From: Candidatus Multivoradales bacterium | Lineage (GTDB): Bacteria; Acidobacteriota; Thermoanaerobaculia; Multivoradales; JAHEKO01 | DNA: 64,000 bases | Reading direction: 5' to 3' | Assembly: GCA_965223855.1 (NCBI GenBank) | Contig: CBDCXM010000008.1 | Span: 512,001-576,000 of the forward strand | Part shown: piece after piece, positions 1-64,000 of the stretch | Numbering within the stretch: the stretch's first letter is position 1 | Layout: every line of letters begins with the position of its first letter | Position numbers and translations under genes: made by a program | Notes under the pieces: generated by a model | Seen by the model: the letters and a program-made list of their open reading frames with translations, nothing else | What the model was told of the DNA's origin: nothing | Databases searched by the model: none

Positions 1-2
1 TG

Positions 3-1163
3 CTGGGTGCCGGCAACTACTCCTCATCCCTAGAGATGCTCAAGGCCATCTTCTTCGAGAACTGCACCGTCGTGCACAAGCCCCACCACCTCAATGCCGC
101 TACCGATCGGGTTTGGGAGACGATCATGCAGCCGTTGGTCGCACACCGGGTCCTCAGCTTCGCGGACCACGATCAGGGCCGAGAACTGACCACGGAGCCA
201 GGACTCTCGAGGATCTACTTCACCGGAGGGTCCGGCACGGCCCAGGCGATCATGCAGGCCACAGAGACGCCTCTCGTGAGTGAATGCGGCGGCAACAATC
301 CCTGTCTGGTGGTGCCCGGCGACCGACCGTGGACCGCCAAGGAGATGGCTCATCAGGCCCGGCAGATTGCCACCATCTCCAAGTTGAACGGTGGAGCTGT
401 GTGCGGGAGGGTGCAGACGATCGTGACCTCGAAGCGGTGGCCCCAGCGGGAGGAGTTCCTGGCCGTCCTCAGGACGGCGATTGCCGAGGACACGCCGGCT
501 GCGGGCACCTACTATCCCGGCTCTGACAACGTCTTCCGGAGATTCAAGGAAGCCTACCCGGACGCGGAGATCCTCGAACCCGAAGACGGCAGGTACAGGA
601 GTGCGAGCTTCATGGTGATCACCGGCGCGGATGAGGAGGGCTATGCGACCGCCAACGAGGCCTTCTGTCAGATCCTCAGCGAGGTGCCGCTCGACACGGA
701 GGCGAACGCGGAGGACTTCCTGCCAGCGGCAGTGACCTTCTGCAACACACGCCTCCACGGGACCCTGGCCAGCTGTATCCTGATCGATGAAGACACGAAG
801 AAGGCCCACGAGGAGGTCCTGGAGCAGGCGGTGACGGACCTCGAGTACGGTGCGATCGCCATCAACACGATGCCGCCCTTCATCTTTCTCAGTCCCTGGC
901 TGACCTGGGGTGGCAACGAGGAAGGCAGGGAATTCGTCTCCGGTCAGGGCAACTTCGGCAACGGGATGAACTTCGAGAGCGTCGAGAAGTCGATCATGAC
1001 CGCCGGCTTCATGTCGCCCGGACACATGATCCAGACCAACAAGAGCGCCTTCGACAGCATGGCGCTCAACATGGCGCGCTATGCCGTCGAGCCAGGCTGG
1101 CTGAACCTGATGCGACTGATGGGCGGCGCCGTCAGGGACTCTTTCCGTGGCAAGGACTTCTAG
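3..1163 (+). CDS. Aldehyde dehydrogenase family protein, 5'-partial (frame open to the window edge)
   Basis: Frame reads LGAGNYSSSLEM from nt 3, upstream of the listed ATG at 36; FTGG nucleotide-binding motif, SECGGNNP (catalytic Glu region), GGAVCG (catalytic Cys). Confidence 0.8.
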   Translation: MGAGNYSSSLEMLKAIFFENCTVVHKPHHLNAATDRVWETIMQPLVAHRVLSFADHDQGRELTTEPGLSRIYFTGGSGTAQAIMQATETPLVSECGGNNPCLVVPGDRPWTAKEMAHQARQIATISKLNGGAVCGRVQTIVTSKRWPQREEFLAVLRTAIAEDTPAAGTYYPGSDNVFRRFKEAYPDAEILEPEDGRYRSASFMVITGADEEGYATANEAFCQILSEVPLDTEANAEDFLPAAVTFCNTRLHGTLASCILIDEDTKKAHEEVLEQAVTDLEYGAIAINTMPPFIFLSPWLTWGGNEEGREFVSGQGNFGNGMNFESVEKSIMTAGFMSPGHMIQTNKSAFDSMALNMARYAVEPGWLNLMRLMGGAVRDSFRGKDF

Positions 1164-1178
1164 GGCGAACGGTCGGCC

Positions 1179-2183
1179 ATGAGAAGCGGCGGTTCGTTCG
1201 CGGTCCACCCGGGCTGGGCTGTTCTCCTCAAAGACGTCGGGATCGACGCCACGAGTGTCCTGCGCCGCGCAGCTCTACCCGACGACCTCTTCTCTCGCCC
1301 TTCAGCCTCGCTCTCCACACTTGACTACTTCCGCTTCTGGCAGGCGCTCGAAGAAGAGGCCGACGATCCGGCTCTACCCATTCGGCTGGGCAGCGGTATC
1401 TCGGTCGAGGCCTTCGACGCGCCGATCTTCGCCGCCCTGTGCAGCCCCAACCTCAACACGGCTCTGCAACGCATCCGCCGCTACAAGCCGCTGATCGGTC
1501 CGATGGCGCTCCACATAGACCAGGGGTCGACGGCAACGACGCTCGAGATCGAATTCCTCGAGAAGGCCATCCCACCCCCGCCGGTCCTGATCGCTACCGA
1601 GCTGGTGTTCTTCGTCGAGCTCGCTCGCCTCGCAACCCGCGAGGGGATTCGCCCAGCGGCCGTGGAAACCCCGGCCCCCCCTCGGCCGGCCGAGGCGTTC
1701 ACCAGCTACTTCGGCAACAGGGTCAGGACCGGACCGAAGCATGCCGTGACCTTCTCGGCGCTGGACGCTGCGCGCCCCTTCCTGACCAGAAACGACGCGA
1801 TGTGGCTCTTCTTCCGGCCCGAGCTGCGCAAGAGGCTCGCTGAACTAGATGAGACGGCCACCGTTTCGGACCGGGTCCGCGGCGCGCTCCTGGAACTGCT
1901 GCCGAGCGGAAGGTCGGCGCTCGGTGCGGTGGCGAACAGGCTCGCCGTCAGCACGAGAACCCTTCAACGGCGCCTGAGTGCCGAGGGCAGCAGCTTCCAG
2001 GAAGTCCTCGATTCGACGCGGGAAGCCCTCGCGCGACACTACCTGGGGAACTCGACGATGTCCGGAGGCCAGATCGCGTTCCTGCTCGGCTACGAGGACC
2101 CGAACTCCTTCTTCCGAGCCTTCCATGCCTGGACTGGTGAGACACCGGAGCAGGTTCGTCTCGTCACTTCCAGGGACTCCTAG
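1179..2183 (+). CDS. AraC family transcriptional regulator (OruR/ArgR-like N-terminal domain plus C-terminal HTH)
   Basis: VANRLAVSTRTLQRRL...IAFLLGYEDPNSFFRAFHAWTGETP is the AraC double-HTH signature. Confidence 0.9.
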   Translation: MRSGGSFAVHPGWAVLLKDVGIDATSVLRRAALPDDLFSRPSASLSTLDYFRFWQALEEEADDPALPIRLGSGISVEAFDAPIFAALCSPNLNTALQRIRRYKPLIGPMALHIDQGSTATTLEIEFLEKAIPPPPVLIATELVFFVELARLATREGIRPAAVETPAPPRPAEAFTSYFGNRVRTGPKHAVTFSALDAARPFLTRNDAMWLFFRPELRKRLAELDETATVSDRVRGALLELLPSGRSALGAVANRLAVSTRTLQRRLSAEGSSFQEVLDSTREALARHYLGNSTMSGGQIAFLLGYEDPNSFFRAFHAWTGETPEQVRLVTSRDS

Positions 2184-2278
2184 GCCTCCAGCCCAGCCTC
2201 TCGGGTGGAGCCCGGAGTGGGACCCCACGACTACCGCCAACGCCAGGTCCCAGGACGCTCCCCGCAGCGACAGGCCCC

Positions 2279-2435
2279 GGCCGCCCGAAGACTGAGCACC
2301 GAGGGGGCTCCGAGCCGAGCCCGCTATCCACCCAATCAGCCGCACCGCTCCCCGGCGAAGGCGAAGGAGCGCGCGCCACCCACTCAACTACCCCGGTCGC
2401 GCAATGCCCCCCTCGGGCTCAGTCTTCGGACGGCC
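2279..2435. repeat. About 30-bp imperfect inverted repeat pair (REP/REPIN-like) between convergent genes
   Basis: GGCCGCCCGAAGACTGAGCACCGAGGGGGC (2279-2308) nearly matches the reverse complement of GCCCCCCTCGGGCTCAGTCTTCGGACGGCC (2406-2435). Confidence 0.65.
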
Positions 2436-2586
2436 CGAGGGCCGGCATCGTCGCGATGCCGGTTCGATCAGAGATAAGTAACCTGTCACCGAAACTCCGG
2501 ATCGATCCAGGCCAATCCGGAAACCAAGACCACACCGAGCCCCAGCACCACCAGCACGATCCCCGCCCAGCCACGCACCCCAAGCC

Positions 2587-3249
2587 CTAGCCCTTCCGCC
2601 ACTTGGAATGCTCCTCAGCCATCCGCTTCTTCGTAGCCGCCCAAGAACAGATCGGACAGGCGGAAAGGTCATGCCGAGCCGCCGGGCAATGCTCTCGCCC
2701 GAAATAGATGATCTGAAGATGCACCCGATTCCACGTCTCCTCGGGAAACACCGCCTTCAGATCAGCCTCCGTCCTGTCCACGTTCTTGCCCGTCGACAAC
2801 CCCCAGCGAGCCGCCAACCGATGAATGTGCGTATCCACCGGAAAGGCCGGAATCCCGAAAGCCTGCGCCATCACCACCGAAGCCGTCTTGTGCCCCACCC
2901 CCGGCAACGCCTCCAGCTCCGCGAAACTCCGCGGCACCTCCCCGCCGTGCCGCTCCACCAGGATCTCCGCCAGCTTCTTCACGTTCTTCGCCTTCGTCGG
3001 CGCCAACCCGCAGGTCTTGATGAACTCGAGGATCTGCTCCACCGAGAGCGCCGCCATCGCCTCCGGCGTCGGCGCCTTGTCGAAGAGTGCCGGCGTCACC
3101 ATGTTGACGCGGGCGTCGGTCGTCTGGGCCGAGAGCAGAACGGCGATCAGCAGCGTGAACGGATCGCGATGATCGAGCGGAATCGGCGGTCGAGGGTGGA
3201 GGTCGTTGAGGATGCCGAGGATCTTCTCGGCCTTTTCGGCGCGGGTCAT
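2587..3249 (-). CDS. nth: Endonuclease III
   Basis: LLSAQTTD, HhH motif LPGVGHKTA, catalytic VDTH, C-terminal Cys cluster. Confidence 0.95.
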   Translation of the reverse strand: MTRAEKAEKILGILNDLHPRPPIPLDHRDPFTLLIAVLLSAQTTDARVNMVTPALFDKAPTPEAMAALSVEQILEFIKTCGLAPTKAKNVKKLAEILVERHGGEVPRSFAELEALPGVGHKTASVVMAQAFGIPAFPVDTHIHRLAARWGLSTGKNVDRTEADLKAVFPEETWNRVHLQIIYFGREHCPAARHDLSACPICSWAATKKRMAEEHSKWRKG

Positions 3250-3293
3250 GCGGGTAGCATACCGACACCTGACCGAACCCGAGGAGGCTCCTC

Positions 3294-5183
3294 ATGCGCC
3301 CTGTTTCGCCCCGCCCGCTCGTCCTGGCTCTCGCTGCCGTCACCCTTGCCGTCGCTCCGCTGGGGGCGCAACGTACCGTCAAGCCGGTGCTCCACGGCAA
3401 GCACTGGGTGGCGATCACCGGCAAGCCGCTCGGCGCGACCGCCGGGGCGGTGACCTTCGCCAGGGGGGGCAACGCGGTCGACGCGGCGTGCGCCATGCTG
3501 GCGGCGACCTCGACCATGTGGGACACCCTCGGCTGGGGCGGCGAAACTCAGGCGCTGATCTACAACCCGGAGACGAAGAAGGTCATCGGCGTCAACGCCC
3601 TCGGCGTCGCGCCGACCGGGGCGACCGTCGAGTTCTTCAAGGAGCAGGGGTTCCTCTATCCGCCCGAGTACGGCCCGCTGGCCGCGGTCACGCCGGGTAC
3701 GCCCGGCGGCCTCCTCGTGATGCTCGAGAAATTCGGTCGCCTGTCGCTCGCCGAAGTGCTGGCACCGGCGATCGAGATGGCGGCCGGCTATCCGATCGAG
3801 GCATCGCAGGCCGACAACATGGAGCGCCGCCGGGAGATGCTCGCCTCGTGGCCCTACTCGAAGGAAGTCTTCCTGCCGCACCTCGACGAGGAGAACCCCG
3901 GGGAGCGCGCCGCCCCCTACCCGGGCGAGATCTTCCGCCAGACGGACCTTCACGCCACCCTGCTCAAGCTGGTCGAGACCGAGCAGAAGGCGCTCGACGC
4001 CGGCAAGAGCCGCGAGGAGGCGATCCGCGCCGCCTACGACCGCTTCTACCGAGGCGACATCGCCGAAGAGCTGGTGCGCTCGACCCGGGAGCAGGGCGGG
4101 CTCATCACGATGGAGGATCTCGACCGCTGGCAGGTCTACCTCGAGGAGCCGGTGACCGCCAACTACAAGGGGGTCGAGGTCTACAAGCTGACCCACTGGG
4201 TGCAGGGCCCGGTGATGCTCCAGGCGCTCAACATCCTCGAGAACCTGCCGGATCTCGCCGGCATGGGCTACAACTCGGCGTCCTACATCCATGCCCTCTA
4301 CCAGGCGATGAATCTCGCCTTTGCCGATCGCGACTTCTACTACGGCGACCCGTACACCCCGCCGGTCGAGCCGATCGAAGGGCTACTGTCCGAGGCGTAC
4401 GCCCGGGCGCGCTTCGAGGAGATCGACTGGGAGCGCAACGACGACGACACCAAACCGGGCGATCCATACCCCTTCCAGGGCGGCGAGCATCCGTTCCGCG
4501 ACCTGCTCGACGCCTGGACCAACATTCCGCCGGCCGCCGAGGCCGAAGGCGAGGACGGCTTTCAGCAGGCGTTCTCGATGACCGCCGACGAAGCGTTCGT
4601 CGCCGGCACCACCTCGATCCAGGCGGCGGACGCCGACGGCTGGGTGGTGTCGATCACCCCCTCGGGCGGCTGGATCCCCGCCGTGATCGCGGGCGAGACC
4701 GGCATCGGCCTGTCGCAGCGGATGCAGAGTTTCGTGCTCGACGAGCGGCTCAACCCGTACAACGTCGTCCAGCCGGGTCAACGCCCGCGGGCGACGCTCA
4801 CACCGGGCATGGCCCTCAAAGGCGGTGAGCCCTACCTCTCCTTCGCCGTCCAGGGGGGCGACACCCAGGACCAGAACCTGCTCCAGTTCTTCCTCAACGT
4901 GTTCGAGTTCGGGATGAACGTGCAGCAGGCGGTGGAGGCGGCCAACATCACGAGCTACCAGATGCAGTCGAGCTTCGGTGCCCACAAAGCGGAGCCGGGA
5001 CGGCTGGTGGTGCGCGACGACGTGCCCGACTGGGTGATCGCGAAGCTCAGGGAGAAGGGCTACCGGGTCGAGACACGCCGCCGCACCTCCGGGCCGATCA
5101 CCGCCATCTACTTCGATCGCGAGCACGGCACGATGTGGGGCGGCGCCAGCGACTTCGGCGAAGACTACGGCGTCGCCTGGTAG
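3294..5183 (+). CDS. Gamma-glutamyltransferase family protein, exported
   Basis: Signal peptide, GGNAVDAA, TPGTPGG, autoproteolysis/nucleophile site GTTSIQAAD, PGQRPRATLTP, QGGD; RBS GAGGAGG. Confidence 0.9.
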   Translation: MRPVSPRPLVLALAAVTLAVAPLGAQRTVKPVLHGKHWVAITGKPLGATAGAVTFARGGNAVDAACAMLAATSTMWDTLGWGGETQALIYNPETKKVIGVNALGVAPTGATVEFFKEQGFLYPPEYGPLAAVTPGTPGGLLVMLEKFGRLSLAEVLAPAIEMAAGYPIEASQADNMERRREMLASWPYSKEVFLPHLDEENPGERAAPYPGEIFRQTDLHATLLKLVETEQKALDAGKSREEAIRAAYDRFYRGDIAEELVRSTREQGGLITMEDLDRWQVYLEEPVTANYKGVEVYKLTHWVQGPVMLQALNILENLPDLAGMGYNSASYIHALYQAMNLAFADRDFYYGDPYTPPVEPIEGLLSEAYARARFEEIDWERNDDDTKPGDPYPFQGGEHPFRDLLDAWTNIPPAAEAEGEDGFQQAFSMTADEAFVAGTTSIQAADADGWVVSITPSGGWIPAVIAGETGIGLSQRMQSFVLDERLNPYNVVQPGQRPRATLTPGMALKGGEPYLSFAVQGGDTQDQNLLQFFLNVFEFGMNVQQAVEAANITSYQMQSSFGAHKAEPGRLVVRDDVPDWVIAKLREKGYRVETRRRTSGPITAIYFDREHGTMWGGASDFGEDYGVAW

Positions 5184-5195
5184 GCGGCTCCCGCC

Positions 5196-7472
5196 CTACT
5201 CGTCACCGTCGTCGTCAGCCTCCCCGCGGACGACGCGGCGGCGCTCGATCTCACGGCGCCGCTCCTCGCGGATCTCGCGCCGCACCTGCTCGAGCTCGTC
5301 GTGGACCTCCTCCATCCGCTCGTCGCGGATCCGGTGAATGCGCTCACGGACCGGCTCGAGCTCCTTTCGAAGCTGTTCCATCCGCTCGCGGTGCGGTTCG
5401 AGGGAGTGGCGGATCTCCTCCATCCGCACCCGATGCTCCTCCATCCGGGCACGGATCTCCTCGCCGTGCTCCTCCATGTGCTGCTGCATCTCCTGCCGAT
5501 GGACCTCCATCTCCTGGCGCTGCTCTTCGAGACGCTCGCGAACCTCTTCCATCCGCTGCCGGATCGCCTCGGCCTCCTCGCCCTCGGCTCGCGCCAGCTC
5601 CGCACCGAGCCGCGCCTGCTCCATCGCAGCCTCGGCGAGGGCGGCGGACTGCGCCGCCATCGCATCGCCCGCGCCAGAGGCGTGGAAATCACGTAGGCCG
5701 ATCTCGCTCATCTCCGCGCCCAGCCGGCTCATCTCTTCCTGGAACGGGCGCATCTCGAGCTCGAGCTCCTCCATGCTTTCGAGCAGCGGCTGCATGGCCG
5801 ACTCCATCTCGCGCTCGATCTCTTCGTGGATGGGGCGCATCACCTCTTCGAGCCGCTCGAGCTTCTCGCGCAGCGCTTCGTCGAGCTCGTAGGTGGATTC
5901 CCAGCCTTCGTCGAACCAGTCGTCGTCCATCGACTCGTCGTCGGGACGGGGCGCGCGAGGAGCCGTGGGTGCCACCACCGGGCTCGGCTCTTCTTCCGGC
6001 GAGGGGCTCGCCTGCGGAGCGGACACCGCCGCCTGAACCCAGGCCACCTTCGGTGTCGGCGCGACGGCCGGTGTCGGCGCGACAACAGGGGCCGGCGCGA
6101 TCGACAGATCGACGCTCGGTTCCACAGAGACATCGCCGACGGCGACCATTGGACTACCCGCGAGCGCAGCCGGGACCGATGGGGCGACCGGCCTCACCTG
6201 GGGCGACGGGGCAGGTGAAGGAGCGACCGCCGGAGCCGGCAACGGCCCGACGAGATCGACCGGCCCGACGATCCCGTCCGGTCCGACGACTGGCGCTGCC
6301 TCGGGGGAAGCTGGAGCCACGGGAGCCTCGGGGACCTCGCCGACGACTGCCGAAGACGCCTGCGGTGCCGGCGCAGGCGCCGACGCCCGGGGTGCCTGAG
6401 GAGGCCGGGGCGCCTCGGGAGCTTCGGACCTGACGGTCGCGAGCACCGGCAGAGCCACGACGAGCAACGCGGAGACGAGCAGCCCGCTGCGAAGCGGGCG
6501 ACGGGAACGGTTCGAGAGAATCGACATCAGTCTTCCTTCCATGGGTGTGCGGCGCGCCATGTCGAGCGCAGCCACGTCGAGAACGGCGGCCCCGCGTCTT
6601 GCCGCGGCCGCCTGAGCGATCGCCAGCAGGTGCTGGGCATAGGTGCTCGGCCGGGTGCCGAGATCCAGAACCGCCTGATCGCACGCGAGCTCCTGTTCCG
6701 TCCGCAGACGGGTGAGTCCGAGCCAGGCGACCGGATGAAACCAGTAGAGGGCGCAGCCGAGCCGCGCCAGCACGCGCACGATCCAGTCGTGGCGCGCAAC
6801 GTGAGTGAGTTCGTGGGCGAGCACGAGTTCGAGTCGCTCGCGACTCCAGCTCCGGCAGGCGGGCGGAAGCACGACCGTCGGCTTCCGCCACCCCCAGGTG
6901 GCGGGACCCGAGACCTCCTCGGAGACGATCAGCTCGACCGGCCGCCCGATTCCGAGGCGGCGGCGCAACGCCGCGGCCATGAGATCGACATCGGTCGAGG
7001 GGGCGGACGAGCGCCGACGAATCGAGCGCAACCGCACGAGCCCGAGGGCCAGCCAGCCGACGACGGCAACGACCCCCAGCAGCCAGCTGGCGAGCAGCAG
7101 CTCACCCGCGTGGCGGCGCACGAAGGCGCCGACCGGATCGAACTCGGGTACCGAGACCGCGACCGCGCCGAGCGTCGCGGTCGTGCGGCCCGGCGACCCG
7201 AGCCCGGCGGACGGGAGAATCGACTGCACCCCGAAGGAGGTCTCCTCTCCCGAAGGCGGGACGGAAGCTCCCGCAGGCAGGATCGGGAGCGGAGGCAGGG
7301 TGAGAGTCAGCAGCGGCAGGGCGAGGACACCGACGATCGTCGCCGTCCACAGCCCCTGACGCACCGCCGGCGCCGCCTTGCGCAGCAGGGCGGCCGCCAG
7401 CCCCGCGAGCAGCCACAGGACGCTGCCGCGAAGCGCCACATCGACGAGAAACGAAGAGCCCGGGTCAATCAT
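5196..7472 (-). CDS. BlaR1/MecR1-like M56 metallopeptidase with Pro/Ala-rich linker and Glu/Met/Arg-rich coiled-coil C-terminus
   Basis: N-terminal TM helices, HELTH zinc motif, YWFHP, EQELACD; ATGA overlap with the upstream BlaI gene. Confidence 0.9.
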   Translation of the reverse strand: MIDPGSSFLVDVALRGSVLWLLAGLAAALLRKAAPAVRQGLWTATIVGVLALPLLTLTLPPLPILPAGASVPPSGEETSFGVQSILPSAGLGSPGRTTATLGAVAVSVPEFDPVGAFVRRHAGELLLASWLLGVVAVVGWLALGLVRLRSIRRRSSAPSTDVDLMAAALRRRLGIGRPVELIVSEEVSGPATWGWRKPTVVLPPACRSWSRERLELVLAHELTHVARHDWIVRVLARLGCALYWFHPVAWLGLTRLRTEQELACDQAVLDLGTRPSTYAQHLLAIAQAAAARRGAAVLDVAALDMARRTPMEGRLMSILSNRSRRPLRSGLLVSALLVVALPVLATVRSEAPEAPRPPQAPRASAPAPAPQASSAVVGEVPEAPVAPASPEAAPVVGPDGIVGPVDLVGPLPAPAVAPSPAPSPQVRPVAPSVPAALAGSPMVAVGDVSVEPSVDLSIAPAPVVAPTPAVAPTPKVAWVQAAVSAPQASPSPEEEPSPVVAPTAPRAPRPDDESMDDDWFDEGWESTYELDEALREKLERLEEVMRPIHEEIEREMESAMQPLLESMEELELEMRPFQEEMSRLGAEMSEIGLRDFHASGAGDAMAAQSAALAEAAMEQARLGAELARAEGEEAEAIRQRMEEVRERLEEQRQEMEVHRQEMQQHMEEHGEEIRARMEEHRVRMEEIRHSLEPHRERMEQLRKELEPVRERIHRIRDERMEEVHDELEQVRREIREERRREIERRRVVRGEADDDGDE

Positions 7473-7858
7473 CGCCCTTCCTCCCGCGCCGTATCGATCA
7501 ACGACTGCAGGCGGTCGATCTCCTCGCCGCTCAGGTCTGTGTCGCCGATCTCCAGCAACGCCGCCACGGCACTCGCCGCCGATCCGTCGAAGAAGGTCGC
7601 GAGCACATGCTCCAGGGCACGCTCACGAGCCTTCTCGCGAGGCACCGTCGGCACGAAGATGTAGCGGTTCTCCTCCACCTCGTGCCGCAGATGCCCCTTC
7701 TCCTCGAGGATCCGCAACAACGCCCGCACCGCCGAGTACGACGGCGCATCCGGCAAAGCCTCCCGCACCTCCGCGGCGCCGGCCCGACCGGCAGCGTAAA
7801 TGACGTCCATGATCTGCCGTTCCCGGCGGCTCAGATGGCGGCTCTTGTCGTCGCTCAT
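7469..7858 (-). CDS. BlaI/MecI/CopY family repressor
   Basis: LSRRERQIMDVIY...SYSAVRALLRILEEKG...FFDGS; coupled to the M56 gene. Confidence 0.92.
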   Translation of the reverse strand: MSDDKSRHLSRRERQIMDVIYAAGRAGAAEVREALPDAPSYSAVRALLRILEEKGHLRHEVEENRYIFVPTVPREKARERALEHVLATFFDGSAASAVAALLEIGDTDLSGEEIDRLQSLIDTAREEGR

Positions 7859-7883
7859 AGGGTTCGAGTACCTCGTGATCGAG

Positions 7884-7916
7884 TGCTATGTTTTTAGCAC
7901 TGCTAGAAAATTAGCA
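7884..7916. promoter_or_regulatory. Two tandem palindromes TGCTA-N6-TAGCA, probable operator of the BlaI-family repressor
   Basis: TGCTAtgttttTAGCA (7884-7899) and TGCTAgaaaatTAGCA (7901-7916), AT-rich, 25 nt upstream of the repressor start. Confidence 0.75.
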
Positions 7917-7937
7917 TTCGGCGGCGACGTCTGTCAA
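7908..7937 (-). promoter_or_regulatory. Sigma70-type promoter of the blaI-M56 operon
   Basis: TTGACA (7937-7932), 18-nt spacer, TGcTAATTT extended -10 (hexamer 7913-7908) overlapping the operator. Confidence 0.65.
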
Positions 7938-7967
7938 GCCCCCGGCTCGCCTGGAGGCGTGTCCCAC

Positions 7968-8333
7968 GGATTCAGGGCGACAAAGCCCCTTCTCTACCAG
8001 GCCTCACCCGACCATACCCCTGGCAGAGAAACGTCTTTGTCGCCCTTGACGACCCGCCAAGCTGCAGCTTCTCCCACGCCGCCGACCTCGTACCCCATCG
8101 GGAGGATGCCGGAAGGTCAGCCAGTGCGCTGTCCACGACAGCGCACTGACCTTCCGCCCTTCCACCCCCTAGCGAGGGCCTTCCGGTTCGTGCGGTCCGG
8201 GGTCGAACGTGCAAGTTCCTCTGTCAGGAGAAGCAGCAGCCCTCCGATCCATCAAGGGCGACGAAGGGGTTTCTCCGCCCGGGGTTTGGTCGGGTGAGGC
8301 CGGGCGGAGAAAGGGCTTCGTCGCCCTGAATCC
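7968..8333. repeat. About 107-bp inverted repeat arms (7968-8074 and 8227-8333), each containing a 71-bp hairpin; REP/BIME/MITE-like or structured RNA
   Basis: Hairpins at 7975-8045 and 8256-8326 share a near-identical loop (GGTWTGGTCGGGTGAGG) and have compensatory stem changes. Confidence 0.8.
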
Positions 8334-8365
8334 TCAGGACGCGCGAACCCCCCTGAAGAAGCCCT

Positions 8366-8857
8366 CTAGTCCCGCATGTTCACGAACCGGAACTCCGGCC
8401 CGAGATCCGCTTCCTTGACCATCGCGATCACCGCCTGCAGGTCGTCCCGCTTCTTGCCCGAGATCCGCACCTGATCGCCCTGGATCGCCGCCTGGACCTT
8501 CCTCTTCATCTGCTTCACCCGCTTGGCGATCTCCTTCGCGGTCTCCGCCTCGATCCCCTTGGCCAGGGTCACCGGCTGGCGGCGCATACTGTCGGCGGCG
8601 TCCTCCGCGGTCCCGAGGGTGAGGTTCTTGATCGACACACCGCGCTTGAAGAGCTTCGACTGCAGCACGTCAAGCACCGCCGCGAGCCGGTAGTCGTCCT
8701 CGCCGAAGAGAGTGATCTCGTGGGTCCCCTTCTCCCACTCGATGCGGCTCTTCGAGCCTCGGAAGTCGTAGCGCTGGGACAGCTCCTTGCGCGCCTGGTT
8801 GACGGCATTGTCGACCTCTGCGAGGTCGGTCTCGACGACGATATCGAACGAAGGCAT
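8366..8857 (-). CDS. yajQ: YajQ family nucleotide/c-di-GMP-binding protein
   Basis: MPSFDIV, RYDFRG, KVQAAIQGDQVRISGKKRDDLQ, FVNMRD. Confidence 0.95.
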   Translation of the reverse strand: MPSFDIVVETDLAEVDNAVNQARKELSQRYDFRGSKSRIEWEKGTHEITLFGEDDYRLAAVLDVLQSKLFKRGVSIKNLTLGTAEDAADSMRRQPVTLAKGIEAETAKEIAKRVKQMKRKVQAAIQGDQVRISGKKRDDLQAVIAMVKEADLGPEFRFVNMRD

Positions 8858-8930
8858 GGCGACTCCCAGGGTGTTGCGAGGGTTCGTGTTGCGAGGGTTC
8901 CGGGAGGTCGGCCCGGAGCTCTTTCGATGC

Positions 8931-9806
8931 TCAGACGATCTTCTTCAGGAGGCCGATGCAGTCACGCAGATACGAGCCGCCGAAGAGATTCAGGTGGTTC
9001 AACAGATGATACAGCTTGTAGATGTCGAGCCGTTCGGCACTGCCGGGCGGAAGCGGCCACTCCTCCTCGTAGGCGCCGTAGAAGTCGGCACCGAAGCCGC
9101 CAAAGAGCCTCGTCATCGCCAGATCGGCCTCGCGATGGCCGTGATAGCAGGCGGGGTCGATCAGCACCGGCCTCCCGGCGTCGTCGCACAGCAGGTTGCC
9201 GCTCCACAGGTCACCATGGAGCAGGCAGGGCACCTCGCCCGGCACCTCGAGCCGTGACTCGAGAACGGCGAGCAGGCGGTCACCGAGCCGGTCGAGCTCG
9301 GGGGTCGAGCGCCCACGCTGGCGCGCCAGCCGGAGCTGGAAGCCGAGGCGGCGGCGGGCGAAGAACTCGGGCCAGCTGTCGAGCCAGCCGTTGGGCTGCG
9401 GGGTCGCGCCGATGAAGTTGTCTCGCTCGAAACCGCATCGCTCGCCGACGGTGCCGCGGTGCAGCCGGGCGAAGCGCCTTCCGAGATCGGCGAAGAAGCC
9501 CGGCGGCCGTGTCGATTCGGAGATCGCCTCGAGCAGGAGGTACTGCTTCCCGCCCACTTTGCCCACGCCGACGACCTCGGGTGTCCGGATCGCCGCCGCC
9601 CGCTCCAGCGCCGCGAGCCCCTCCGACTCGCGCTCGAGCAGCCCCGCCGGCTCAGGATCGTGAAGCTTGAGGAAGACGTCACGGCCGTCGGTGAGGGTGA
9701 GGAGCGTGGCGGAACTGATGCAGCCCCCCGATGCGGCGCGTGCGGACACGACACCGACGCTCGCCCCCAGGGCGTGGGAGACAGCCCGCTCGACGAGGCC
9801 GCTCAT
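8931..9806 (-). CDS. Fructosamine kinase family protein
   Basis: GGCIS, DNFIGATPQPN, LLHGDLWSGN, IDPACYHGHREADLAM, YHLLNHLNLFG; start placed at MSGLVE. Confidence 0.9.
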   Translation of the reverse strand: MSGLVERAVSHALGASVGVVSARAASGGCISSATLLTLTDGRDVFLKLHDPEPAGLLERESEGLAALERAAAIRTPEVVGVGKVGGKQYLLLEAISESTRPPGFFADLGRRFARLHRGTVGERCGFERDNFIGATPQPNGWLDSWPEFFARRRLGFQLRLARQRGRSTPELDRLGDRLLAVLESRLEVPGEVPCLLHGDLWSGNLLCDDAGRPVLIDPACYHGHREADLAMTRLFGGFGADFYGAYEEEWPLPPGSAERLDIYKLYHLLNHLNLFGGSYLRDCIGLLKKIV

Positions 9807-9831
9807 CGGCCGCCACGCCCGGGAATGCGGC

Positions 9832-11334
9832 TCAGGGGACCGTCGACGTCCAGGCCGATGTGTCGCCGCTCTCGAAGCCGTCGTCGAAGATCTCCGGCGG
9901 CAGCGACAGCGACGCCCGCACCGACCCCCAGCCATAGGTGTTGTTGGGAGTCTGCGAATCGGGGATGCCGCCGCAGGTCTGGCCGGTCACCGTGCCGGGG
10001 ACCGCCGTGGACATCAGATGCTGTTCGATCGCGTCCGGATCGCCCGAGAAGGAAGGGTCGGCGGAGATCAGCAGCCCGACGAGCCCTGAAACGTGCGGCG
10101 CCGCCATGCTCGTGCCGCTGGAGAAGCCGTAGCCGCTGGGAGGCACCGAAGAGCGGATCGACACCCCGGGGGCCGAGACGTCCGGCTTGAGGCGCTGGCT
10201 GCCGTCGACGGTCACCGGGCCGCGCGAGGAGAAACTCGCGATCGTGTCGCTCAGGCTCACTGCGCCGACGCTGAAGGTCGCTTCGTAGATCGCCGCCGGA
10301 GTGTTGACGGTGCTGCAGCCCGGCCCGCTGTTGGCGGCCGCCTGCGAGACGACGATCCCGGCGGCTCGCAGGCTCTCCACCACCGATCTGAGGACGTTCG
10401 GATCGGTGCAACCCTCGGAAGGGGGACAGCTCCACGAGCCGTTCACCACGTCGGGAGCGAGGCCCGGATCGGGGTTGTTGCCGGCGAGATCGGTCGGGGC
10501 GAGGAAGAACTGGAAACACTCGCTGTAGGTCGTCGGTGTGCCGTTGCCCCGGTCCATGTTGCGGCAGCCGATCCACCTCGCTCCGGGCGCCACGCCGATC
10601 TTGTTGCTGCCGCCGTCGTCACCGACCATCGTTCCCATCGTGTGCGTGCCGTGGGAACCGTCGTCGCATGGCTGCGTCGAGTCGAATCCGCAAGACCCGC
10701 CGCCCGAGTGGATCGCGTCGTGCCAGTTGTAGTCGTGCACCGCCGCCGAGCCGTCCCAGCCGCGATACTGATCGCGCAACGCCGGGTGGTCCCAGTCGTA
10801 GCCGGTATCGGCACCGGCGATCACCGTCCCCTGACCGGTGAACCCCTGAGCCCAGAAGTCGGTCGCGCCGACGTGCGCGAGACTCGGTTCGGCGCCGAGC
10901 ACAGCCGCCGAGTCAGCCGCAGTCACCTTGGGGGCGACGAACCGCACCGACGGGTTGGCGTGGATCCGCGCGACGTCTCCGCGGCCGGCGAGGCCGACCA
11001 GTGCCTCCTCGCCGCCCCGCACCCAGATCATGTTCGCGATCCAGTACGGCCGGTGCTCGAGGCCACGGGACTCGAGCTCCTCCAGCAACGGCCCCTGCGT
11101 GGCGCGGGCGATCGAGGTGAGGCGCTCGAAGACGAAGCGCCCCTTCTCCGCCTTGGTCCCGAGGGTGCGCGCGGCCGACAGGTCCGCCTGACGCTCGAGA
11201 ACGACGAGGAACTCGGTCTCTCCCGAGAGCGCGACCTGATCGAGGACCCAGGGATCGACTTTCGTCTCCCAGTCGCTGGCGGTCAGGGGAGAGACGGTTG
11301 CGACGACGACGAGAAAGGCACTGAGGACTCGCAT
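9832..11334 (-). CDS. Exported S8 (subtilisin-like) serine peptidase with C-terminal [14 protein letters not shown] tail
   Basis: Signal peptide and propeptide; catalytic triad motifs ADTG, HGTHTMG, SGTSMAAPHV. Confidence 0.92.
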   Translation of the reverse strand: MRVLSAFLVVVATVSPLTASDWETKVDPWVLDQVALSGETEFLVVLERQADLSAARTLGTKAEKGRFVFERLTSIARATQGPLLEELESRGLEHRPYWIANMIWVRGGEEALVGLAGRGDVARIHANPSVRFVAPKVTAADSAAVLGAEPSLAHVGATDFWAQGFTGQGTVIAGADTGYDWDHPALRDQYRGWDGSAAVHDYNWHDAIHSGGGSCGFDSTQPCDDGSHGTHTMGTMVGDDGGSNKIGVAPGARWIGCRNMDRGNGTPTTYSECFQFFLAPTDLAGNNPDPGLAPDVVNGSWSCPPSEGCTDPNVLRSVVESLRAAGIVVSQAAANSGPGCSTVNTPAAIYEATFSVGAVSLSDTIASFSSRGPVTVDGSQRLKPDVSAPGVSIRSSVPPSGYGFSSGTSMAAPHVSGLVGLLISADPSFSGDPDAIEQHLMSTAVPGTVTGQTCGGIPDSQTPNNTYGWGSVRASLSLPPEIFDDGFESGDTSAWTSTVP

Positions 11335-11359
11335 GGCGGGCATTCTAGGCTACGAGCCT

Positions 11360-11821
11360 TCAGGCGACGAGGCGATCGAGCAGTTCGGGGCACCCCTGCT
11401 CGAGAAGGTCGAGGACGTTGTCGAATCCCTCCGGTCCGCCGTAGTAGGGATCGGGCACGTCGGTCGGGTTGCCGGACGGCAGGAAGTCGCTGAAGAGTGC
11501 CAATCGGGCTCGTCCGCCGCGACGCATGGACTCGAGATCGCGCAGGTTGTCGCGGTCCATGGCGACGATGAGGTCGAACGACTCGAAGTCCTCCACGACC
11601 ACCGGGCGCGCCTGCCCGTCGACCTCGACGCCACGGGCGGCGGCGGCCCGGCGCATCCGGGCGTCGGGACCCTCGCCCGAGTGGTAGGCGATGGTGCCGG
11701 CCGAATCTGCCTCGACCGCCTCGCCGACGCCGCGCTCGAACGCCTGTCGAACGAAGACCGCCTCGGCCGCCGGAGAGCGGCAGATGTTGCCCATGCAGAC
11801 GAACAGGACTCGCTTGGTCAT
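11360..11821 (-). CDS. Low molecular weight protein-tyrosine phosphatase
   Basis: VLFVCMGNICRS P-loop, DSAGT, VPDPYYG; start placed at MTKRV. Confidence 0.93.
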   Translation of the reverse strand: MTKRVLFVCMGNICRSPAAEAVFVRQAFERGVGEAVEADSAGTIAYHSGEGPDARMRRAAAARGVEVDGQARPVVVEDFESFDLIVAMDRDNLRDLESMRRGGRARLALFSDFLPSGNPTDVPDPYYGGPEGFDNVLDLLEQGCPELLDRLVA

Positions 11822-11859
11822 CGCCTGACTCACTTCTCGAGTCACTCCGGCTCCTCGAG

Positions 11860-14800
11860 TCACTCCGGCCGCCACTGCGGAATGCGGCCCGGAGTCCAGG
11901 GCGCCCCGGCAAGCTCCATCTCCGCCTCCAGGCTCGAGAGATCGGCCTCGAGTGCGCCCAGCTCACCGAGAGCCTCGGCGAACGCGTCGGAGGCGATCTC
12001 GTACTGCCGGCGATGGGTCCCTGTCGGTGGAGCGGTCGTCGCCCACTGGCCGGTGATACGACCCGCGCGGCTGGCGATCGAAGGCGAGGTCGGCTCGCTG
12101 CGCCGCGCCACGGTTCGGTCTCCCGTGAGCTCGACCCGAAGGTCGGCGAGGCGCTCGGTCAGCGCGTCGAGACGATCGGCCCAGGCCGGATCGCCGTCGG
12201 CGGTGTCGAGCGCGGCGCGGCGCAGATGGCTCAGCCGACCGTCCATCTCGCCGGCCACCGAGACCGCGCCGTCGATCGCCCGGTTCAATTCGGCCGCCTT
12301 GCGATGGAAAGCCAGCGTCTCGGCCGGGTCGCCGGGGTCGAGCGTCGAGCGACCCAGCGCTTCGACGTCGAACTCGACCGGGCCCGCCAACTCGGTCCAC
12401 TCGCCCCGAACCCGCTTCGACAGACTCACCGAGTAGGTGCCGGGCACCACCAGCGGCCCCATCGGATCGCTCGAGAACGCGTGCCTCGGAGGCGGGCTCA
12501 GCTCCACCGCGTCCGGTGGCGGGAAGCGCAGATCCCAGGTCACCCGATGGAGACCGGCCGAAGTCGGTCCCGTGAAGCGACGCACCACGCTGCCGTCGCC
12601 GTCCCGCACCGTCAGCACGATCGCGGGCTCCTGCTCACGGTCTTCGCGGCGCAGCGCCTCCCAGCTCGGGTAGCGCACCGACTCGCCGGCCTCCTCTACC
12701 TCCTCCTCGGCCTTCTGGCGATCCTCCTCGAGGGTCGTGAGCCCCTCATCGAGGTAGTAGCTCACCGTGGCGCCGATCGGCGGATTCGGGGTGGTGTAGA
12801 ACGCGTCCCCCTGGAACGCCTTATCGTTGTAGCCGAGTTCGAAGCTCTGGACGAAGAGCTTGCTCGTGCGCGGCGCAAAGAGTAGCGACTCGGCAGCGAG
12901 AGTCTCCTCGGTCAGGCCGCGCAGCGGTGAGTAGTCGTCGAGCACCCAGAAACCGCGGCCGAAGGTGCCGAGCACGAGATCGTTCTCGCGGCGCTGGAGG
13001 TCGAGATCGCGGACCGCAATCGTCGGCACGCCGCCTGTGAGCTGCACCCAGGAGCTCCCCTCGTCGGGCGTGAAGAAGACGCCGAACTCGGTGCCGGCGA
13101 AGAGGAGCGACGCCTGCTCGTGGTCCTGATCGACCACGTAGACGCTGCCTCGCTCGGGCAGGTCGGAGCCGATGGACGTCCACGTCCGGCCGCGGTCGTC
13201 GCTCTTGTAGAGGTAGGGCCGGAAGTCGCCGTCCTTGTGGGCGTCGAACGCCGCATAGACGGTGTCGGCATCGTGGAGCGACGCCGTTAGGTCCGCGACA
13301 TAGGTCCAGTCGGGCACACCGCGAACGCCGTCGACGGTGCGCCAGGTCGCGCCGCCGTCCTCGGTGACCTGAATCAACCCGTCGTCGGTCCCGACGTAGA
13401 TCAGCCCCTCGACCAGCGGCGACTCGTCGATCGAGACGATGTTGCCGAAGTAGGACGTCGAACGGTTCTTCGCAACGGTATCGATCGACCACACCTTCCC
13501 CATCACCTCGAGCTCGTTGCGATCGACCTGACGGGTGAGATCCTCGGAGATCGGCGTCCAGTTCTCGCCTCGATCGTCGCTCCGGTAGAGCCGCTGCGAG
13601 GCGAAGTAGAGCCGCTCGTTCGAATGCGGACTGATGAGGAGCGCCGAATCCCAGTTCCAGCGCGAAGGATCCTCCCCCGGCTCGGGCTGCGGCTGGATGT
13701 CGATCAGCTCACGGGTCCGCCGGTCGTAGCGCACCAGGCCGCCGTGCTGCCACTGCGCGTAGACGAGATCGGGGTTCTCCGGATCGACCTGCGGCTCGAA
13801 GCCGTCGCCGCCCACGACGACGAACCAGTCGCGGTTCATGATGCCGTGGGTCGACGTGGTGCGGCTCGGGCCGCCGAGGGTCGAGTTGTCCTGAGTGCCG
13901 CCGTAGACGTTGTAGAACGGCGTGTCGTTGTCGACCGTCAGTTTGTAGAACTGCGTGATCGGCAGATTGGCCTTGAAGCTCCAGGTAGCACCGCGGTCGA
14001 AGCTCTCGTAGACGCCGCCGTCACAGCCGGCAACGAGATGATCCGCATCCTCGGGATCGATCCACAGGGCGTGGTTGTCGACGTGCTTGGCGGTCTCGGG
14101 CACCTGGGAGAAGGAGGCGCCACCATCCTCGGTGACGTGCAGCCAGGTGTCGTTCGAGTAGACCCGATCGACGTCGTGAGGGTCTGGAATGATCTCGTTG
14201 TAGTACTGCGGCGAACCGGAGACGTAGTCGCTGCGCCGCTCCCACCTCGCCCCGGCGTTGGTGGTGCGGTAGAAGCCGCCGGCGTCGCCGATCGACTCGA
14301 TGATCGCGTAGACCACCCTGGAGTCGACCGGCGAGACGGCGAGACCGATCTTGCCCATGTCTTCGGTCGGCAATCCGGCAGTCAGCTTGTTCCACGACTC
14401 GCCGGCGTCGGTCGACTTGTAGATCGCCGACTCCGGACCGCCATCGATGAGGGTCCAGGTGCGGCGACGCCGCTGGTAGGAGGAGGCATAGAGCACGTCC
14501 GGGTCCGACGGGTCCATCCAGACCTCGTTGACGCCGGTGTGCTCGCTGATCTCGAGCACGTTCTCCCAGGTCTCTCCACGATCGGTCGTCTTGTAGAGGC
14601 CGCGGTCCCCTCCAGCGCGCCACAGCGGCCCCTGCGCGGCGACGTAGACAACCCTCGAGTCGCGAGGATCGACGACGATACGACCGATGTGCTCCGATTC
14701 GCCGAGCCCCACATTGGTCCACGTCGAGCCGCCGTCCCGCGAAAGGTAGACGCCGTCACCGTAGGAGACGCTGCGCTGGGAGTTGTTCTCGCCGCTGCCG

Positions 14801-15138
14801 ACCCAGATCGTGTCGGGATCGTTGGGATCGAGAGTGATGCAGCCGACCGAGTACGACGCCTCGTTGTCGAAGATCGGCGTCCAGGTCGTGCCTGCATTCA
14901 CGGTCTTCCACACGCCGCCGGAGGCGATCGCCGCGTACCAGACGTTGTGATTGCGGGGATCGACCGCCAGGTCGCTCACCCGCCCCGATGCGATCGCCGG
15001 GCCGAGCTCGCGGAAGGCGAGGCCGGAAAGCGTGCCGCTCGTCAGCTTCGGATCGTCCTCCGCGGCGGCGAGCGGCAGGACTGCAAGGATCGAAAGCGCG
15101 AGCCATCGCGCGGGCGTCACCAAAGTTCTGGTCACCAT
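11860..15138 (-). CDS. Exported VPS10/BNR (Asp-box) repeat beta-propeller protein, glycosyl hydrolase-like
   Basis: Signal peptide, FRELGPAIASGRV, many S/T-x-D-x-G-x-T/S-W Asp boxes, GGTQDN, GGDGF, helical C-terminus. Confidence 0.85.
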   Translation of the reverse strand: MVTRTLVTPARWLALSILAVLPLAAAEDDPKLTSGTLSGLAFRELGPAIASGRVSDLAVDPRNHNVWYAAIASGGVWKTVNAGTTWTPIFDNEASYSVGCITLDPNDPDTIWVGSGENNSQRSVSYGDGVYLSRDGGSTWTNVGLGESEHIGRIVVDPRDSRVVYVAAQGPLWRAGGDRGLYKTTDRGETWENVLEISEHTGVNEVWMDPSDPDVLYASSYQRRRRTWTLIDGGPESAIYKSTDAGESWNKLTAGLPTEDMGKIGLAVSPVDSRVVYAIIESIGDAGGFYRTTNAGARWERRSDYVSGSPQYYNEIIPDPHDVDRVYSNDTWLHVTEDGGASFSQVPETAKHVDNHALWIDPEDADHLVAGCDGGVYESFDRGATWSFKANLPITQFYKLTVDNDTPFYNVYGGTQDNSTLGGPSRTTSTHGIMNRDWFVVVGGDGFEPQVDPENPDLVYAQWQHGGLVRYDRRTRELIDIQPQPEPGEDPSRWNWDSALLISPHSNERLYFASQRLYRSDDRGENWTPISEDLTRQVDRNELEVMGKVWSIDTVAKNRSTSYFGNIVSIDESPLVEGLIYVGTDDGLIQVTEDGGATWRTVDGVRGVPDWTYVADLTASLHDADTVYAAFDAHKDGDFRPYLYKSDDRGRTWTSIGSDLPERGSVYVVDQDHEQASLLFAGTEFGVFFTPDEGSSWVQLTGGVPTIAVRDLDLQRRENDLVLGTFGRGFWVLDDYSPLRGLTEETLAAESLLFAPRTSKLFVQSFELGYNDKAFQGDAFYTTPNPPIGATVSYYLDEGLTTLEEDRQKAEEEVEEAGESVRYPSWEALRREDREQEPAIVLTVRDGDGSVVRRFTGPTSAGLHRVTWDLRFPPPDAVELSPPPRHAFSSDPMGPLVVPGTYSVSLSKRVRGEWTELAGPVEFDVEALGRSTLDPGDPAETLAFHRKAAELNRAIDGAVSVAGEMDGRLSHLRRAALDTADGDPAWADRLDALTERLADLRVELTGDRTVARRSEPTSPSIASRAGRITGQWATTAPPTGTHRRQYEIASDAFAEALGELGALEADLSSLEAEMELAGAPWTPGRIPQWRPE

Positions 15139-15245
15139 GTCGGGCCTCCTGGAGTTCCGTCCTGCGGAACCGCCACTCTACCTGCCGTCGTGGCCTCGCT
15201 CCACTGCCATGGGCCTGCCACACGGTGATAGCTACAATGCGCCAC

Positions 15246-16664
15246 GTGTCGAGACGAATGACGAAGATCATCGCCACCCTCGGGCCGGCGAGCGAAGACC
15301 GGGAGACCATCGAAGCGCTGATCGCGGCCGGCATGGACGTCGCGCGACTCAACTTCTCCCACGGTGATCACGACTGGCATCGCAGGACCGCCCGCAGAGT
15401 GCGCGAGGCGGCCGACGCGGCGGGCCGCCCGGTAGCTCTGCTGCAGGACATCCAGGGGCCGAAGATCCGCGTCGGCACCTTCGCAGGCGGCAAGGTGAAG
15501 CTCGAAGCCGGCTCCCAGGTCGTGCTGCGACCGGGCTCCGGAGAGGCCGGCGAGGGCGAAGTCCTCGTCGACTACGATGCGCTGCTTGATGACCTCGCTC
15601 CCGGGCAACAGGTCCTGATCTCGGACGGTCGCGTGCGGTTGCGCATCGACGAAGTCGCACCGAGCGGGCTGACGGCCGTCGTGCTCGAGGGCGGTGTCGT
15701 CAAGGACCGCAAGGGCGCCGCCTTCCCCGGCGCGGCTTTGAGGGTGGAGGCGGTGACCGACAAGGACCGCGAGGACCTCGCGTTCGGCCGTGAGCTCGAC
15801 GTCGACTATGTGGCCGCTTCGTTCGTCCGCTCGGCCCGGGACATTCGCAAGGTGGCCGCCCTGGCCGGCGAGGAGGTCCCGATCATCGCCAAAGTCGAAC
15901 TCGCCGCCGCCTACGAGAACCTGAGGGACGTCCTCCAGGCCTCCCACGGGGCGATGGTGGCGCGCGGCGACCTCGGGGTGGAGATGGAGCTCGAACGGCT
16001 CCCTCGGGTGCAGGAAGAGATCCTGACCAGCACCAACCGCTGCGGGGATATTTCGATCACGGCGACCGAGATGCTCGAGTCGATGACCACCGAATGGCGG
16101 CCAACCCGTGCGGAGGTGACGGACGTGGCCAGTGCAGTGCTGGCCGGCACTGATGCCGTGATGCTCTCGGGCGAGACGGCGGTCGGTCGCCACCCGGCGC
16201 GGGTCGTCCAGACGATGGATCGCATCTGTCGAGAAGTCGAGAGCGGCCCGCGACACCGGCAGGCGCGCAAGGCCGGCTTCCTGGAAGACGAGGCGCTGGT
16301 CCCGTCCGCCACCTCGCGGGCGGCGGTCGAGGCGGCGGTCGATCTCGATCTCGAGACCATCATCGCCTTCACCGAGTCGGGCTCGACGGCGCGGCTACTG
16401 TCGAAGTACAGGCCGGGCGCGAGAGTCGTCGCCTTCACCCCGGAGCCGAGCACCTACCGCCGCATGGCCCTCTACTGGGGGGTCGAAGCGCGACTGTTCG
16501 AGCGCTTCGACTCGACCGACGACATGCTGCAGATGGCGGAGCGCCAGCTCGTGGCCGAAGGAGTCTGCTCGCCGGGGGAGACGGTCGTCATGGTGGCGGG
16601 CATCCCGCCAAACCAGAAGGCGTCGACCAACTTCATGAAGCTGCACGAGATCGCCTCCGACTGA
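15246..16664 (+). CDS. pyk: Pyruvate kinase
   Basis: TKIIATLGPAS, ARLNFSHG, DIQGPKIR, IIAKVE, MVARGDLGVE, DAVMLSGETA; GTG start at 15246 lies 7 nt after TACAAT. Confidence 0.95.
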   Translation: MSRRMTKIIATLGPASEDRETIEALIAAGMDVARLNFSHGDHDWHRRTARRVREAADAAGRPVALLQDIQGPKIRVGTFAGGKVKLEAGSQVVLRPGSGEAGEGEVLVDYDALLDDLAPGQQVLISDGRVRLRIDEVAPSGLTAVVLEGGVVKDRKGAAFPGAALRVEAVTDKDREDLAFGRELDVDYVAASFVRSARDIRKVAALAGEEVPIIAKVELAAAYENLRDVLQASHGAMVARGDLGVEMELERLPRVQEEILTSTNRCGDISITATEMLESMTTEWRPTRAEVTDVASAVLAGTDAVMLSGETAVGRHPARVVQTMDRICREVESGPRHRQARKAGFLEDEALVPSATSRAAVEAAVDLDLETIIAFTESGSTARLLSKYRPGARVVAFTPEPSTYRRMALYWGVEARLFERFDSTDDMLQMAERQLVAEGVCSPGETVVMVAGIPPNQKASTNFMKLHEIASD

Positions 16665-16700
16665 AGCCAGGTCGGCGATACCCTCCTCTACACGGGCAGC

Positions 16701-17501
16701 TCAGGCGCGCGGGAACGACAGCCGCGAAGTCGCTTCGAAGCCGGCGGCCTCACCGCGCCACTCGATCGTCTCCAGGCGCAGCTCGTCGTCGTCGACCTCG
16801 ATCCAGAAGCCGGTGTTGCGACGATGCTCACAGCCTCGCCCCCGGCTCGAGGTCGTCGTGCCGGAGTGGGCAAGGATCATTCGCGGGCCGACGCCGGGAT
16901 AGTAGGCCTCGGCCCGCGTCGCGTAGGCCTGATGAAGATGACCGGAGAGCACCAGCTCCACCCCGGCGGCGGCGAGCGATCTGGCAAGGAGGCCGGCGTT
17001 GGCCAGCACTTTCTGTGTGCCGAAGCGCTGAGCCGGCGCCAGCTCGTGGTGAACGACGCAGACCTTGATCCGCCCGGCCGGCGCCGCCTCGAACTGCTGC
17101 ACTGCGCGGCGTATCCGCTCACCGCCGACCCGACCGTCCTTGATGGTCCAGTTCCATGCGCTGTTGAGTCCGACGACGAACAGCTCGCCGTCGTCGAGGC
17201 TCGGCTCGAGCTCGGGTGAGAAGTGCTTGCGGTAGGCACCGAACGGGGCGAGAGCACGCTCCCAGACCCGGTACATCGGCACGTCGTGATTGCCCGGTAC
17301 CGCGAGCGTCGGCACCGGCATCGAGTCGATCCACGCACGCGCCTCGCGGAACTGCACCGGCTTCGCGCGCTGGGTGAGGTCGCCGGCCACGACGAGGAGA
17401 TCAGGTCCCCTCTCGGCCGCCAAGCCGACGAGCGCGGAAGAGACTTCGGGTCTGTGAGGAGGCCCGAAATGCACGTCCGAGACGTGAAGGATCTTCCTCA
17501 A
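16701..17501 (-). CDS. Calcineurin-like metallophosphoesterase (CpdA/Icc-like)
   Basis: HVSDVHFG, GDLTQ, PGNHD, VHH, SGHLH. Confidence 0.9.
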   Translation of the reverse strand: MRKILHVSDVHFGPPHRPEVSSALVGLAAERGPDLLVVAGDLTQRAKPVQFREARAWIDSMPVPTLAVPGNHDVPMYRVWERALAPFGAYRKHFSPELEPSLDDGELFVVGLNSAWNWTIKDGRVGGERIRRAVQQFEAAPAGRIKVCVVHHELAPAQRFGTQKVLANAGLLARSLAAAGVELVLSGHLHQAYATRAEAYYPGVGPRMILAHSGTTTSSRGRGCEHRRNTGFWIEVDDDELRLETIEWRGEAAGFEATSRLSFPRA

Positions 17502-17556
17502 GGGAGCCGCCTGAGCTGGTCCGAAGCGCTCGCGCTCGCGTCGGGCTCGTCTCGCC

Positions 17557-17781
17557 TCAGCGCGAGGAACCGAGCAACGAATCGACGTTGTCCGACAGCG
17601 CCTCGGCGGCCCGGTCGCCGGCCGAACTCAGGAGCTCGGCGCCGCGGTCCCGACCGAGCAGATAGCCCGCGAAAGCCGCCAGAGCAAGCGATGGAATCGG
17701 ATACCGCCGCACCCAATCGCGCCAGTCGAGGCCCTCGGGAGCGAGCTCATCGACCAGCGTGTCGGCCGCCCAATCGCCCAC
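17557..17781 (-). CDS. Small hypothetical membrane protein
   Basis: GTG start after GAGGGGGAG; WVRRYP followed by a hydrophobic helix, similar to the DUF883 C-terminal pattern; co-oriented with neighbours. Confidence 0.6.
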   Translation of the reverse strand: MGDWAADTLVDELAPEGLDWRDWVRRYPIPSLALAAFAGYLLGRDRGAELLSSAGDRAAEALSDNVDSLLGSSR

Positions 17782-17797
17782 GTCGTGCCCGCTCCCC

Positions 17798-18139
17798 TCA
17801 GCGACGGCCGCGCAGCAGGACGCCGACGAAGAAGCCGATCCCGGCTGCGATCAGCACCGACTTGCCCGGGTTGTCGCGCACGTACTCGTTGACGTCCTCG
17901 ACCAGCTTCTCTGTGTCCTTGTGGACACGGTCGTAGCCGTGCTTCAGGTTGTCGACGGCAACGCCGTACTTCTCCTTGGCGAACTCTCCGGCACGCTCCG
18001 CCGATTCGCGCACCTGGGCGCCGCCCTGGCGTGCCTTCTCCGCAACCTCACCGAACTTCTCGCGTGCCTGCTCGAGCTTCGCCTTGCCGGCGCTGACGGC
18101 CTCGGCGACCTCTTCCTTGACTTCTGCCTTCTTTGCCAT
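17798..18139 (-). CDS. DUF883/ElaB/YqjD family tail-anchored protein
   Basis: Helical repeats ending YVRDNPGKSVLIAAGIGFFVGVLLRGRR; RBS GGAGG. Confidence 0.85.
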   Translation of the reverse strand: MAKKAEVKEEVAEAVSAGKAKLEQAREKFGEVAEKARQGGAQVRESAERAGEFAKEKYGVAVDNLKHGYDRVHKDTEKLVEDVNEYVRDNPGKSVLIAAGIGFFVGVLLRGRR

Positions 18140-18223
18140 GATTCCTCCAACTCGGCCCTCATCCGGGACCGGTAATCAATGTACAACATCCCCTGAAAGC
18201 ACGCTACAATCTCCGCTCTCCGT

Positions 18224-18299
18224 GGGGCAGTAGCTCAGCTGGGAGAGCACCACGTTCGCAACGTGGGGGTCGGGGGTTCAAGTCCCCTCTGCTCCACCA
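18224..18299 (+). tRNA. tRNA-Ala, anticodon CGC
   Basis: 76 nt; acceptor stem GGGGCAG/CTGCTCC with G3:U70, D arm AGCTCAGCTGGGAGAGC, anticodon arm CCACG-TTCGCAA-CGTGG (CGC at 18257-18259), GGTTCAAGTCC, encoded CCA; TACAAT upstream. Confidence 0.97.
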
Positions 18300-18307
18300 T
18301 TCTCGTT

Positions 18308-19684
18308 TTGGTACCCCTCGAAGATCCCTGGCTGCCGATCGCGGCGCTCCTCGTCGGAGGAGTGGTCGGATGGGCTCTCACGGCCCTGGCACTCTCGAGG
18401 CGCAGTCATCGCAGGACGCTCGACACCGCCGAGCGCCTGGCCAGCGCGGAGACCCTGGCGCACACCGAGAAGGACCGCCGCCTGCAGGCCGAAGCGGAGC
18501 TGCTGGCGACCGAGGAGCGCCTCGCGACGGTCGATCGCGACCTCGCCGTCGCCCGCGAGCGCGCCGAGGGTGCGGGGCGACTGTTCGAAGAGCAACGCAG
18601 CTTCGTCGAAGGCTCCCGCAAACAGCTCGAGGACGCCTTCGGGTCGCTGGCGGCAGCCGCACTCCAGGGGAGCTCGGAGCAGTTCCTGGCGCTGGCCGAA
18701 CAGCGTCTCGACAAGGAACGCTCGGCGGCGCGCGCCGAACTCGACGAGCGCAAACAGGCGGTCGAGGGGCTCGTGACACCGCTGCGCGAATCGCTCGAGC
18801 GGCTCGATCGGCGCACCGGTGAGCTCGAGAAGAACCGCGCCGCCGATCATTCGCGCCTCGGTGAGCAGGTCGAGCAGCTCGCCCGCACGACCGCCAACCT
18901 GAGGGACGAGACGCTCTCGCTGACCACAGCGCTGAGGGGCACCGAAGTCGGCGGCCGCTGGGGCGAGCTCGCCCTGCGCCGGGTCGCCGAGATCGCCGGG
19001 ATGACCGCGCACTGCGATTTCCAGGAACAGTTGACCCTCGCCGACGGGGCGCGCCCGGACATGGTCGTCCACCTGCCGGAGGGGCGACGCATCGCGGTCG
19101 ATGCCAAAGCACCGCTCAACGCCTTTCTCGACGCCTCGCGAGCCCGCAAGCGCCCGGAGCGCCGGGAGGCGCTGGAGCGCTACTCGAAGGCGCTGCGCGG
19201 TCACGTCCGTCAGCTCGCGTCACGTGACTACGCGGCGGCGCTCGGCGCCGACACCGACTTCGTCGTCCTCTTCCTGCCGGCGGACGCGTTCCTCGGCGCC
19301 GCTTTCCGCAGCGATCCCGACCTCCAGGTCGATGCGCTGCGCTCCAAGGTGCTGCTGGCGACGCCGACCACCCTGGTGGCGCTGCTGCGAACGGTCGCCA
19401 TCTACTGGCAGCAGCGATCGATGGCGGACAACGCGGAGGCGATCGCCGAGGTGGCGAGGGAGCTCTACGCGCGGGCGGCCAAGTTCAGCGAGGATCTCGG
19501 CTCGATCGGCCGCGGCCTGACGGCGGCGCTCGACGCCTACGACCGGGCGGTCGGCTCCTTCGACCGTCGCCTGATGCCGATGGGCCAGAGGCTCGACGAG
19601 CTCAAGGTGTCGGACGGGACTCGTCGCGACCTGGACGCGCCCGAGATCGTCGGTCGCAAGCCACGGCGGATCGAGAGCGAGTAG
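18308..19684 (+). CDS. rmuC: DNA recombination protein RmuC
   Basis: N-terminal TM, coiled coil, GRWGELAL, RPDMVVHLP, VDAKAP, DFVVLFLP, TPTTLVALL; start uncertain (TTG 18308, since the longer ORF overlaps the tRNA). Confidence 0.88.
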   Translation: MVPLEDPWLPIAALLVGGVVGWALTALALSRRSHRRTLDTAERLASAETLAHTEKDRRLQAEAELLATEERLATVDRDLAVARERAEGAGRLFEEQRSFVEGSRKQLEDAFGSLAAAALQGSSEQFLALAEQRLDKERSAARAELDERKQAVEGLVTPLRESLERLDRRTGELEKNRAADHSRLGEQVEQLARTTANLRDETLSLTTALRGTEVGGRWGELALRRVAEIAGMTAHCDFQEQLTLADGARPDMVVHLPEGRRIAVDAKAPLNAFLDASRARKRPERREALERYSKALRGHVRQLASRDYAAALGADTDFVVLFLPADAFLGAAFRSDPDLQVDALRSKVLLATPTTLVALLRTVAIYWQQRSMADNAEAIAEVARELYARAAKFSEDLGSIGRGLTAALDAYDRAVGSFDRRLMPMGQRLDELKVSDGTRRDLDAPEIVGRKPRRIESE

Positions 19685-19714
19685 CTCTCGCTCGACGGCC
19701 CTCTCGGAACCGGC

Positions 19715-20542
19715 CTACTGGTCGTCCGCCGTCGCGCCGATCATCGGGACGAAGCGCACCGGCACGATGTCGCGACGCACCAGCTCGCCCTCCTGCGTCT
19801 TGACCAGCAGCTCGAGCTTCTGAATCGAGCCGGATCCTACCGGGACCACCATTCGCCCTCCCGGAGCGAGCTGGGTGACGAGAGTGACGGGAACCGAGCG
19901 CGGCGCCGCGGTGACGATCACGGCGTCGAACGGCGCCTCCTCCGGCCACCCGGCATAGCCGTTGCCGATCCGGACATGGACGTTGGTGTAGCCGAGATCT
20001 TCGAGCAGACGGCCCGCCTCGCTGCCGAGCTCTTCGCGGATCTCGATCGTGTAGACCTCCCCCGCCAGCTCGGCCAGCACCGCAGCCTGGTAGCCGGAAC
20101 CGGTGCCGATCTCGAGCACCCTCTCGTCACCGGCGAGATCGAGCAGCTCCGTCATCAGAGCGACGATGTAGGGCTGCGAGATCGTCTGGCCGTCTCCGAT
20201 CGGCAGCGGCGAATCAACGTAGGCGTCAGCAGCGAGTCGATCGGGGACGAAGCGGTGCCTCGGCACCGACTCCATCGCCGCCAGCACCCGAGAGTCTTCG
20301 ACCCCGCGCGCCGCGATCTGCCGATCGACCATCTCCTGGCGCCGCTCCAGGAAGGGGTCGTCGGAAGAAAGGGATTGACTCATCACGGCTCCGGGCTCGA
20401 CCCAGAGGGCGACGGCGGCAGCAACGGCGCCGAGCCGCCACCGATCGCGCCGTCCGGCGTCCTCCAACGCGGACGCCTGCGAGGCGCTTCGGGGCGCGAC
20501 TCGCCTGCGGCTACCGCGGCGCCCGCTGACGTTGCACTTCAT
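19715..20542 (-). CDS. pcm: Protein-L-isoaspartate O-methyltransferase
   Basis: VPRHRFVP, GQTISQPYIVA, VLEIGTGSGYQAA, APFDAVIVTAA, VRFVPM; start uncertain (20542 or 20383). Confidence 0.9.
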   Translation of the reverse strand: MKCNVSGRRGSRRRVAPRSASQASALEDAGRRDRWRLGAVAAAVALWVEPGAVMSQSLSSDDPFLERRQEMVDRQIAARGVEDSRVLAAMESVPRHRFVPDRLAADAYVDSPLPIGDGQTISQPYIVALMTELLDLAGDERVLEIGTGSGYQAAVLAELAGEVYTIEIREELGSEAGRLLEDLGYTNVHVRIGNGYAGWPEEAPFDAVIVTAAPRSVPVTLVTQLAPGGRMVVPVGSGSIQKLELLVKTQEGELVRRDIVPVRFVPMIGATADDQ

Positions 20543-20682
20543 CACTGGGACTCGGCCTCCATTGTGACAACCGGGAGAAGCAAATGCCAAGCCAGAGCCG
20601 CCTGCCGGCCCCGGGCGATGCCGCCGATACCGTCAGGGAGTAGACTCCTTCCTTCGCCCTCACGACCCTACCCCTCATCGAC

Positions 20683-22092
20683 ATGACAGATCACGAGACT
20701 CCACCCGGGAGCGGCCTCTGGGCCGACATCCGCGCCGCCATCCTGGGCTCCCGGCAGGACTTCACGACGGGACCGATCGGCCGTGCCGTGCTCGTGTTGT
20801 CGATCCCGATGATGCTCGAGATGGTCGGTCAGTCGATCTTCGGCATCGTCGACGCGTACTTCGTCGGCCGGCTGGGCGAGGCGCCGCTAGCCGGCGTGGC
20901 CTTGACGGAATCGCTGCTCTACCTCGTTTTCGCCGTCGCCCTCGGACTCGCGATGGCGACGACCGCCTTCGTGGCGCGGCGGATCGGCGAGCAGGACGCC
21001 GAACGCGCCTCTCGCGGCGCGTTCCAGGCGCTCGTGCTCGGGCTGCTGTGCTCCCTGCCGTTCGCACTGATCGGCATCTTCTTCGCACCCCAGCTACTCT
21101 CGCTTCTCGGCGCGGAGCCAGAGACGATCGAGGCCGGCACCGGCTATGCGCAGATCGTGCTCGGCGGCAGCTCCACGGTCTTCTTCCTGTTCCTGATCAA
21201 CGCGATCTTCCGTGGGGCGGGCGACGCCACCCTGGCGATGAAGGCGCTGTGGATCGCCAACCTGCTCAACATCGCCCTCGACCCGATCCTGATCTTCGGC
21301 TGGGGGCCGATACCCGCTCTCGGAGTCACCGGCGCCGGAGTCGCCACCACGGTGGCTCGGGCGGTCGGTGTCGCCTATCAGCTGCGGCTGCTGTCGAAGG
21401 GTGTCGGGCGCCTGCACATCGCCCGCGACGCCGTCGGCCTCGACCGCGAGATTCAGCGCCGGCTCCTCAGGGTCGCCGGCCCCGGCATGCTGCAGTTCCT
21501 CGTCGGCACCTGCAGCTGGCTCGCGATCGTCCGCATCATCGCCGTCTACGGCACCGCAGCGCTCGCCGGCTATGTCGTCGCAGTGCGGATCCTCGTCTTC
21601 GCCCTGATGCCCTCCTGGGGCATGGCCAACGCCGCCGCCACCCTGGTCGGGCAGAACCTGGGCGCGTCAAAGCCCGAGCGAGCCGAGCGATCGGTGTGGC
21701 TGACCGCCGCCGCGAACTCGATCTTCCTCGGCGCCGTAGCGGTGATCCTCGTCGCCTTCGCTCAGCACCTGGTCGCACCCTTCTCGAACTCCGAAGAGGT
21801 GCTGCGCTTCGGCGCCGACTGCCTCCGTATCGTCAGCTACAGCTACGTCTTCTTCGGCGTCGGCATGGTGGCGATTCAGGCCTTCAACGGCGCCGGAGAC
21901 ACGACGACGCCGACCTGGATCAACTTCCTCTGCTACTGGGTCCTGCAACTGCCGCTCGCCTGGTACCTCGCCGAGCCCCTCGAGTGGGGCGCGCACGGCG
22001 TCTTCTGGGCGATCACCGCCACCCAGGGGGCGATCGCCGTCGTCGGAGCGCTCTGGTTCCGACGCGGGAGCTGGAAGGAACGGACGGTCTAG
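20683..22092 (+). CDS. MATE family efflux transporter
   Basis: About 12 TM helices, FRGAGD, NIALDPILIFG, LVGQNLGA, FNGAGDT. Confidence 0.93.
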   Translation: MTDHETPPGSGLWADIRAAILGSRQDFTTGPIGRAVLVLSIPMMLEMVGQSIFGIVDAYFVGRLGEAPLAGVALTESLLYLVFAVALGLAMATTAFVARRIGEQDAERASRGAFQALVLGLLCSLPFALIGIFFAPQLLSLLGAEPETIEAGTGYAQIVLGGSSTVFFLFLINAIFRGAGDATLAMKALWIANLLNIALDPILIFGWGPIPALGVTGAGVATTVARAVGVAYQLRLLSKGVGRLHIARDAVGLDREIQRRLLRVAGPGMLQFLVGTCSWLAIVRIIAVYGTAALAGYVVAVRILVFALMPSWGMANAAATLVGQNLGASKPERAERSVWLTAAANSIFLGAVAVILVAFAQHLVAPFSNSEEVLRFGADCLRIVSYSYVFFGVGMVAIQAFNGAGDTTTPTWINFLCYWVLQLPLAWYLAEPLEWGAHGVFWAITATQGAIAVVGALWFRRGSWKERTV

Positions 22093-22116
22093 CCCGTCTG
22101 CCTCACGCCTCGGCGC

Positions 22117-22836
22117 TCAGTCGACCGTGAAGGTTTGCAGCTCGACCGGCACCGGAGCGCCGTCGAGCGCGAACAGCAGGTCGGGGGCCGCGGCGCCGCA
22201 GCCGGAGCCCGCCTGCCACGAGAGGCAACCGGTACCGAAGCCGTCACCGGGGTTCTCCCACAGGAACTCGGCTCCCGTCTGCGTCGAACGCTCGCTCCAC
22301 AGCCACTGGCCGCCGACCGCCCTGTCCATCTGCACCCTGACCGACAGCCAGTAGTCACCCGGGGCGAGCTGGCACAGCGTCGGCAGGAAGATCTCGAAGC
22401 TCCCGGCGCCGTCGTCCGTGAAGTCGACCCCGGACTCGAGGCCGAGGTAACTGCAGGCCGCCGGCTCCGCCGGGAGCCCGCCGAGATCGCTGAAGAACTC
22501 CACATCGACGAGCGGTGCCGGACCGGGGCCGTTGAGATAGCTGCCGAGGACGCGCACTCCCCCGACATTCCAACCCTCGTCGGCCGCCGGAACGGAGAAA
22601 TCGTCCGCCGCGCGGCAGTCGAAGGCTGCATCGACCGGCTCGAAGATCTGGCTGGAAAAGCCGACCCCCGCCGGGTCGTCGGTCTGGTCGTAGAGGGTGC
22701 CGCCGAGGCTGGAACTCGCAGCGACCTCGGCCTCGAGTTCGGGCTCCGCCCTCAGGTCCGCCGTCGGCTGAGCCTCGGCGGCCGTGACCGCCACGAGGAA
22801 GGGCACCGCGGCTATCGCGATTCGTACCTTGGTCAT
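22117..22836 (-). CDS. Exported hypothetical beta-sandwich protein with C-terminal PVELQTFTVD tail
   Basis: RBS GGGAGA, signal peptide MTKVRIAIAAVPFLVAVTAAEA, LYDQTD...AADDFSVP, Cys pairs. Confidence 0.75.
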   Translation of the reverse strand: MTKVRIAIAAVPFLVAVTAAEAQPTADLRAEPELEAEVAASSSLGGTLYDQTDDPAGVGFSSQIFEPVDAAFDCRAADDFSVPAADEGWNVGGVRVLGSYLNGPGPAPLVDVEFFSDLGGLPAEPAACSYLGLESGVDFTDDGAGSFEIFLPTLCQLAPGDYWLSVRVQMDRAVGGQWLWSERSTQTGAEFLWENPGDGFGTGCLSWQAGSGCGAAAPDLLFALDGAPVPVELQTFTVD

Positions 22837-22856
22837 CTGCGCTTTCTCCCGTCGAA

Positions 22857-25073
22857 CTACGGAATCGTGTTGCTCCAGGCCGAGGTGTCTCCCGATTCGA
22901 AGCCGTCCTCGAAGATCGTCGACGGTTCGAGCTCGAGCAGCGAGACGTCGTCGACGAACGCGTCGACCGCGAGGCCGGCCGGCGACCGCAGCGTCACCGA
23001 ACACAAGGCCGAGGAGGTCGTCGGCGGCGTCGTGAGCTCACCTGCGAACGGCGTCCACACTCCCGACGTCGAGATGGTGTCGAAGAACGCCTGCGTCGGC
23101 AGGCTCGTGCCCGTGCAGTCGTCGGAGGAGAAGAAGTCGCACGCCCTCAGCACCTCGACCGTGCCGCCGGTGGTGTCGAGATTGACCGAACCGCTGAACT
23201 CGTACACGCCGTTCGAGCCGATCGGCACGCACTGGCCGATCGACAGATCGCCCGCGCCCGAGTCGATCTCGAACGCCGCCGATCCCGAGACGAGCGCGTC
23301 GTCGATGTCGGTCAGCGGGTCGTGGGTGATCGACGAGCCGAACTCGACGACCGGCACCCACGGCCCCAGATCGCAGTCGAAGTGGCCGCGGGCCAGGCGA
23401 TCGTTGGCATCGACGCGGAACTGACGCACGAAGTCGTCGCCGCCGATGAAGTCGCCGTCGCCGTCGAGCTCGTTGCCGGCCTCGTCGAGAAGGCCGCCGG
23501 GACCGCTGCAGGCGAGGACGCGGTACGGCCCGTCGATCAGCCCGTCCGGCTCGTCGAACAGGACGGTGGCCAGCAGGTCGGCCGCCTCGTAGTCGACCGT
23601 GTCGATCGGGATCAGCACGTCGTCGCCGACCGCCGGTCCGCAGGCGGTGGTCGACAGGTCGAGATCGGGCCCCGCGCCGACGATCTGCCACGAGGCAGGA
23701 TCGAGCACCGAGGCGACGTCCATCTCCTCGGAGAAGACGAAGCGGGCTCCGACCGTCTTGCGGAAGACGTTCTCGCATTCCTCCAGCGTGCCGTCACCGC
23801 TGAGCTTGATGCTGTCGATGTTGGCGATCGTCGGCGACAGCAGGTCGTTGATCGGGGTCGTGTCGCTGGCCATCGCCTCGACCGGCACGCCTCCGGTGCC
23901 GGCCCCGTCGTCCGCCATCGCCGCGTCGTTCGTGACGAGGTCCGGCGCATCCTGCGGCGGCACGACCTCGACCGCGAAGATCACGGTGTCGATCGTCTGT
24001 GCGGCGAGCAGGCCGTAGGTGAACTGACAGGGGGTCCCCTCGGGATCGCCGTCAGCACAGCTCCAACCGGCGGTCGAAGCTCCCGCATCGAACGTCGTGC
24101 CGGCCGGCACCGTCTCGTCGATCACCACCCCACTGGCATCCTGCAGTCCGGTGTTTTCGAGCGTCAGGGTGTACGGGATCGTCGTGCCCGGATCGAAGGC
24201 TCCGCCGCCGTCGTCCTTCGTCAGGGTGAAGGCGGGATCGGCGTCGATCGGGATGTCGGCCTGGGTCGTGTCGAAGAGCGGCGTCTTCGGCGACGAGATC
24301 TGCGCGGTGTTCGTGAACACCTCGAGGCCGGCGGCGACGGTCGCATCGACCACCGCCTCGTACAGCACCGTGACGGATCCCCCACCGCCCGGGACGGTGG
24401 TGACGGTGATGTCCACAGTGTTGCCGCCGCTGTTGTCGACTGCGCCTGAAGCGCCCCCTCCGAGGATCACCGAGATCGACCCGAGGTCGAGTGTCATCCC
24501 GGCGGGCAGCGCGTCGTTCACGTTGACGCTTACGTCGTCGCCGTTGCCGGTGTTGGAGAGGCTCACGGCATAGCTCAGCCGCTCGCCCGGATCGGCATCG
24601 CCGTCGTTGTTGCCGGCGCTGTCATCGACCGTCATCGTGGCACCGGCGAGATTCGGTGCGGCCAGCACGCTCGTCACGGTCGGATCCTCGTCGCCACCGA
24701 CATCGGGGTCGTCGCTGAGCAGTCCTCCCGCGAGATCGGGACTCGCCAGCGTCGCCTGCGAGGCCACCTCGGTGACGCTGTTGGGGAACGGGTTGTTGAC
24801 GGTGGCGGAGAAGAAGACCCGCAGAGTCTTGCCTTGCGGCAGAACCGGGATGGTGAAGGCGTTCGTCACCGGCCCTTCCGGAGCGTCGCCGCCCTTGCCG
24901 AGGCTCGGCCGATCGAATGCGCTGCCGGAGAGCTCTGCAGTTCCGGACGAAGACTCGCTCCGGACCTTCTGCCCAGCTTCCCGAGCCGCCGCCGCACTCG
25001 AGCCGACGGCCACGAGCAGGACGAGCCAGCTCGCCGGGTTCTTCCACCAGTCTCTTGCTCTGGATCCCATCAT
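22857..25073 (-). CDS. Exported DUF11-domain surface protein with CBM-like domain and C-terminal [14 protein letters not shown] tail
   Basis: Signal peptide; DUF11-type repeats PGERLSYAVSLSNTG..NDALPAG and LTKDD..PGTTIPYTLTLENTG..DETVPAG; acidic LDGDGD motif. Confidence 0.8.
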   Translation of the reverse strand: MMGSRARDWWKNPASWLVLLVAVGSSAAAAREAGQKVRSESSSGTAELSGSAFDRPSLGKGGDAPEGPVTNAFTIPVLPQGKTLRVFFSATVNNPFPNSVTEVASQATLASPDLAGGLLSDDPDVGGDEDPTVTSVLAAPNLAGATMTVDDSAGNNDGDADPGERLSYAVSLSNTGNGDDVSVNVNDALPAGMTLDLGSISVILGGGASGAVDNSGGNTVDITVTTVPGGGGSVTVLYEAVVDATVAAGLEVFTNTAQISSPKTPLFDTTQADIPIDADPAFTLTKDDGGGAFDPGTTIPYTLTLENTGLQDASGVVIDETVPAGTTFDAGASTAGWSCADGDPEGTPCQFTYGLLAAQTIDTVIFAVEVVPPQDAPDLVTNDAAMADDGAGTGGVPVEAMASDTTPINDLLSPTIANIDSIKLSGDGTLEECENVFRKTVGARFVFSEEMDVASVLDPASWQIVGAGPDLDLSTTACGPAVGDDVLIPIDTVDYEAADLLATVLFDEPDGLIDGPYRVLACSGPGGLLDEAGNELDGDGDFIGGDDFVRQFRVDANDRLARGHFDCDLGPWVPVVEFGSSITHDPLTDIDDALVSGSAAFEIDSGAGDLSIGQCVPIGSNGVYEFSGSVNLDTTGGTVEVLRACDFFSSDDCTGTSLPTQAFFDTISTSGVWTPFAGELTTPPTTSSALCSVTLRSPAGLAVDAFVDDVSLLELEPSTIFEDGFESGDTSAWSNTIP

Positions 25074-25080
25074 CGCCCGC

Positions 25081-25380
25081 CTATGTGAAGACTGCCTCGT
25101 ACTTCATCCCGTGCTCGTCGGGGCCGATCGGCACCAGGAACAGCTCCATCGTGCCGGTCGCCTCCCCTTCCACGCGGTAGGTCTGCTGGAGCGGCTCCGC
25201 AGTCTGCGGCCCACGCAGCACGACCGAGAACGGCATGCGTCCGTTCGGGCCCCGCGTCTCTCCCATCGGCGCCACCTCGACCACCTCGGCGTCGAAGCTC
25301 GTCTCGTCACCCTCGACACGCACCCTGCGGCCGACCAGCGGCTTCAGAGCTTCCATCTCGACCGTACCGACGTCGATCAT
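25081..25380 (-). CDS. DUF6916-like small protein (99 aa)
   Basis: PFSVVLRGP...QQTY...LFLVPIGP...YEAVF; ATGA overlap with the GNAT stop; this family is typically found next to tail-collar/GNAT genes. Confidence 0.8.
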   Translation of the reverse strand: MIDVGTVEMEALKPLVGRRVRVEGDETSFDAEVVEVAPMGETRGPNGRMPFSVVLRGPQTAEPLQQTYRVEGEATGTMELFLVPIGPDEHGMKYEAVFT

Positions 25381-25862
25381 GCGCCAGCCTCCGCCACCAC
25401 AGCGGGCGCCCACTCCATCAGCCAGTAGACTCCCTGATCCTCGACCCGGCTGAAGCCGAGGCGTTCGTAGAGTCGCATCGCCGGGTTGTTCTGCTCGACG
25501 TGAATCCGCACCTTCTTGCCGTTCCCGGCCGCCTCGTCGAGCACGTCCCGCATCAGCCGCCGGCCCAGACCCGCTCCGCGCTTCTCGGGTACCAGGGCGA
25601 TATCGATCACCCGGTGCTCGTCGTCGCGACGATCGAGATAGAGCCTGCCGATCGGTGTGCCGTCTTCGAGCACGAGGTCGAAGCTCGCGTCGGGGAATTG
25701 CTCCTGGTAGAAGCGATGCTGCGCTTCGAACTGCTGCAGGAGGAAAGCCTGCTTCTCCTCGTCCGACCACGGCACGACCGCCACCTCTTCCGCGCGAGTC
25801 GAAGCATAGAGCTCGCGCAGGAAGGGTCGGTCTGCCTCAGTGATCGGGCGGAACGTCAGCAT
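25377..25862 (-). CDS. GNAT family N-acetyltransferase
   Basis: LYASTR, QQFEAQH, IDIALVPEKRGAGLG acetyl-CoA motif, NPAMRLYERLGF. Confidence 0.92.
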   Translation of the reverse strand: MLTFRPITEADRPFLRELYASTRAEEVAVVPWSDEEKQAFLLQQFEAQHRFYQEQFPDASFDLVLEDGTPIGRLYLDRRDDEHRVIDIALVPEKRGAGLGRRLMRDVLDEAAGNGKKVRIHVEQNNPAMRLYERLGFSRVEDQGVYWLMEWAPAVVAEAGA

Positions 25863-25878
25863 GGAGCGGTCGCAGTCC

Positions 25879-26394
25879 TCAGCTTCGTGACGGATAGAGC
25901 CCGACGAGGGCGATGATGAAGGTCAGCACCAGGAACGGCTGCAGGTTGTTGTGAGCCTGGCCTCCCCCCTGGGCGACGAGAGAATTGCCCTTCATCGCCT
26001 GGAGGTTGTTCGCCGCGGCGTAGATGCCGTTGTCGCCGCCCGTGTAGTTGTTCTGAGGGTCGTTGTCTTCGCCCTCGTTCTCGTTGTTGCCGACCAGGGT
26101 GTGAGTGTGGTTCGGCATCTGCGCTTCGGTGAGGGTCACCGTCTCGACACCGCCCCTCTGACCGAGCCGGCGCGAGGTCAAACCGGGACCGCGGCCGGGA
26201 TGCATCGGCGCTCGCCCCTGGAGGTTCGGTAGCGCCGTGGTCGTCCGGCCGTCACCACCGTAGGTGGTGCCGATCAGCGAGAAGAGCGCCGTGTTCTGGG
26301 AGATCGGCAGCAGCTGTCCGTCACAGAACGCCCAGCCCCTGGGAGCGAAGTTGCCGGCGAAGATCCTGATCTCTGCAATGAAGGGTTCCGACAT
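25879..26394 (-). CDS. Phage tail collar domain protein (microcystin-dependent protein-like), paralogue 3
   Basis: FAGNFAPRGWAFCDGQLL..LFSLIGTTYGGDG..LPNLQGR; MPNHTH; HNNLQP..FIIAL.G.YPSR. Confidence 0.93.
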   Translation of the reverse strand: MSEPFIAEIRIFAGNFAPRGWAFCDGQLLPISQNTALFSLIGTTYGGDGRTTTALPNLQGRAPMHPGRGPGLTSRRLGQRGGVETVTLTEAQMPNHTHTLVGNNENEGEDNDPQNNYTGGDNGIYAAANNLQAMKGNSLVAQGGGQAHNNLQPFLVLTFIIALVGLYPSRS

Positions 26395-26403
26395 GGCTGT
26401 CTC

Positions 26404-26925
26404 CTAGTGGCGCGACGGGTAGATCCCGAAGAGCGCGATGATGAAGTTGATGCAGAGAAAGGGCATCAGGTTGGTATGGGACTGGCTGCCGCCGACATTC
26501 GTCACCGCCGAGGATGCGTAGTTGACGGTGCCGTCGTCCACGTTGTCGATGTAGATGTCGGGCTGCGACTGTGCGAGCAGCGCACCGGAAGGGCTGGCGG
26601 CGTTGGCCGTCGCCGTGGTCCCCTGCCACTGGTGGCGGTGAGACGGCAGCTGGTTGACGGTGACCGTCTCCTTCTCGCTGCCGAGCTTGGCGCCGAGACG
26701 CCGCGCGCTCAGACCTGGCCCTGTACCGGCATGGATCGGGAGGCGACCCCGCAAATCGGGCAGGCCGAAGGTCGTCCGTCCGTCGCCACCGTAGATCGTG
26801 CCGAGCAGGCTGAAGAGAGCATCGTTCTGGGAAACCGCCAGCAACTGGCCGTCGCAGAAGGCCCAGCCCCGCGGCGCGAAGTTGCCGGCGAACATTCTGA
26901 TTTCACCAACGAAGGGTTCTGACAT
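26404..26925 (-). CDS. Phage tail collar domain protein (Mdp-like), paralogue 2
   Basis: GEIRMFAGNFAPRGWAFCDGQ..GGDGRTTFGLPDLRGR; LPSHRH; HTNLMP. Confidence 0.93.
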   Translation of the reverse strand: MSEPFVGEIRMFAGNFAPRGWAFCDGQLLAVSQNDALFSLLGTIYGGDGRTTFGLPDLRGRLPIHAGTGPGLSARRLGAKLGSEKETVTVNQLPSHRHQWQGTTATANAASPSGALLAQSQPDIYIDNVDDGTVNYASSAVTNVGGSQSHTNLMPFLCINFIIALFGIYPSRH

Positions 26926-26934
26926 CGGTCTCTC

Positions 26935-27453
26935 CTAGTTGCGCGACGGGAACAGGCCTTGAAGGGCGATGCAGAAGTTCAAGGCCAGGCACGGTTGCAT
27001 GTTGTTGTGAGCCTGCCCTCCACCGACGGCGGAGGAATTGGCGTTGGTCATCGCCACGGCCGGCGACGACGCAACGTTGTTGTAGACGTTCGCAGCCACC
27101 GTCCCGAGGACGCGGCCGTCGGCGTTGGTCTGAGTCGCCGAGGCCGTACTCCCCTGCACCGTGTGGTTGTGCTGGGGCATCTCGCCGGCCGACAGCGTGT
27201 GGTTCTCCTCGCCGCTCTTCTGGCCCAGAGTATGAGAGGTGCCGTTGCTCGAGCCGACGTGGATCGGCGTGCGGCCGCGCAGATCGGGCAGCGCGAAGCT
27301 CGTCCGGCCGTCGCCACCGTAGGTGGTGCCCAGGAGGGAGTACAGGCTCTGGTTCTGGTTGATCGGCAGGATCTGGCCGTCACACAAGGCCCACCCGCGA
27401 GGAGCGAAGTTGAAGCCGACGATACGTACCTCGGCTAGGAAGGGCTCTGACAT
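26935..27453 (-). CDS. Phage tail collar domain protein (Mdp-like), paralogue 1
   Basis: FNFAPRGWALCDGQ..GGDGRTSFALPDLRGR; MPQHNH; HNNMQP..CIALQGLFPSRN. Confidence 0.93.
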   Translation of the reverse strand: MSEPFLAEVRIVGFNFAPRGWALCDGQILPINQNQSLYSLLGTTYGGDGRTSFALPDLRGRTPIHVGSSNGTSHTLGQKSGEENHTLSAGEMPQHNHTVQGSTASATQTNADGRVLGTVAANVYNNVASSPAVAMTNANSSAVGGGQAHNNMQPCLALNFCIALQGLFPSRN

Positions 27454-27523
27454 GGCTCTGTTCTCCTCTCTGCTTTCTGGTTGACGCTGAGCTTCTGGTT
27501 CCCGGTAGCGGCTCTATTGGTCC

Positions 27524-30500
27524 TCACGGCAGGGTTCCGTCGTGAGTCGGCTGGGTGCAGGACGCCACCGCGCCGAAGTTGGGGCTGCCGGCCGTCGTCA
27601 CGTTGCCGGCCGGAATTCCGTTGGCGCTCGCCAGGTTGGCGGCGCTCGTCTGAACGATGTTGAGATCGGCTCCGCTGTCCTCGTCGACCACCAGCGTGCC
27701 GCCGCCCGACGCCAGGGTGTTGCCCGACATGTTGAGGCAGAGCACCGACCGGCCGTTGGCGCCGACCGGGCCGTCCTCCGAATCAGCCTCGAGTTCGTCG
27801 CCGGTCCCCTGGTTCGTCAGGGTGTTACCCGTGACGGTCGCGTTGAGTGTTGCGCCCGGATTGAGAGTCGTGCCATCCGGGTTGTCCACTTCCGACTCGA
27901 GATCGATCGACTCCGACGAACTGTCGTTGTTTACGATGTTGTTGCCCGAGATCAGCGTGTTGACGTTGATCGCGTTGTTCGGGTTCGGCGGAATGTTTCG
28001 CGACTGAACCCGGAACTCGATGCCGTGCTCGGCAATCGGGTCCGTCGCCGAACCGATGTTGTTGCCCTGAATGGTGATGTTCCCGAGCACCGTCGAGTCC
28101 CGCAGGTAGAGGAAGATCGCGTCCTCGTCGAGCACATCACGGATGGTGTTGTTGGAGATGACGGCATCGACCTCGGTGGCGTTGTCGTCGCCGATGATCC
28201 GCAACGCCTGCTCGATCTCGACGTCCTCGATGAGGTTGTTGCGGAATCGCAGCCGCAGCGTCGAGTCGTCGTTGGCAACGAAGTCGGCGACGCCCACCTG
28301 CGAACTCACCGGCAGCACACCCGCCTGGGTACCGGTGTCCTGGAAGACGTTGTTCTCGATCGTCGCCCGCAGGGTCCCCGTGCCGGCCAGGAGCGACGTG
28401 AGACGCGAGACGCCCCCTTCGCAGTTGGGCAGGTTGACGCAACCGCCCGTTCCGTTGGGGTTCGAGAAGTTCTGCGTCGAGGTGAAGCAGGAGTTGCGCA
28501 GGTTGAGAGTGATCGTCGAGGAACCCTCGGGGTTCACCTGAACGCCGTCGCCGAACATCGAGTCGAACTGATTGAAGCCGGCCCCGGTGGTGCCGGTGCA
28601 GGTGGTCGAATCCGGCGTCGACGAGCCGACGACGTCGATCCGCATCACCGAGTTGCCGAGGCCATTGACGAACACCCCGTCGTTGCCGCCGAGGTTCTGG
28701 CCGATGAACAGGCTGTCCCTCACCTCGAAGAGCGTGAGGTTCGTGTTGGTGTTGACGATTCGGATGCCGTCGCCGCTTGTCTGCGAGATTCCGGTAACGA
28801 TCCCGGCGCGGAAGCCGCCGCTGCCGGTGAGGTTGACCGCGTTGATGCCGTGCTCGATGTTCCCGTCGCCGGGGCTCGTGAGATTGAGCGAAGTAGCGCT
28901 GAAGCTGTCGGTGCCGCTCAGCGAGATGCCGTGGCTGGTGGTGTTCTGGATCGTGCCGCCGGAGCCGTTTCGGGTGTTCGAGCCGTCGCCGGTGATCGTC
29001 AGGCCGCCCCCGGTGCCGGTGTTGAAGAGCACGATGCCGCTAGTGGAGCCGTTGGACGAAACCGAGCGGAAGGTCAGGCCACTCGAACCGATCGTCGTGT
29101 TGAGGATGTGGATCCCGATGCCGGTCCCCGAGTTGACCGTGTGGGTGTCCGTCGAGTCGTTCTGGACGGTGCCACCACTGGTCGCGGAGAAGCCGTAACC
29201 GGTGGTTGTGTCGAGGTCGAGCGCGCCGTTGAAACTGAACGTCACGCCGGTGTTGTTCGTAAGATCGATCGCGTTCGCAAGCGAAGTGTCCGCGTCGATC
29301 GCGACACCGATCGTCTGGGAGCCGCCGGTGTTGTTCGACGCCTGGTAGGCGGCGGAGGCGTTGGCCTGAGTGATTCCGCCACCCTCGTAGTTCACCGTCG
29401 GCGCGCTGTTGGAGACATTCACGGCAGGACCGGTCGGGCTGGTGATCGTCGTGTTGGCGAACGTGAACGTGCCGCTGCTCGAAGTCAGGATGTCGATACC
29501 GGCGTCGCCGCCGTTGAGCGTCACCGCGCCGTCGAACCTGACCGTCCCGTCGGCGTTGCTCAGCCGAATGCCCGTGCCGTTGGTCGCGCTGACGGAGCCG
29601 TTGAAGTCGACGATCGCACCCAACGGGGTGTGATTCAGGATCTCGACAACGGGGGCATTGTTCGCCTGGGTGAGGGAACCATCGAAATTGACGAAGCACT
29701 GGGCGAGGTCAATTCGGAAGGCGGCACCGGTCGGACTGGTGACGGAGACTCCGCTCCCGAAGTTGAACGTCCCACCCGAGTTGTTGATGATGTCGATCCC
29801 GGCGTCACCGCCATTCAGCGTCACCGTGCCGTTGAAGGTGTAGACCCGATCCGCGTCGCTGAACTGCAGACCGTTCCCGTTCGTCGCGTTGATCGTGCTC
29901 GAAGCGTCGAAGACGATCGGCGCGCCGGTCGTGGTGTGGTTCGAGATCGAAACCGTCGTCGCGTTGTTGGCCTGGACGATCGACCCGCTGTAGGTGAGCC
30001 CGAGGATGTCGCCCGTCAGCCCATCGACGTTGAAAGCGGTCCCGGACGGGCTTGTAATCGAGGTGCCGGTGCCGAAGGTGAAGGAGCCGGACGAACCGCC
30101 GAGGATGTCGATCCCGGCGTCGCCACCGTTGAGTGTCGTCGTGCCGTTGAAGTTGTAGGCGGCGCCGTCGGCGTCGTTGAACTGCAGGCCGGTGCCATTG
30201 GTGGCACTGATCGTTCCCGTCTGGAAAGTGACCGTGCCTGTCGTGTGGCTAGAGATGTCCACGGCAGGCGCGTTGTTCGCCTGCGAGATGTTGCCGCTGT
30301 AGGTGACGCTCGCGGTCCCGCCAGTCAACCGGAAGGCGGCGCCGGTCGTGTTCGTGATCGAGGAGGCCGCGTCGAAGTTGTAGCTGGCCGAACCTCCCGA
30401 GATGCTGACACCGAACGAGCTGCCGGTCGAAGCGTCCAGATTGTCGACGTCGATCGTCCCGGTGGCGTTGGTGAACTCGATACCACTGCTGCCGCCGTTG

Positions 30501-33070
30501 AGACCGGTGTCCGAGACCGTCACGCCGTTGCTGCCGTTGGCGACAATGGAGGTGCCGAGAGGATTGGTGACGTCCAACCCTCGCACGGTGTTGCCGCTGG
30601 CAAGCAGGATCACGTTGCCCGAGTTCGTCAGTTCGGGACGTCCTGCGACTCCGGGGAGGGTGGCCGAGAAGGTGGGCGGCGTGAGCCCGGCGCCCGTCGC
30701 CAGATCCACGCCCTGACCGATCAGGAGCTGGTTGTCCTTGAGCGTGATGCCCTGAGAGTAGTTGGTCGTAGTGCCGTCACCCTCGTAGAGGAAGATGACG
30801 TCGCCCGGGTCGTCCGACGCCGGGACCATGTCGCCGATGTTGTCGAAGGGCGCGGCCAGGGTGCCGGTCCCGCCGGCCGCCGCCGTGTTGTCGATGAACC
30901 AGATCGTGTTCGCCACCGTGACGTTCACCGTGCAGGCGGCCGAATCGCCGAAGCCGTTGCCGACCGTGTAGGTGAAGGCGTCCACCCCGGTGAAGCCGGG
31001 GCCGCTGGTGTAGTCGAAGCCGCCGTCGGTCGCCACCACCGCTGTGCCGCCGCTGGTCGGCGCGGTGTTGCCGGTGACGGTGATCTGGTCGCCGGTGTCG
31101 CCGATCAGCACGCCGCTCGTGTTCGGCACCGAGATGCCGACGTTGCCGAGCGCATCGTAGTCGTCGTCGGGCGTCAGCTCGTCGTCGCACTGCGGGCGCG
31201 TGCCGACGGCGATCGTCACCGTTGCGTCGGAGAAGCCCGCGGCGTTCTGAATCCGGTAGCCGAACATGTCGGGCCCGGTGAAGGTCGCGCTCGGCGGGGT
31301 GTAGACGAAGTTGCCGTCCGCCGACACGACGACGGTGCCGCCGTTGTCGGTCGCGGTCGCAGCGCCCGGCACGGTCTGGTCGGTCGGGCTCGCCGAGGTG
31401 CCGTAGGAGACGACGTCGGCGAGCGGGAAGCCGCGATCGTCGTTGTCCATCACCGACGGCGTGGCGTGCGCGGTGCTGTCGAGCGTCGTGTTGATCGCCG
31501 TGTGGAAAGCATCGCCGGGGCTCGAGAGCATGTCGGGCAGGTCGGCCACCGCGGTCGGCGGCGCCTGGACCTCGACGGTAACGACCGCCGTGTCGCTGCC
31601 GACCGAGTTGGTGACCTGGTACTCGAAGGTGTCGACCCCCGAGAACGTCGGCGCGCCGGTCGCGTCGTACGTGAAGGTACCGTCGCCGCTGACGTCGAAG
31701 GTCACCATGTTGCCGTTCGCGGTGGTGAGGGCGGCGCCGGGTGCGGTCGTGAGCGGCCCCCCTACCGGACCGTAGAGGTCGACGACCCCGGCGGGGATGC
31801 CGAAGTCGTCGGCGCCGCTGCCGTTGTCGGCCGCTGCGTCGAACATCGCCGATGTGTTCTGCGTGATCGTGATCGCGTCGTCCTGGAGCGCCGGCGGCAG
31901 CCCGAGAATGATCGAGGCGGTCGCACTGTCGGTCGCCGGGCTCGACGGCGGGATGCCGTTCTGGACGTCGTAGGTGAAGGTGTCGATCTCGCCCCCGGTC
32001 GCACCGGGAGGCGGCGTGTAGGTGAACGAGCCGTCGGCATTGATATCGACGCTGCCGCCGAGCGTAGTCGGCTCTGCGACCACAGGGAGCACCGCCAGGG
32101 TCGGCGTGCCGGGGATGCCGAAGTCGTTGTCGAGCAGCACCGGCTGGAGGGTCCCGTCGACCGTCACCGGGTTGACCGGATGCCCCTCGTAGAGGCCGTC
32201 GTCCACCGCAAGCGGCGTCGTAGTCGCTGCGTCGGCCGCCGTCACGTTGGGATCGAGATTGACGTCGAAATCGGCCTGATCGATGTCGAAGGCGCCGGTG
32301 TTCGAAAGCTCGACCTCGTAGGAGATCGTGTCGCCAGGCACCGCGGTCGTACCGGGGGCATCGACCATCGTCATCGTCGCCTGCGCGCAACTGCCGACGC
32401 CGATCCTGACGTTCGACACCCACTCGTTGAACGGCGTCGAAGACGCGAGCTCCACGGAGAGGATCGGATCTCCGGCTCCGGACACACCGAAGAACTCGCC
32501 GGTCGCCGAGGCGGGCACGATGAACGCCTGCGTGCCGGAGAGGGTGAACTCGACGGTGACCGTCCAGGTGTCGCTCGCCTGCGCGTAGGCGTCGAAGCCA
32601 AGGGCACAGATCTCGTCGGCGTCGGGACCGGCGAAGTCGATCCGCAACGCTTCCGGGGCGGTGATCGTCCCCACCAGAACGTCGGTCTGGCCCAGCGTCC
32701 CGGTGTCCACCGCGAGCGGGCAGTCCCCTGGGCAGCCGGCATAGCCTCCGCCCACCGTCTCGACCACGAGCCTCGGGTCGATCGTCCCCGGCGCGAAGCA
32801 GGCGTCGTTCGAAGCTGCATCGATCGGCTCGTCGCAGCCGCCCTGGGCGTTCGGCGCTACCAACGTCGCCGAGAAGTCCTCGACCGGCAACCCCGGAAAC
32901 GCGGCGTCGAACGTAGCTGCGTCCGAGTACGTCTGGAACAACCCCTCCGGGCCCTGCGCCGCGGGAGCTTCCCGAACCGGCCCCCCCGCCTCGTCTGCCC
33001 AGATCATCGGAGCGATCGCGGCGACACCGACGGCAAAGGCCACCGTCACGGCCAGGGTGCGTAGGCGCAT
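27524..33070 (-). CDS. Giant exported adhesin-like protein (about 1848 aa): N-terminal domain, half DUF11, about 4 Ig/cadherin-like (Big_9-type) domains, long parallel beta-helix
   Basis: RBS GAGGA and signal peptide MRLRTLAVTVAFAVGVAAIAPMIWA; repeats DG.F.YTP..F.G.D.F.Y; Asn/Gly/Thr-rich repeats containing LNGGDAGIDI. Confidence 0.85.
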   Translation of the reverse strand: MRLRTLAVTVAFAVGVAAIAPMIWADEAGGPVREAPAAQGPEGLFQTYSDAATFDAAFPGLPVEDFSATLVAPNAQGGCDEPIDAASNDACFAPGTIDPRLVVETVGGGYAGCPGDCPLAVDTGTLGQTDVLVGTITAPEALRIDFAGPDADEICALGFDAYAQASDTWTVTVEFTLSGTQAFIVPASATGEFFGVSGAGDPILSVELASSTPFNEWVSNVRIGVGSCAQATMTMVDAPGTTAVPGDTISYEVELSNTGAFDIDQADFDVNLDPNVTAADAATTTPLAVDDGLYEGHPVNPVTVDGTLQPVLLDNDFGIPGTPTLAVLPVVAEPTTLGGSVDINADGSFTYTPPPGATGGEIDTFTYDVQNGIPPSSPATDSATASIILGLPPALQDDAITITQNTSAMFDAAADNGSGADDFGIPAGVVDLYGPVGGPLTTAPGAALTTANGNMVTFDVSGDGTFTYDATGAPTFSGVDTFEYQVTNSVGSDTAVVTVEVQAPPTAVADLPDMLSSPGDAFHTAINTTLDSTAHATPSVMDNDDRGFPLADVVSYGTSASPTDQTVPGAATATDNGGTVVVSADGNFVYTPPSATFTGPDMFGYRIQNAAGFSDATVTIAVGTRPQCDDELTPDDDYDALGNVGISVPNTSGVLIGDTGDQITVTGNTAPTSGGTAVVATDGGFDYTSGPGFTGVDAFTYTVGNGFGDSAACTVNVTVANTIWFIDNTAAAGGTGTLAAPFDNIGDMVPASDDPGDVIFLYEGDGTTTNYSQGITLKDNQLLIGQGVDLATGAGLTPPTFSATLPGVAGRPELTNSGNVILLASGNTVRGLDVTNPLGTSIVANGSNGVTVSDTGLNGGSSGIEFTNATGTIDVDNLDASTGSSFGVSISGGSASYNFDAASSITNTTGAAFRLTGGTASVTYSGNISQANNAPAVDISSHTTGTVTFQTGTISATNGTGLQFNDADGAAYNFNGTTTLNGGDAGIDILGGSSGSFTFGTGTSITSPSGTAFNVDGLTGDILGLTYSGSIVQANNATTVSISNHTTTGAPIVFDASSTINATNGNGLQFSDADRVYTFNGTVTLNGGDAGIDIINNSGGTFNFGSGVSVTSPTGAAFRIDLAQCFVNFDGSLTQANNAPVVEILNHTPLGAIVDFNGSVSATNGTGIRLSNADGTVRFDGAVTLNGGDAGIDILTSSSGTFTFANTTITSPTGPAVNVSNSAPTVNYEGGGITQANASAAYQASNNTGGSQTIGVAIDADTSLANAIDLTNNTGVTFSFNGALDLDTTTGYGFSATSGGTVQNDSTDTHTVNSGTGIGIHILNTTIGSSGLTFRSVSSNGSTSGIVLFNTGTGGGLTITGDGSNTRNGSGGTIQNTTSHGISLSGTDSFSATSLNLTSPGDGNIEHGINAVNLTGSGGFRAGIVTGISQTSGDGIRIVNTNTNLTLFEVRDSLFIGQNLGGNDGVFVNGLGNSVMRIDVVGSSTPDSTTCTGTTGAGFNQFDSMFGDGVQVNPEGSSTITLNLRNSCFTSTQNFSNPNGTGGCVNLPNCEGGVSRLTSLLAGTGTLRATIENNVFQDTGTQAGVLPVSSQVGVADFVANDDSTLRLRFRNNLIEDVEIEQALRIIGDDNATEVDAVISNNTIRDVLDEDAIFLYLRDSTVLGNITIQGNNIGSATDPIAEHGIEFRVQSRNIPPNPNNAINVNTLISGNNIVNNDSSSESIDLESEVDNPDGTTLNPGATLNATVTGNTLTNQGTGDELEADSEDGPVGANGRSVLCLNMSGNTLASGGGTLVVDEDSGADLNIVQTSAANLASANGIPAGNVTTAGSPNFGAVASCTQPTHDGTLP
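29330..30350 (-). repeat. Three intragenic repeats of about 100 aa (300-320 bp) in the beta-helix
   Basis: QANNA..ATNG.G.....ADG...F.G..TLNGGDAGIDI...S.G.F.F....TSP.G occurs three times (cores near 30120, 29800, 29500). Confidence 0.8.
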
Positions 33071-33125
33071 CAATGTTCCTCGAGAGGTGGTCACGGTCGG
33101 CTGGCTTCCGGCAGGCCTTCAGGCC

Positions 33126-33638
33126 CTAGCGGCGGCTCGACTTCTTGGCGGCTTTCTTCTTGGCGGCCTTCTTCGCCGTTTTCTTCACCGCCTTCTTCGC
33201 GGCCTTCTTGGCCGGCTTCTTGCCGTCACCCTTCTTGGCCGGCTCGTGGACTGCCACGAAGCTCGCCTCGGCCGTGTGGCCCCAGTGGGTGTGCCGGACG
33301 ATGTAGCGCTTGCCGTCGGCCAGCTTGGAAACGTCGATCGAGATCGTCTCGACCTCCCGCAGGCCGTGACCGCCGGGCACAGTGGCGGTGGCGAAGGTCT
33401 GCGTCGCAGCCTTCACCGAGCTGCCGCAGGCCAGGTCGGAGCGGGCGATCTCCTGGGCGTTCTCGTCGAGCACCTGGAGAAGGTGGGCACTGTGCGGCTC
33501 GTGGGTCCCGACCACGTAGTGCTCCTCGCCGTCGTTGTGGAGCGTCGCCAGCACTTCGATGGGCAGCGTCTTGCGCCGGCTCGAGATCACAACCAGAGGC
33601 TCGACCTCGATCTCGGCCCGGATGCGGTTGGTTTCCAT
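33126..33638 (-). CDS. Hypothetical protein with histone H1-like Lys/Ala-rich tail
   Basis: RBS GGAGA; beta-rich N-domain; tail PAKKAAKKAVKKTAKKAAKKKAAKKSSRR. Confidence 0.75.
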   Translation of the reverse strand: METNRIRAEIEVEPLVVISSRRKTLPIEVLATLHNDGEEHYVVGTHEPHSAHLLQVLDENAQEIARSDLACGSSVKAATQTFATATVPGGHGLREVETISIDVSKLADGKRYIVRHTHWGHTAEASFVAVHEPAKKGDGKKPAKKAAKKAVKKTAKKAAKKKAAKKSSRR

Positions 33639-33868
33639 GCCTCAATCTCCTGTTGGGGCGGCGCCGACCAGGGCACCGCACGATTGTCGAAGTGCCGGCA
33701 TCGACCGGCTGTCGTACCAGGACACTTCGCGGATGCGAAGCGCCCACGTGTCCCTGAACGCAAACCCGAAACGAAAAGTGACAAAGAAACAGTTGTCGAA
33801 GGGTAGCACAGCCGTTGGATCGGTCCGCCGGCGTCGGGCGCGTCGCCTGCCGATAGACTCCGCCGGTC

Positions 33869-35122
33869 ATGCGGGTCGCCTTCCGACAACTCGGCTGCAA
33901 GCTCAACCAGGCGGAGCTCGAGGCGATGGCCAGGGAGTTCACGGCCGCCGGGCACCGCGTCGTGGCGGAAACCGAGGAGCCGGATCTCTTCGTCGTCAAC
34001 ACCTGCACCGTGACGCAGGCCGCGGCCAGGGACTCGCGCAAGGCCGCGAGAAAGGGTTCCCGGCTCGGCGCGACCCGCACGGTGATCACCGGCTGCTATG
34101 TCGAGTCGGACCGGGAAGAGGCGGCGGCGTTGGCCGGCGTCGATCTGGTGGTCGCCAACGCCGACAAGGAACGGCTGCTCGAGATCGTGGAGCGCCGCTT
34201 TCCCGAGCTGGCCACGAACGGACAGGAAGACCTCCCCTACCTGCCGATCGGGTTCGGTCACTCGCGGGCGCTCGTCAAGATCGAAGACGGCTGTGACATG
34301 CAGTGCTCGTTCTGCATCATCCCCTCGACCCGCGGCCGCCAGCGCAGCCGCGCCCCCGAGGAGGTGGTGACCGAGGTGCGAGGCCTGATCGAGCGCGGCT
34401 TCGAGGAGGTGGTCGTCACCGGGGTGCAGATCTCCTCGTATCGTTACGGCGAGGCGCGGCTGTACGACCTCACCCGCCGAATGCTGGCCGAGACCTCCGG
34501 GGCGCGCTTCCGGCTGTCGTCGATCGCCCCGTGGGAGTTCGACGAGCGGCTGCTCGATCTGTTCGTCGACGATCGGATCTGCAGGCACTTCCACCTGTCG
34601 CTCCAGAGCGGCGACGGCGCCACCCTGCGGCGCATGCGGCGGCCGTACGACACCGATGGCTTCGCGACGCTGACCCGGCGGATTCGCCGGCGGGTACCCG
34701 GCATCGCGCTCACCACCGACGTCATCGTCGGCTTCCCGGGTGAGACGGACGAGGCGTTCGAGCGCTCCCTCGCCTTCGTCGAGGGCGAGCGCTTCGCCCG
34801 CATCCACGCCTTCCCCTTCTCGAGCCGTCCGGGTACCCCGGCGGCCGCGCTTCCCGACCCGGTTCCCCACGAAACGATTCGGGCCCGGATGCGGCGCATG
34901 CTCGCCGTCGCCGAGAACGCCGAGCGCGACTTCGCCCGTCGGCAGCTCGGCAGCACCGGTTCGGTGCTGTGGGAGGCTCGCGAAGGCGACCTGTGGCGCG
35001 GGACGACCGACAACTACGTGCGCGTGAGGGCGCTGAGCTCGCGGGATCTGGGCCGGCAGGTCGTGCCTGCCGAGCTGCTGTCGATCGAAGGCGGCTGGAT
35101 CGACGCTCGGGTGAGCGCGTGA
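33869..35122 (+). CDS. mtaB: tRNA t6A37 methylthiotransferase (radical SAM, MiaB family)
   Basis: LGCKLNQAE, VVNTCTVT, TGC, radical SAM motif GCDMQCSFC, HLSLQSG, DVIVGFPGET, HAFPFS.RPGT, TDNY. Confidence 0.88.
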   Translation: MRVAFRQLGCKLNQAELEAMAREFTAAGHRVVAETEEPDLFVVNTCTVTQAAARDSRKAARKGSRLGATRTVITGCYVESDREEAAALAGVDLVVANADKERLLEIVERRFPELATNGQEDLPYLPIGFGHSRALVKIEDGCDMQCSFCIIPSTRGRQRSRAPEEVVTEVRGLIERGFEEVVVTGVQISSYRYGEARLYDLTRRMLAETSGARFRLSSIAPWEFDERLLDLFVDDRICRHFHLSLQSGDGATLRRMRRPYDTDGFATLTRRIRRRVPGIALTTDVIVGFPGETDEAFERSLAFVEGERFARIHAFPFSSRPGTPAAALPDPVPHETIRARMRRMLAVAENAERDFARRQLGSTGSVLWEAREGDLWRGTTDNYVRVRALSSRDLGRQVVPAELLSIEGGWIDARVSA

Positions 35123-36444
35123 AGCGGCTGGCGACACCGAAGCTGCGATCGCTCGAGGAGATCTCCGGACGCCTCGACGAGGCTCTCGGACGCTCGGTCG
35201 CGGACGAGACGGAGCTCGTCTGGATCGAGGCGCTGCGCGGCGAGGCGACGCTGGGCGGGTCGCGTTTCGACGGACGACGCGCCCGCCACCGGACGCTGAT
35301 GTGCAGGGTCCTCGACCACGGCCGGGTCGGCAGCCACCGCACCGGCTTCGTGGAACCGGGAGAGATCGACGACGCGATGCGGCAGGCTCTCGCCCAATCG
35401 CGGGTGCACGAACCACTGCCGGGCCTGCCGCACATCCCGGCGGACGACACCCCGCTCCCCGACCTAGACGAGCTCGTGTGCGAGCGCACCGCCGGGCTGT
35501 CGCGCGAGGAGGCGGAGGAGTGGCTGCGCGCGGGCCTGCGCGGGCGCGAGCGCCTGAGACTCGAATGGACCACGGCGCGGGTCGCGGTGTTCAACAGCCG
35601 CGGCGTCCGTCGCACGACGGCGGTCACCTCCTCCGCGGTCGAGATCCGGCACGGGAGACGGCCGGGAAGCGGCCATGCCGCCGCTGCGGCCCGCAGCCTC
35701 GATGCACTCGATCTCGAGGCGTTGCAGGATCTCGCCGCGGGCCGTCACGCTTCCGGCGACACCGTCGAGCCGCCGGTCGGCAGGATCCCGGTGCTGCTGT
35801 CGACCGACGCGGCGATCGCCCTGGTGGCGTTGCTCAACCGCACCTCGCTGACGGCCGCCTCCTACTCGGACGGCACGTCCTTCCTGCGGGAACACCTCGG
35901 GGTCCAGGTCTTCGACCGATCGATCACGCTGCGCGACAACGCGACCAGCCCGCTCGGCCTGCCGTTCCCGTTCGATCTCGAAGGCACCGCCAAGCGGCCG
36001 GTCGATCTGATCCGCGACGGGACGCCGAAGACTCCGGCGCTCGACCAGCGACAGGCGGCGCAACTCGGCCTCCCCCCTACCGCGCACTCGATCTCCGGCA
36101 ACGACGCGCGCGCCGAGAACCTCTTCCTGCTGCCGGGCGAGACCCCTTACGACGAGCTGCTCGCAAGAGCGGACGGAGGTCTGTGGATCGGTCGGCTCGA
36201 CGGCGTCGGTCCGGTCGAGCCGCGCCGAGTCCGCTTCCTCGCCCACGCCCGCGGCGTGCGCCGCATCCGTGATGGCGCCCTGGCGGAGCCGGTTGCCGAC
36301 TTCATCTGGGACGACAGTCTGCTGCGTTGCCTCTCGGAATCGCCGGTGCCCGGCGACACGCTCGGCCGGCGGCTCAGCCGCGACGGAATCCTGGGGGGCG
36401 TCTGCGCGCCATACCTGATGTTCCCGAACGCCGAGATCGGCTAG
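35119..36444 (+). CDS. TldD/PmbA family protein (PmbA/TldE-like, no HExxxH)
   Basis: GTGA overlap with mtaB; AVFNSRG, ITLRDN, PFDLEG, LIRDG, AENL, RIRDG. Confidence 0.75.
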   Translation: MKRLATPKLRSLEEISGRLDEALGRSVADETELVWIEALRGEATLGGSRFDGRRARHRTLMCRVLDHGRVGSHRTGFVEPGEIDDAMRQALAQSRVHEPLPGLPHIPADDTPLPDLDELVCERTAGLSREEAEEWLRAGLRGRERLRLEWTTARVAVFNSRGVRRTTAVTSSAVEIRHGRRPGSGHAAAAARSLDALDLEALQDLAAGRHASGDTVEPPVGRIPVLLSTDAAIALVALLNRTSLTAASYSDGTSFLREHLGVQVFDRSITLRDNATSPLGLPFPFDLEGTAKRPVDLIRDGTPKTPALDQRQAAQLGLPPTAHSISGNDARAENLFLLPGETPYDELLARADGGLWIGRLDGVGPVEPRRVRFLAHARGVRRIRDGALAEPVADFIWDDSLLRCLSESPVPGDTLGRRLSRDGILGGVCAPYLMFPNAEIG

Positions 36445-36460
36445 CCATCGGCGAGGCCGC

Positions 36461-38047
36461 TCACCCGGTCTTCCTGAGCAACACCACCGTCTGGTCGTCG
36501 CCCTGGGGCCCGCCGGCGGCCCAGCGGGTGGCCGCCCCCTCGATCTCCGCCATCACGGCGGCGACCGGCTCGGCGGCATGCTCCTGCAGCAGCGAGACGA
36601 GCCGCTCGGGGCCGAACTCCTCCCCATCCGGGTCCTCGCACTCCGTGATGCCGTCGCTGAAGATGCAGACGAGGTCACCGGTCGCCAGATCGATCGACTC
36701 CGCCGTGTAGGTCGCGCCGGCGAAGAGGCCCAGCGGCATCCCTCCGGAGGGGAGTTCCTCCACGGTCCCGCCGGCCCTCACCACCAGCGGCGGGTTGTGG
36801 CCGGCGTTGACGTAGTCGAGCCGGGCACTCTCCGGATCGAGCCGGGCGGCGAACATGGTGATGAACTTGTTCGAGGCGCTCGAATCGACGACGTGGCGGT
36901 TGAGCCGCTCGACGACGCCGGCGTCGAACTCTCTGGCGTCGAGCAACAGCCGCAGCGCCGAGTGAAGGGTCGAGACGAGCAGCGCGGCCGGCATCCCCTT
37001 CCCCGAGACGTCGGCCAGCACGAGTTGCAGCGCGCCGTCGTCGGCCCTGGCGAGGTCGTAGAAGTCGCCCCCCACGTGTCTCGCCGGCAGGCTCCAGCCC
37101 GCCAGCTCGAAGCCGCCGACGCTCGGGAGCTGCTTCGGCAGCAGCCCGCGCTGAATGTCGGCCGCCAGGTCGAGCTCGCGCTCCAGACGCTCCTTCTCCA
37201 GCGCCGCGCGATGAAGGCGCGCGTTCTCGATCGCGATCGCAGCCTGGTTGGCAAACAGCCTCAGCGTCTGGGCGTCGGAGCCGGCGAACGGGCCGACTCC
37301 GGTGCGGCTCTCCTTGTCGGCCACCGCCAGCAGGCCGAGCGGCCGGCCGTCGGCCTCGATCGGCGCCCCGAGGGCGTGGACCGCACCGGGAAGGATCGGC
37401 GCACCCTTCTCTTCCTCCTCGTCGGCGAGGAGCGATTCGAGGGCGGCATCGTCCGCCGGCACGCGCCCACGCGCCTCGCCGCCGAAGGTGCGCTGCAGCC
37501 GGTACTCGCCTTCGTCGAAGAGGTAGAACGCTCCTACCCGGGCGTCGAGCAGCGAAATCGCGCGCAGCAGGATCTCGTCCCCCAGCACGTCGAGGTCGAG
37601 CGTCCCGGCGATCGCCAGGCCGACGTCGTAGAGCGACTGCAGCTCCACCCTGCCGAGATTGACGTTGAAGCTCTCGCGCTTGAGCGCGCCCGACAGCTCC
37701 GCCGCTTCAGCGGCGCACAGGAGCGCGAGGAGCGCCTGTGGATCGAGATCCGCGCCGTCCAGCTTCTGCGTCGAGACGAGCATCGACTCTCGTGATTCGA
37801 AGGCGACCTCGAGCTGCGGTTCGGACGGCGCGCCGGGATCGAGCCTCGGCGGGAACCCCTCACCGAGGGCGACGACCCGACGCCACCCACCCTCCCGCTC
37901 ACGGTAGAGGGCGATCGACTCGAAACCCGCCCCCGATGCGACCTCGGCGAGCAGCTTCTCCAGAAGGCGGTGAGGGTCGCGGCCGCGCGCGGCGAGATCG
38001 ACGAGGTCGCGCCAGACCTCGGATCGCTGCGCCGGCTGCACGCTCAC
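36461..38047 (-). CDS. GAF-domain PP2C/SpoIIE Ser/Thr phosphatase (RsbU-like)
   Basis: ELDLAADIQRGLLP, VGGDFYD, ADVSGKGMPAAL, NAGHNPP, SDGITE, DDQT. Confidence 0.92.
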   Translation of the reverse strand: MSVQPAQRSEVWRDLVDLAARGRDPHRLLEKLLAEVASGAGFESIALYREREGGWRRVVALGEGFPPRLDPGAPSEPQLEVAFESRESMLVSTQKLDGADLDPQALLALLCAAEAAELSGALKRESFNVNLGRVELQSLYDVGLAIAGTLDLDVLGDEILLRAISLLDARVGAFYLFDEGEYRLQRTFGGEARGRVPADDAALESLLADEEEEKGAPILPGAVHALGAPIEADGRPLGLLAVADKESRTGVGPFAGSDAQTLRLFANQAAIAIENARLHRAALEKERLERELDLAADIQRGLLPKQLPSVGGFELAGWSLPARHVGGDFYDLARADDGALQLVLADVSGKGMPAALLVSTLHSALRLLLDAREFDAGVVERLNRHVVDSSASNKFITMFAARLDPESARLDYVNAGHNPPLVVRAGGTVEELPSGGMPLGLFAGATYTAESIDLATGDLVCIFSDGITECEDPDGEEFGPERLVSLLQEHAAEPVAAVMAEIEGAATRWAAGGPQGDDQTVVLLRKTG

Positions 38048-38394
38048 GCCCCCAGGGCGGCGACGGCGGCGTCTTCGTCGGCGTAGATCTTGGCGTACTG
38101 CGCGAGACCCATGATGTGGAAGGTCTTCTCGATCGTCGCCGTCAGCGAGCAGAAGGCGAGCTCACCTTCGACCTCGATCATCTTCTCGATGATCTCGATG
38201 AGGATCGAGATGCCGATCGAGTTCACGATCTTGGTCCCGGCGAGATTCAGCAGCACCCGCTTCTGCCCCTCGTCGATGAGCCGATAAGCAACCTTCGCGA
38301 TCTCTTCTCCCCCCTGGTTGTTGATGTACCCCTCGGTGTACACCACCGCCAGTTCGCCTCGGTTGTCCAGCGTCACTTTCAGCATGTCGGCCAT
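38044..38394 (-). CDS. STAS domain anti-sigma factor antagonist (RsbV-like)
   Basis: GYIN, VLLNLAGTKIVNSIGISIL with the phosphorylatable Ser, FHIMGL; start MADML. Confidence 0.88.
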   Translation of the reverse strand: MADMLKVTLDNRGELAVVYTEGYINNQGGEEIAKVAYRLIDEGQKRVLLNLAGTKIVNSIGISILIEIIEKMIEVEGELAFCSLTATIEKTFHIMGLAQYAKIYADEDAAVAALGA

Positions 38395-38396
38395 CT

Positions 38397-38849
38397 TCAG
38401 TCCCCGCGTTCTCCGCGATACTTGCTCATCGTCACGATCGTTCCGTTGTCGCTCGACTCGATCTCGACCTCGTCCATCAGGCTGTGGATGATCTTGAGCC
38501 CCCAGCCCCGCTTGTTGGCGGCACCGAGCTTGTCTTCGATCCTCGGCTCTTCCACCTCGGCGGGCACGAAACCGACCCCTCGATCCTCGATCCGGATCTG
38601 GAGCTTCTCCGGCTCCTCTGCCCCGAGTACGGAGAAGGTGAGCAGCACCTTCCCTTCCCTGGCCCGGCTGTGCTCGAAGGCGTTGATGCAAGCCTCCACC
38701 ACCGCCATCCGGACCTCGTCGATCGAGTCGGAGCTCATCTCCATGAACTCCGCCAGTGCGGTCACGGTCTTACTGGCCGCGATCTCCATGTCCGGCAACA
38801 TGGGAAGCGACAACGTCACCTCCCGGAGGGGGGTAGTGGCTACCATCAC
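38397..38849 (-). CDS. Anti-sigma factor / Ser kinase (RsbW-like HATPase)
   Basis: AVVEACINAFEH, IEDRGVGF, RGWGLKIIHSLMDEV, GTIVTMSK. Confidence 0.92.
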   Translation of the reverse strand: MMVATTPLREVTLSLPMLPDMEIAASKTVTALAEFMEMSSDSIDEVRMAVVEACINAFEHSRAREGKVLLTFSVLGAEEPEKLQIRIEDRGVGFVPAEVEEPRIEDKLGAANKRGWGLKIIHSLMDEVEIESSDNGTIVTMSKYRGERGD

Positions 38850-38889
38850 CCGTCAGGCCTCTCTACGACGCGGCACTCTACACGACGGA

Positions 38890-39045
38890 TCAGAACGAAA
38901 GAAAGAGCTGCAGGCAATAGACGGCCAGCGGCGCGATGGCATCCTCGAGCAGCAGCCAGGTGAAGGCGGCAAAGGTCGAGGCGGGAACCACCCAGCGATG
39001 TGTGGCGACGGGAACTGCGGTAGCTCGGCGAATCGCGGTCAGCAT
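38890..39045 (-). CDS. Putative 51-aa hydrophobic small protein
   Basis: RBS GGAGGAG 5 nt before the ATG, directly downstream of a sigma54 promoter; MLTAIRRATAVPVATHRWVVPASTFAAFTWLLLEDAIAPLAVYCLQLFLSF. Confidence 0.65.
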   Translation of the reverse strand: MLTAIRRATAVPVATHRWVVPASTFAAFTWLLLEDAIAPLAVYCLQLFLSF

Positions 39046-39070
39046 GAGATCTCCTCCAGCCTCCGATAGG

Positions 39071-39086
39071 AGCAAGGAGGCTGCCA
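39071..39086 (-). promoter_or_regulatory. Sigma54 (-24/-12) promoter
   Basis: TGGCAGCCTCCTTGCT matches TGGCAC-N5-TTGC(A/T) with exact GG-N10-GC spacing. Confidence 0.75.
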
Positions 39087-39186
39087 GCCTCGCCCTACGG
39101 ACAGCTCGAAGAGCGTAAAGCCCTTTCGTCAAGGAACTTACGCGACCCATCCATCGCGCCGCAGGACAGTCCGAGGCTCGACGAAC

Positions 39187-39304
39187 GCGGCAATCTGTCG
39201 CACCCCGCGAACTACCGAGCCGAGCCTGCACACCGGCGATGCCCAAGGCGCCGCGGCCCCGGCGGCTTTCGCGACATTCTGCCGCACGCGCGGCAAAAAG
39301 TCGC
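39187..39304. promoter_or_regulatory. Three imperfect palindromes GCGRCA-N3-WGYCGC, candidate enhancer (UAS) sites
   Basis: GCGGCAATCTGTCGC 39187-39201, GCGACATTCTGCCGC 39271-39285, GCGGCAAAAAGTCGC 39290-39304; 100-220 bp upstream of the -24 box. Confidence 0.65.
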
Positions 39305-39310
39305 CAACCC

Positions 39311-40807
39311 TCAGAATCCTCGGCGCTGCAGGGTCCGGCGGTCGATCCCCAGGAGCTCGGCCGCTCGCGTCTTGTTGCCGCCGGTCAGCCGCAGGACCTT
39401 CGCGATGTGCCGCCGCTCGGTCGCCTCCAGGTCGAGCGCCTCGGGGCCACCGCGGGAGTCGTCTTCCGACGTGCCGAGGAGGGATCGCAGCAGCTCGCCG
39501 TCGACCTCGTTCTCTGCCAGGGAGAGGGCGGCATCGACGACGTTCTGCAGTTCGCGCACGTTGCCGGGGAAGTCGTGCGACATCAGCATAGCCAGTGCGG
39601 AACTCGAGAACCTCCGCGGGGGCACCGCCTCGCGGGCGGCGAAGTCGTCGGCGAAGCGCCGCACCAGATGCGGGATGTCCTCGCGCCTCTCCCTCAAAGG
39701 CGGCAGCTCGATCTCGACCCCCTTCAGCCGGTAGTAGAGGTCCTCACGGAAGCCGCCTTCGGTGACCAGCGAATCGAGGTCGCGATGGGTAGCGGCGACG
39801 AGTCGGACGTCGATCGAGACGGTGCGCTGACCGCCGACGCGCACGATCTCGCGCTCCTGCAACGCTCGCAACAGCTTGACCTGAACCGCAGCGTCGAGGT
39901 CGCCGATCTCGTCGAGGAAGAGAGTGCCGCCGTTGGCGAGCTCGAACTTGCCGCGCCGCGCCTCGACCCCCGTCGCCACTCCCTTCTCGATGCCGAAAAG
40001 CTCACTCTCGAGCAGGCTTTCCGGCAGGGCGGCGCAGTTGACCGCCACCAGCGGCCCCTCGCGCCCGGAAAGCAGATGCAGCAGCTTCGCGACCAACTCC
40101 TTGCCGGTCCCGCTCTCGCCGCGCACCACGACGCTGACGCCACGCGGTGCCACCCGCTCGACCCGCTCGAGGACGCGCTGCATCGCTTCGGTGTTGGCGA
40201 CGATGCCGTGGTCGCCGAGGCGGCGCGAATAGTGATCCTTGAGCGCCCGGTTCTCCTCCTGCAGCTGCTGGCGCTCGACCTCGAGGTCCTGCACCTGGCG
40301 CGCGCTGTCGACCGCCACGCCGGCGAGCGCCGCGACCGAGTCGAGGAACCTCCGATCGCCGTCGGTGAACCCGGCGACGTCGTCTCCGCGCACCTCCTTG
40401 TCGAACACAGCAAGGTAGCCGAGGAACATCCCGCGGCCCGAGAACGGCGCCGCCACCAGCTCGCGGTATTCACGGCCGGAGAACTCGCCGTCGCGCCGCG
40501 CCAGCGCCTCACCGGCGGCGAGGAGCTCGCGCCACAAAGGCTCCTTGAGCAGTCCGTCGCCGTCGGGTCCGACACCACCCGGGTCGGAAGCGGGCCAACC
40601 GACGGTCGCCATCGCCCGGGCGCCGCCGAAGGCGTCGCGCGTCACCGCGATCGCCGCCGCCGGATCGAGTACGGCACACACCCGCTGCAGGAGCTCGTCG
40701 ACCAGTTCCTGTTCGGGCCGATGGGCGTGCAGTGAGACGGCGAGGTCGTAGAGCGTCTCGAGCTGCAGCAACCGGCGCTTTTCGCCGAAGCTGCGGGGCG
40801 AACTCAT
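39311..40807 (-). CDS. Sigma54-dependent enhancer-binding protein (GAF + AAA+ + Fis HTH)
   Basis: GESGTGKE, NCAALPESLLESELFG, GVATGV loop, LFLDEIG, FREDLYYRL, FPGNVREL, GNKTRAAELLGI. Confidence 0.93.
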   Translation of the reverse strand: MSSPRSFGEKRRLLQLETLYDLAVSLHAHRPEQELVDELLQRVCAVLDPAAAIAVTRDAFGGARAMATVGWPASDPGGVGPDGDGLLKEPLWRELLAAGEALARRDGEFSGREYRELVAAPFSGRGMFLGYLAVFDKEVRGDDVAGFTDGDRRFLDSVAALAGVAVDSARQVQDLEVERQQLQEENRALKDHYSRRLGDHGIVANTEAMQRVLERVERVAPRGVSVVVRGESGTGKELVAKLLHLLSGREGPLVAVNCAALPESLLESELFGIEKGVATGVEARRGKFELANGGTLFLDEIGDLDAAVQVKLLRALQEREIVRVGGQRTVSIDVRLVAATHRDLDSLVTEGGFREDLYYRLKGVEIELPPLRERREDIPHLVRRFADDFAAREAVPPRRFSSSALAMLMSHDFPGNVRELQNVVDAALSLAENEVDGELLRSLLGTSEDDSRGGPEALDLEATERRHIAKVLRLTGGNKTRAAELLGIDRRTLQRRGF

Positions 40808-40816
40808 CCGCCGATT

Positions 40817-43636
40817 CTACGCCGTCGCCGCCAGGACCCTGCGCAGAAACTGCCCGGTGTAGCTCCCCTCGGTGTCGGCGACCGTCTCCGGAGGCCCCGC
40901 GGCGACGAGCCTGCCCCCCTCCGCCCCACCTTCCGGGCCGAGGTCGAGAATCCAGTCGGCGGTCTTGATCACCTCGAGGTTGTGCTCGATGACGACGACC
41001 GTGTTGCCCTTGTCGACGAGACCATGAAGAATGTTGAGCAGCTTGCCGACATCCTCGAAGTGGAGCCCCGTTGTCGGCTCGTCGAGCAGATAGAGCGTCT
41101 GCCCCGTCGAGCGCTTGCACAGCTCTCGCGCCAGCTTCACCCGCTGCGCCTCACCACCCGAAAGGGTCGTCGCCGGCTGGCCCAGTTCGATGTAGCCGAG
41201 CCCGACGTCGAGCAGCGTCTGGAGGATCCTCCGGATCGGCGGGATGTTGGCGAACACCTCGCACGCCTCCTCGACCGACAGGCCGAGGATCTGTGAGATG
41301 TCGAGGCCGCGGTACTTCACCGCCAGTGTCTCGCGCTCGTAGCGCTTGCCGCCGCACACCTCGCACGTCACGTAGATGTCGGGCAGGAAGTGCATCTCGA
41401 TCTTGATCTGCCCGTCGCCCTTGCACGCCTCGCAGCGGCCGCCGGCGACGTTGAAACTGAAGCGCCCCGGCTTGTAGCCGCGCGCACGTGCCTCCGGGGT
41501 CTTCGACATCAGCTCGCGGATGTGGTTGAAGACGTTCGTGTAGGTCGCCGGGTTGGAGCGCGGCGTGCGACCGATCGGGCTCTGGTCGATCGCGATCACC
41601 TTGTCGAGATGCTCGAGGCCGTCGATCGAGGCATGGGCACCGGGATTGTCGGCAGCGCGGTAGAAGTGGCGCGCCAGCGCCTTGTAGAGGATGTCGTTGA
41701 CGAGGCTGCTCTTGCCGGAGCCGGAAACGCCGGTGACGACGACCATCAGCCCCAGCGGCAGCTCGACGTCGACCTCCTTGAGGTTGTTGTGGCGTGCCCC
41801 CTGGATGCGCAGGCGCTCCTCGCCCGCAGGTCGCCTCTCGTCGGGCCCGGTGACTTCCTTGTCGCCGCGCAGGTAGCGCCCCGTCAGCGAGTCGGGATCG
41901 GCGACCAGGTCGTCCGGCGTCCCCTCCGACACCACCTCGCCGCCATGCACCCCGGCACCCGGACCGAGATCGAGCACCCAGTCGGCGGCGCGGATCGTGT
42001 CCTCGTCGTGCTCGACCACCAGAACGGAGTTGCCGAGGTCGCGCATCCCCTTCAAAGTCCCCAGCAGCCGCTCGTTGTCGCGCTGGTGGAGGCCGATCGA
42101 CGGCTCGTCGAGGACGTAGAGCACTCCCATCAGCTTCGAGCCAACCTGAGTGGCGAGGCGAATGCGCTGACTCTCGCCCCCCGAAAGGGTGGCCGACGAA
42201 CGGCCGAGATTGAGGTAGCCGACGCCGACCGCATCGAGGAATCCGAGCCGGTCGCGGATCTCCTGCACCACCTTGCCGGCGATCGCCTTCTGCCGGCCGT
42301 CGAGGTCGATCGCCTCGAAGAAGCTGCGCAGCTCGGAGATCGTCGTCGTCGACAGCTCGTCGATCGTCGAGCCGGCCACGGTCACCGCCAGCGCCTCGGG
42401 CCGCAGCCGGCGCCCTCCACACGCATCGCACGGGCGAATCGCCATGTACTTCTCGATCTCGGTGCGGACGCGACTCGAGTCGGTCTCCTTGTAGCGGCGC
42501 TCCATCCGCGGAATCACGCCCTCGTATTCACCCCGCCACTTGTAGCTCGACTTCTTCCCCTTGAGCTCGAAGTCGAGCTCCTTGTCGGTGCCGTGGAGCA
42601 GCAGCTCGCGCACGCTCGGCGGCAGCTCCTGCCAGGGGGTCTCGAGCGAGAAGCCGAACTCCTCGCCGAGCGTCTCGACCATCTGCCGGGTCCAGGATCT
42701 GGGGCCGTTCTTCCATGGCGCCACCGCGCCCGCCTCGATCGAGCGCTCCGGGTCGACGACGATCCGCTCCGGATCGAGCGCCCGCAGGGTGCCGAGGCCC
42801 GAACACTCCGGGCAGGCGCCGTACGGAGAGTTGAAGGAGAAGAGGCGCGGCGTCACCTCGGCGAGATTGGCGCCGCAGTTGACACAGGCGTAGTGGCTCG
42901 AAAGCGTCTCCTCCGACATCTTCGCCGGCGCCAGCACCACGAGCCCGTCGCCCACCTTGAGCGCCGTCTCGATCGAGTCTGTGAGGCGCTGGTCGATGCC
43001 GGGTTTGACGACCAGTCGATCGACGACGATGTCGATGTCGTGCTTCTTCTGCTTGTCGAGCTCCGGGATCCCCTCCGAGAGGTTCACCGTCTCGCCGTCG
43101 ATGCGAGCGCGGATGAACCCCTCGCGCGTCATCTGCCCGAGTTGGGTCTTGTACTCCCCCTTCTTGCCGCGCACGTAGGGGGCGTAGAGCACCAGCCGGG
43201 TGCCCTCCGGCAGGGTCAGCACCCGATCGACCATCTGCTGCACCGTCTGCGGCCGCACCTCGCTGCCGCAGTTGGGGCAGTGCGGCTCTCCGACCGACGA
43301 GAAGAGGAGCCGCAGGTAGTCGTGAATCTCCGTCACCGTGCCGACGGTAGAACGGGGGTTCTTCGACACCGACTTCTGCTCGATCGAGATCGCCGGCGAC
43401 AGCCCCTCGATCGAATCGACGTCCGGCTTCTCCATCTGCTCGAGGAACTGTCGCGCGTACGCCGACAACGACTCGACGTAGCGCCGCTGCCCCTCGGCAT
43501 AGAGCGTGTCGAAGGCGAGGGACGATTTCCCCGAGCCGGAGACCCCCGTCACCACCACCAGGCGGTTGCGGGGGATCTCGACCGTGACGTTCTTGAGGTT
43601 GTGTTCGCGCGCTCCGCGAACGACGATCGAATCCAT
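40817..43636 (-). CDS. uvrA: Excinuclease ABC subunit A
   Basis: GAREHNLKN, two GVSGSGKSS Walker A motifs, zinc fingers, two LSGGE signatures. Confidence 0.98.
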
Positions 43637-43773
43637 AGACCGGTCAGTGTACGTGAGCTGTCAAGAGACGGATCGGCGGTCGCGAGGAGCGCCGACCCAG
43701 GTCGCGCGCAAGGCTCACGGTCGACCCACCACCGGCCCGTCGAGCCTCCGGAAAACCCGGCTGTTGAGGGGCG

Positions 43774-46150
43774 TCAGGGAACGACCGACGTCCAGGCCGT
43801 CGTGTCGCCCGACTCGAAACCGTCGGAGAAGAACGGCGCATAGGGCAGGGTGAAGTCGATCCCTTCGATCACCGCCGGCTCCGTCACCACGATCGGCGTC
43901 CCCGACAGCGGGTCGCAAGTCGCATCAGGGCAGGGGATCTCCTCGAAGAGCTCCGTCTTGTAGGAGCTGTAGGGCTGCCAGGCGTAGGCCCACGCGAAGT
44001 AGGTTCCCGGAATCAGCCCCGTCCGCGGTCTCGTACGTGCCGTCGAGCGCCAGGTACCCAGATCGAGTACTCGCGCTCCTGCCCAGTCGATAGACATACA
44101 CCGTTCACACGATCGTCCGCGGGAAGCGGTGTCGCCTCTTCCTCGAGGACCGTGCCCGCCAGACCGTCGCACCTGGATCGAGAGTGAAGTCGATACCGGT
44201 CGTCGTCGAACTCGAGAAGGACGTGGACCGGGAACCCGCCGAGGGGGTCGCAGAGCATGCCCGGGCAGGGGCGTTCGGCGTAGAGCTCCTCTACCCAGGC
44301 ACCACTACCGGTCGGTGCGAACGTAGTAGTCGCCGTTCACCAGCCCCTGAGGCGTCACGTACTCGCCCTCATCGTCGGTCCAGGTACCGCCAACGAGGGT
44401 ACCGTCGTCGGAGTAGACATAGACCCGCGTGGCGATCGATGTCCCGCTGCCGGCCGCCGTCACCCTACCGCCCACCTTGCCGCCCGGCGTGACTCCGAAG
44501 TCGATGCCGCCGGTCGTTGCCCCTTTCTCGACCGTGACGGGCGTGCCTGCCGTCGGGTCGCAGATACCTGACATGCAGCTGCGGTTCTCGAAGAGCTCAC
44601 CCACGTATGCCGGAGCGACGAACGTCACGAAGTAGTCGCCGTCCATGAGTCCGGTTCCCGTGACGTAGTCGCCGTCATCGACGAACGCCCAGGTCCGAGG
44701 GTTGCCGGCAAGGTCGAACACCTCGACGAACCCGCTCTTCAGCCCCGCCAGGGTCGACTCATCGAACGCGGCGCCGCTGATCCTACCGCCCGACCGGAGC
44801 GAGAAATCGACGTGGTAGGCCTCTTCCGCCGTCACAACCAGAGGAACGCCTTCGTCCACATCTCTGCAGAAGCCGTTGCACTCCCTTCCGTCGTGAACCT
44901 GATTGATGAGGCCGTCGACGTTGGTGGTGTAAATGTAGTAACGGCCCGGATAGATACCGTCGACCTCGAACTCTCCGAACTCGTCGGTACTGGAAGGAGC
45001 GGCCGCTGTATTCGTTCGAAGTAGCTGACCTGGATCATCGGGAATCGGGCTCCCCGGTGTCGGCACGCGTTCGTCACCGTGCCAGTGAGAAGCTCCCACC
45101 CTTCGACAAGCGCAGAAGTCGATTCCCGGAAACAGTCCCGCTGCCCGGACGAAGTGATCGCGCTCCCTCTCAGCGGATTGCACTCGGAGTTCGAACAGGC
45201 GACCGAGTCGAACCCCTGCTTCAAGTAGCGCCCGTAAGCGTATCGAAGAGCCTCTGCATAGTAGTCGCCAGGCTACCAGGCCGGTCCTCGACAGCCACGC
45301 TCCCGAACGGGTCCGAGCGAGTCGAGTCGTAGCGCCTGCCCCAGCTGTCATAGAGGACCACCACTCCCGAATCGACCGGCAATCCGGTACCGCGCTCGAG
45401 GACCACCCCTGCCAGCCGCCCACCTTCGGACATCAGAAAATCGACTCCGGTCGTGACCTTGCCCGGCGTCACAGGAACCGGAGTCCCCCCTGTGACGTCG
45501 CATACCCCTGCTCCGCACTCGATCTGCGAGTACAAGAGCTCCACATAGCCGAGTTCGTTCCGGGTAACGACGTAGTGATCCCCGGGAGGAAGCGACTCGA
45601 AGACATATTCGCCGGCCGAATCGGTGTAGCGGGAGCCGACGAGCCGTGCGTCCTGATCGTAGACCCGCACTATCACGCGATCGAGCGGAGTGCCGCCTAG
45701 GTTGGTGACACGACCGCTGATCGATCCACTGCCGGCGACGACGGGTTCCTCCGCATCGACACCTCCCCCGGAAGACGACCGCCAGCGATCCTCGATCGCC
45801 GCCAGCCTCTGCTCGAAACGCAGCCTCTCCGACGAGGGCGCTCGGGCGGCGAGCAGGTGCGCCCGCGCGAGCATCTGTTCGAGAAGATCGGCCGACGGCC
45901 CAACGTTCGGTGAAGTCGCCCGACCGTCGGTGGATTCGTCGAGGAGGCGTTCGAGCATGTCGAGTTCCGCCTCGAGACGCCTCTGCATCTGCCCTTGCGA
46001 AGAAGGGCCGGGCTCGGCATGCGCCGATCCTGATGAGCCGACGATTGCCAGCACCAGAAACGCCCACCCGAGGATCGGCCGCGCCCAGCGGAGGCTCCCG
46101 GCCCTCGAACGGGAAACGGCAGCGCGTACCACGCCCGCCGGCGGAGACAT
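43774..46150 (-). pseudogene. Frameshifted exported protein with about 6 carboxypeptidase-regulatory-like (CnaB/Ig-type) repeats and C-terminal [14 protein letters not shown] tail
   Basis: Repeat G.ISG.V...ELY....C....CDP..G.P..V......GIDF.L is spread over ORFs 45221-46150, 44832-45224, 44305-45423, 44013-44258 and 43774-44172 in different frames. Confidence 0.75.
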
Positions 46151-46299
46151 CAGAGTGGACCTCTGAAAGCCAGTCTTCCCGACGTTGCGATCATGTCCTC
46201 ACACGTCGATTCCCGTAGGTCGATTCCTCCGGCACCTGGCGGCCGGCGAGTCGTCAGAGTCCCCGCAGCGTCCGCACAAGCCGAAGCGGTCAGGCCGCC

Positions 46300-47073
46300 T
46301 CATTCGACCTCGAAGGCGAGGATCTCGACCGGGAAGGTTTTGGGCGTCACGTTCGCCCGCAGCAGGGCGTTGAACGGCTGCGGGTTGAGCTGGATCGGGC
46401 CGAGGCCGCTGGAAGCAGTGAATCCCTTGAAGCCGGCCCCGAGGGACGAGGTGTCGTTGAGTCCGAGAGTCTCGTTGTTCACAGGGAAGGTGCTCGCCGT
46501 GTTGAGGCTCCAGGCCCCGATGTAGACGTACTCGACGGACTCCATCAATGTGCCGAGTACGGTCGCCGGCACCACATTGACCACCGGACTGGAGAAGCTC
46601 GGACCCGAGTTCAGGAGCCCATCCACCTCCACGCTCGTCCAGGGACTTGGGGGCGCCCCGAAGAAAGAGGCCCCTCCGACGTTGAAGATCAGATTCGAGT
46701 CCGCGGAGCCGTCCTCCATGAAGTAGAACGAGAAGCTGTTGAGATTGATGGGCCAGAAGTAGGTATCGCCGTCCGAGTACACATCGAAGACGTTGCCGTA
46801 GATCCGGCCGAAGGCGGTCGGCAGCGCGGTCAGGGTGCCGTTGTCGTACTGCACCCAGGTCGGTTGCCCACCCTCCAGCTCGCCGTCCTCTCGTGTTCGC
46901 CCTGGTACGAAGCGAGGCGGCACCGAAGCGAAGACTGGGCCTCCGACGGCTGTCGGGAGTGCCGCCTCGCGGGCCGCCAGCTCCTCGGCTCGCGTCGGGC
47001 TCTGCGCCGTCAGCGAGGTGCTCGACGGAAGCACCGCAAGTGAAGCCAGGGACACAAGCAGCATCCTTCGCAT
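46300..47073 (-). CDS. Exported hypothetical protein with C-terminal PVEILAFEVE tail
   Basis: RBS AAGGAGG, signal peptide MRRMLLVSLASLAVLP.., VQYDNG, beta-rich body. Confidence 0.75.
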   Translation of the reverse strand: MRRMLLVSLASLAVLPSSTSLTAQSPTRAEELAAREAALPTAVGGPVFASVPPRFVPGRTREDGELEGGQPTWVQYDNGTLTALPTAFGRIYGNVFDVYSDGDTYFWPINLNSFSFYFMEDGSADSNLIFNVGGASFFGAPPSPWTSVEVDGLLNSGPSFSSPVVNVVPATVLGTLMESVEYVYIGAWSLNTASTFPVNNETLGLNDTSSLGAGFKGFTASSGLGPIQLNPQPFNALLRANVTPKTFPVEILAFEVE

Positions 47074-47319
47074 AGCCACCCTCCTTACGACATCTTGAGC
47101 CCATGCTCTCATGCTGCCGCCTGGCGTGCGCCAACAACGGAAGGCACCCCGGCTCCGGCAGCTTGAGCTTTCCTCAGCCGGGAGCCGTCGACTCGAACTT
47201 CCCATGGGCTCCGTCGGCCCCTGGCTTCCGCTACCCGGGAGAGCGGCGACCGCCGCGCCGCGGGCCGGAGACCGAGCCATGAATCTGCTCGGAGAGAAGC
47301 TCCGTTCGCGCGCCGGCCG

Positions 47320-48642
47320 CTAGTCCTGCTGCGCCTGCCACCGCCGCTTGAGCCGCGCGAGCCTTCTCGGGCTCGGTTGGTCGAGGACCCGCCGCAGGTT
47401 GCGCTGGGCACGCCGGGTGAGGACGGTGCGGGAGGTGTCGAACAGTCCGTCGACACTGCCGATGCCGCCGCCGCCCTCGACGAACGGGACGTAGCTCACC
47501 AGCGGGATGCCGCCGCCGAAGTTGCGGTTGATGCCGCGGATGAACTCGTTGGCGATGATCGCGTAGCCGAACGGGCTCGGATGGACGCCGTCGAACGAGA
47601 ACAGGCCGCCGAAGAGCTCCGCCGTGTAGCGGAACCCGCCGACGTTGAAGCCGCGGCGCGCCACGCGGTCGAAGGTGGCGTTCATGTCGATCAGCGCCGC
47701 GCCCTTCTCGCCGGCGACGGTACGGATGACGCGGTTGAAGGCGTCCACCCGCTCCTGGATCATCTCGAGCTCCTCGGCGTCGAGCACCAGCGTGTCGTCG
47801 AGCGGACGGCCGGTGCCGCCGAGCTCCACCGGAATGCCGTCTCCGGCGGCGATCGCCGCTCCGGCCGGCAGCAGCACGCGATCACCGAAGCCGAGCGGGC
47901 CGTTCGGACCGAGCAGCGGAATCGGGAAGCCCTCGAAGAGCACCGGCTCCTGGGTCACGGGATCTACCAGGACCGGCGGGATCGTCGAGACGTAGGGGAT
48001 CGTCGTCACGTTGGGGATGTTGGCGAAGGCGAGCTCGGCGCCGGTCACCTCGAGGGTATCGGCGATCGCGCGGTAGTCGGCCTCGAACTCTTCGAGCGGA
48101 GTGAGCGTCACCCCTTCGAGCACGATGCCGCCGATGGCGGCCCGCAGCACGTCGTTGTTCCCGATCCACAAGGTGACGAAGGTCGGGCTCTGCGCCACCG
48201 CCTGCTGGAGCGCCGTCCCCCCTCCGCGCAGCACGAGCTGGTGCGAGGTGTTCGACCCTCCGTTGCGCAGCGTGTCGCTCACTCGCGCGCCGGAGACTCC
48301 GAGGTTCTGGTAGGCGGGCGCGGTGAGGTTGATCGGGCTCCCCTGCCCCGGCTCGGGCGAAATGAGGAGCGGCGACAGGCTCTTCAGGGTCAGTCGCGCC
48401 GGAATCCCCGGGTCGGAGACGAGCGGCTGCTCGAACTCACCCGAGCCGGCCCGCAGATGAAGTTGCCGGGGAAAGCTTGCGAGCTGGCCGACCTCGCCGA
48501 TGCTGGCCGAGATGACGCCCGCGGTCAGGCTGTCTCCGAGTGAAACGTAGCGGGTGAAGTCGGCCGCGGAGAGCGGACTGAGAACCACGGCCGAAAGAAC
48601 CGTGGCGGCGAGAAACGTGCGGAATGTGGCGGTGCGTGACAT
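47320..48642 (-). CDS. Exported SGNH/GDSL hydrolase (lipase/esterase)
   Basis: Signal peptide; SLGDSLTAG, NLGVSGA, WIGNND, DGVHP. Confidence 0.9.
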   Translation of the reverse strand: MSRTATFRTFLAATVLSAVVLSPLSAADFTRYVSLGDSLTAGVISASIGEVGQLASFPRQLHLRAGSGEFEQPLVSDPGIPARLTLKSLSPLLISPEPGQGSPINLTAPAYQNLGVSGARVSDTLRNGGSNTSHQLVLRGGGTALQQAVAQSPTFVTLWIGNNDVLRAAIGGIVLEGVTLTPLEEFEADYRAIADTLEVTGAELAFANIPNVTTIPYVSTIPPVLVDPVTQEPVLFEGFPIPLLGPNGPLGFGDRVLLPAGAAIAAGDGIPVELGGTGRPLDDTLVLDAEELEMIQERVDAFNRVIRTVAGEKGAALIDMNATFDRVARRGFNVGGFRYTAELFGGLFSFDGVHPSPFGYAIIANEFIRGINRNFGGGIPLVSYVPFVEGGGGIGSVDGLFDTSRTVLTRRAQRNLRRVLDQPSPRRLARLKRRWQAQQD

Positions 48643-48668
48643 GGCGATCCTTCCCTGACTCGGTGGCC

Positions 48669-49958
48669 TCAGCGGCTCCAGGTGATCCCGGCGAGCCAGA
48701 TCGTGGTGTTGTAGGTGCCGTTGAAGTTGCTCTCGTTGATGGACGTGGTGCGCTCATCGAATGGCAGGTACATGAGAGCGAAGTCGAACCCGCCGTTTCC
48801 GGGCTTCTGCCCCCAGCCGACGGTGAAGCCGTTGCGATCGGAGTCGGGCAGGAGCGGTCCGACCGTCTCATCCGGAATCGGGTTCTCGTCGAACACGTAG
48901 CCGAAGCGCCACTCGCGCTCCCCCCGCGTCCAACGAATGCCGAGTCGGTAGTTGTTGACCTCTTCCCAAAGCTGGGTCAGCACGAGGTCGTCGAGGTTGT
49001 CGTCCTCGAAGGTGACGACGATCTCGTCGAACGAGTTCCACCCCGCCCAGTTGGCGTCGACCTCGACGAGCACGTTCTTCGACACTTCGTAGGCGAAGCC
49101 GAGGCTCGCCGTGTCTGGGAACTTGATGTCGGTATCGATCACCGATCCGGTGTCGAACGGCACCCGGTCGGCGATGAGGGCGTCGAACGCCGCCGAGCCG
49201 GTCGGCACCTGCACGAAGTTGGCGGTGCCGTTGTAGTGGGTGTCGAGCCGGCTGCGGTAGGTGAAGCCCCAGGAGAAGCGATCGGTCGGCTTGTGGAGCA
49301 GGCCGACCTGCCAGCCGAAGCCGTTCTCGACGTCGCTCTCGAGGCTGGCGCGGGCGATCTCGACCGCCGCGAGCGTGAACGGATTGATCGTCGACTGAGC
49401 GCGATCGAGCTCGACCGTGGACACCCGGGTCACCAGGCTGGCGCCGACGCTCAGCCGGTCCGTCAGCTTGAGCCCGAAACTCGGCACGATGTCGAGCGCG
49501 ACGAGCGACGCCCGGGTGGTGAGAAAACGCCCTGAGAAGGTGTCGGCGTCCCACTCGGTCGTCAGGCCGTACGGAGTGTTCACGGCGAGCCCGAAGACGA
49601 ACTGCTCGTTGATCGGCTTGACCCAGTAGGCGTGCACCGGGGTCTCGAGCAGATCCTCCATCTCGTCGCTGACGCCGGGGCCGGGGAACGGCTCGTCACC
49701 GACGAAGTCGGCCTCCGTCGCCGTGATCACCGTCAGACCTGCCGACCAACCCTCCTCGGTGAAGAAGCCGAGGCCGCCGACGTTGTGGAAGAGCGCCGAG
49801 GGGTCGTCCGCCTGAGCGGTGAACGCCCCGGCCATCCCCATGGCGCGCGAGCCCTGCTCGAAGATGTTGAAGCCCGCGGCCGAAGCGCCGGTGGCGGTCA
49901 GCACCGCCAATGCCAGGATCGGCGCCAGGCGCCGGGCTCGAGTTGCCGTCGTCGTCAT
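48669..49958 (-). CDS. OmpP1/FadL/TodX family outer-membrane transporter
   Basis: Signal peptide then AGFNIFEQGSRAMGMAGA, ADDPSALFHN.GG, PYGL.T.W, LPDSDR; start placed at MTTTA. Confidence 0.9.
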   Translation of the reverse strand: MTTTATRARRLAPILALAVLTATGASAAGFNIFEQGSRAMGMAGAFTAQADDPSALFHNVGGLGFFTEEGWSAGLTVITATEADFVGDEPFPGPGVSDEMEDLLETPVHAYWVKPINEQFVFGLAVNTPYGLTTEWDADTFSGRFLTTRASLVALDIVPSFGLKLTDRLSVGASLVTRVSTVELDRAQSTINPFTLAAVEIARASLESDVENGFGWQVGLLHKPTDRFSWGFTYRSRLDTHYNGTANFVQVPTGSAAFDALIADRVPFDTGSVIDTDIKFPDTASLGFAYEVSKNVLVEVDANWAGWNSFDEIVVTFEDDNLDDLVLTQLWEEVNNYRLGIRWTRGEREWRFGYVFDENPIPDETVGPLLPDSDRNGFTVGWGQKPGNGGFDFALMYLPFDERTTSINESNFNGTYNTTIWLAGITWSR

Positions 49959-50089
49959 GTCCATTCTCCCTATCGGCGGACTCGCCGCCGCCTGTCGGCG
50001 CAGGCTATCGGAGCGAACCCCCCGATGCTGCCCCTGTTTCCACATCTTCGCTCTCACTCGGCTTTCGGATGTACTGCTAGAGTTTGGCC

Positions 50090-50572
50090 ATGAGCGAGGA
50101 GAGCCAGTCAGAAAGGCAAGCCGAAACCCTGCAACGGGTCGGCGAGTACCTGTCCGAGCTGTTCGACGATCCATTCCTCGATCCGGAAACCGGGCATTAC
50201 TACGTCGGTTACGGCTCGACGGTGCTCGAGGTTTCGGTCGAGCCCTACGGGCCGGAGGAGACGATCGTCCGCATCACCGCCTACTGCGTGCAGGACGTCG
50301 AGATGCAACCGGAGCTGGCGATCGGCCTGCTCGAGCTCAACCACGAGCTTCCGGTCGGCTGCTTCGAGCTCGTCGGCAACGACATCTTCTTCTCTCACAC
50401 CCTCTACGGCCGCGCCCTCAACCACCACGCGCTGATGGGGGCCGTGGCGGCGGTGGCCACGATCTCCGACGACTACGACGACCGGATCGTCAAGCGCTAC
50501 GGCGGCGCGACGGCGCGGGAGCTGATTCGCAACACCGGGGGTCGGCAGGGGCGTCAGTCGAAGATCGGGTAG
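50090..50572 (+). CDS. YbjN / type III secretion chaperone-like fold protein
   Basis: GSTVLEV, LLELNHELPVGCF, ISDDYDDRIVKRYGG; ATG 6 nt after TGcTAGAGT. Confidence 0.7.
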   Translation: MSEESQSERQAETLQRVGEYLSELFDDPFLDPETGHYYVGYGSTVLEVSVEPYGPEETIVRITAYCVQDVEMQPELAIGLLELNHELPVGCFELVGNDIFFSHTLYGRALNHHALMGAVAAVATISDDYDDRIVKRYGGATARELIRNTGGRQGRQSKIG

Positions 50573-50956
50573 ACCGTCTCAGGGAGCAGTTCGCTCGTTG
50601 GGTCCGACCGGTTCGCTGAACGCAGGAGAGCCGTTGCCCTTCCAGATGCGAAGGGCGAGTGCCTCGTCCATCGCCAGGAGCCACGAACGGGGCCGGGCCA
50701 CCGGCCGGGCTTGCGTGCAGGCTTCTCCGCAGGGCCAGCCTCCTCAGCTCGAGTAGGACGGCTCCCGACCGCAGAGCGGCGCGCGCAACCGCCACCACCT
50801 GCCCGCACCGGGAAGCGGAGTCCGATCTGCGCTGAAACGGCTCCGAGAACCTCCGCCCTACCCGGAGCCCTTCGGGCCAGTCGGCCCGCCGTGCTTCTTC
50901 CGTCCTCGAGCGCTCGACCTGGGATCAAGCCTCGCACCAGCCCAACCCGACAACCG

Positions 50957-51418
50957 TCAGCGCAAGGCGGCTTCGGCTTCGCGATCGAGGATCTTCTGCT
51001 TGAGGTCCTGCCGTTTGTCGTGGAGCTTCTTGCCCCGGGCGAGTGCGATCTCGACCTTGACGTAGTTGCCCTTGAGATAGACCGCCAGCGGCACGCAGGT
51101 CTGGCCCTGGATGGTCGTCCGGCCGAAGATCTTGTCGATCTCGCGCCGGTTCAGCAGCAGCTTGCGCCGCCGCTCTGGCTCGTGGTTGGTGCGGTTGCCG
51201 TGGCTGTAGGGGCTGACGTGGGCGCCCACGAGGAACGCCTCCCCGCCGGCGACCTCGACGTAGCTGTCCTTGAGCTGAATCCTCGCCTGGCGGATCGACT
51301 TGACCTCGGTTCCCTGGAGGACGATCCCGGCCTCGAAAGTCTCGAGGATCTCGTAGTCGTGTCGCGCACGACGGTTCTTGGCGAGGATCTTGCGCTCGGA
51401 CCTGGAAGGCTTGCTCAT
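50957..51418 (-). CDS. smpB: SsrA-binding protein
   Basis: NRRARHDY, EAGIVLQGTEVKSIR, RKLLL, ARGKKLHDKR; start MSKPS. Confidence 0.97.
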   Translation of the reverse strand: MSKPSRSERKILAKNRRARHDYEILETFEAGIVLQGTEVKSIRQARIQLKDSYVEVAGGEAFLVGAHVSPYSHGNRTNHEPERRRKLLLNRREIDKIFGRTTIQGQTCVPLAVYLKGNYVKVEIALARGKKLHDKRQDLKQKILDREAEAALR

Positions 51419-51535
51419 GACGGTCTCCCGGCCGGTTCGCTGACGGCGTTGCCCGGGAAGCCCGCTATTGTCTCCCATCCTTCGATGCGGCGTCACCGGC
51501 CGCAGGAAAGCGGCTCGCTGCTAGAGTTCACTTCC

Positions 51536-52132
51536 ATGAGCGGTTCCCGCCACTGCTCGCCGGCTGGAGTGCGCCTCGTTTCGTGCGTTCTTCTCGCCGG
51601 CTTCCTGCTGGCGCCTGTCGTCGCCCGAGCCGACCCCCGGGCTGACCCCGAGGTGACCAACGTGCGGGTCGCCATCGACGACGGCTACGCGCGGCTGAGC
51701 TTCCAGCTCGATGGCGCCTTCGACGAGCCGGTGCTCGAGCGGATCTCGACCGGCCTGCCGACCGGCTTTCGCTACCAGTTTCGCCTCGATCGCGACCGTA
51801 AGCGCTGGTTCGACGCCAGCCTCGCCCGCTCGATGCTCGAAGTCAGTGCGATGTACAACGCGGTGACCGAGGAGTACCTCGTCAATTTCAAGCTCGACGG
51901 CAAGCTGATCGAGAGTCGCGTCGTGCGCGACCTGGAGGCACTCGAGCGGGCGATGACCCGCATCGCCTCGGTCCCGGTCTTCGAGCTCGCGGGTCTCGAC
52001 GGCAGCGACCGGATGCTCGTGCGGGTACGGGCCGATCTCGGCTCGAAGACAGGCTTCCTGTTCCTCCCGACCAGGGAGGAGACCGGGTGGACCCGGTCGC
52101 GCAAGTTCCGACCCGACGACGAGGCGGGTTAG
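51536..52132 (+). CDS. DUF4390-like exported protein
   Basis: Signal peptide, ISTGLP..F.Y, WFD, YNAVTEEY, ETGW; lies directly upstream of an NtrY-like kinase as is typical. Confidence 0.7.
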   Translation: MSGSRHCSPAGVRLVSCVLLAGFLLAPVVARADPRADPEVTNVRVAIDDGYARLSFQLDGAFDEPVLERISTGLPTGFRYQFRLDRDRKRWFDASLARSMLEVSAMYNAVTEEYLVNFKLDGKLIESRVVRDLEALERAMTRIASVPVFELAGLDGSDRMLVRVRADLGSKTGFLFLPTREETGWTRSRKFRPDDEAG

Positions 52133-52139
52133 CCGCCCG

Positions 52140-54326
52140 ATGGCACGCTTCCAGCGGATCTTCCGCCACCGCAAGGACAATCGCTGGATCGCCGGCGGCC
52201 TGGTGGCGCTGCTGGCGCTGATGACCGGGCTTTTCTACGCCGTCCAGCGCGCGCGTGAACTGCCACCGGAGTTGATGACCAACCGGGTGCTGCTGTTCGC
52301 CGTCTGGAGCATCAACCTGGTGCTCATCGTGGCGATCAGTTTCGTGCTGGCGCGCAACCTCTTCAAGCTGGCGGTCGAGCGCCGCCACCGGGTGCTCGGG
52401 TCGAAGTTCAAGACCAAGCTCGTCCTCACCTACATCGCCCTGTCGCTGATCCCGGTTGTGCTGCTGTTCCTCTACGGCACCCGCCTGCTCCAGGGGTGGC
52501 TCGACCGCTGGTTCGACGAGCCGGCGATCGAGCAGCTCGTCGACCAGGGTTTCGTCGTCGCACAGGCGTTCCATCAGGAGCTGCGCGAGAACCGGCTGCG
52601 CGACGCGAGGTCGGTGCTGCTCGAGGTGGAACGCACCGACTTCGCCAACCCCCGGCGGGTGCGCTCGGTCAACACGCTGCTCGGTCGCGAGCTCGAGAGG
52701 CGCGAGCTCGACGCGCTCGCGGTCTACAACGGCACCGACTTCGTGCACGGCATCGTCAACTCGAGCTCGGCGATCGTGGATCTGCCGGACCCGGACGTCG
52801 ACTTCCTGGTGTCGGTGCTCGAAGACGGCTCCGGCTCGCGCTTTCAGACCTCGGCCAACGGCGCCCACCGCCTCGTGCTCGGCGCCGCGGCGAGCGACGC
52901 TCCGGTCGGCGAACCGCGCGCCGTCGTCGTTGCGATCAGCGACCTCGACGCCGAGATTGCCCGCCAGGCGGACGCGGTGATCCAGGCGCACCAGGGGTAC
53001 GACCAGCTCAAGTTCCAGCAGAAGGAGATCTCGGCGAGCTTCTTCCTGTCGTTCCTGATGGTGACGCTCTTCCTGTTGCTGGCGGTCACCTGGGTCGGGC
53101 TCTATCTCGCCCGGCGGGTCACCGAGCCGATCGAGGCGCTCGCCGAGGGGACTCGCCGGGTGTCGGAAGGAGAGCTCGATTTCCGCGTCGACGTCGACGC
53201 CGGCGACGAACTGGGTGTGCTGGTCGACTCCTTCAACCGGATGACCGCAGAGCTGGAGACCTCGACCCGCAGCCTGACGAACGCCAACCGCCAGCTCGCC
53301 GAGGAGCGCGCGGTGATCGCGGCCGTGCTGCAGAGCACGGCCGCCGGTGTGATCGCGGTCGACGAGCACGGCCGGGTGCTCGCGTTCAACGGTGCCGCGC
53401 GCAACATGTTGCGCCAGAGGAAGGTCGAGGTGTTGGATCGGCCGATCCGCGAGGTCTGGAGCGATCCGGAGCGCTCGACTCTGGCGCGCCTCTTCGACGA
53501 AGCGGCCGAGCGGCAGGGGCGGCTCGAGAGCAACGTCCGGCTGATGCTCTCCGGTGACTGGAAGACGTTCGAGGCCAAGGTGACGGCGTTGCGCCACTCG
53601 GAGGGGGAGCTGCAGGGGCACGTCATGGTGCTCGAGGACCTGAGTGAGCTGATCCACGCCCAGCAGCGGGCGGCCTGGAACGACGCGGCCCGGCGGATCG
53701 CCCACGAGATCAAGAATCCCCTGACCCCGATCAAGCTGGCGGCGGAGCGCCTCCTGCGGCGCTACCGCAACGACGACCCCGACCTGGGCGCTTCGCTCGA
53801 AGACGCCGTCGACATCATCGTTCGCGAAGTCAGTCACCTCCAGGGAATGGTCGACGAGTTCTCACGCTTCGCCCGCATGAAGCGCCCCCAGCCGGCGCAG
53901 GTCGACCTCGACCAGCTGGTCACCGACACGGTGCACCTCTACGAAGGGCTCAAGGAGGGGGTCGACGTCGGTGCCGAGGTTCAGAGCGCCGCCTCCGAGG
54001 CGTGGCTCGATGGCGAGCAACTCAAGCAGGTCCTGATCAATCTGCTCGACAACGCAGTCGAGTCGATCGAGCCGCCCGGCGAAGTGCGGGTCCGGGTCGC
54101 ACGCGACAACGGCGCGCTGCGGATTCAGGTCGCCGACACCGGGCGCGGCATCCCGCCGGAGGCGCGCGAGAAGCTGTTCCTCCCCCACTTCTCGACCAAG
54201 GGGCGCGGCACCGGGCTGGGGCTCTCGATCGTGCGTCGCATCATCGCCGAGCACCACGGCACGATCCGCGTCTCGGACAACCACCCGCACGGCACCGTCT
54301 TCACGGTCGAGATCCCTCAGGGCTGA
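52140..54326 (+). CDS. NtrY-like sensor histidine kinase (TM, HAMP, PAS, HisKA, HATPase)
   Basis: GSKFKTKL, DELGVLVDSFNRMT, ARRIAHEIKNPLTPI, NLLDNA, DTGRG, GTGLGL. Confidence 0.9.
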   Translation: MARFQRIFRHRKDNRWIAGGLVALLALMTGLFYAVQRARELPPELMTNRVLLFAVWSINLVLIVAISFVLARNLFKLAVERRHRVLGSKFKTKLVLTYIALSLIPVVLLFLYGTRLLQGWLDRWFDEPAIEQLVDQGFVVAQAFHQELRENRLRDARSVLLEVERTDFANPRRVRSVNTLLGRELERRELDALAVYNGTDFVHGIVNSSSAIVDLPDPDVDFLVSVLEDGSGSRFQTSANGAHRLVLGAAASDAPVGEPRAVVVAISDLDAEIARQADAVIQAHQGYDQLKFQQKEISASFFLSFLMVTLFLLLAVTWVGLYLARRVTEPIEALAEGTRRVSEGELDFRVDVDAGDELGVLVDSFNRMTAELETSTRSLTNANRQLAEERAVIAAVLQSTAAGVIAVDEHGRVLAFNGAARNMLRQRKVEVLDRPIREVWSDPERSTLARLFDEAAERQGRLESNVRLMLSGDWKTFEAKVTALRHSEGELQGHVMVLEDLSELIHAQQRAAWNDAARRIAHEIKNPLTPIKLAAERLLRRYRNDDPDLGASLEDAVDIIVREVSHLQGMVDEFSRFARMKRPQPAQVDLDQLVTDTVHLYEGLKEGVDVGAEVQSAASEAWLDGEQLKQVLINLLDNAVESIEPPGEVRVRVARDNGALRIQVADTGRGIPPEAREKLFLPHFSTKGRGTGLGLSIVRRIIAEHHGTIRVSDNHPHGTVFTVEIPQG

Positions 54327-54370
54327 CCCCTCTGAACTGCCCCAGGAGCTGCCCCTCAGAGCTGGGAGCG

Positions 54371-54700
54371 CTACTTCGGCGGCAGCGAGCCGGCGAACGC
54401 CACTCCGGCGCCGACCCAGTCCTCTAGCGCCTCTGCGGTCTCGAACCCCTGGATGCCGACGTAGACCATGTTCTTCGAGATGCGGCCGGTGAAGTCCATC
54501 ACTCGCGCGTGCGGGCGCGCGAGTCGATCCTCGTAGGCTTCGGGCCCCACCCTCACCATCAGCTCGTCACCGACGATGCCGCACGCCATATGGCCGCCGA
54601 CGAGGAAGCAGAGGCCGCCGAACATCCTGCGTTCCGCCACGTCGGAGCGGCGGGTCAGGAGATCGCGGATCCGCTCCGCGAGCGCTTCGTCATAGGCCAT
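54371..54700 (-). CDS. TfoX/Sxy N-terminal domain protein
   Basis: MAYDEALAERIR, RMFGGLCFLV.G.M, LMVRVG, MDFTGR, SLPPK. Confidence 0.85.
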   Translation of the reverse strand: MAYDEALAERIRDLLTRRSDVAERRMFGGLCFLVGGHMACGIVGDELMVRVGPEAYEDRLARPHARVMDFTGRISKNMVYVGIQGFETAEALEDWVGAGVAFAGSLPPK

Positions 54701-54780
54701 CTTGGGGTCTCGGGATCGGCCACCGCCGACCTATCGAAGCCGTTAGCATAGCCTCGGATGCCGCAGCCGATGGACTTGAC

Positions 54781-55707
54781 ATGAGAGCTCGACCGTTCGG
54801 ACTCAGGGTGGTCCTGCTGCTCGCCGCGATCGCCCTTTCAGCGTGCGAGCCGGCGGCACGAGGCCCGTCGTCGGGGATGCAGGGCACCCGGAACGCCGCC
54901 TCGGCCTCGAACGAGGTGCTCCTCGCCACGGCGACGAGCGTCGAGGACTCCGGTCTGCTCGACACGCTGCTGCCGGCCTTCGAGGCCTCCACGGGATACC
55001 GCGTGAAGGCGCTGGCGGTCGGCACCGGTGAGGCACTCGCCATGGCCGACCGCGGCGACGTCGATGTGGTACTCACCCACGCTCCCGAGCTGGAGCTGCA
55101 GTCGATCGAGCGCGGCTCGACGGTCCGCCGCCGGCCGATTCTGCGCAACGCTTTCATCGTCGTCGGCGCCGCCGGCGACCCGGCCGGGGTGCGCGGCAGC
55201 CCCGACCTCGCCTCCGGCCTGGCAAGGATCGCTGCGGCCTCCTCACTCTTCGTCTCGCGCGGCGACAACTCCGGCACCCACCTCCGCGAGCGGGAACTGT
55301 GGCGGAGATCCGGCATCGAACCCGGAGGCGGCTGGTACCTCGAGACGGGCCTCGCGATGGGCGCGACACTCCTGATCGCCAGCGAGCGTCAGGCGTACGC
55401 CCTGACCGACAGCAGCACGTACGCAGCTCTCGAAGAGCGTCTCCATCTCGAGCCGCTGCTGCCGGCAACGGCCGACTCCAGTTCCGGTGCCGCTACCGAC
55501 CCGGCCACGGTCAATCTCTACTCGGTCCTCGAGGTCGACCCGCAGCGGTTCACCCACGTCAATCACGAGGGCGCTGCGGCGCTCAGCGACTTCCTCGTCG
55601 GGAGAGCGGGCCGGGAGCTGATCGGAACGCACGGGATCGATCGATTCGGCAAGCCTCTGTTCCTTCCCGTCGACGACGGACCCGCGGAACGCGGGTCCCA
55701 CTCCTGA
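54781..55707 (+). CDS. tupA: Tungstate ABC transporter substrate-binding lipoprotein
   Basis: Lipobox LSAC; LATATSVEDSGLL, AVGTGEAL, GDVDVVLTHAP, FVSRGDNSGTH. Confidence 0.87.
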   Translation: MRARPFGLRVVLLLAAIALSACEPAARGPSSGMQGTRNAASASNEVLLATATSVEDSGLLDTLLPAFEASTGYRVKALAVGTGEALAMADRGDVDVVLTHAPELELQSIERGSTVRRRPILRNAFIVVGAAGDPAGVRGSPDLASGLARIAAASSLFVSRGDNSGTHLRERELWRRSGIEPGGGWYLETGLAMGATLLIASERQAYALTDSSTYAALEERLHLEPLLPATADSSSGAATDPATVNLYSVLEVDPQRFTHVNHEGAAALSDFLVGRAGRELIGTHGIDRFGKPLFLPVDDGPAERGSHS

Positions 55708-56408
55708 TGGACCTCGTCTGGCAGGGCTTCAAAGAGGCGTTGCGGCTCCTCGTCACCGGCGACGCGGAAGTGCTCGCCGTCACCTGGCTGTCGCTCAAGC
55801 TCTCCGGCCTCGCGACCCTTTGCGCCCTCGCCGCAGGCGTGCCGCTCGGCACCATGCTTGCCCTCGAGCGCTTCCCCGGTCGGAGCCTCCTGATGAGCCT
55901 CGTCAACACCGGCATGGGCCTGCCGCCGGTGGTCGTCGGTCTGTTCGTGAGCGTGACGCTGTGGCGCAGCGGCCCGCTGGGATTCCTCGAGCTTCTCTAC
56001 TCGCCGACGGCGATCGTCATCGCTCAGTTCGTCATCGCGGTGCCGATCCTCATCGGGCTGACGGCGACCGCACTGCAGGAGATCGACCCGCGCCTCCACC
56101 AGCAGCTCCTCGGTATCGGCGCCTCGAGGGTGCAGCTGGTCCGCACCCTGCTGCTCGAGGCGCGAATCCCGATGCTCGCCGCCGTCATCGCCGGCTTCGG
56201 CGCCGTCATTTCCGAGGTCGGAGCGGTGATGATGGTGGGCGGCAACATCCTCGGCCACACGCGAGTGCTCACCACCGCCACCGTCCTCGAGACCCGCAAG
56301 GGGGCGTTCGAGGTCGCTATCGCACTCAGCCTGATCCTGCTGGCGATCACCTTCCTCGTGACCTGGCTTCTGACAGCGCTTCAACAGCGCGGGAGGGGCC
56401 GGCGTTGA
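55707..56408 (+). CDS. tupB: Tungstate ABC transporter permease
   Basis: NTGMGLPPVVVGL, RSGPLG, ISEVGAVMMVGGNI, TRVLTT; TGATG coupling to tupA. Confidence 0.88.
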   Translation: MDLVWQGFKEALRLLVTGDAEVLAVTWLSLKLSGLATLCALAAGVPLGTMLALERFPGRSLLMSLVNTGMGLPPVVVGLFVSVTLWRSGPLGFLELLYSPTAIVIAQFVIAVPILIGLTATALQEIDPRLHQQLLGIGASRVQLVRTLLLEARIPMLAAVIAGFGAVISEVGAVMMVGGNILGHTRVLTTATVLETRKGAFEVAIALSLILLAITFLVTWLLTALQQRGRGRR

Positions 56409-57496
56409 GTTCCTCGCCGCCGCTTCTCGAGCTGCGCAACGTCGAGGTCCACTACGACGGGAAGCGCGCCCTCGACCTCGACCGCTTCGCAATCGAGAGG
56501 GGACGTTCGCTCGTGCTGCTCGGCCACAACGGCGCCGGCAAGTCGACGCTGCTACGTATCCTGGGCCTCCTCGAGCGGCCGACGCACGGGGTGGTGGTGT
56601 TCGATGGGGAACCGGCTCCACGGCGGGGGCGAGCGCTCCTTGCGGCCCGACGGCGCATCGCCAACGTGCTGCAACAACCGCTCCTGTGCCGCACCTCGGT
56701 CACCGGCAATGTCGCGATGGGGTTGCGCTTTCGAGGCGTGCCGGCGCCCGAGAGAAGGCGCCGCGCCGACGTATGGATGAAGAAACTGCGCCTCGCCGAC
56801 TTCGCCGAGCGCCGGGCGGAGACGCTCTCCGGCGGTGAGGCGCAGCGCACCTCGCTGGCACGTGCCCTCGTCCTCGAGCCCGACCTGCTCCTGCTCGACG
56901 AGCCGTTCGCAGCGCTCGATGCGCCGACCCGCAGCGAACTCCTGGCAGACCTCCGAATGGCGTTGGCCGGAACCGGAACGACCGTCGTCTTCGCCACCCA
57001 CGACCGCAACGACGCCCTGGCGCTCGCCGACGACGTCGCGGTCCTCTCCGCCGGGGGACTCCTCCAGATCGGTCCGCCCGCGGAGGTCTTCGGTCGTCCC
57101 GCCAGTGAGGAGGTCGCTCGCTTCGTCGGCGCAGAAACTCTGATCGCCGGTACGACCGGCGAGTTCGTAGCTGGGGTGCAGCAGGTCGAGACCGATGCCG
57201 GCTCACTTCACGTCGCCACCGAAGGAGTCTCCGGGGACGTCTTCGTCTGCATCCGGCCCGAGAACGTGCACCTCTTCAGTTCCCCGCAGCGTCCGAGCCA
57301 CAGCGCCAGGAACGCACTCGAGGGCAGCGTCACGGAGATCCGCGAACTCGATAGCCACCTCCAGGTGATGGTCGACTGTGGAGCGCCGGTCAGCGCCCTC
57401 ATCACCCGCGCCGCCCGCGCCGAGCTCGGCATCGAGGTCGGGACCCGGGTCTGGGCCGCCTTCAAGGCGACCGCCGCTCATCTGGTGCCGCGCTGA
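56405..57496 (+). CDS. tupC: Tungstate ABC transporter ATPase with C-terminal TOBE domain
   Basis: [36 protein letters not shown]; TTG start overlaps the tupB stop. Confidence 0.85.
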   Translation: MSSSPPLLELRNVEVHYDGKRALDLDRFAIERGRSLVLLGHNGAGKSTLLRILGLLERPTHGVVVFDGEPAPRRGRALLAARRRIANVLQQPLLCRTSVTGNVAMGLRFRGVPAPERRRRADVWMKKLRLADFAERRAETLSGGEAQRTSLARALVLEPDLLLLDEPFAALDAPTRSELLADLRMALAGTGTTVVFATHDRNDALALADDVAVLSAGGLLQIGPPAEVFGRPASEEVARFVGAETLIAGTTGEFVAGVQQVETDAGSLHVATEGVSGDVFVCIRPENVHLFSSPQRPSHSARNALEGSVTEIRELDSHLQVMVDCGAPVSALITRAARAELGIEVGTRVWAAFKATAAHLVPR

Positions 57497-57516
57497 CTCC
57501 TTCCTATAATCCCGCT

Positions 57517-57981
57517 ATGAACGCGCAAGGCCCCACGTCCCCGCAGGAGAAGATTCAGTCCGAGCTCGCGGCCGCGATGAAGGCGAGCGACAAGGAGCGC
57601 ACCTCGACCCTGCGCATGCTGCTGACGGCGCTCAAGAACGAGCGCATCGCGCAGGGCGAGGAGATCGACGAGGCGGGCTTCCTCAAGATCGTGCAGAAGT
57701 CGATCAAGCAGCGCCGCGAATCGGCGGAGCTCTACGACAAGGGAGGCCGCGACGAGTTGGCGGCGAAGGAACGCGGCGAGATCGAGATCCTCGAGGCCTA
57801 CCTCCCGGAGCAGGCGGGCCAGGACGAGATTCGTTCAGCGATCGAGGCGTTCGTCGCCGACAACGATCTCGCCGGGCCGCAAGCGATCGGCCAGGTGATG
57901 AAGGCGATGATGGCGCGCTTCGCCGGCAGCGCGGACGGCTCGGTGGTCAGCCGCATCGCTCGCGAAGTCCTCACCGGGTGA
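57517..57981 (+). CDS. GatB/YqeY domain protein
   Basis: AMKA.DK..LRML, KQRRES, GR.ELA.KE..E, YLP.Q, G.VMK, ADG. Confidence 0.92.
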
Positions 57982-59885
57982 GTACGGCCTCTCTGCGGCG
58001 GGTCGTCGTCGGCACGGCCGGCCACGTCGACCACGGCAAGACCCGCCTCGTCGAGGCGCTCACCGGGGTCGATTGCGACCGCTGGGAGGAGGAGAAACGC
58101 CGCGGCATCACGATCGACCTCGGCTTCGCCCACTTCGTCGAGGGGGATCTGCAGGTCGGCTTCGTCGACGTCCCCGGTCATCAGAAGTTTCTTCACAACG
58201 CCCTGGCAGGGCTCGGTGGGATCCGCCTGGTGCTCCTCGTGGTGGCGGCGGACGAGGGGATCCAGCCACAGACGAGGGAACACCTCGCGGTTTGCGAGCT
58301 GCTCGGCATTCCCAAGGCCCTCGTCGCGTTGACCAAGAGCGATCGGGTGGGTGAAGAGGTCCTGACGAAGCGCAGGCAGGAGGTTCGCGCGCTGCTGGCC
58401 GGAACGCCATTCGCGGGAGCGAGCCTCGTACCGGTCTCGACGGTGAGCGGCGACGGCCTGGAGGAGCTCCGCCGAGAGCTCGTCGAACTCGGCGGCCGGC
58501 ACGCTCACGAACCGGACCCTCGACCGGCCCGCCTGCCGGTCGATCGCGCCTTCAAGCTCAAGGGACACGGCGCCATCGTCACCGGCACTCTGGCCGCCGG
58601 ATCGGTCGTGCGCGATCAACGGCTCGCGGCGCTCCCGGGCGATGGCGAAGTCCGGGTGCGCAACCTCCAGGTGCACGGCGAAGATCGCGAGACGGCAGAG
58701 GCGGGAGAGCGGGTCGCCGTCCAGCTGAGCGGCGCCGACTCCGGCGCGCTCGCTCGTGGCAACCAGCTCGTCGCCGCAGGAGCCTACGGGGAGAGTCGCC
58801 GCTGGCTGACCCGCTTCGAGCTTCTCGACGTGGCCCCAAAGCCCCTCGCGGGCGCGGTCGGCGTCAAGGTCTTCCTCCTGTCGAGCGAAGTGAACGGCCG
58901 CATCCGATCGCTCGACGGGCGGCTTGCGCCCGGTTCGACCGGTATCGCCGAGATTCGTCTCGCGGAGCCGGTCGCCGCCGTACGCGGAGACCGTTTCGTC
59001 GTCCGCCGACCCTCGCCGCCGCTGACGATCGGCGGCGGCATGCTCCTCGACCCGGAGTGGCGCTCTCCCGGGGGCCCAGCTCGCAGCAAGGCCGTGGACG
59101 CTCTCTCTGGTGATACCGCGGACGCGGTCGGCGGCTGGCTCGAGCTCGCGGGCGAACGCGGGCTCGATCGGACAACCCTCAGTCGACGACTGGGGATCGC
59201 GGCAGCCGGGGCCGAGGCACTCCTCACCGCAGCCGTTGAGGGGCAGCAGGCGGTGAAGATCTCCGCACCGAGCGGGGACGGAGATCGCTGGTTCGCGCCC
59301 CGGGCTCTGCAGCGAATCGAGGAGAGGGCGCGTGACGTCCTGGAGGGCTACTTCGCCGCGCACAGGATGAAGGAGGCGATGCCGAGGGCGGAGGCGGTGG
59401 CCGCGATCCTCCCGGGCCGGCTCGCCGAGCAGGCAACCGCCCATCTCGAGTGGCTCGCGGCCCGAAAGGCCCTCGTCGTCGACGGTGACCGCGTCCTCGC
59501 ACCGGGACGCGGGCCACGGCTGAGCGACACCGAATCGAAGCTGGCGACGGCGATCCTCGGCGCCTTCGAGAGCGCCGGCCTGACTCCGCCGTCACCCGGA
59601 GAGATCCGCACGGCGCTCGGCGCCAAGGCGCAGATCCTCGAAGGGGTCACCTCTCACCTGCTGGAAAAGGGGAGGCTCACCCGTCTGCCCGGTGGGCTGC
59701 TGGTCGCTACCTCGGCGATCGAGAAACTGCGAACCGCCCTCCTCGAGGGTCCCGACGAGTTCGGCGTCGGCGACTTCAAGAGCCGCTTCGGCCTCACCCG
59801 GAAGTGGGCGATCCCGTTGCTCGAGCACCTCGACGGCGTCGGCGCCACCAGGCGCGTCGGTGACCGCCGTCAGGTCGTGCGCTGA
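57978..59885 (+). CDS. selB: Selenocysteine-specific elongation factor
   Basis: [41 protein letters not shown]-terminal winged helix [13 protein letters not shown]. Confidence 0.93.
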
Positions 59886-59900
59886 GGGGGCCGCCGGGAG

Positions 59901-62570
59901 TCAGGCCTTGGCGTCGTACCAGGTGGTCCCCGTCGCGGCATCGACGACGAGCGGCACCTTCAGCGATTCGACCCTCTCCATCTCTTCGCGGACCAACTCG
60001 CTGGCAGCCTCCGCCTGGTCTGCAGGCACTTCGAGCACCAGCTCGTCGTGCACCGTCAGCAGGAGATCGACTTCGGGCATCTCGTCGGAGAGCCGGCGAT
60101 CGACCGCGATCATGGCCTTCTTGAGCAGATCGGCGGCGGTCCCCTGAATGCGGGCGTTGATCGCCATCCGCTTGGCGTTCTCGCGCACCGCATGGACCTT
60201 CGCCTTGAGCTCCGGCAGCCAGCGAACGCGGCCGTAGAGGGTCTCCACCCTCCCCGTCTCTTCGGCGGACGCCAGAGTGTCGTCCATGTAGCGCTTCACC
60301 CCGGCGTACCGCTCGAAGTAGGCGTCGATGAAGGCCTGCGCCTCGGCCCGGCCGATCTGGAGGTTCTGTGCCAGCCCGAAAGCGCTCATGCCGTAGATGA
60401 TGCCGAAGTTGATCGTCTTCGCCGCCCGCCGCTGCCGCGCCGTCACGAGCTCCGGGGCGACGTCCATCACCGCCGCCGCCGTGGCTCGGTGGATGTCCTC
60501 CCCCGCTTCGAAGGCGGCGATGAGCGCCGGCTCCTCGGCGATGTGCGCGAGCACCCGAAGCTCGATCTGACTGTAGTCGGCGACCAGCAGCCGGCACCCC
60601 TCCGGAGCGACGAACGCCTTGCGGATCTCACGGCCGAGGCGGGTCCGCACCGGGATGTTCTGAAGATTCGGATGCGACGACGACAGCCTGCCGGTCGCCG
60701 CCACCGCCTGGTCGTAGCGGGTGTGCACCCGGCCGTCCTCTGCGACGAGCGTCGGCAGCGCATCGACGTAGGTCGACTTGAGCTTCGAGATCTCGCGGTA
60801 GTCGAGCAGCTTCTCCGCCATCGGGAAGCCCTTCGCCGCGAGCTGCGTCAGCGTGTCGGCGTCGGTCGAGTAGCTCTTGGTCTTGCGGGTGCGCTTCACC
60901 ACCGGGTAGGCGAGGCGCTCGAACATCACCTCGCCGAGCTGCGCCGGCGAGTTGATGTTGAACGGCTCGCCGGCGATGTCGTAGATCTCCCCCTCGAGCT
61001 TCTCGAGGCGACCTTCGAGGTCGTCGGACATCTCGGCGAGAAACCCCGAGTCGAGGGCGATCCCCCGCTCTTCCATCCGCATCAGCACCGGCACGAGCGG
61101 CAGTTCGATGTCGCGGTAGACCTCTTCGAGGCGTCCCTCCAGCTCGTCGGCCATCGCATCGGCGAAGCGTTGCGGCAGCTCGACCTGTTCGGCCGCGAGG
61201 ACGAGCAGCCCCTCGGAACCGGGCTGCGGCTGCGAGCCGCGCTGCCAACCGGCCTCCTTGGCCGTCACAGCCTTGTACTGCAGGCGGTCGAGCGCCACCT
61301 CCGGCAGGGAGTGACCGCGCAGCGCCGGTCGCAGCACGTAGGAGGCGAGCATCGTGTCGTCGAGAGTCGCCCTCACCCGGGCTTCGCGTCCGGCGAGCCG
61401 GAGCACTTCCTTGAGGTCGTGACCGCGCAGGGTCCGTTCCCGGGCGCCGCACCACTCCTCCAGCGAGGCTCGTACCGCCTCCTCGAGCCCTTCGGTGCGG
61501 AAATCGGCGAACCGCGGCTCGCCGCCCTCTGCCGCGACCGCGAGGCCGACCGCCACCCCCGGCCCGACCGCTCCGACCACCAGTTCCCTCGGCGCCTTCG
61601 CCGCCCACTTCTTCCACGCCTCGGCCGACTCGAACTCGGCGGCCCGCTCGACCGGATCGACCGCTGGTGCAGCGTTACCGAGCTCCTCCAGCAACGAAGT
61701 GAACTCGAAGCGGCCGAAGAGCTCGGCGAGCGCCTCGGTGTCCGGAGACTCGATCCGCAGCGCTTCCGGGTCGAAGTCAATGTCCAGATCGGTGTGGATC
61801 GTCACCAACTCGCGTGACAACTCGGCGTCGGCGCGGTGTTCCTCGAGGCTCGCGCGATAACGCTTGCGCAGCCGGTAGCCCCTCTCCTCGATCTCCGCCG
61901 TGCGCTCGAGCAGCTCGTCGAGCGAGCCGAAGTCGCGGATCAGCTCGATCGCTCCCTTGGCGCCGATCCCCTGCACACCGGGGACGTTGTCGGAGCTGTC
62001 CCCCTGGATGGCGAGCACGTCGATCACCTGAGCCGGCGGTACGCCGAAGTCCTCCTCCACCAGCGCCGGGTCGTAGAGCTTGTCGCGCCCGGTGTGCATC
62101 AACGCGACATGGTCGTCGACGAGCTGCATCAGGTCCTTGTCGGCGCTCACCAGGACGACGTCGTAGCCGGCCGCCGAGGCCTTCTTCGACAGCGTCCCGA
62201 GAACGTCGTCCGCCTCGTACTTCTCCATCTCGAGGATCGGGATGCGGTAGGCCTCGATCGCCTCCCGCACCCACGGAATCTGCGGCCGCAGCTCCTCGGG
62301 CATCGGTTTGCGGTTGGCTTTGTAGTCGGCGTACTGCTCCTTTCGCACGGTGTCGCGTCCCGAGACGTCGAGGGCGACGCCGATCAGTTCCGGCTCCTCC
62401 TCCTTGAGGAGCTTGCGCAACATGTTGATGAAGCCGTAGACCGCGTTCGTCGGCTCGCCCTTCGAGTTCGACAGCTCCCGGATCGCGTGGAAGGCGCGGA
62501 AGATGTTGGAGTAGCCGTCGATCAGGAAGAGGCGGGGACGCTCGTTCGTTCCGCTTGGTTTGGCCGCCAT
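59901..62570 (-). CDS. polA: DNA polymerase I
   Basis: 5'-3' exonuclease (LIDG, YKANR, EADD, GDSSDNVPGV); polymerase motifs TGRLSS, DYSQIELR, AKTINFGIIYG, VHDEL. Confidence 0.98.
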   Translation of the reverse strand: MAAKPSGTNERPRLFLIDGYSNIFRAFHAIRELSNSKGEPTNAVYGFINMLRKLLKEEEPELIGVALDVSGRDTVRKEQYADYKANRKPMPEELRPQIPWVREAIEAYRIPILEMEKYEADDVLGTLSKKASAAGYDVVLVSADKDLMQLVDDHVALMHTGRDKLYDPALVEEDFGVPPAQVIDVLAIQGDSSDNVPGVQGIGAKGAIELIRDFGSLDELLERTAEIEERGYRLRKRYRASLEEHRADAELSRELVTIHTDLDIDFDPEALRIESPDTEALAELFGRFEFTSLLEELGNAAPAVDPVERAAEFESAEAWKKWAAKAPRELVVGAVGPGVAVGLAVAAEGGEPRFADFRTEGLEEAVRASLEEWCGARERTLRGHDLKEVLRLAGREARVRATLDDTMLASYVLRPALRGHSLPEVALDRLQYKAVTAKEAGWQRGSQPQPGSEGLLVLAAEQVELPQRFADAMADELEGRLEEVYRDIELPLVPVLMRMEERGIALDSGFLAEMSDDLEGRLEKLEGEIYDIAGEPFNINSPAQLGEVMFERLAYPVVKRTRKTKSYSTDADTLTQLAAKGFPMAEKLLDYREISKLKSTYVDALPTLVAEDGRVHTRYDQAVAATGRLSSSHPNLQNIPVRTRLGREIRKAFVAPEGCRLLVADYSQIELRVLAHIAEEPALIAAFEAGEDIHRATAAAVMDVAPELVTARQRRAAKTINFGIIYGMSAFGLAQNLQIGRAEAQAFIDAYFERYAGVKRYMDDTLASAEETGRVETLYGRVRWLPELKAKVHAVRENAKRMAINARIQGTAADLLKKAMIAVDRRLSDEMPEVDLLLTVHDELVLEVPADQAEAASELVREEMERVESLKVPLVVDAATGTTWYDAKA

Positions 62571-62579
62571 GGGGCGGTC

Positions 62580-62589
62580 ATTCTATGCT
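62580..62589. promoter_or_regulatory. Overlapping divergent -10 elements (bidirectional promoter)
   Basis: ATTCTATGCT gives TAGAAT on the - strand 9 nt before the polA ATG and TATGCT on the + strand 6 nt before ATG 62596. Confidence 0.6.
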
Positions 62590-62595
62590 CCGCTC

Positions 62596-62892
62596 ATGGA
62601 GTCGATCGGCGAGATGTTGCGGATGATGGGGCTCGGATCGTGGATCCTGATGGGGCTGCTCTCGGGAGCGGTCGCCAAGTACCTGCTGCCGGGCAAGGAT
62701 CCCGGCGGCTGTGTCGTGACGACGTTGATCGGCGTTGCCGGGGCACTGCTCGGAGGCTTCGTCGCCACCTATCTCGGCTTCGGCGGGCTCTCCGGCTTCG
62801 ATATCCGGAGCTTCGTCATCGCCACGCTCGGCGCCTTTCTGCTGCTGCTCCTGCTGCGGGTGCTCAGCGGCGGCCGCAAGGACGACGACTGA
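62596..62892 (+). CDS. GlsB/YeaQ/YmgE (transglycosylase-associated) membrane protein
   Basis: WILMGLLSGAVAKYLLPGKDPGG..T.LIGVAGALLGG. Confidence 0.88.
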   Translation: MESIGEMLRMMGLGSWILMGLLSGAVAKYLLPGKDPGGCVVTTLIGVAGALLGGFVATYLGFGGLSGFDIRSFVIATLGAFLLLLLLRVLSGGRKDDD

Positions 62893-62893
62893 G

Positions 62894-64000
62894 ATGTCGT
62901 CCCTCCGCCGTCTCCTCCCAGCCGCTCTCCTCCCGATCGGGCTCGTCGCGATCGCCGGCTGTCTTCATGCCGCCACACTCCCGCCGCGGCTGCTCGAGCT
63001 GCGCAACCTCGGCTATGCCGAACTCGAGAACGAGCAGCCGGCCGCGGCGGAAGCGCACTATCGCGCCCTGATCGAGCTGGCCCCCGACGATCCGCTCGGG
63101 CATGCCAACCTCGCGATCGCGGCACTGCGTCAGCAGAACTTCGAGCAGGGGCTCGAAGCGGTCGACCGTGCTCTCGAGCTCTCGCCGGGCGACGGGAGGC
63201 TGCTGAGCATCCGTGGCGACCTCCTCCAGTGGAGCGGCGAGAGCGAGGCGGCCCTTGCCGAATACGTCGCCGCGGCGGATGCCGCCCCTTCCGACGTCGA
63301 GACGCAGTACGCGCTCTACCGGCACCTGACGACCGTGTTGCGCGAGCCGGACGAGTCGCTGATCGACCGCGTCCTGGAACGACTGGTCGATCTGCGACCG
63401 GAGAATCTGGTGGTGATGCTGCAGCAGGGACGCCGCTCACTCGAGGCGGGCGACCGGGCGACGGCCTCGACGGCCTTCCTTCGTATCGGCGAGCTGCTGT
63501 GGCAGGCGCCCCAGGGTTCCGACCGGCTGTGGGACGCGGTGATCGCCGCCCTCGAAGGCGACGACCTCGACTCCGCACGCCTCCCGGCCCAGCGCCTGGA
63601 GAACGTCCTCAAGATCACGCCGATGTACCGCGAGAGCCTGCGGGAGCTCAACACCGGCATCCAGGGGATCCCGCTGACACGGCTGGCGGGAGAGCCCGAG
63701 CCGACCGTCTTCGGCGAACCGATCGAAGTGTCGTTCCGCGGGCGGCAGCTCGAGGGTGAAGCGGGAGTCGGGGCGCCGGTGGCCGGCGACTTCGACAGCG
63801 ACGGTGTCCCCGATCTGGCGCGCCTCGCCGGCGGTGAAGACACGACCAGCCTGAAGATCCGTCTCTCGACCGCCGGGCGCGCTTCTACCTTCCCGGCCGC
63901 CGGAGCGAACCATCTTTCGGCCCTCGACCTCGACAACGACGGCCACCTCGACCTGCTGGCGGTCGGCGGCGGCTCCGGAAGATTCTGGAAGGGGGACGGT
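62894..64000 (+). CDS. TPR + FG-GAP repeat exported protein / lipoprotein, 3'-partial (absent from the ORF track because there is no stop in the window)
   Basis: My translation: MSSLRRLLPAALLPIGLVAIAGC (possible lipobox), TPR helices (NLGYAELE..LIELAPDDPLGHANLA), then GDFDSDGVPDL and LDLDNDGHLDLL. Confidence 0.8.
   Translation, partial: MSSLRRLLPAALLPIGLVAIAGCLHAATLPPRLLELRNLGYAELENEQPAAAEAHYRALIELAPDDPLGHANLAIAALRQQNFEQGLEAVDRALELSPGDGRLLSIRGDLLQWSGESEAALAEYVAAADAAPSDVETQYALYRHLTTVLREPDESLIDRVLERLVDLRPENLVVMLQQGRRSLEAGDRATASTAFLRIGELLWQAPQGSDRLWDAVIAALEGDDLDSARLPAQRLENVLKITPMYRESLRELNTGIQGIPLTRLAGEPEPTVFGEPIEVSFRGRQLEGEAGVGAPVAGDFDSDGVPDLARLAGGEDTTSLKIRLSTAGRASTFPAAGANHLSALDLDNDGHLDLLAVGGGSGRFWKGDG

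Follow-up and report, generated by a model that had tools for sequence, protein, structure and literature searches.

What may be the function of three consecutive proteins with the collar domain of phage tail fibres, when their genes are found on a bacterial chromosome next to the gene of a giant exported protein? This question is raised by a locus of a Candidatus Multivoradales bacterium (GCA_965223855.1, contig CBDCXM010000008.1, positions 512,001 to 576,000; this whole stretch of 64,000 nucleotides is referred to as the window). Nine tightly packed minus-strand genes are seen at positions 22117-33638 of the window, as described in the initial annotation and borne out by the open reading frames (ORFs) and their translations:

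33126-33638, minus strand: g1, 170 aa, C-terminal tail rich in Lys and Ala
27524-33094, minus strand: g2, giant protein, 1856 aa from a GTG start, with an alternative ATG start at 33070
26935-27453, minus strand: g3, collar protein of type A, 172 aa
26404-26925, minus strand: g4, collar protein of type B, 173 aa
25879-26394, minus strand: g5, collar protein of type C, 171 aa
25377-25862, minus strand: g6, GNAT, 161 aa
25081-25380, minus strand: g7, DUF6916 protein, 99 aa
22857-25073, minus strand: g8, DUF11-repeat protein, 738 aa
22117-22836, minus strand: g9, exported protein without a family, 239 aa

The intergenic gaps, in the order from g1 to g9, are 31, 70, 9, 9, 16, -4, 7 and 20 bp, the value of -4 bp corresponding to an ATGA overlap in which the start codon of the DUF6916 gene lies on the stop codon of the GNAT gene. 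Signal peptides, as assigned by eye from the translations, are present in g2, g8 and g9 and absent from g3-g7.

Which of these genes belong together is seen from two surveys, covering together 160 loci of 14 phyla. In the survey seeded with DUF6916 (126 relatives, 80 loci kept), nearly all loci have collars and a GNAT beside DUF6916, and in some loci, such as L083, DUF6916 is found alone. The survey seeded with the type-B collar gave at least 590 matching stretches, of which 80 loci were kept; among the matches listed, 51 loci are flanked on either side by 4.5 kb or more of sequence, and in these 51, exactly three collars are found in 47, a GNAT in 48, DUF6916 in 43, a large ORF (700 aa or longer, no more than 2.5 kb away) in 46 and a homologue of g2 in 19. 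Collar triplets with a GNAT do therefore recur in many bacteria, the GNAT and DUF6916 are true constituents of the cassette, and large surface proteins are strongly associated with the triplets, in agreement with the earlier expectations. The nine genes do not form one unit, as was initially assumed, because the conserved cassette comprises six genes, being those of the giant g2, the three collars, the GNAT and DUF6916, whereas g1, g8 and g9 are syntenic only in a genome of the same genus (G003) and are local passengers outside the conserved system. The g8 protein matches DUF11 (4e-16, Pfam) as well as B_ant_repeat and an isopeptide-type domain (NCBIfam); its homologue in G003 is 55% identical, and a homologue adjoins the cassette in two of 80 loci. 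For g9 (65% identical in G003) no family is found in Pfam, NCBIfam, PADLOC or PHROGs, and for g1 none in Pfam, PADLOC or PHROGs, and neither has a homologue in the 80 loci. The g1 gene has kept its chromosomal site in G003 and also in the relative G009, in which the collars and the giant are missing, and it belongs to the site and not to the cassette. When considering the relatives, the cassette is patchy (22 of 41 genomes, the unpublished G005 included) and, in three relatives of the family, is found at the chromosomal position that it has here; in G018 the collars are 72-73% identical to the local ones and the flanking housekeeping genes 55-60%. Reduced variants exist as well, G014 having one collar and DUF6916 without a GNAT, and G009 (a genome that is 62% complete) having a GNAT and a convergent DUF6916 at the same site. 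The locus most likely represents, in this genome, a non-phage cassette that is widespread on bacterial chromosomes and of which a published description was not found in the literature.

The three collar proteins all match the Collar family (PF07484; 4.7e-29, 5e-30 and 6.7e-29 for g3, g4 and g5, respectively), with weak matches to Gp10_C below the cut-off (5.6e-05 for g3), and PHROG tail-fibre and tail-protein families cover residues 7-164 of g3. The collar-profile matches to solved phage fibres span 1.3e-08 to 4.9e-05, the profile of alignment A3, which contains g4, matching 8kec (1.3e-08) and T4 gp12 (1ocy, 3.9e-06). The collar domain is preceded by 6-7 residues, neither shaft nor adaptor being present, and the proteins appear to be stand-alone tail-fibre tips, consisting of collar plus head. 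Their N-terminal consensus M-[AS]-[EDQ]-P-[FY] is conserved: in 405 collars, position 2 is A/S in 381, position 3 is E/D/Q in 368 and position 4 is P in 389. None of the 405 has a signal-like N-terminal extension, which agrees with the initial statement that the collars lack signal peptides. In a tree built from the 180 collars of 60 cassettes, three clades track the gene position (types A and B each with 57 of 60 rows, SH-aLRT 96), requiring 7 changes of position label, compared with 85 after shuffling; g3 falls in the type-A clade, g4 in the type-B clade, and g5 is of type C. By this tree the three collars are ancient paralogues, with one A, one B and one C in 57 of the 60 cassettes and the gene order ABC in 54. 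This pattern, to which the earlier mention of three paralogues is now sharpened, is the one predicted by an obligate heterotrimer, and A, B and C most likely assemble 1:1:1 as one heterotrimeric knob. Two regions of each chain are of importance for the properties of such a knob (the motif coordinates are confirmed by translation):

27163..27171, minus strand: HNH motif of g3 (His95, His97)
26632-26640, minus strand: HRH motif of g4
26101-26109, minus strand: HTH motif of g5
27034..27156, minus strand: hypervariable stretch of g3, residues 100-140, defined by majority-residue frequency
26506-26628, minus strand: hypervariable stretch of g4, equivalent to residues 100-140 of g3
25975-26097, minus strand: hypervariable stretch of g5, equivalent to residues 100-140 of g3

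In the alignments A2 (type A), A3 (type B) and A4 (type C), of 38 rows each, every row (38 of 38) has both histidines of the HxH motif, and these invariant residues may bind a metal on the three-fold axis, a role which we take to be as in T4 gp12. The majority-residue frequency in these alignments is 0.27-0.48 in the blocks of residues 101-140, as opposed to 0.8-0.9 in residues 1-60, and residues 100-140 are presumed to be the distal, ligand-binding part.

The combination of collar domain, HxH motif and variable head is also seen in the T4 gp12 short tail fibre (1OCY, 5IV5), the gp10 C-terminal domain and the solved long tail fibre 8KEC; in the phages, however, the tip forms the C-terminus of a long homotrimeric fibre that is anchored in a baseplate, whereas the cassette tips stand alone, as three distinct chains and without a virion. 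A closer parallel is provided by the virophage DSLV2, of which, according to the excerpted text of PMC12724248, three consecutive PF07484 proteins co-purify as one heterotrimer. As in the cassette, the small PF07484 genes of the DSLV2/Aquatic Virophage 1 lineage are three in number, follow each other directly and keep a fixed order; the heterotrimer is built of collar and head regions, its clades are position-specific, as for the cellular collars, and its theoretical trimer mass of 58.3 kDa implies a size per chain near that of g3-g5 (excerpts of PMC12724248). The virophage triplet differs in being located beside capsid genes, with a proposed role in binding Synechococcus LPS for virion attachment, and in that a GNAT, DUF6916 and a giant, which accompany the chromosomal, non-viral cassette triplet, are not mentioned for it in these excerpts; the terms 'bacterial genomes' and 'prophage' have no occurrence in this paper. 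Cellular, non-phage collar-domain proteins tied to interactions between organisms are RhiB of the rhiABC(D) operon of Rhizobium leguminosarum and MdpB, the likeness being through family listings: COG4675 is the 'microcystin-dependent protein' MdpB, and RhiB is listed under COG4675 in the excerpt of PMC6969944 and as PF07484 in that of PMC13133039. COG4675 proteins have been detected in soil metaproteomes, as stated in the excerpt of PMC5579227. The rhiABC(D) operon is regulated by quorum sensing and flanked by luxI/luxR-type genes, none of which is found among the 16 ORFs flanking the cassette; according to these papers its collar domain is in RhiB only, compared with three collars here, and the excerpts of PMC6969944 and PMC13133039 report no GNAT, DUF6916 or giant. 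In a shufflon, a PilV-collar fusion is described for which a role in recipient recognition is proposed by its authors (excerpt of PMC9881135). This is likewise a phage collar domain reused by the cell, with PilV located on a surface appendage, but it consists of one fused gene, the variants of which arise by programmed inversion, whereas around g7 neither an invertase nor convincing inverted repeats were found.

The giant g2 matches Big_9 (2.6e-17) and Cadherin_5 in Pfam and a tandem-95 repeat in NCBIfam, and its layout comprises the N-terminal signal peptide, Big_9/cadherin-like Ig repeats, a repeat region of ~1100 aa and a short C-terminal module, close to the end of which there is a Cys. 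The C-terminal half has no Pfam match, its nearest Atlas cluster being Beta_helix PF13229 (score 0.96, taken as a lead only), and the ~1100-aa repeat region is read as a right-handed beta-helix. Residues ~580-1020 and 1270-1450 form a homologous core in cassette-adjacent giants of other phyla; the Big_9/beta-helix core is common to 34 giant-like ORFs, in 33 of the 80 DUF6916-seeded loci, and the C-terminal Cys module is present in 18 of 20 giants aligned. A surface-display module is found on every giant tested, its type differing by lineage, with Por_Secre_tail (T9SS) in three of three Bacteroidota giants, an SLH module on a Paenibacillus giant and an autotransporter barrel on the giant of Ruegeria sp. 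TM1040. Together with the large ORF in 46 of the 51 loci, among the matches listed, these modules make a chance association unlikely. Display of the trimer on the giant, as initially proposed, is nevertheless left unsupported, as giants of different lineages are mutually non-homologous and the collars have neither shaft nor adaptor, and the lack of a shaft or docking segment makes it less likely that they are attached to the giant at a fixed site.

The g6 protein is a GNAT (Acetyltransf_1, 2.4e-15, Pfam), for which the best NCBIfam match is RimI (45 bits, below the cut-off) and the nearest solved chains are weak matches that include N-terminal acetyltransferases; it would be a dedicated GNAT, RimI-like by weak similarity. 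The g7 protein, initially called DUF6916-like, is correctly placed in this family but is a true member, matching PF21880 above the cut-off (4.1e-25). Its AF2 model (pLDDT 89.9) is a small beta-barrel, the best structural neighbours of which are barrels of the YcgR-N/PilZ type (Z 7.9, a lead only). The longer DUF6916 proteins (n=29) include 14 fusions to GNATs, 4 to alpha/beta-hydrolases and 2 to SAM-methyltransferases; in the 6 fusions scanned, DUF6916 is at the C-terminus or no more than ~15 residues from it. A hydrolase-DUF6916 fusion occurs within a cassette (L027), and the GNAT half of one natural GNAT-DUF6916 fusion shares 47% identity with g6. A tailoring function of DUF6916 would also fit G009 and G014, in which it is kept with a GNAT alone and with a single collar alone, respectively.

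From these observations a tailored heterotrimeric binding knob, working with the giant at the cell surface, is the preferred reading, with a probability of about 0.5. The A, B and C chains would fold 1:1:1 into one knob, clamped by metal at the invariant HxH motifs, and ligands would be bound by a fast-evolving face made up of the distal loops (residues ~100-140 of each chain). Before use, the knob would be handled in the cytoplasm by the dedicated GNAT and DUF6916 pair, with DUF6916 as the adaptor and the GNAT as the enzyme served; the link to the enzyme comes from the fusions, and the best guess for the GNAT substrate would be the free, conserved collar N-termini. As suggested by the gene neighbourhood, the knob may then act at the cell envelope with the adjacent Ig-repeat/beta-helix exoprotein, knob and giant being an adhesion or target-recognition device. 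Standing against this reading are the g2 homologue in only 19 of 51 loci (among the matches listed), the non-homology of the giants, the reduced variants G014 and G009, and the finding that no GNAT-collar fusion is present among 10 longer GNAT relatives.

It is also conceivable, though unlikely, that the knob is a released, soluble lectin- or bacteriocin-like factor, acting alone on other cells, and that the giant is merely a frequent neighbour. The giants would then be co-residents of accessory cell-interaction islands, which fits their being as unrelated as an autotransporter, a T9SS cargo, an SLH protein and a Big_9/beta-helix protein, the low frequency of g2 homologues, and the 5 of 51 full-flank loci, among the matches listed, in which no neighbouring ORF reaches 700 aa. 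The collars without docking segment and their hypervariable tips are also in agreement with a soluble factor, as are the positive-selection signal in Solibacter collar paralogues (excerpt of PMC3174227) and the presence in culture exoproteomes of a Ruegeria pomeroyi PF07484 protein, perhaps from a cassette (excerpt of PMC4949626), which would likewise fit a knob working at the surface. Against it are the large ORF close to most triplets and the display module on all tested giants, the absence of a secretion signal, and the cassette being without a lysis, immunity or toxin gene (Pfam, NCBIfam, PADLOC).

For the surface-acting knob, the route of export matters. Tat 'hitch-hiker' export of signal-less partners occurs for E. 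coli hydrogenase-2 and DMSO reductase, and other lineages pair a twin-arginine DUF6916 paralogue with signal-less collars (15 of 65 loci, one of them doubtful; 10 neighbouring ORFs in a separate count). The present genome differs in that it encodes TatC but no Tat-type DUF6916, its single DUF6916 copy being signal-less; with no signals on collars, GNAT or DUF6916, no known export route exists for the knob here, and the model gives none. Rather improbable, but compatible with these absences, is that the collars stay cytoplasmic, where they might, for example, interfere as decoy or poison subunits with the fibre assembly of incoming phages or sense a glycan or precursor, with the GNAT and DUF6916 as effector or regulator. 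The fusions of DUF6916 to cofactor-dependent cytoplasmic enzymes would fit, and the patchy distribution resembles that of accessory or defence genes. PADLOC defence families, however, match 0 of 8 cassette proteins, the linkage of the cassette to giant surface proteins is consistent, the Tat-signal paralogues point to the periplasm, and hypervariable tips combined with a highly conserved body are what is usually seen when receptors are bound outside the cell.

That the GNAT and DUF6916 are a separate two-gene module hitch-hiking beside the collars, such as a GNAT-type toxin with its antidote or a small-molecule acetylation pair, is very improbable. In G009 both genes are retained at this site, where collars were not found, and DUF6916 stands alone in loci such as L083; the G009 genome is, however, the one of 62% completeness, G014 pairs DUF6916 with a single collar and no GNAT, both genes accompany most collar triplets (48 and 43 of the 51 loci, among the matches listed), no RHH or DUF1778-type partner is present in the cassette (Pfam), and DUF6916 fused to hydrolases and methyltransferases is a poor fit to an antitoxin.

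A phage origin of the present-day locus was addressed at the level of the window and of the genome (4.52 Mb, 92% complete). Family search finds no phage, T6SS or integrase family among the 16 flanking ORFs, which include MATE, PCMT, RmuC, radical SAM, TldD, SpoIIE, a sigma-54 activator, UvrA and FadL. Genome-wide, PF07484 has three matches, all in the g3-g5 triplet, DUF6916 has one, and there is neither Baseplate_J nor Phage_GPD, so that the initial view of the cassette as phage-free holds and the eCIS or prophage that might have been encoded elsewhere is reduced to a solitary sheath-like gene. It can hardly be maintained that the genes derive, as remnants or as separated pieces, from a prophage, tailocin, eCIS or T6SS at another place in the genome, to which the match of the collars with phage tail-fibre families, the sheath-like gene (contig C9) and collar triplets on five IMG/VR contigs might point, since that gene stands alone amid housekeeping (PFOR, transporter, esterase and TonB-receptor genes), Baseplate_J and Phage_GPD are absent from the 92%-complete genome and phage genes from the flanks, and the fixed cassette occurs at an identical chromosomal site in three family relatives and across 14 phyla.

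Small domains that occur free or fused to enzymes are familiar from tailoring pathways, as in the case of the RiPP recognition element. DUF6916 may be analogous, being found free or fused to a GNAT, hydrolase or methyltransferase; it differs in having no relation in sequence or fold, and in that a folded protein would be its putative substrate instead of a leader peptide. What the present analysis adds is this C-terminal fusion of DUF6916 to GNAT, alpha/beta-hydrolase and methyltransferase: since it is naturally fused to three enzyme classes, and since acetyl-CoA- or SAM-dependent partners would place the step in the cytoplasm, DUF6916 looks like a portable recognition or adaptor module for cytoplasmic tailoring.

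The gene cluster at 22117-33638 is the local copy of a widespread cassette. In the window this interval is filled by nine minus-strand genes (ORFs and translations), referred to as g1 to g9, which are spaced, in this order, by 31, 70, 9, 9, 16, -4, 7 and 20 bp, where -4 denotes an ATGA overlap of the stop codon of the GNAT gene with the start codon of the DUF6916 gene. The ORF calls and the measured gaps agree with the initial annotation, in which nine tightly packed minus-strand genes with such an overlap were described. When searched with Pfam and NCBIfam, g2 (the giant, 1856 aa) has Big_9/cadherin-like repeats, g6 is a GNAT, g8 is a DUF11-repeat protein, and for g1 and g9 no family is found. 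The repeat-rich C-terminal 1100 residues of g2 have no Pfam match, and the nearest Atlas cluster, 'right-handed beta helix' (score 0.96), is a lead only. The three collar genes g3, g4 and g5 (types A, B and C; 171-173 aa) match the phage Collar domain PF07484 with E-values of about 1e-29 (100.6, 103.7 and 100.1 bits, cut-off 24), and their match to the Gp10_C head family is below threshold (24.5, 17.3 and 19.5 bits, cut-off 27). The g7 protein, previously called DUF6916-like, is a true DUF6916, as it matches positions 2-91 of the 91 positions of PF21880 with 88.1 bits (cut-off 27, E 4e-25); the relation stands and the word 'like' can be dropped. A promoter and terminator scan of 21900-34000 returns no promoter-like and three terminator-like sites, below the numbers in shuffled sequences, and is uninformative in DNA of 68% GC. 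Four sequencing runs, all of one study, contain this DNA, and none of them is registered as RNA. A 1092-aa Sortilin-Vps10/BNR-repeat protein is encoded 7 kb from the cassette (11860-15138, minus strand) and is apparently unrelated to it.

The distribution of the cassette was surveyed twice. The first survey, seeded with DUF6916, covers 126 relatives, from which 80 loci are kept, and nearly all of these have collars and a GNAT beside DUF6916. The second, independent survey is seeded with collar B and samples one genome per species; it keeps the best-scoring 80 of at least 590 matching stretches and therefore leans to close relatives of type B. Its counts refer to the 51 loci, among these best 80 of at least 590, that have at least 4.5 kb on both sides: exactly three collars are present in 47 of the 51, a GNAT in 48, DUF6916 in 43 and a g2 homologue in 19, and an ORF of at least 700 aa lies within 2.5 kb in 46. 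The proposed association of the triplet with large proteins is thereby borne out by the neighborhood survey. In the first survey two layouts occur, one with all genes co-directional (as here and in Flavobacterium) and one with DUF6916 convergent on the GNAT gene, often with an overlap of about 8 bp. Together the surveys find the cassette in 14 named phyla, Bacillota and monoderms included. It is common (at least 590 collar-B matching stretches at one genome per species), and its carriers include cultivable strains that allow genetics, such as Ruegeria sp. TM1040, Sulfidibacter corallicola, Marinicella, Flavobacterium, Dyadobacter and Paenibacillus. Inside or beside the TM1040 cassette (megaplasmid NC_008043.1, 292367-296080), two hypothetical proteins without a Pfam family, of 405 aa (294016-295233) and 297 aa (296382-297275), are encoded in the interval from collar C to the GNAT and beyond DUF6916. 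Some genomes (L115, L117, L152 (ABCABC) and L108) have two complete triplets in tandem, with the ABC order in each copy.

The three collars are distinct paralogues, as had been proposed. When 180 collars from 60 cassettes are placed in one tree, they fall by gene position into three clades: those of types A and B contain 57 of the 60 rows of the expected position each (SH-aLRT 96), and the position label changes 7 times on the tree, versus 85 times with shuffled labels. By best-match typing the order is ABC in 54 of the 60 cassettes and one collar of each type is present in 57, the remaining three being low-margin calls. In all three chains, conservation is high at residues 1-60 and about 141-170, and residues 100-140 are hypervariable. 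The collars are slow-evolving overall: their identity to G018, the genome of a relative, is 72-73%, compared with 55-60% for the flanking housekeeping genes, and in the same comparison DUF6916 (36-49%) and the giant (29%) diverge quickly. In each type, all 38 aligned rows have both histidines of the HxH motif; by analogy with T4 gp12 we take this motif to be a candidate metal-binding site on the trimer axis. The simplest reading of these sequences, as we infer it, would be an ABC trimer that is obligate and presents a composite, variable face for binding. The monomer model of collar A (pLDDT 50.5) is too poor for fold comparison, and a prediction of the A+B+C complex from own alignments, in which DUF6916 is the scored partner and the trimer is unscored, gives, in an uncontrolled run, 0.22/0.21 against a mark of 0.32 and weighs neither way.

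The collars resemble viral tail proteins. PHROG tail families align to them over residues 7-164, and a type-B profile matches solved tail fibers (8kec, 1.3e-08; T4 gp12, 3.9e-06). With the gp12-type fiber tip, g3-g5 have in common the collar match above cut-off and the HxH motif; however, in phages the tip forms the C-terminus of a long shaft on a virion or baseplate, whereas g3-g5 have no shaft and no baseplate or tail genes beside them. The same lack of a shaft is seen in the 405 collars of both surveys, which start directly at M-[AS]-[EDQ]-P-[FY] (Ala/Ser at position 2 in 381, Pro at position 4 in 389 and Phe/Tyr at position 5 in 402), and which therefore have neither signal nor shaft; g3-g5 begin with M-S-E-P-F, 6-7 residues ahead of the collar match. 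A second likeness, and the precedent for the trimer reading, is with the virophage DSLV2, whose three consecutive PF07484 proteins are reported to purify together in a single complex of about 55 kDa (PMC12724248). The cassette shares with it three consecutive distinct PF07484 genes in conserved order, but the DSLV2 triplet is located in a virus beside capsid genes, whereas the triplet described here is chromosomal, has housekeeping flanks and is kept at its site in relatives. As to a viral origin, only five IMG/VR loci match. In the rhiABC(D) arrangement a collar protein is flanked by luxI/luxR-type genes, whereas no autoinducer synthase or LuxR family is found in the 16 ORFs that flank the cassette.

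These 16 flanking ORFs are housekeeping genes (MATE, PCMT, RmuC, radical SAM, TldD, SpoIIE, sigma-54 activator, UvrA, GDSL and FadL), and no sheath, tube, baseplate or spike gene is found among them. A contractile tail-like cluster with fiber genes, such as a tailocin, an eCIS or a T6SS, is absent from the window, which belongs to a genome that is 92% complete. Throughout this 4.52-Mb genome, at that completeness, PF07484 has three matches, all of them g3-g5, DUF6916 is present in one copy, and neither Baseplate_J nor Phage_GPD is found. There is one sheath-like gene, which is solitary and on a contig other than that of the cassette:

G000:C9:1462179-1463546 (L087:680-2047), plus strand: phage-sheath-like gene of 455 aa (Phage_sheath_1 2.4e-14, Phage_sheath_1C 2.6e-13)

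It overlaps or abuts an ORF for a TonB-dependent receptor and is surrounded by PFOR, citrate-transporter, esterase and MbtH genes. The cluster is not a phage, and the initial description of a phage-free cassette is in agreement with the housekeeping flanks, the lack of Baseplate_J and Phage_GPD in the genome, and the remote position of the solitary sheath-like gene. An anti-phage defense reading was dropped, as no PADLOC family is matched.

Relatives have the cassette, in full or reduced form, at the same position in the chromosome. The same-genus relative G003 has all nine genes; in G018 and G012 DUF6916 is convergent on the GNAT. In G009 (L101, G009:C23:3960-5441) a g1-like gene, the GNAT and a convergent DUF6916 are present and no collars are found in a genome that is 62% complete. 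In G014 (L191, G014:C1, locus 8848-9817) there is a single B-like collar with a different N-terminus and DUF6916 directly after it, and neither a GNAT nor a giant is detected by homology. These comparisons show that DUF6916 is the element common to the variants at this site. Since g1 is kept at the site even in G009, without collars or giant, it is a gene of the site and not of the cassette; g1 itself (33126-33638, minus strand) has no family match and a Lys/Ala-rich, histone-H1-like C-terminal tail of about 40 residues. Among 40 relatives DUF6916 is patchy: 1 of 4 from the genus, 8 of 24 from the family and 14 of 16 from the other families of the order have it (tallies that include the unpublished G005). 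Here and in G003 its gene runs in the same direction as that of the GNAT; in G018, G012, G009 and in many other phyla the two converge, and their 3' ends often overlap by 8 bp. A programmed inversion of g7, suspected from these two layouts, was rejected, as its borders show no convincing pair of inverted repeats and there is no invertase. The finding is real, and the earlier interpretation of the cluster is partly supported: the absence of phage genes, the ancient triplet in fixed order, the co-occurrence of GNAT and DUF6916 and the large neighbors stand, and g1, g8 and g9 fall outside the conserved unit, which consists of the giant, three collars, GNAT and DUF6916.

Sec-type signal peptides are seen on g2, g8 and g9 and none on g3-g7 when the translations are judged by eye, and this reading agrees with the initial observation of signal-less collars among the exported g2 and g8. 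In the survey seeded with DUF6916, 33 of the 80 loci encode giant-like ORFs, 34 in total, that share the last Ig repeats and parts of the beta-helix with g2. The giants of other lineages are of a different kind, and each one tested has the display module of its own lineage: Por_Secre_tail in all three Bacteroidota giants tested, SLH in that of Paenibacillus and an autotransporter barrel in that of Ruegeria sp. TM1040. These lineage-specific modules suggest that the system acts at the cell surface, and the differences between the giants argue against one fixed docking domain. In non-Bacteroidota giants (L007-L080; 27524-27760 in g2) a short C-terminal module is shared, with a cysteine within about 12 residues of the end in 18 of 20 aligned and often a second cysteine some 60 residues upstream; we know of no sorting signal that it matches.

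For the collars themselves, possible partners in export are encoded next to them in some lineages. A second DUF6916 with a twin-arginine signal is found as 10 neighboring ORFs in one count and in 15 of 65 loci (one doubtful) in another, and in 16 Bacteroidota loci (for example L079:7089-7760) a protein of about 223 aa with a twin-arginine-like signal and no Pfam family is encoded directly upstream of the collars. By analogy, such partners beside signal-less collars would fit a Tat hitch-hiker export. The present genome has TatC and no twin-arginine-signal partner: it has one DUF6916, whose upstream frame is the GNAT gene. Since it lacks a Tat-type DUF6916 paralogue, the hitch-hiker route cannot apply here.

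The AF2 model of g7 (pLDDT 89.9) has an N-terminal helix followed by a six-stranded barrel. Its best structural neighbor is the YcgR-N/PilZ barrel 5y6f, at Z 7.9 (rmsd 2.8 over 86 residues) where the background of the tool is 7-8, and Foldseek returns nothing at E ≤ 0.001 for the model. Compared informally and by eye with the PilZ-type c-di-GMP motif pattern, g7 shows no match. The 29 longer DUF6916 relatives include 14 fusions with GNAT, 4 with an alpha/beta-hydrolase and 2 with a SAM-methyltransferase, and in the six fusions scanned DUF6916 ends no more than about 15 residues before the C-terminus. One hydrolase fusion is located inside a cassette (L027), and the GNAT half of one fusion is 47% identical to g6. 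Among the 148 GNAT ORFs of the 160 loci no GNAT-DUF6916 fusion is found, and among 10 longer GNAT relatives there is no GNAT-collar fusion. Five other long DUF6916 ORFs (L049, L071, L119, L175 and L189) have no domain beyond PF21880 and are probably over-extended frames. The GNAT weakly resembles RimI-type enzymes, its best NCBIfam match being RimI TIGR01575 at 45.4 bits (cut-off 86.4), which makes it similar to but not a member of that family, and there is no equivalog-level match to RimI, RimJ or RimL. A pairing of the GNAT as a toxin with an antitoxin finds no RHH/DUF1778-type antitoxin at g6, whose partner is the DUF6916 beta-barrel that is fused to GNAT elsewhere. Judged by the fusions, DUF6916 may be read as a recognition or adaptor domain through which a modifying enzyme of the cytoplasm would reach its target; as a guess, that target could be the collar N-termini. 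Acetyl-lysine on DUF6916 itself was considered and dropped, as Lys93 is invariant in an 11-row but not in a 51-row alignment.

It is possible, with a probability that we put at roughly 15%, that these properties belong together, and that DUF6916 acts as a portable domain that recognizes the folded ABC knob, guiding both cytoplasmic tailoring and Tat carriage ('tailor, then hitch-hike'). DUF6916, free or fused to a GNAT, esterase or methyltransferase, would modify the knob covalently while it is in the cytoplasm, and the most economical candidate for this step would be acetylation of the three conserved Ala/Ser N-termini, which would meet at the top of the trimer. A DUF6916 paralogue with a twin-arginine signal would then carry the finished, metal-loaded heterotrimer through Tat, and in bacteria of many phyla this route would equip giant surface proteins with a receptor-binding tip domesticated from phage.

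In earlier papers, cellular collar proteins appear as RhiB/COG4675 (PMC6969944, PMC13133039), in soil metaproteomes (PMC5579227), as a PilV fusion (PMC9881135) and, in Solibacter, under positive selection (PMC3174227), and the exoproteome of Ruegeria pomeroyi, a species outside the best 80 of at least 590 in the second survey, holds one (YP_165745.1; PMC4949626). No publication on the cassette and no paper naming DUF6916 was found in a search that lay outside the supplementary gene lists of PMC4949626, PMC5579227 and PMC3174227. New here are the DUF6916 enzyme fusions, the reduced forms of the cassette in close relatives, the finding that the giants carry display modules specific to their lineage, and the lack of a Tat partner in the present genome.

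To our knowledge, cellular collar-domain proteins (COG4675/MdpB, RhiB) have been without an assigned function for decades, and the cassette now provides a model that can be tested and a defined group of partners for them. The fusions of DUF6916 to enzymes are a lead on the maturation of such a binding part. If the 'tailor, then hitch-hike' reading is true, genomes without a Tat copy, like this one, would reveal a second exit. If the knob exists as proposed, it would be an obligate ABC fiber tip outside viruses and a natural scaffold with three independently variable loops; as a heterotrimeric, fast-evolving binding head of cells, it would represent a new class of bacterial recognition device made from a phage part.
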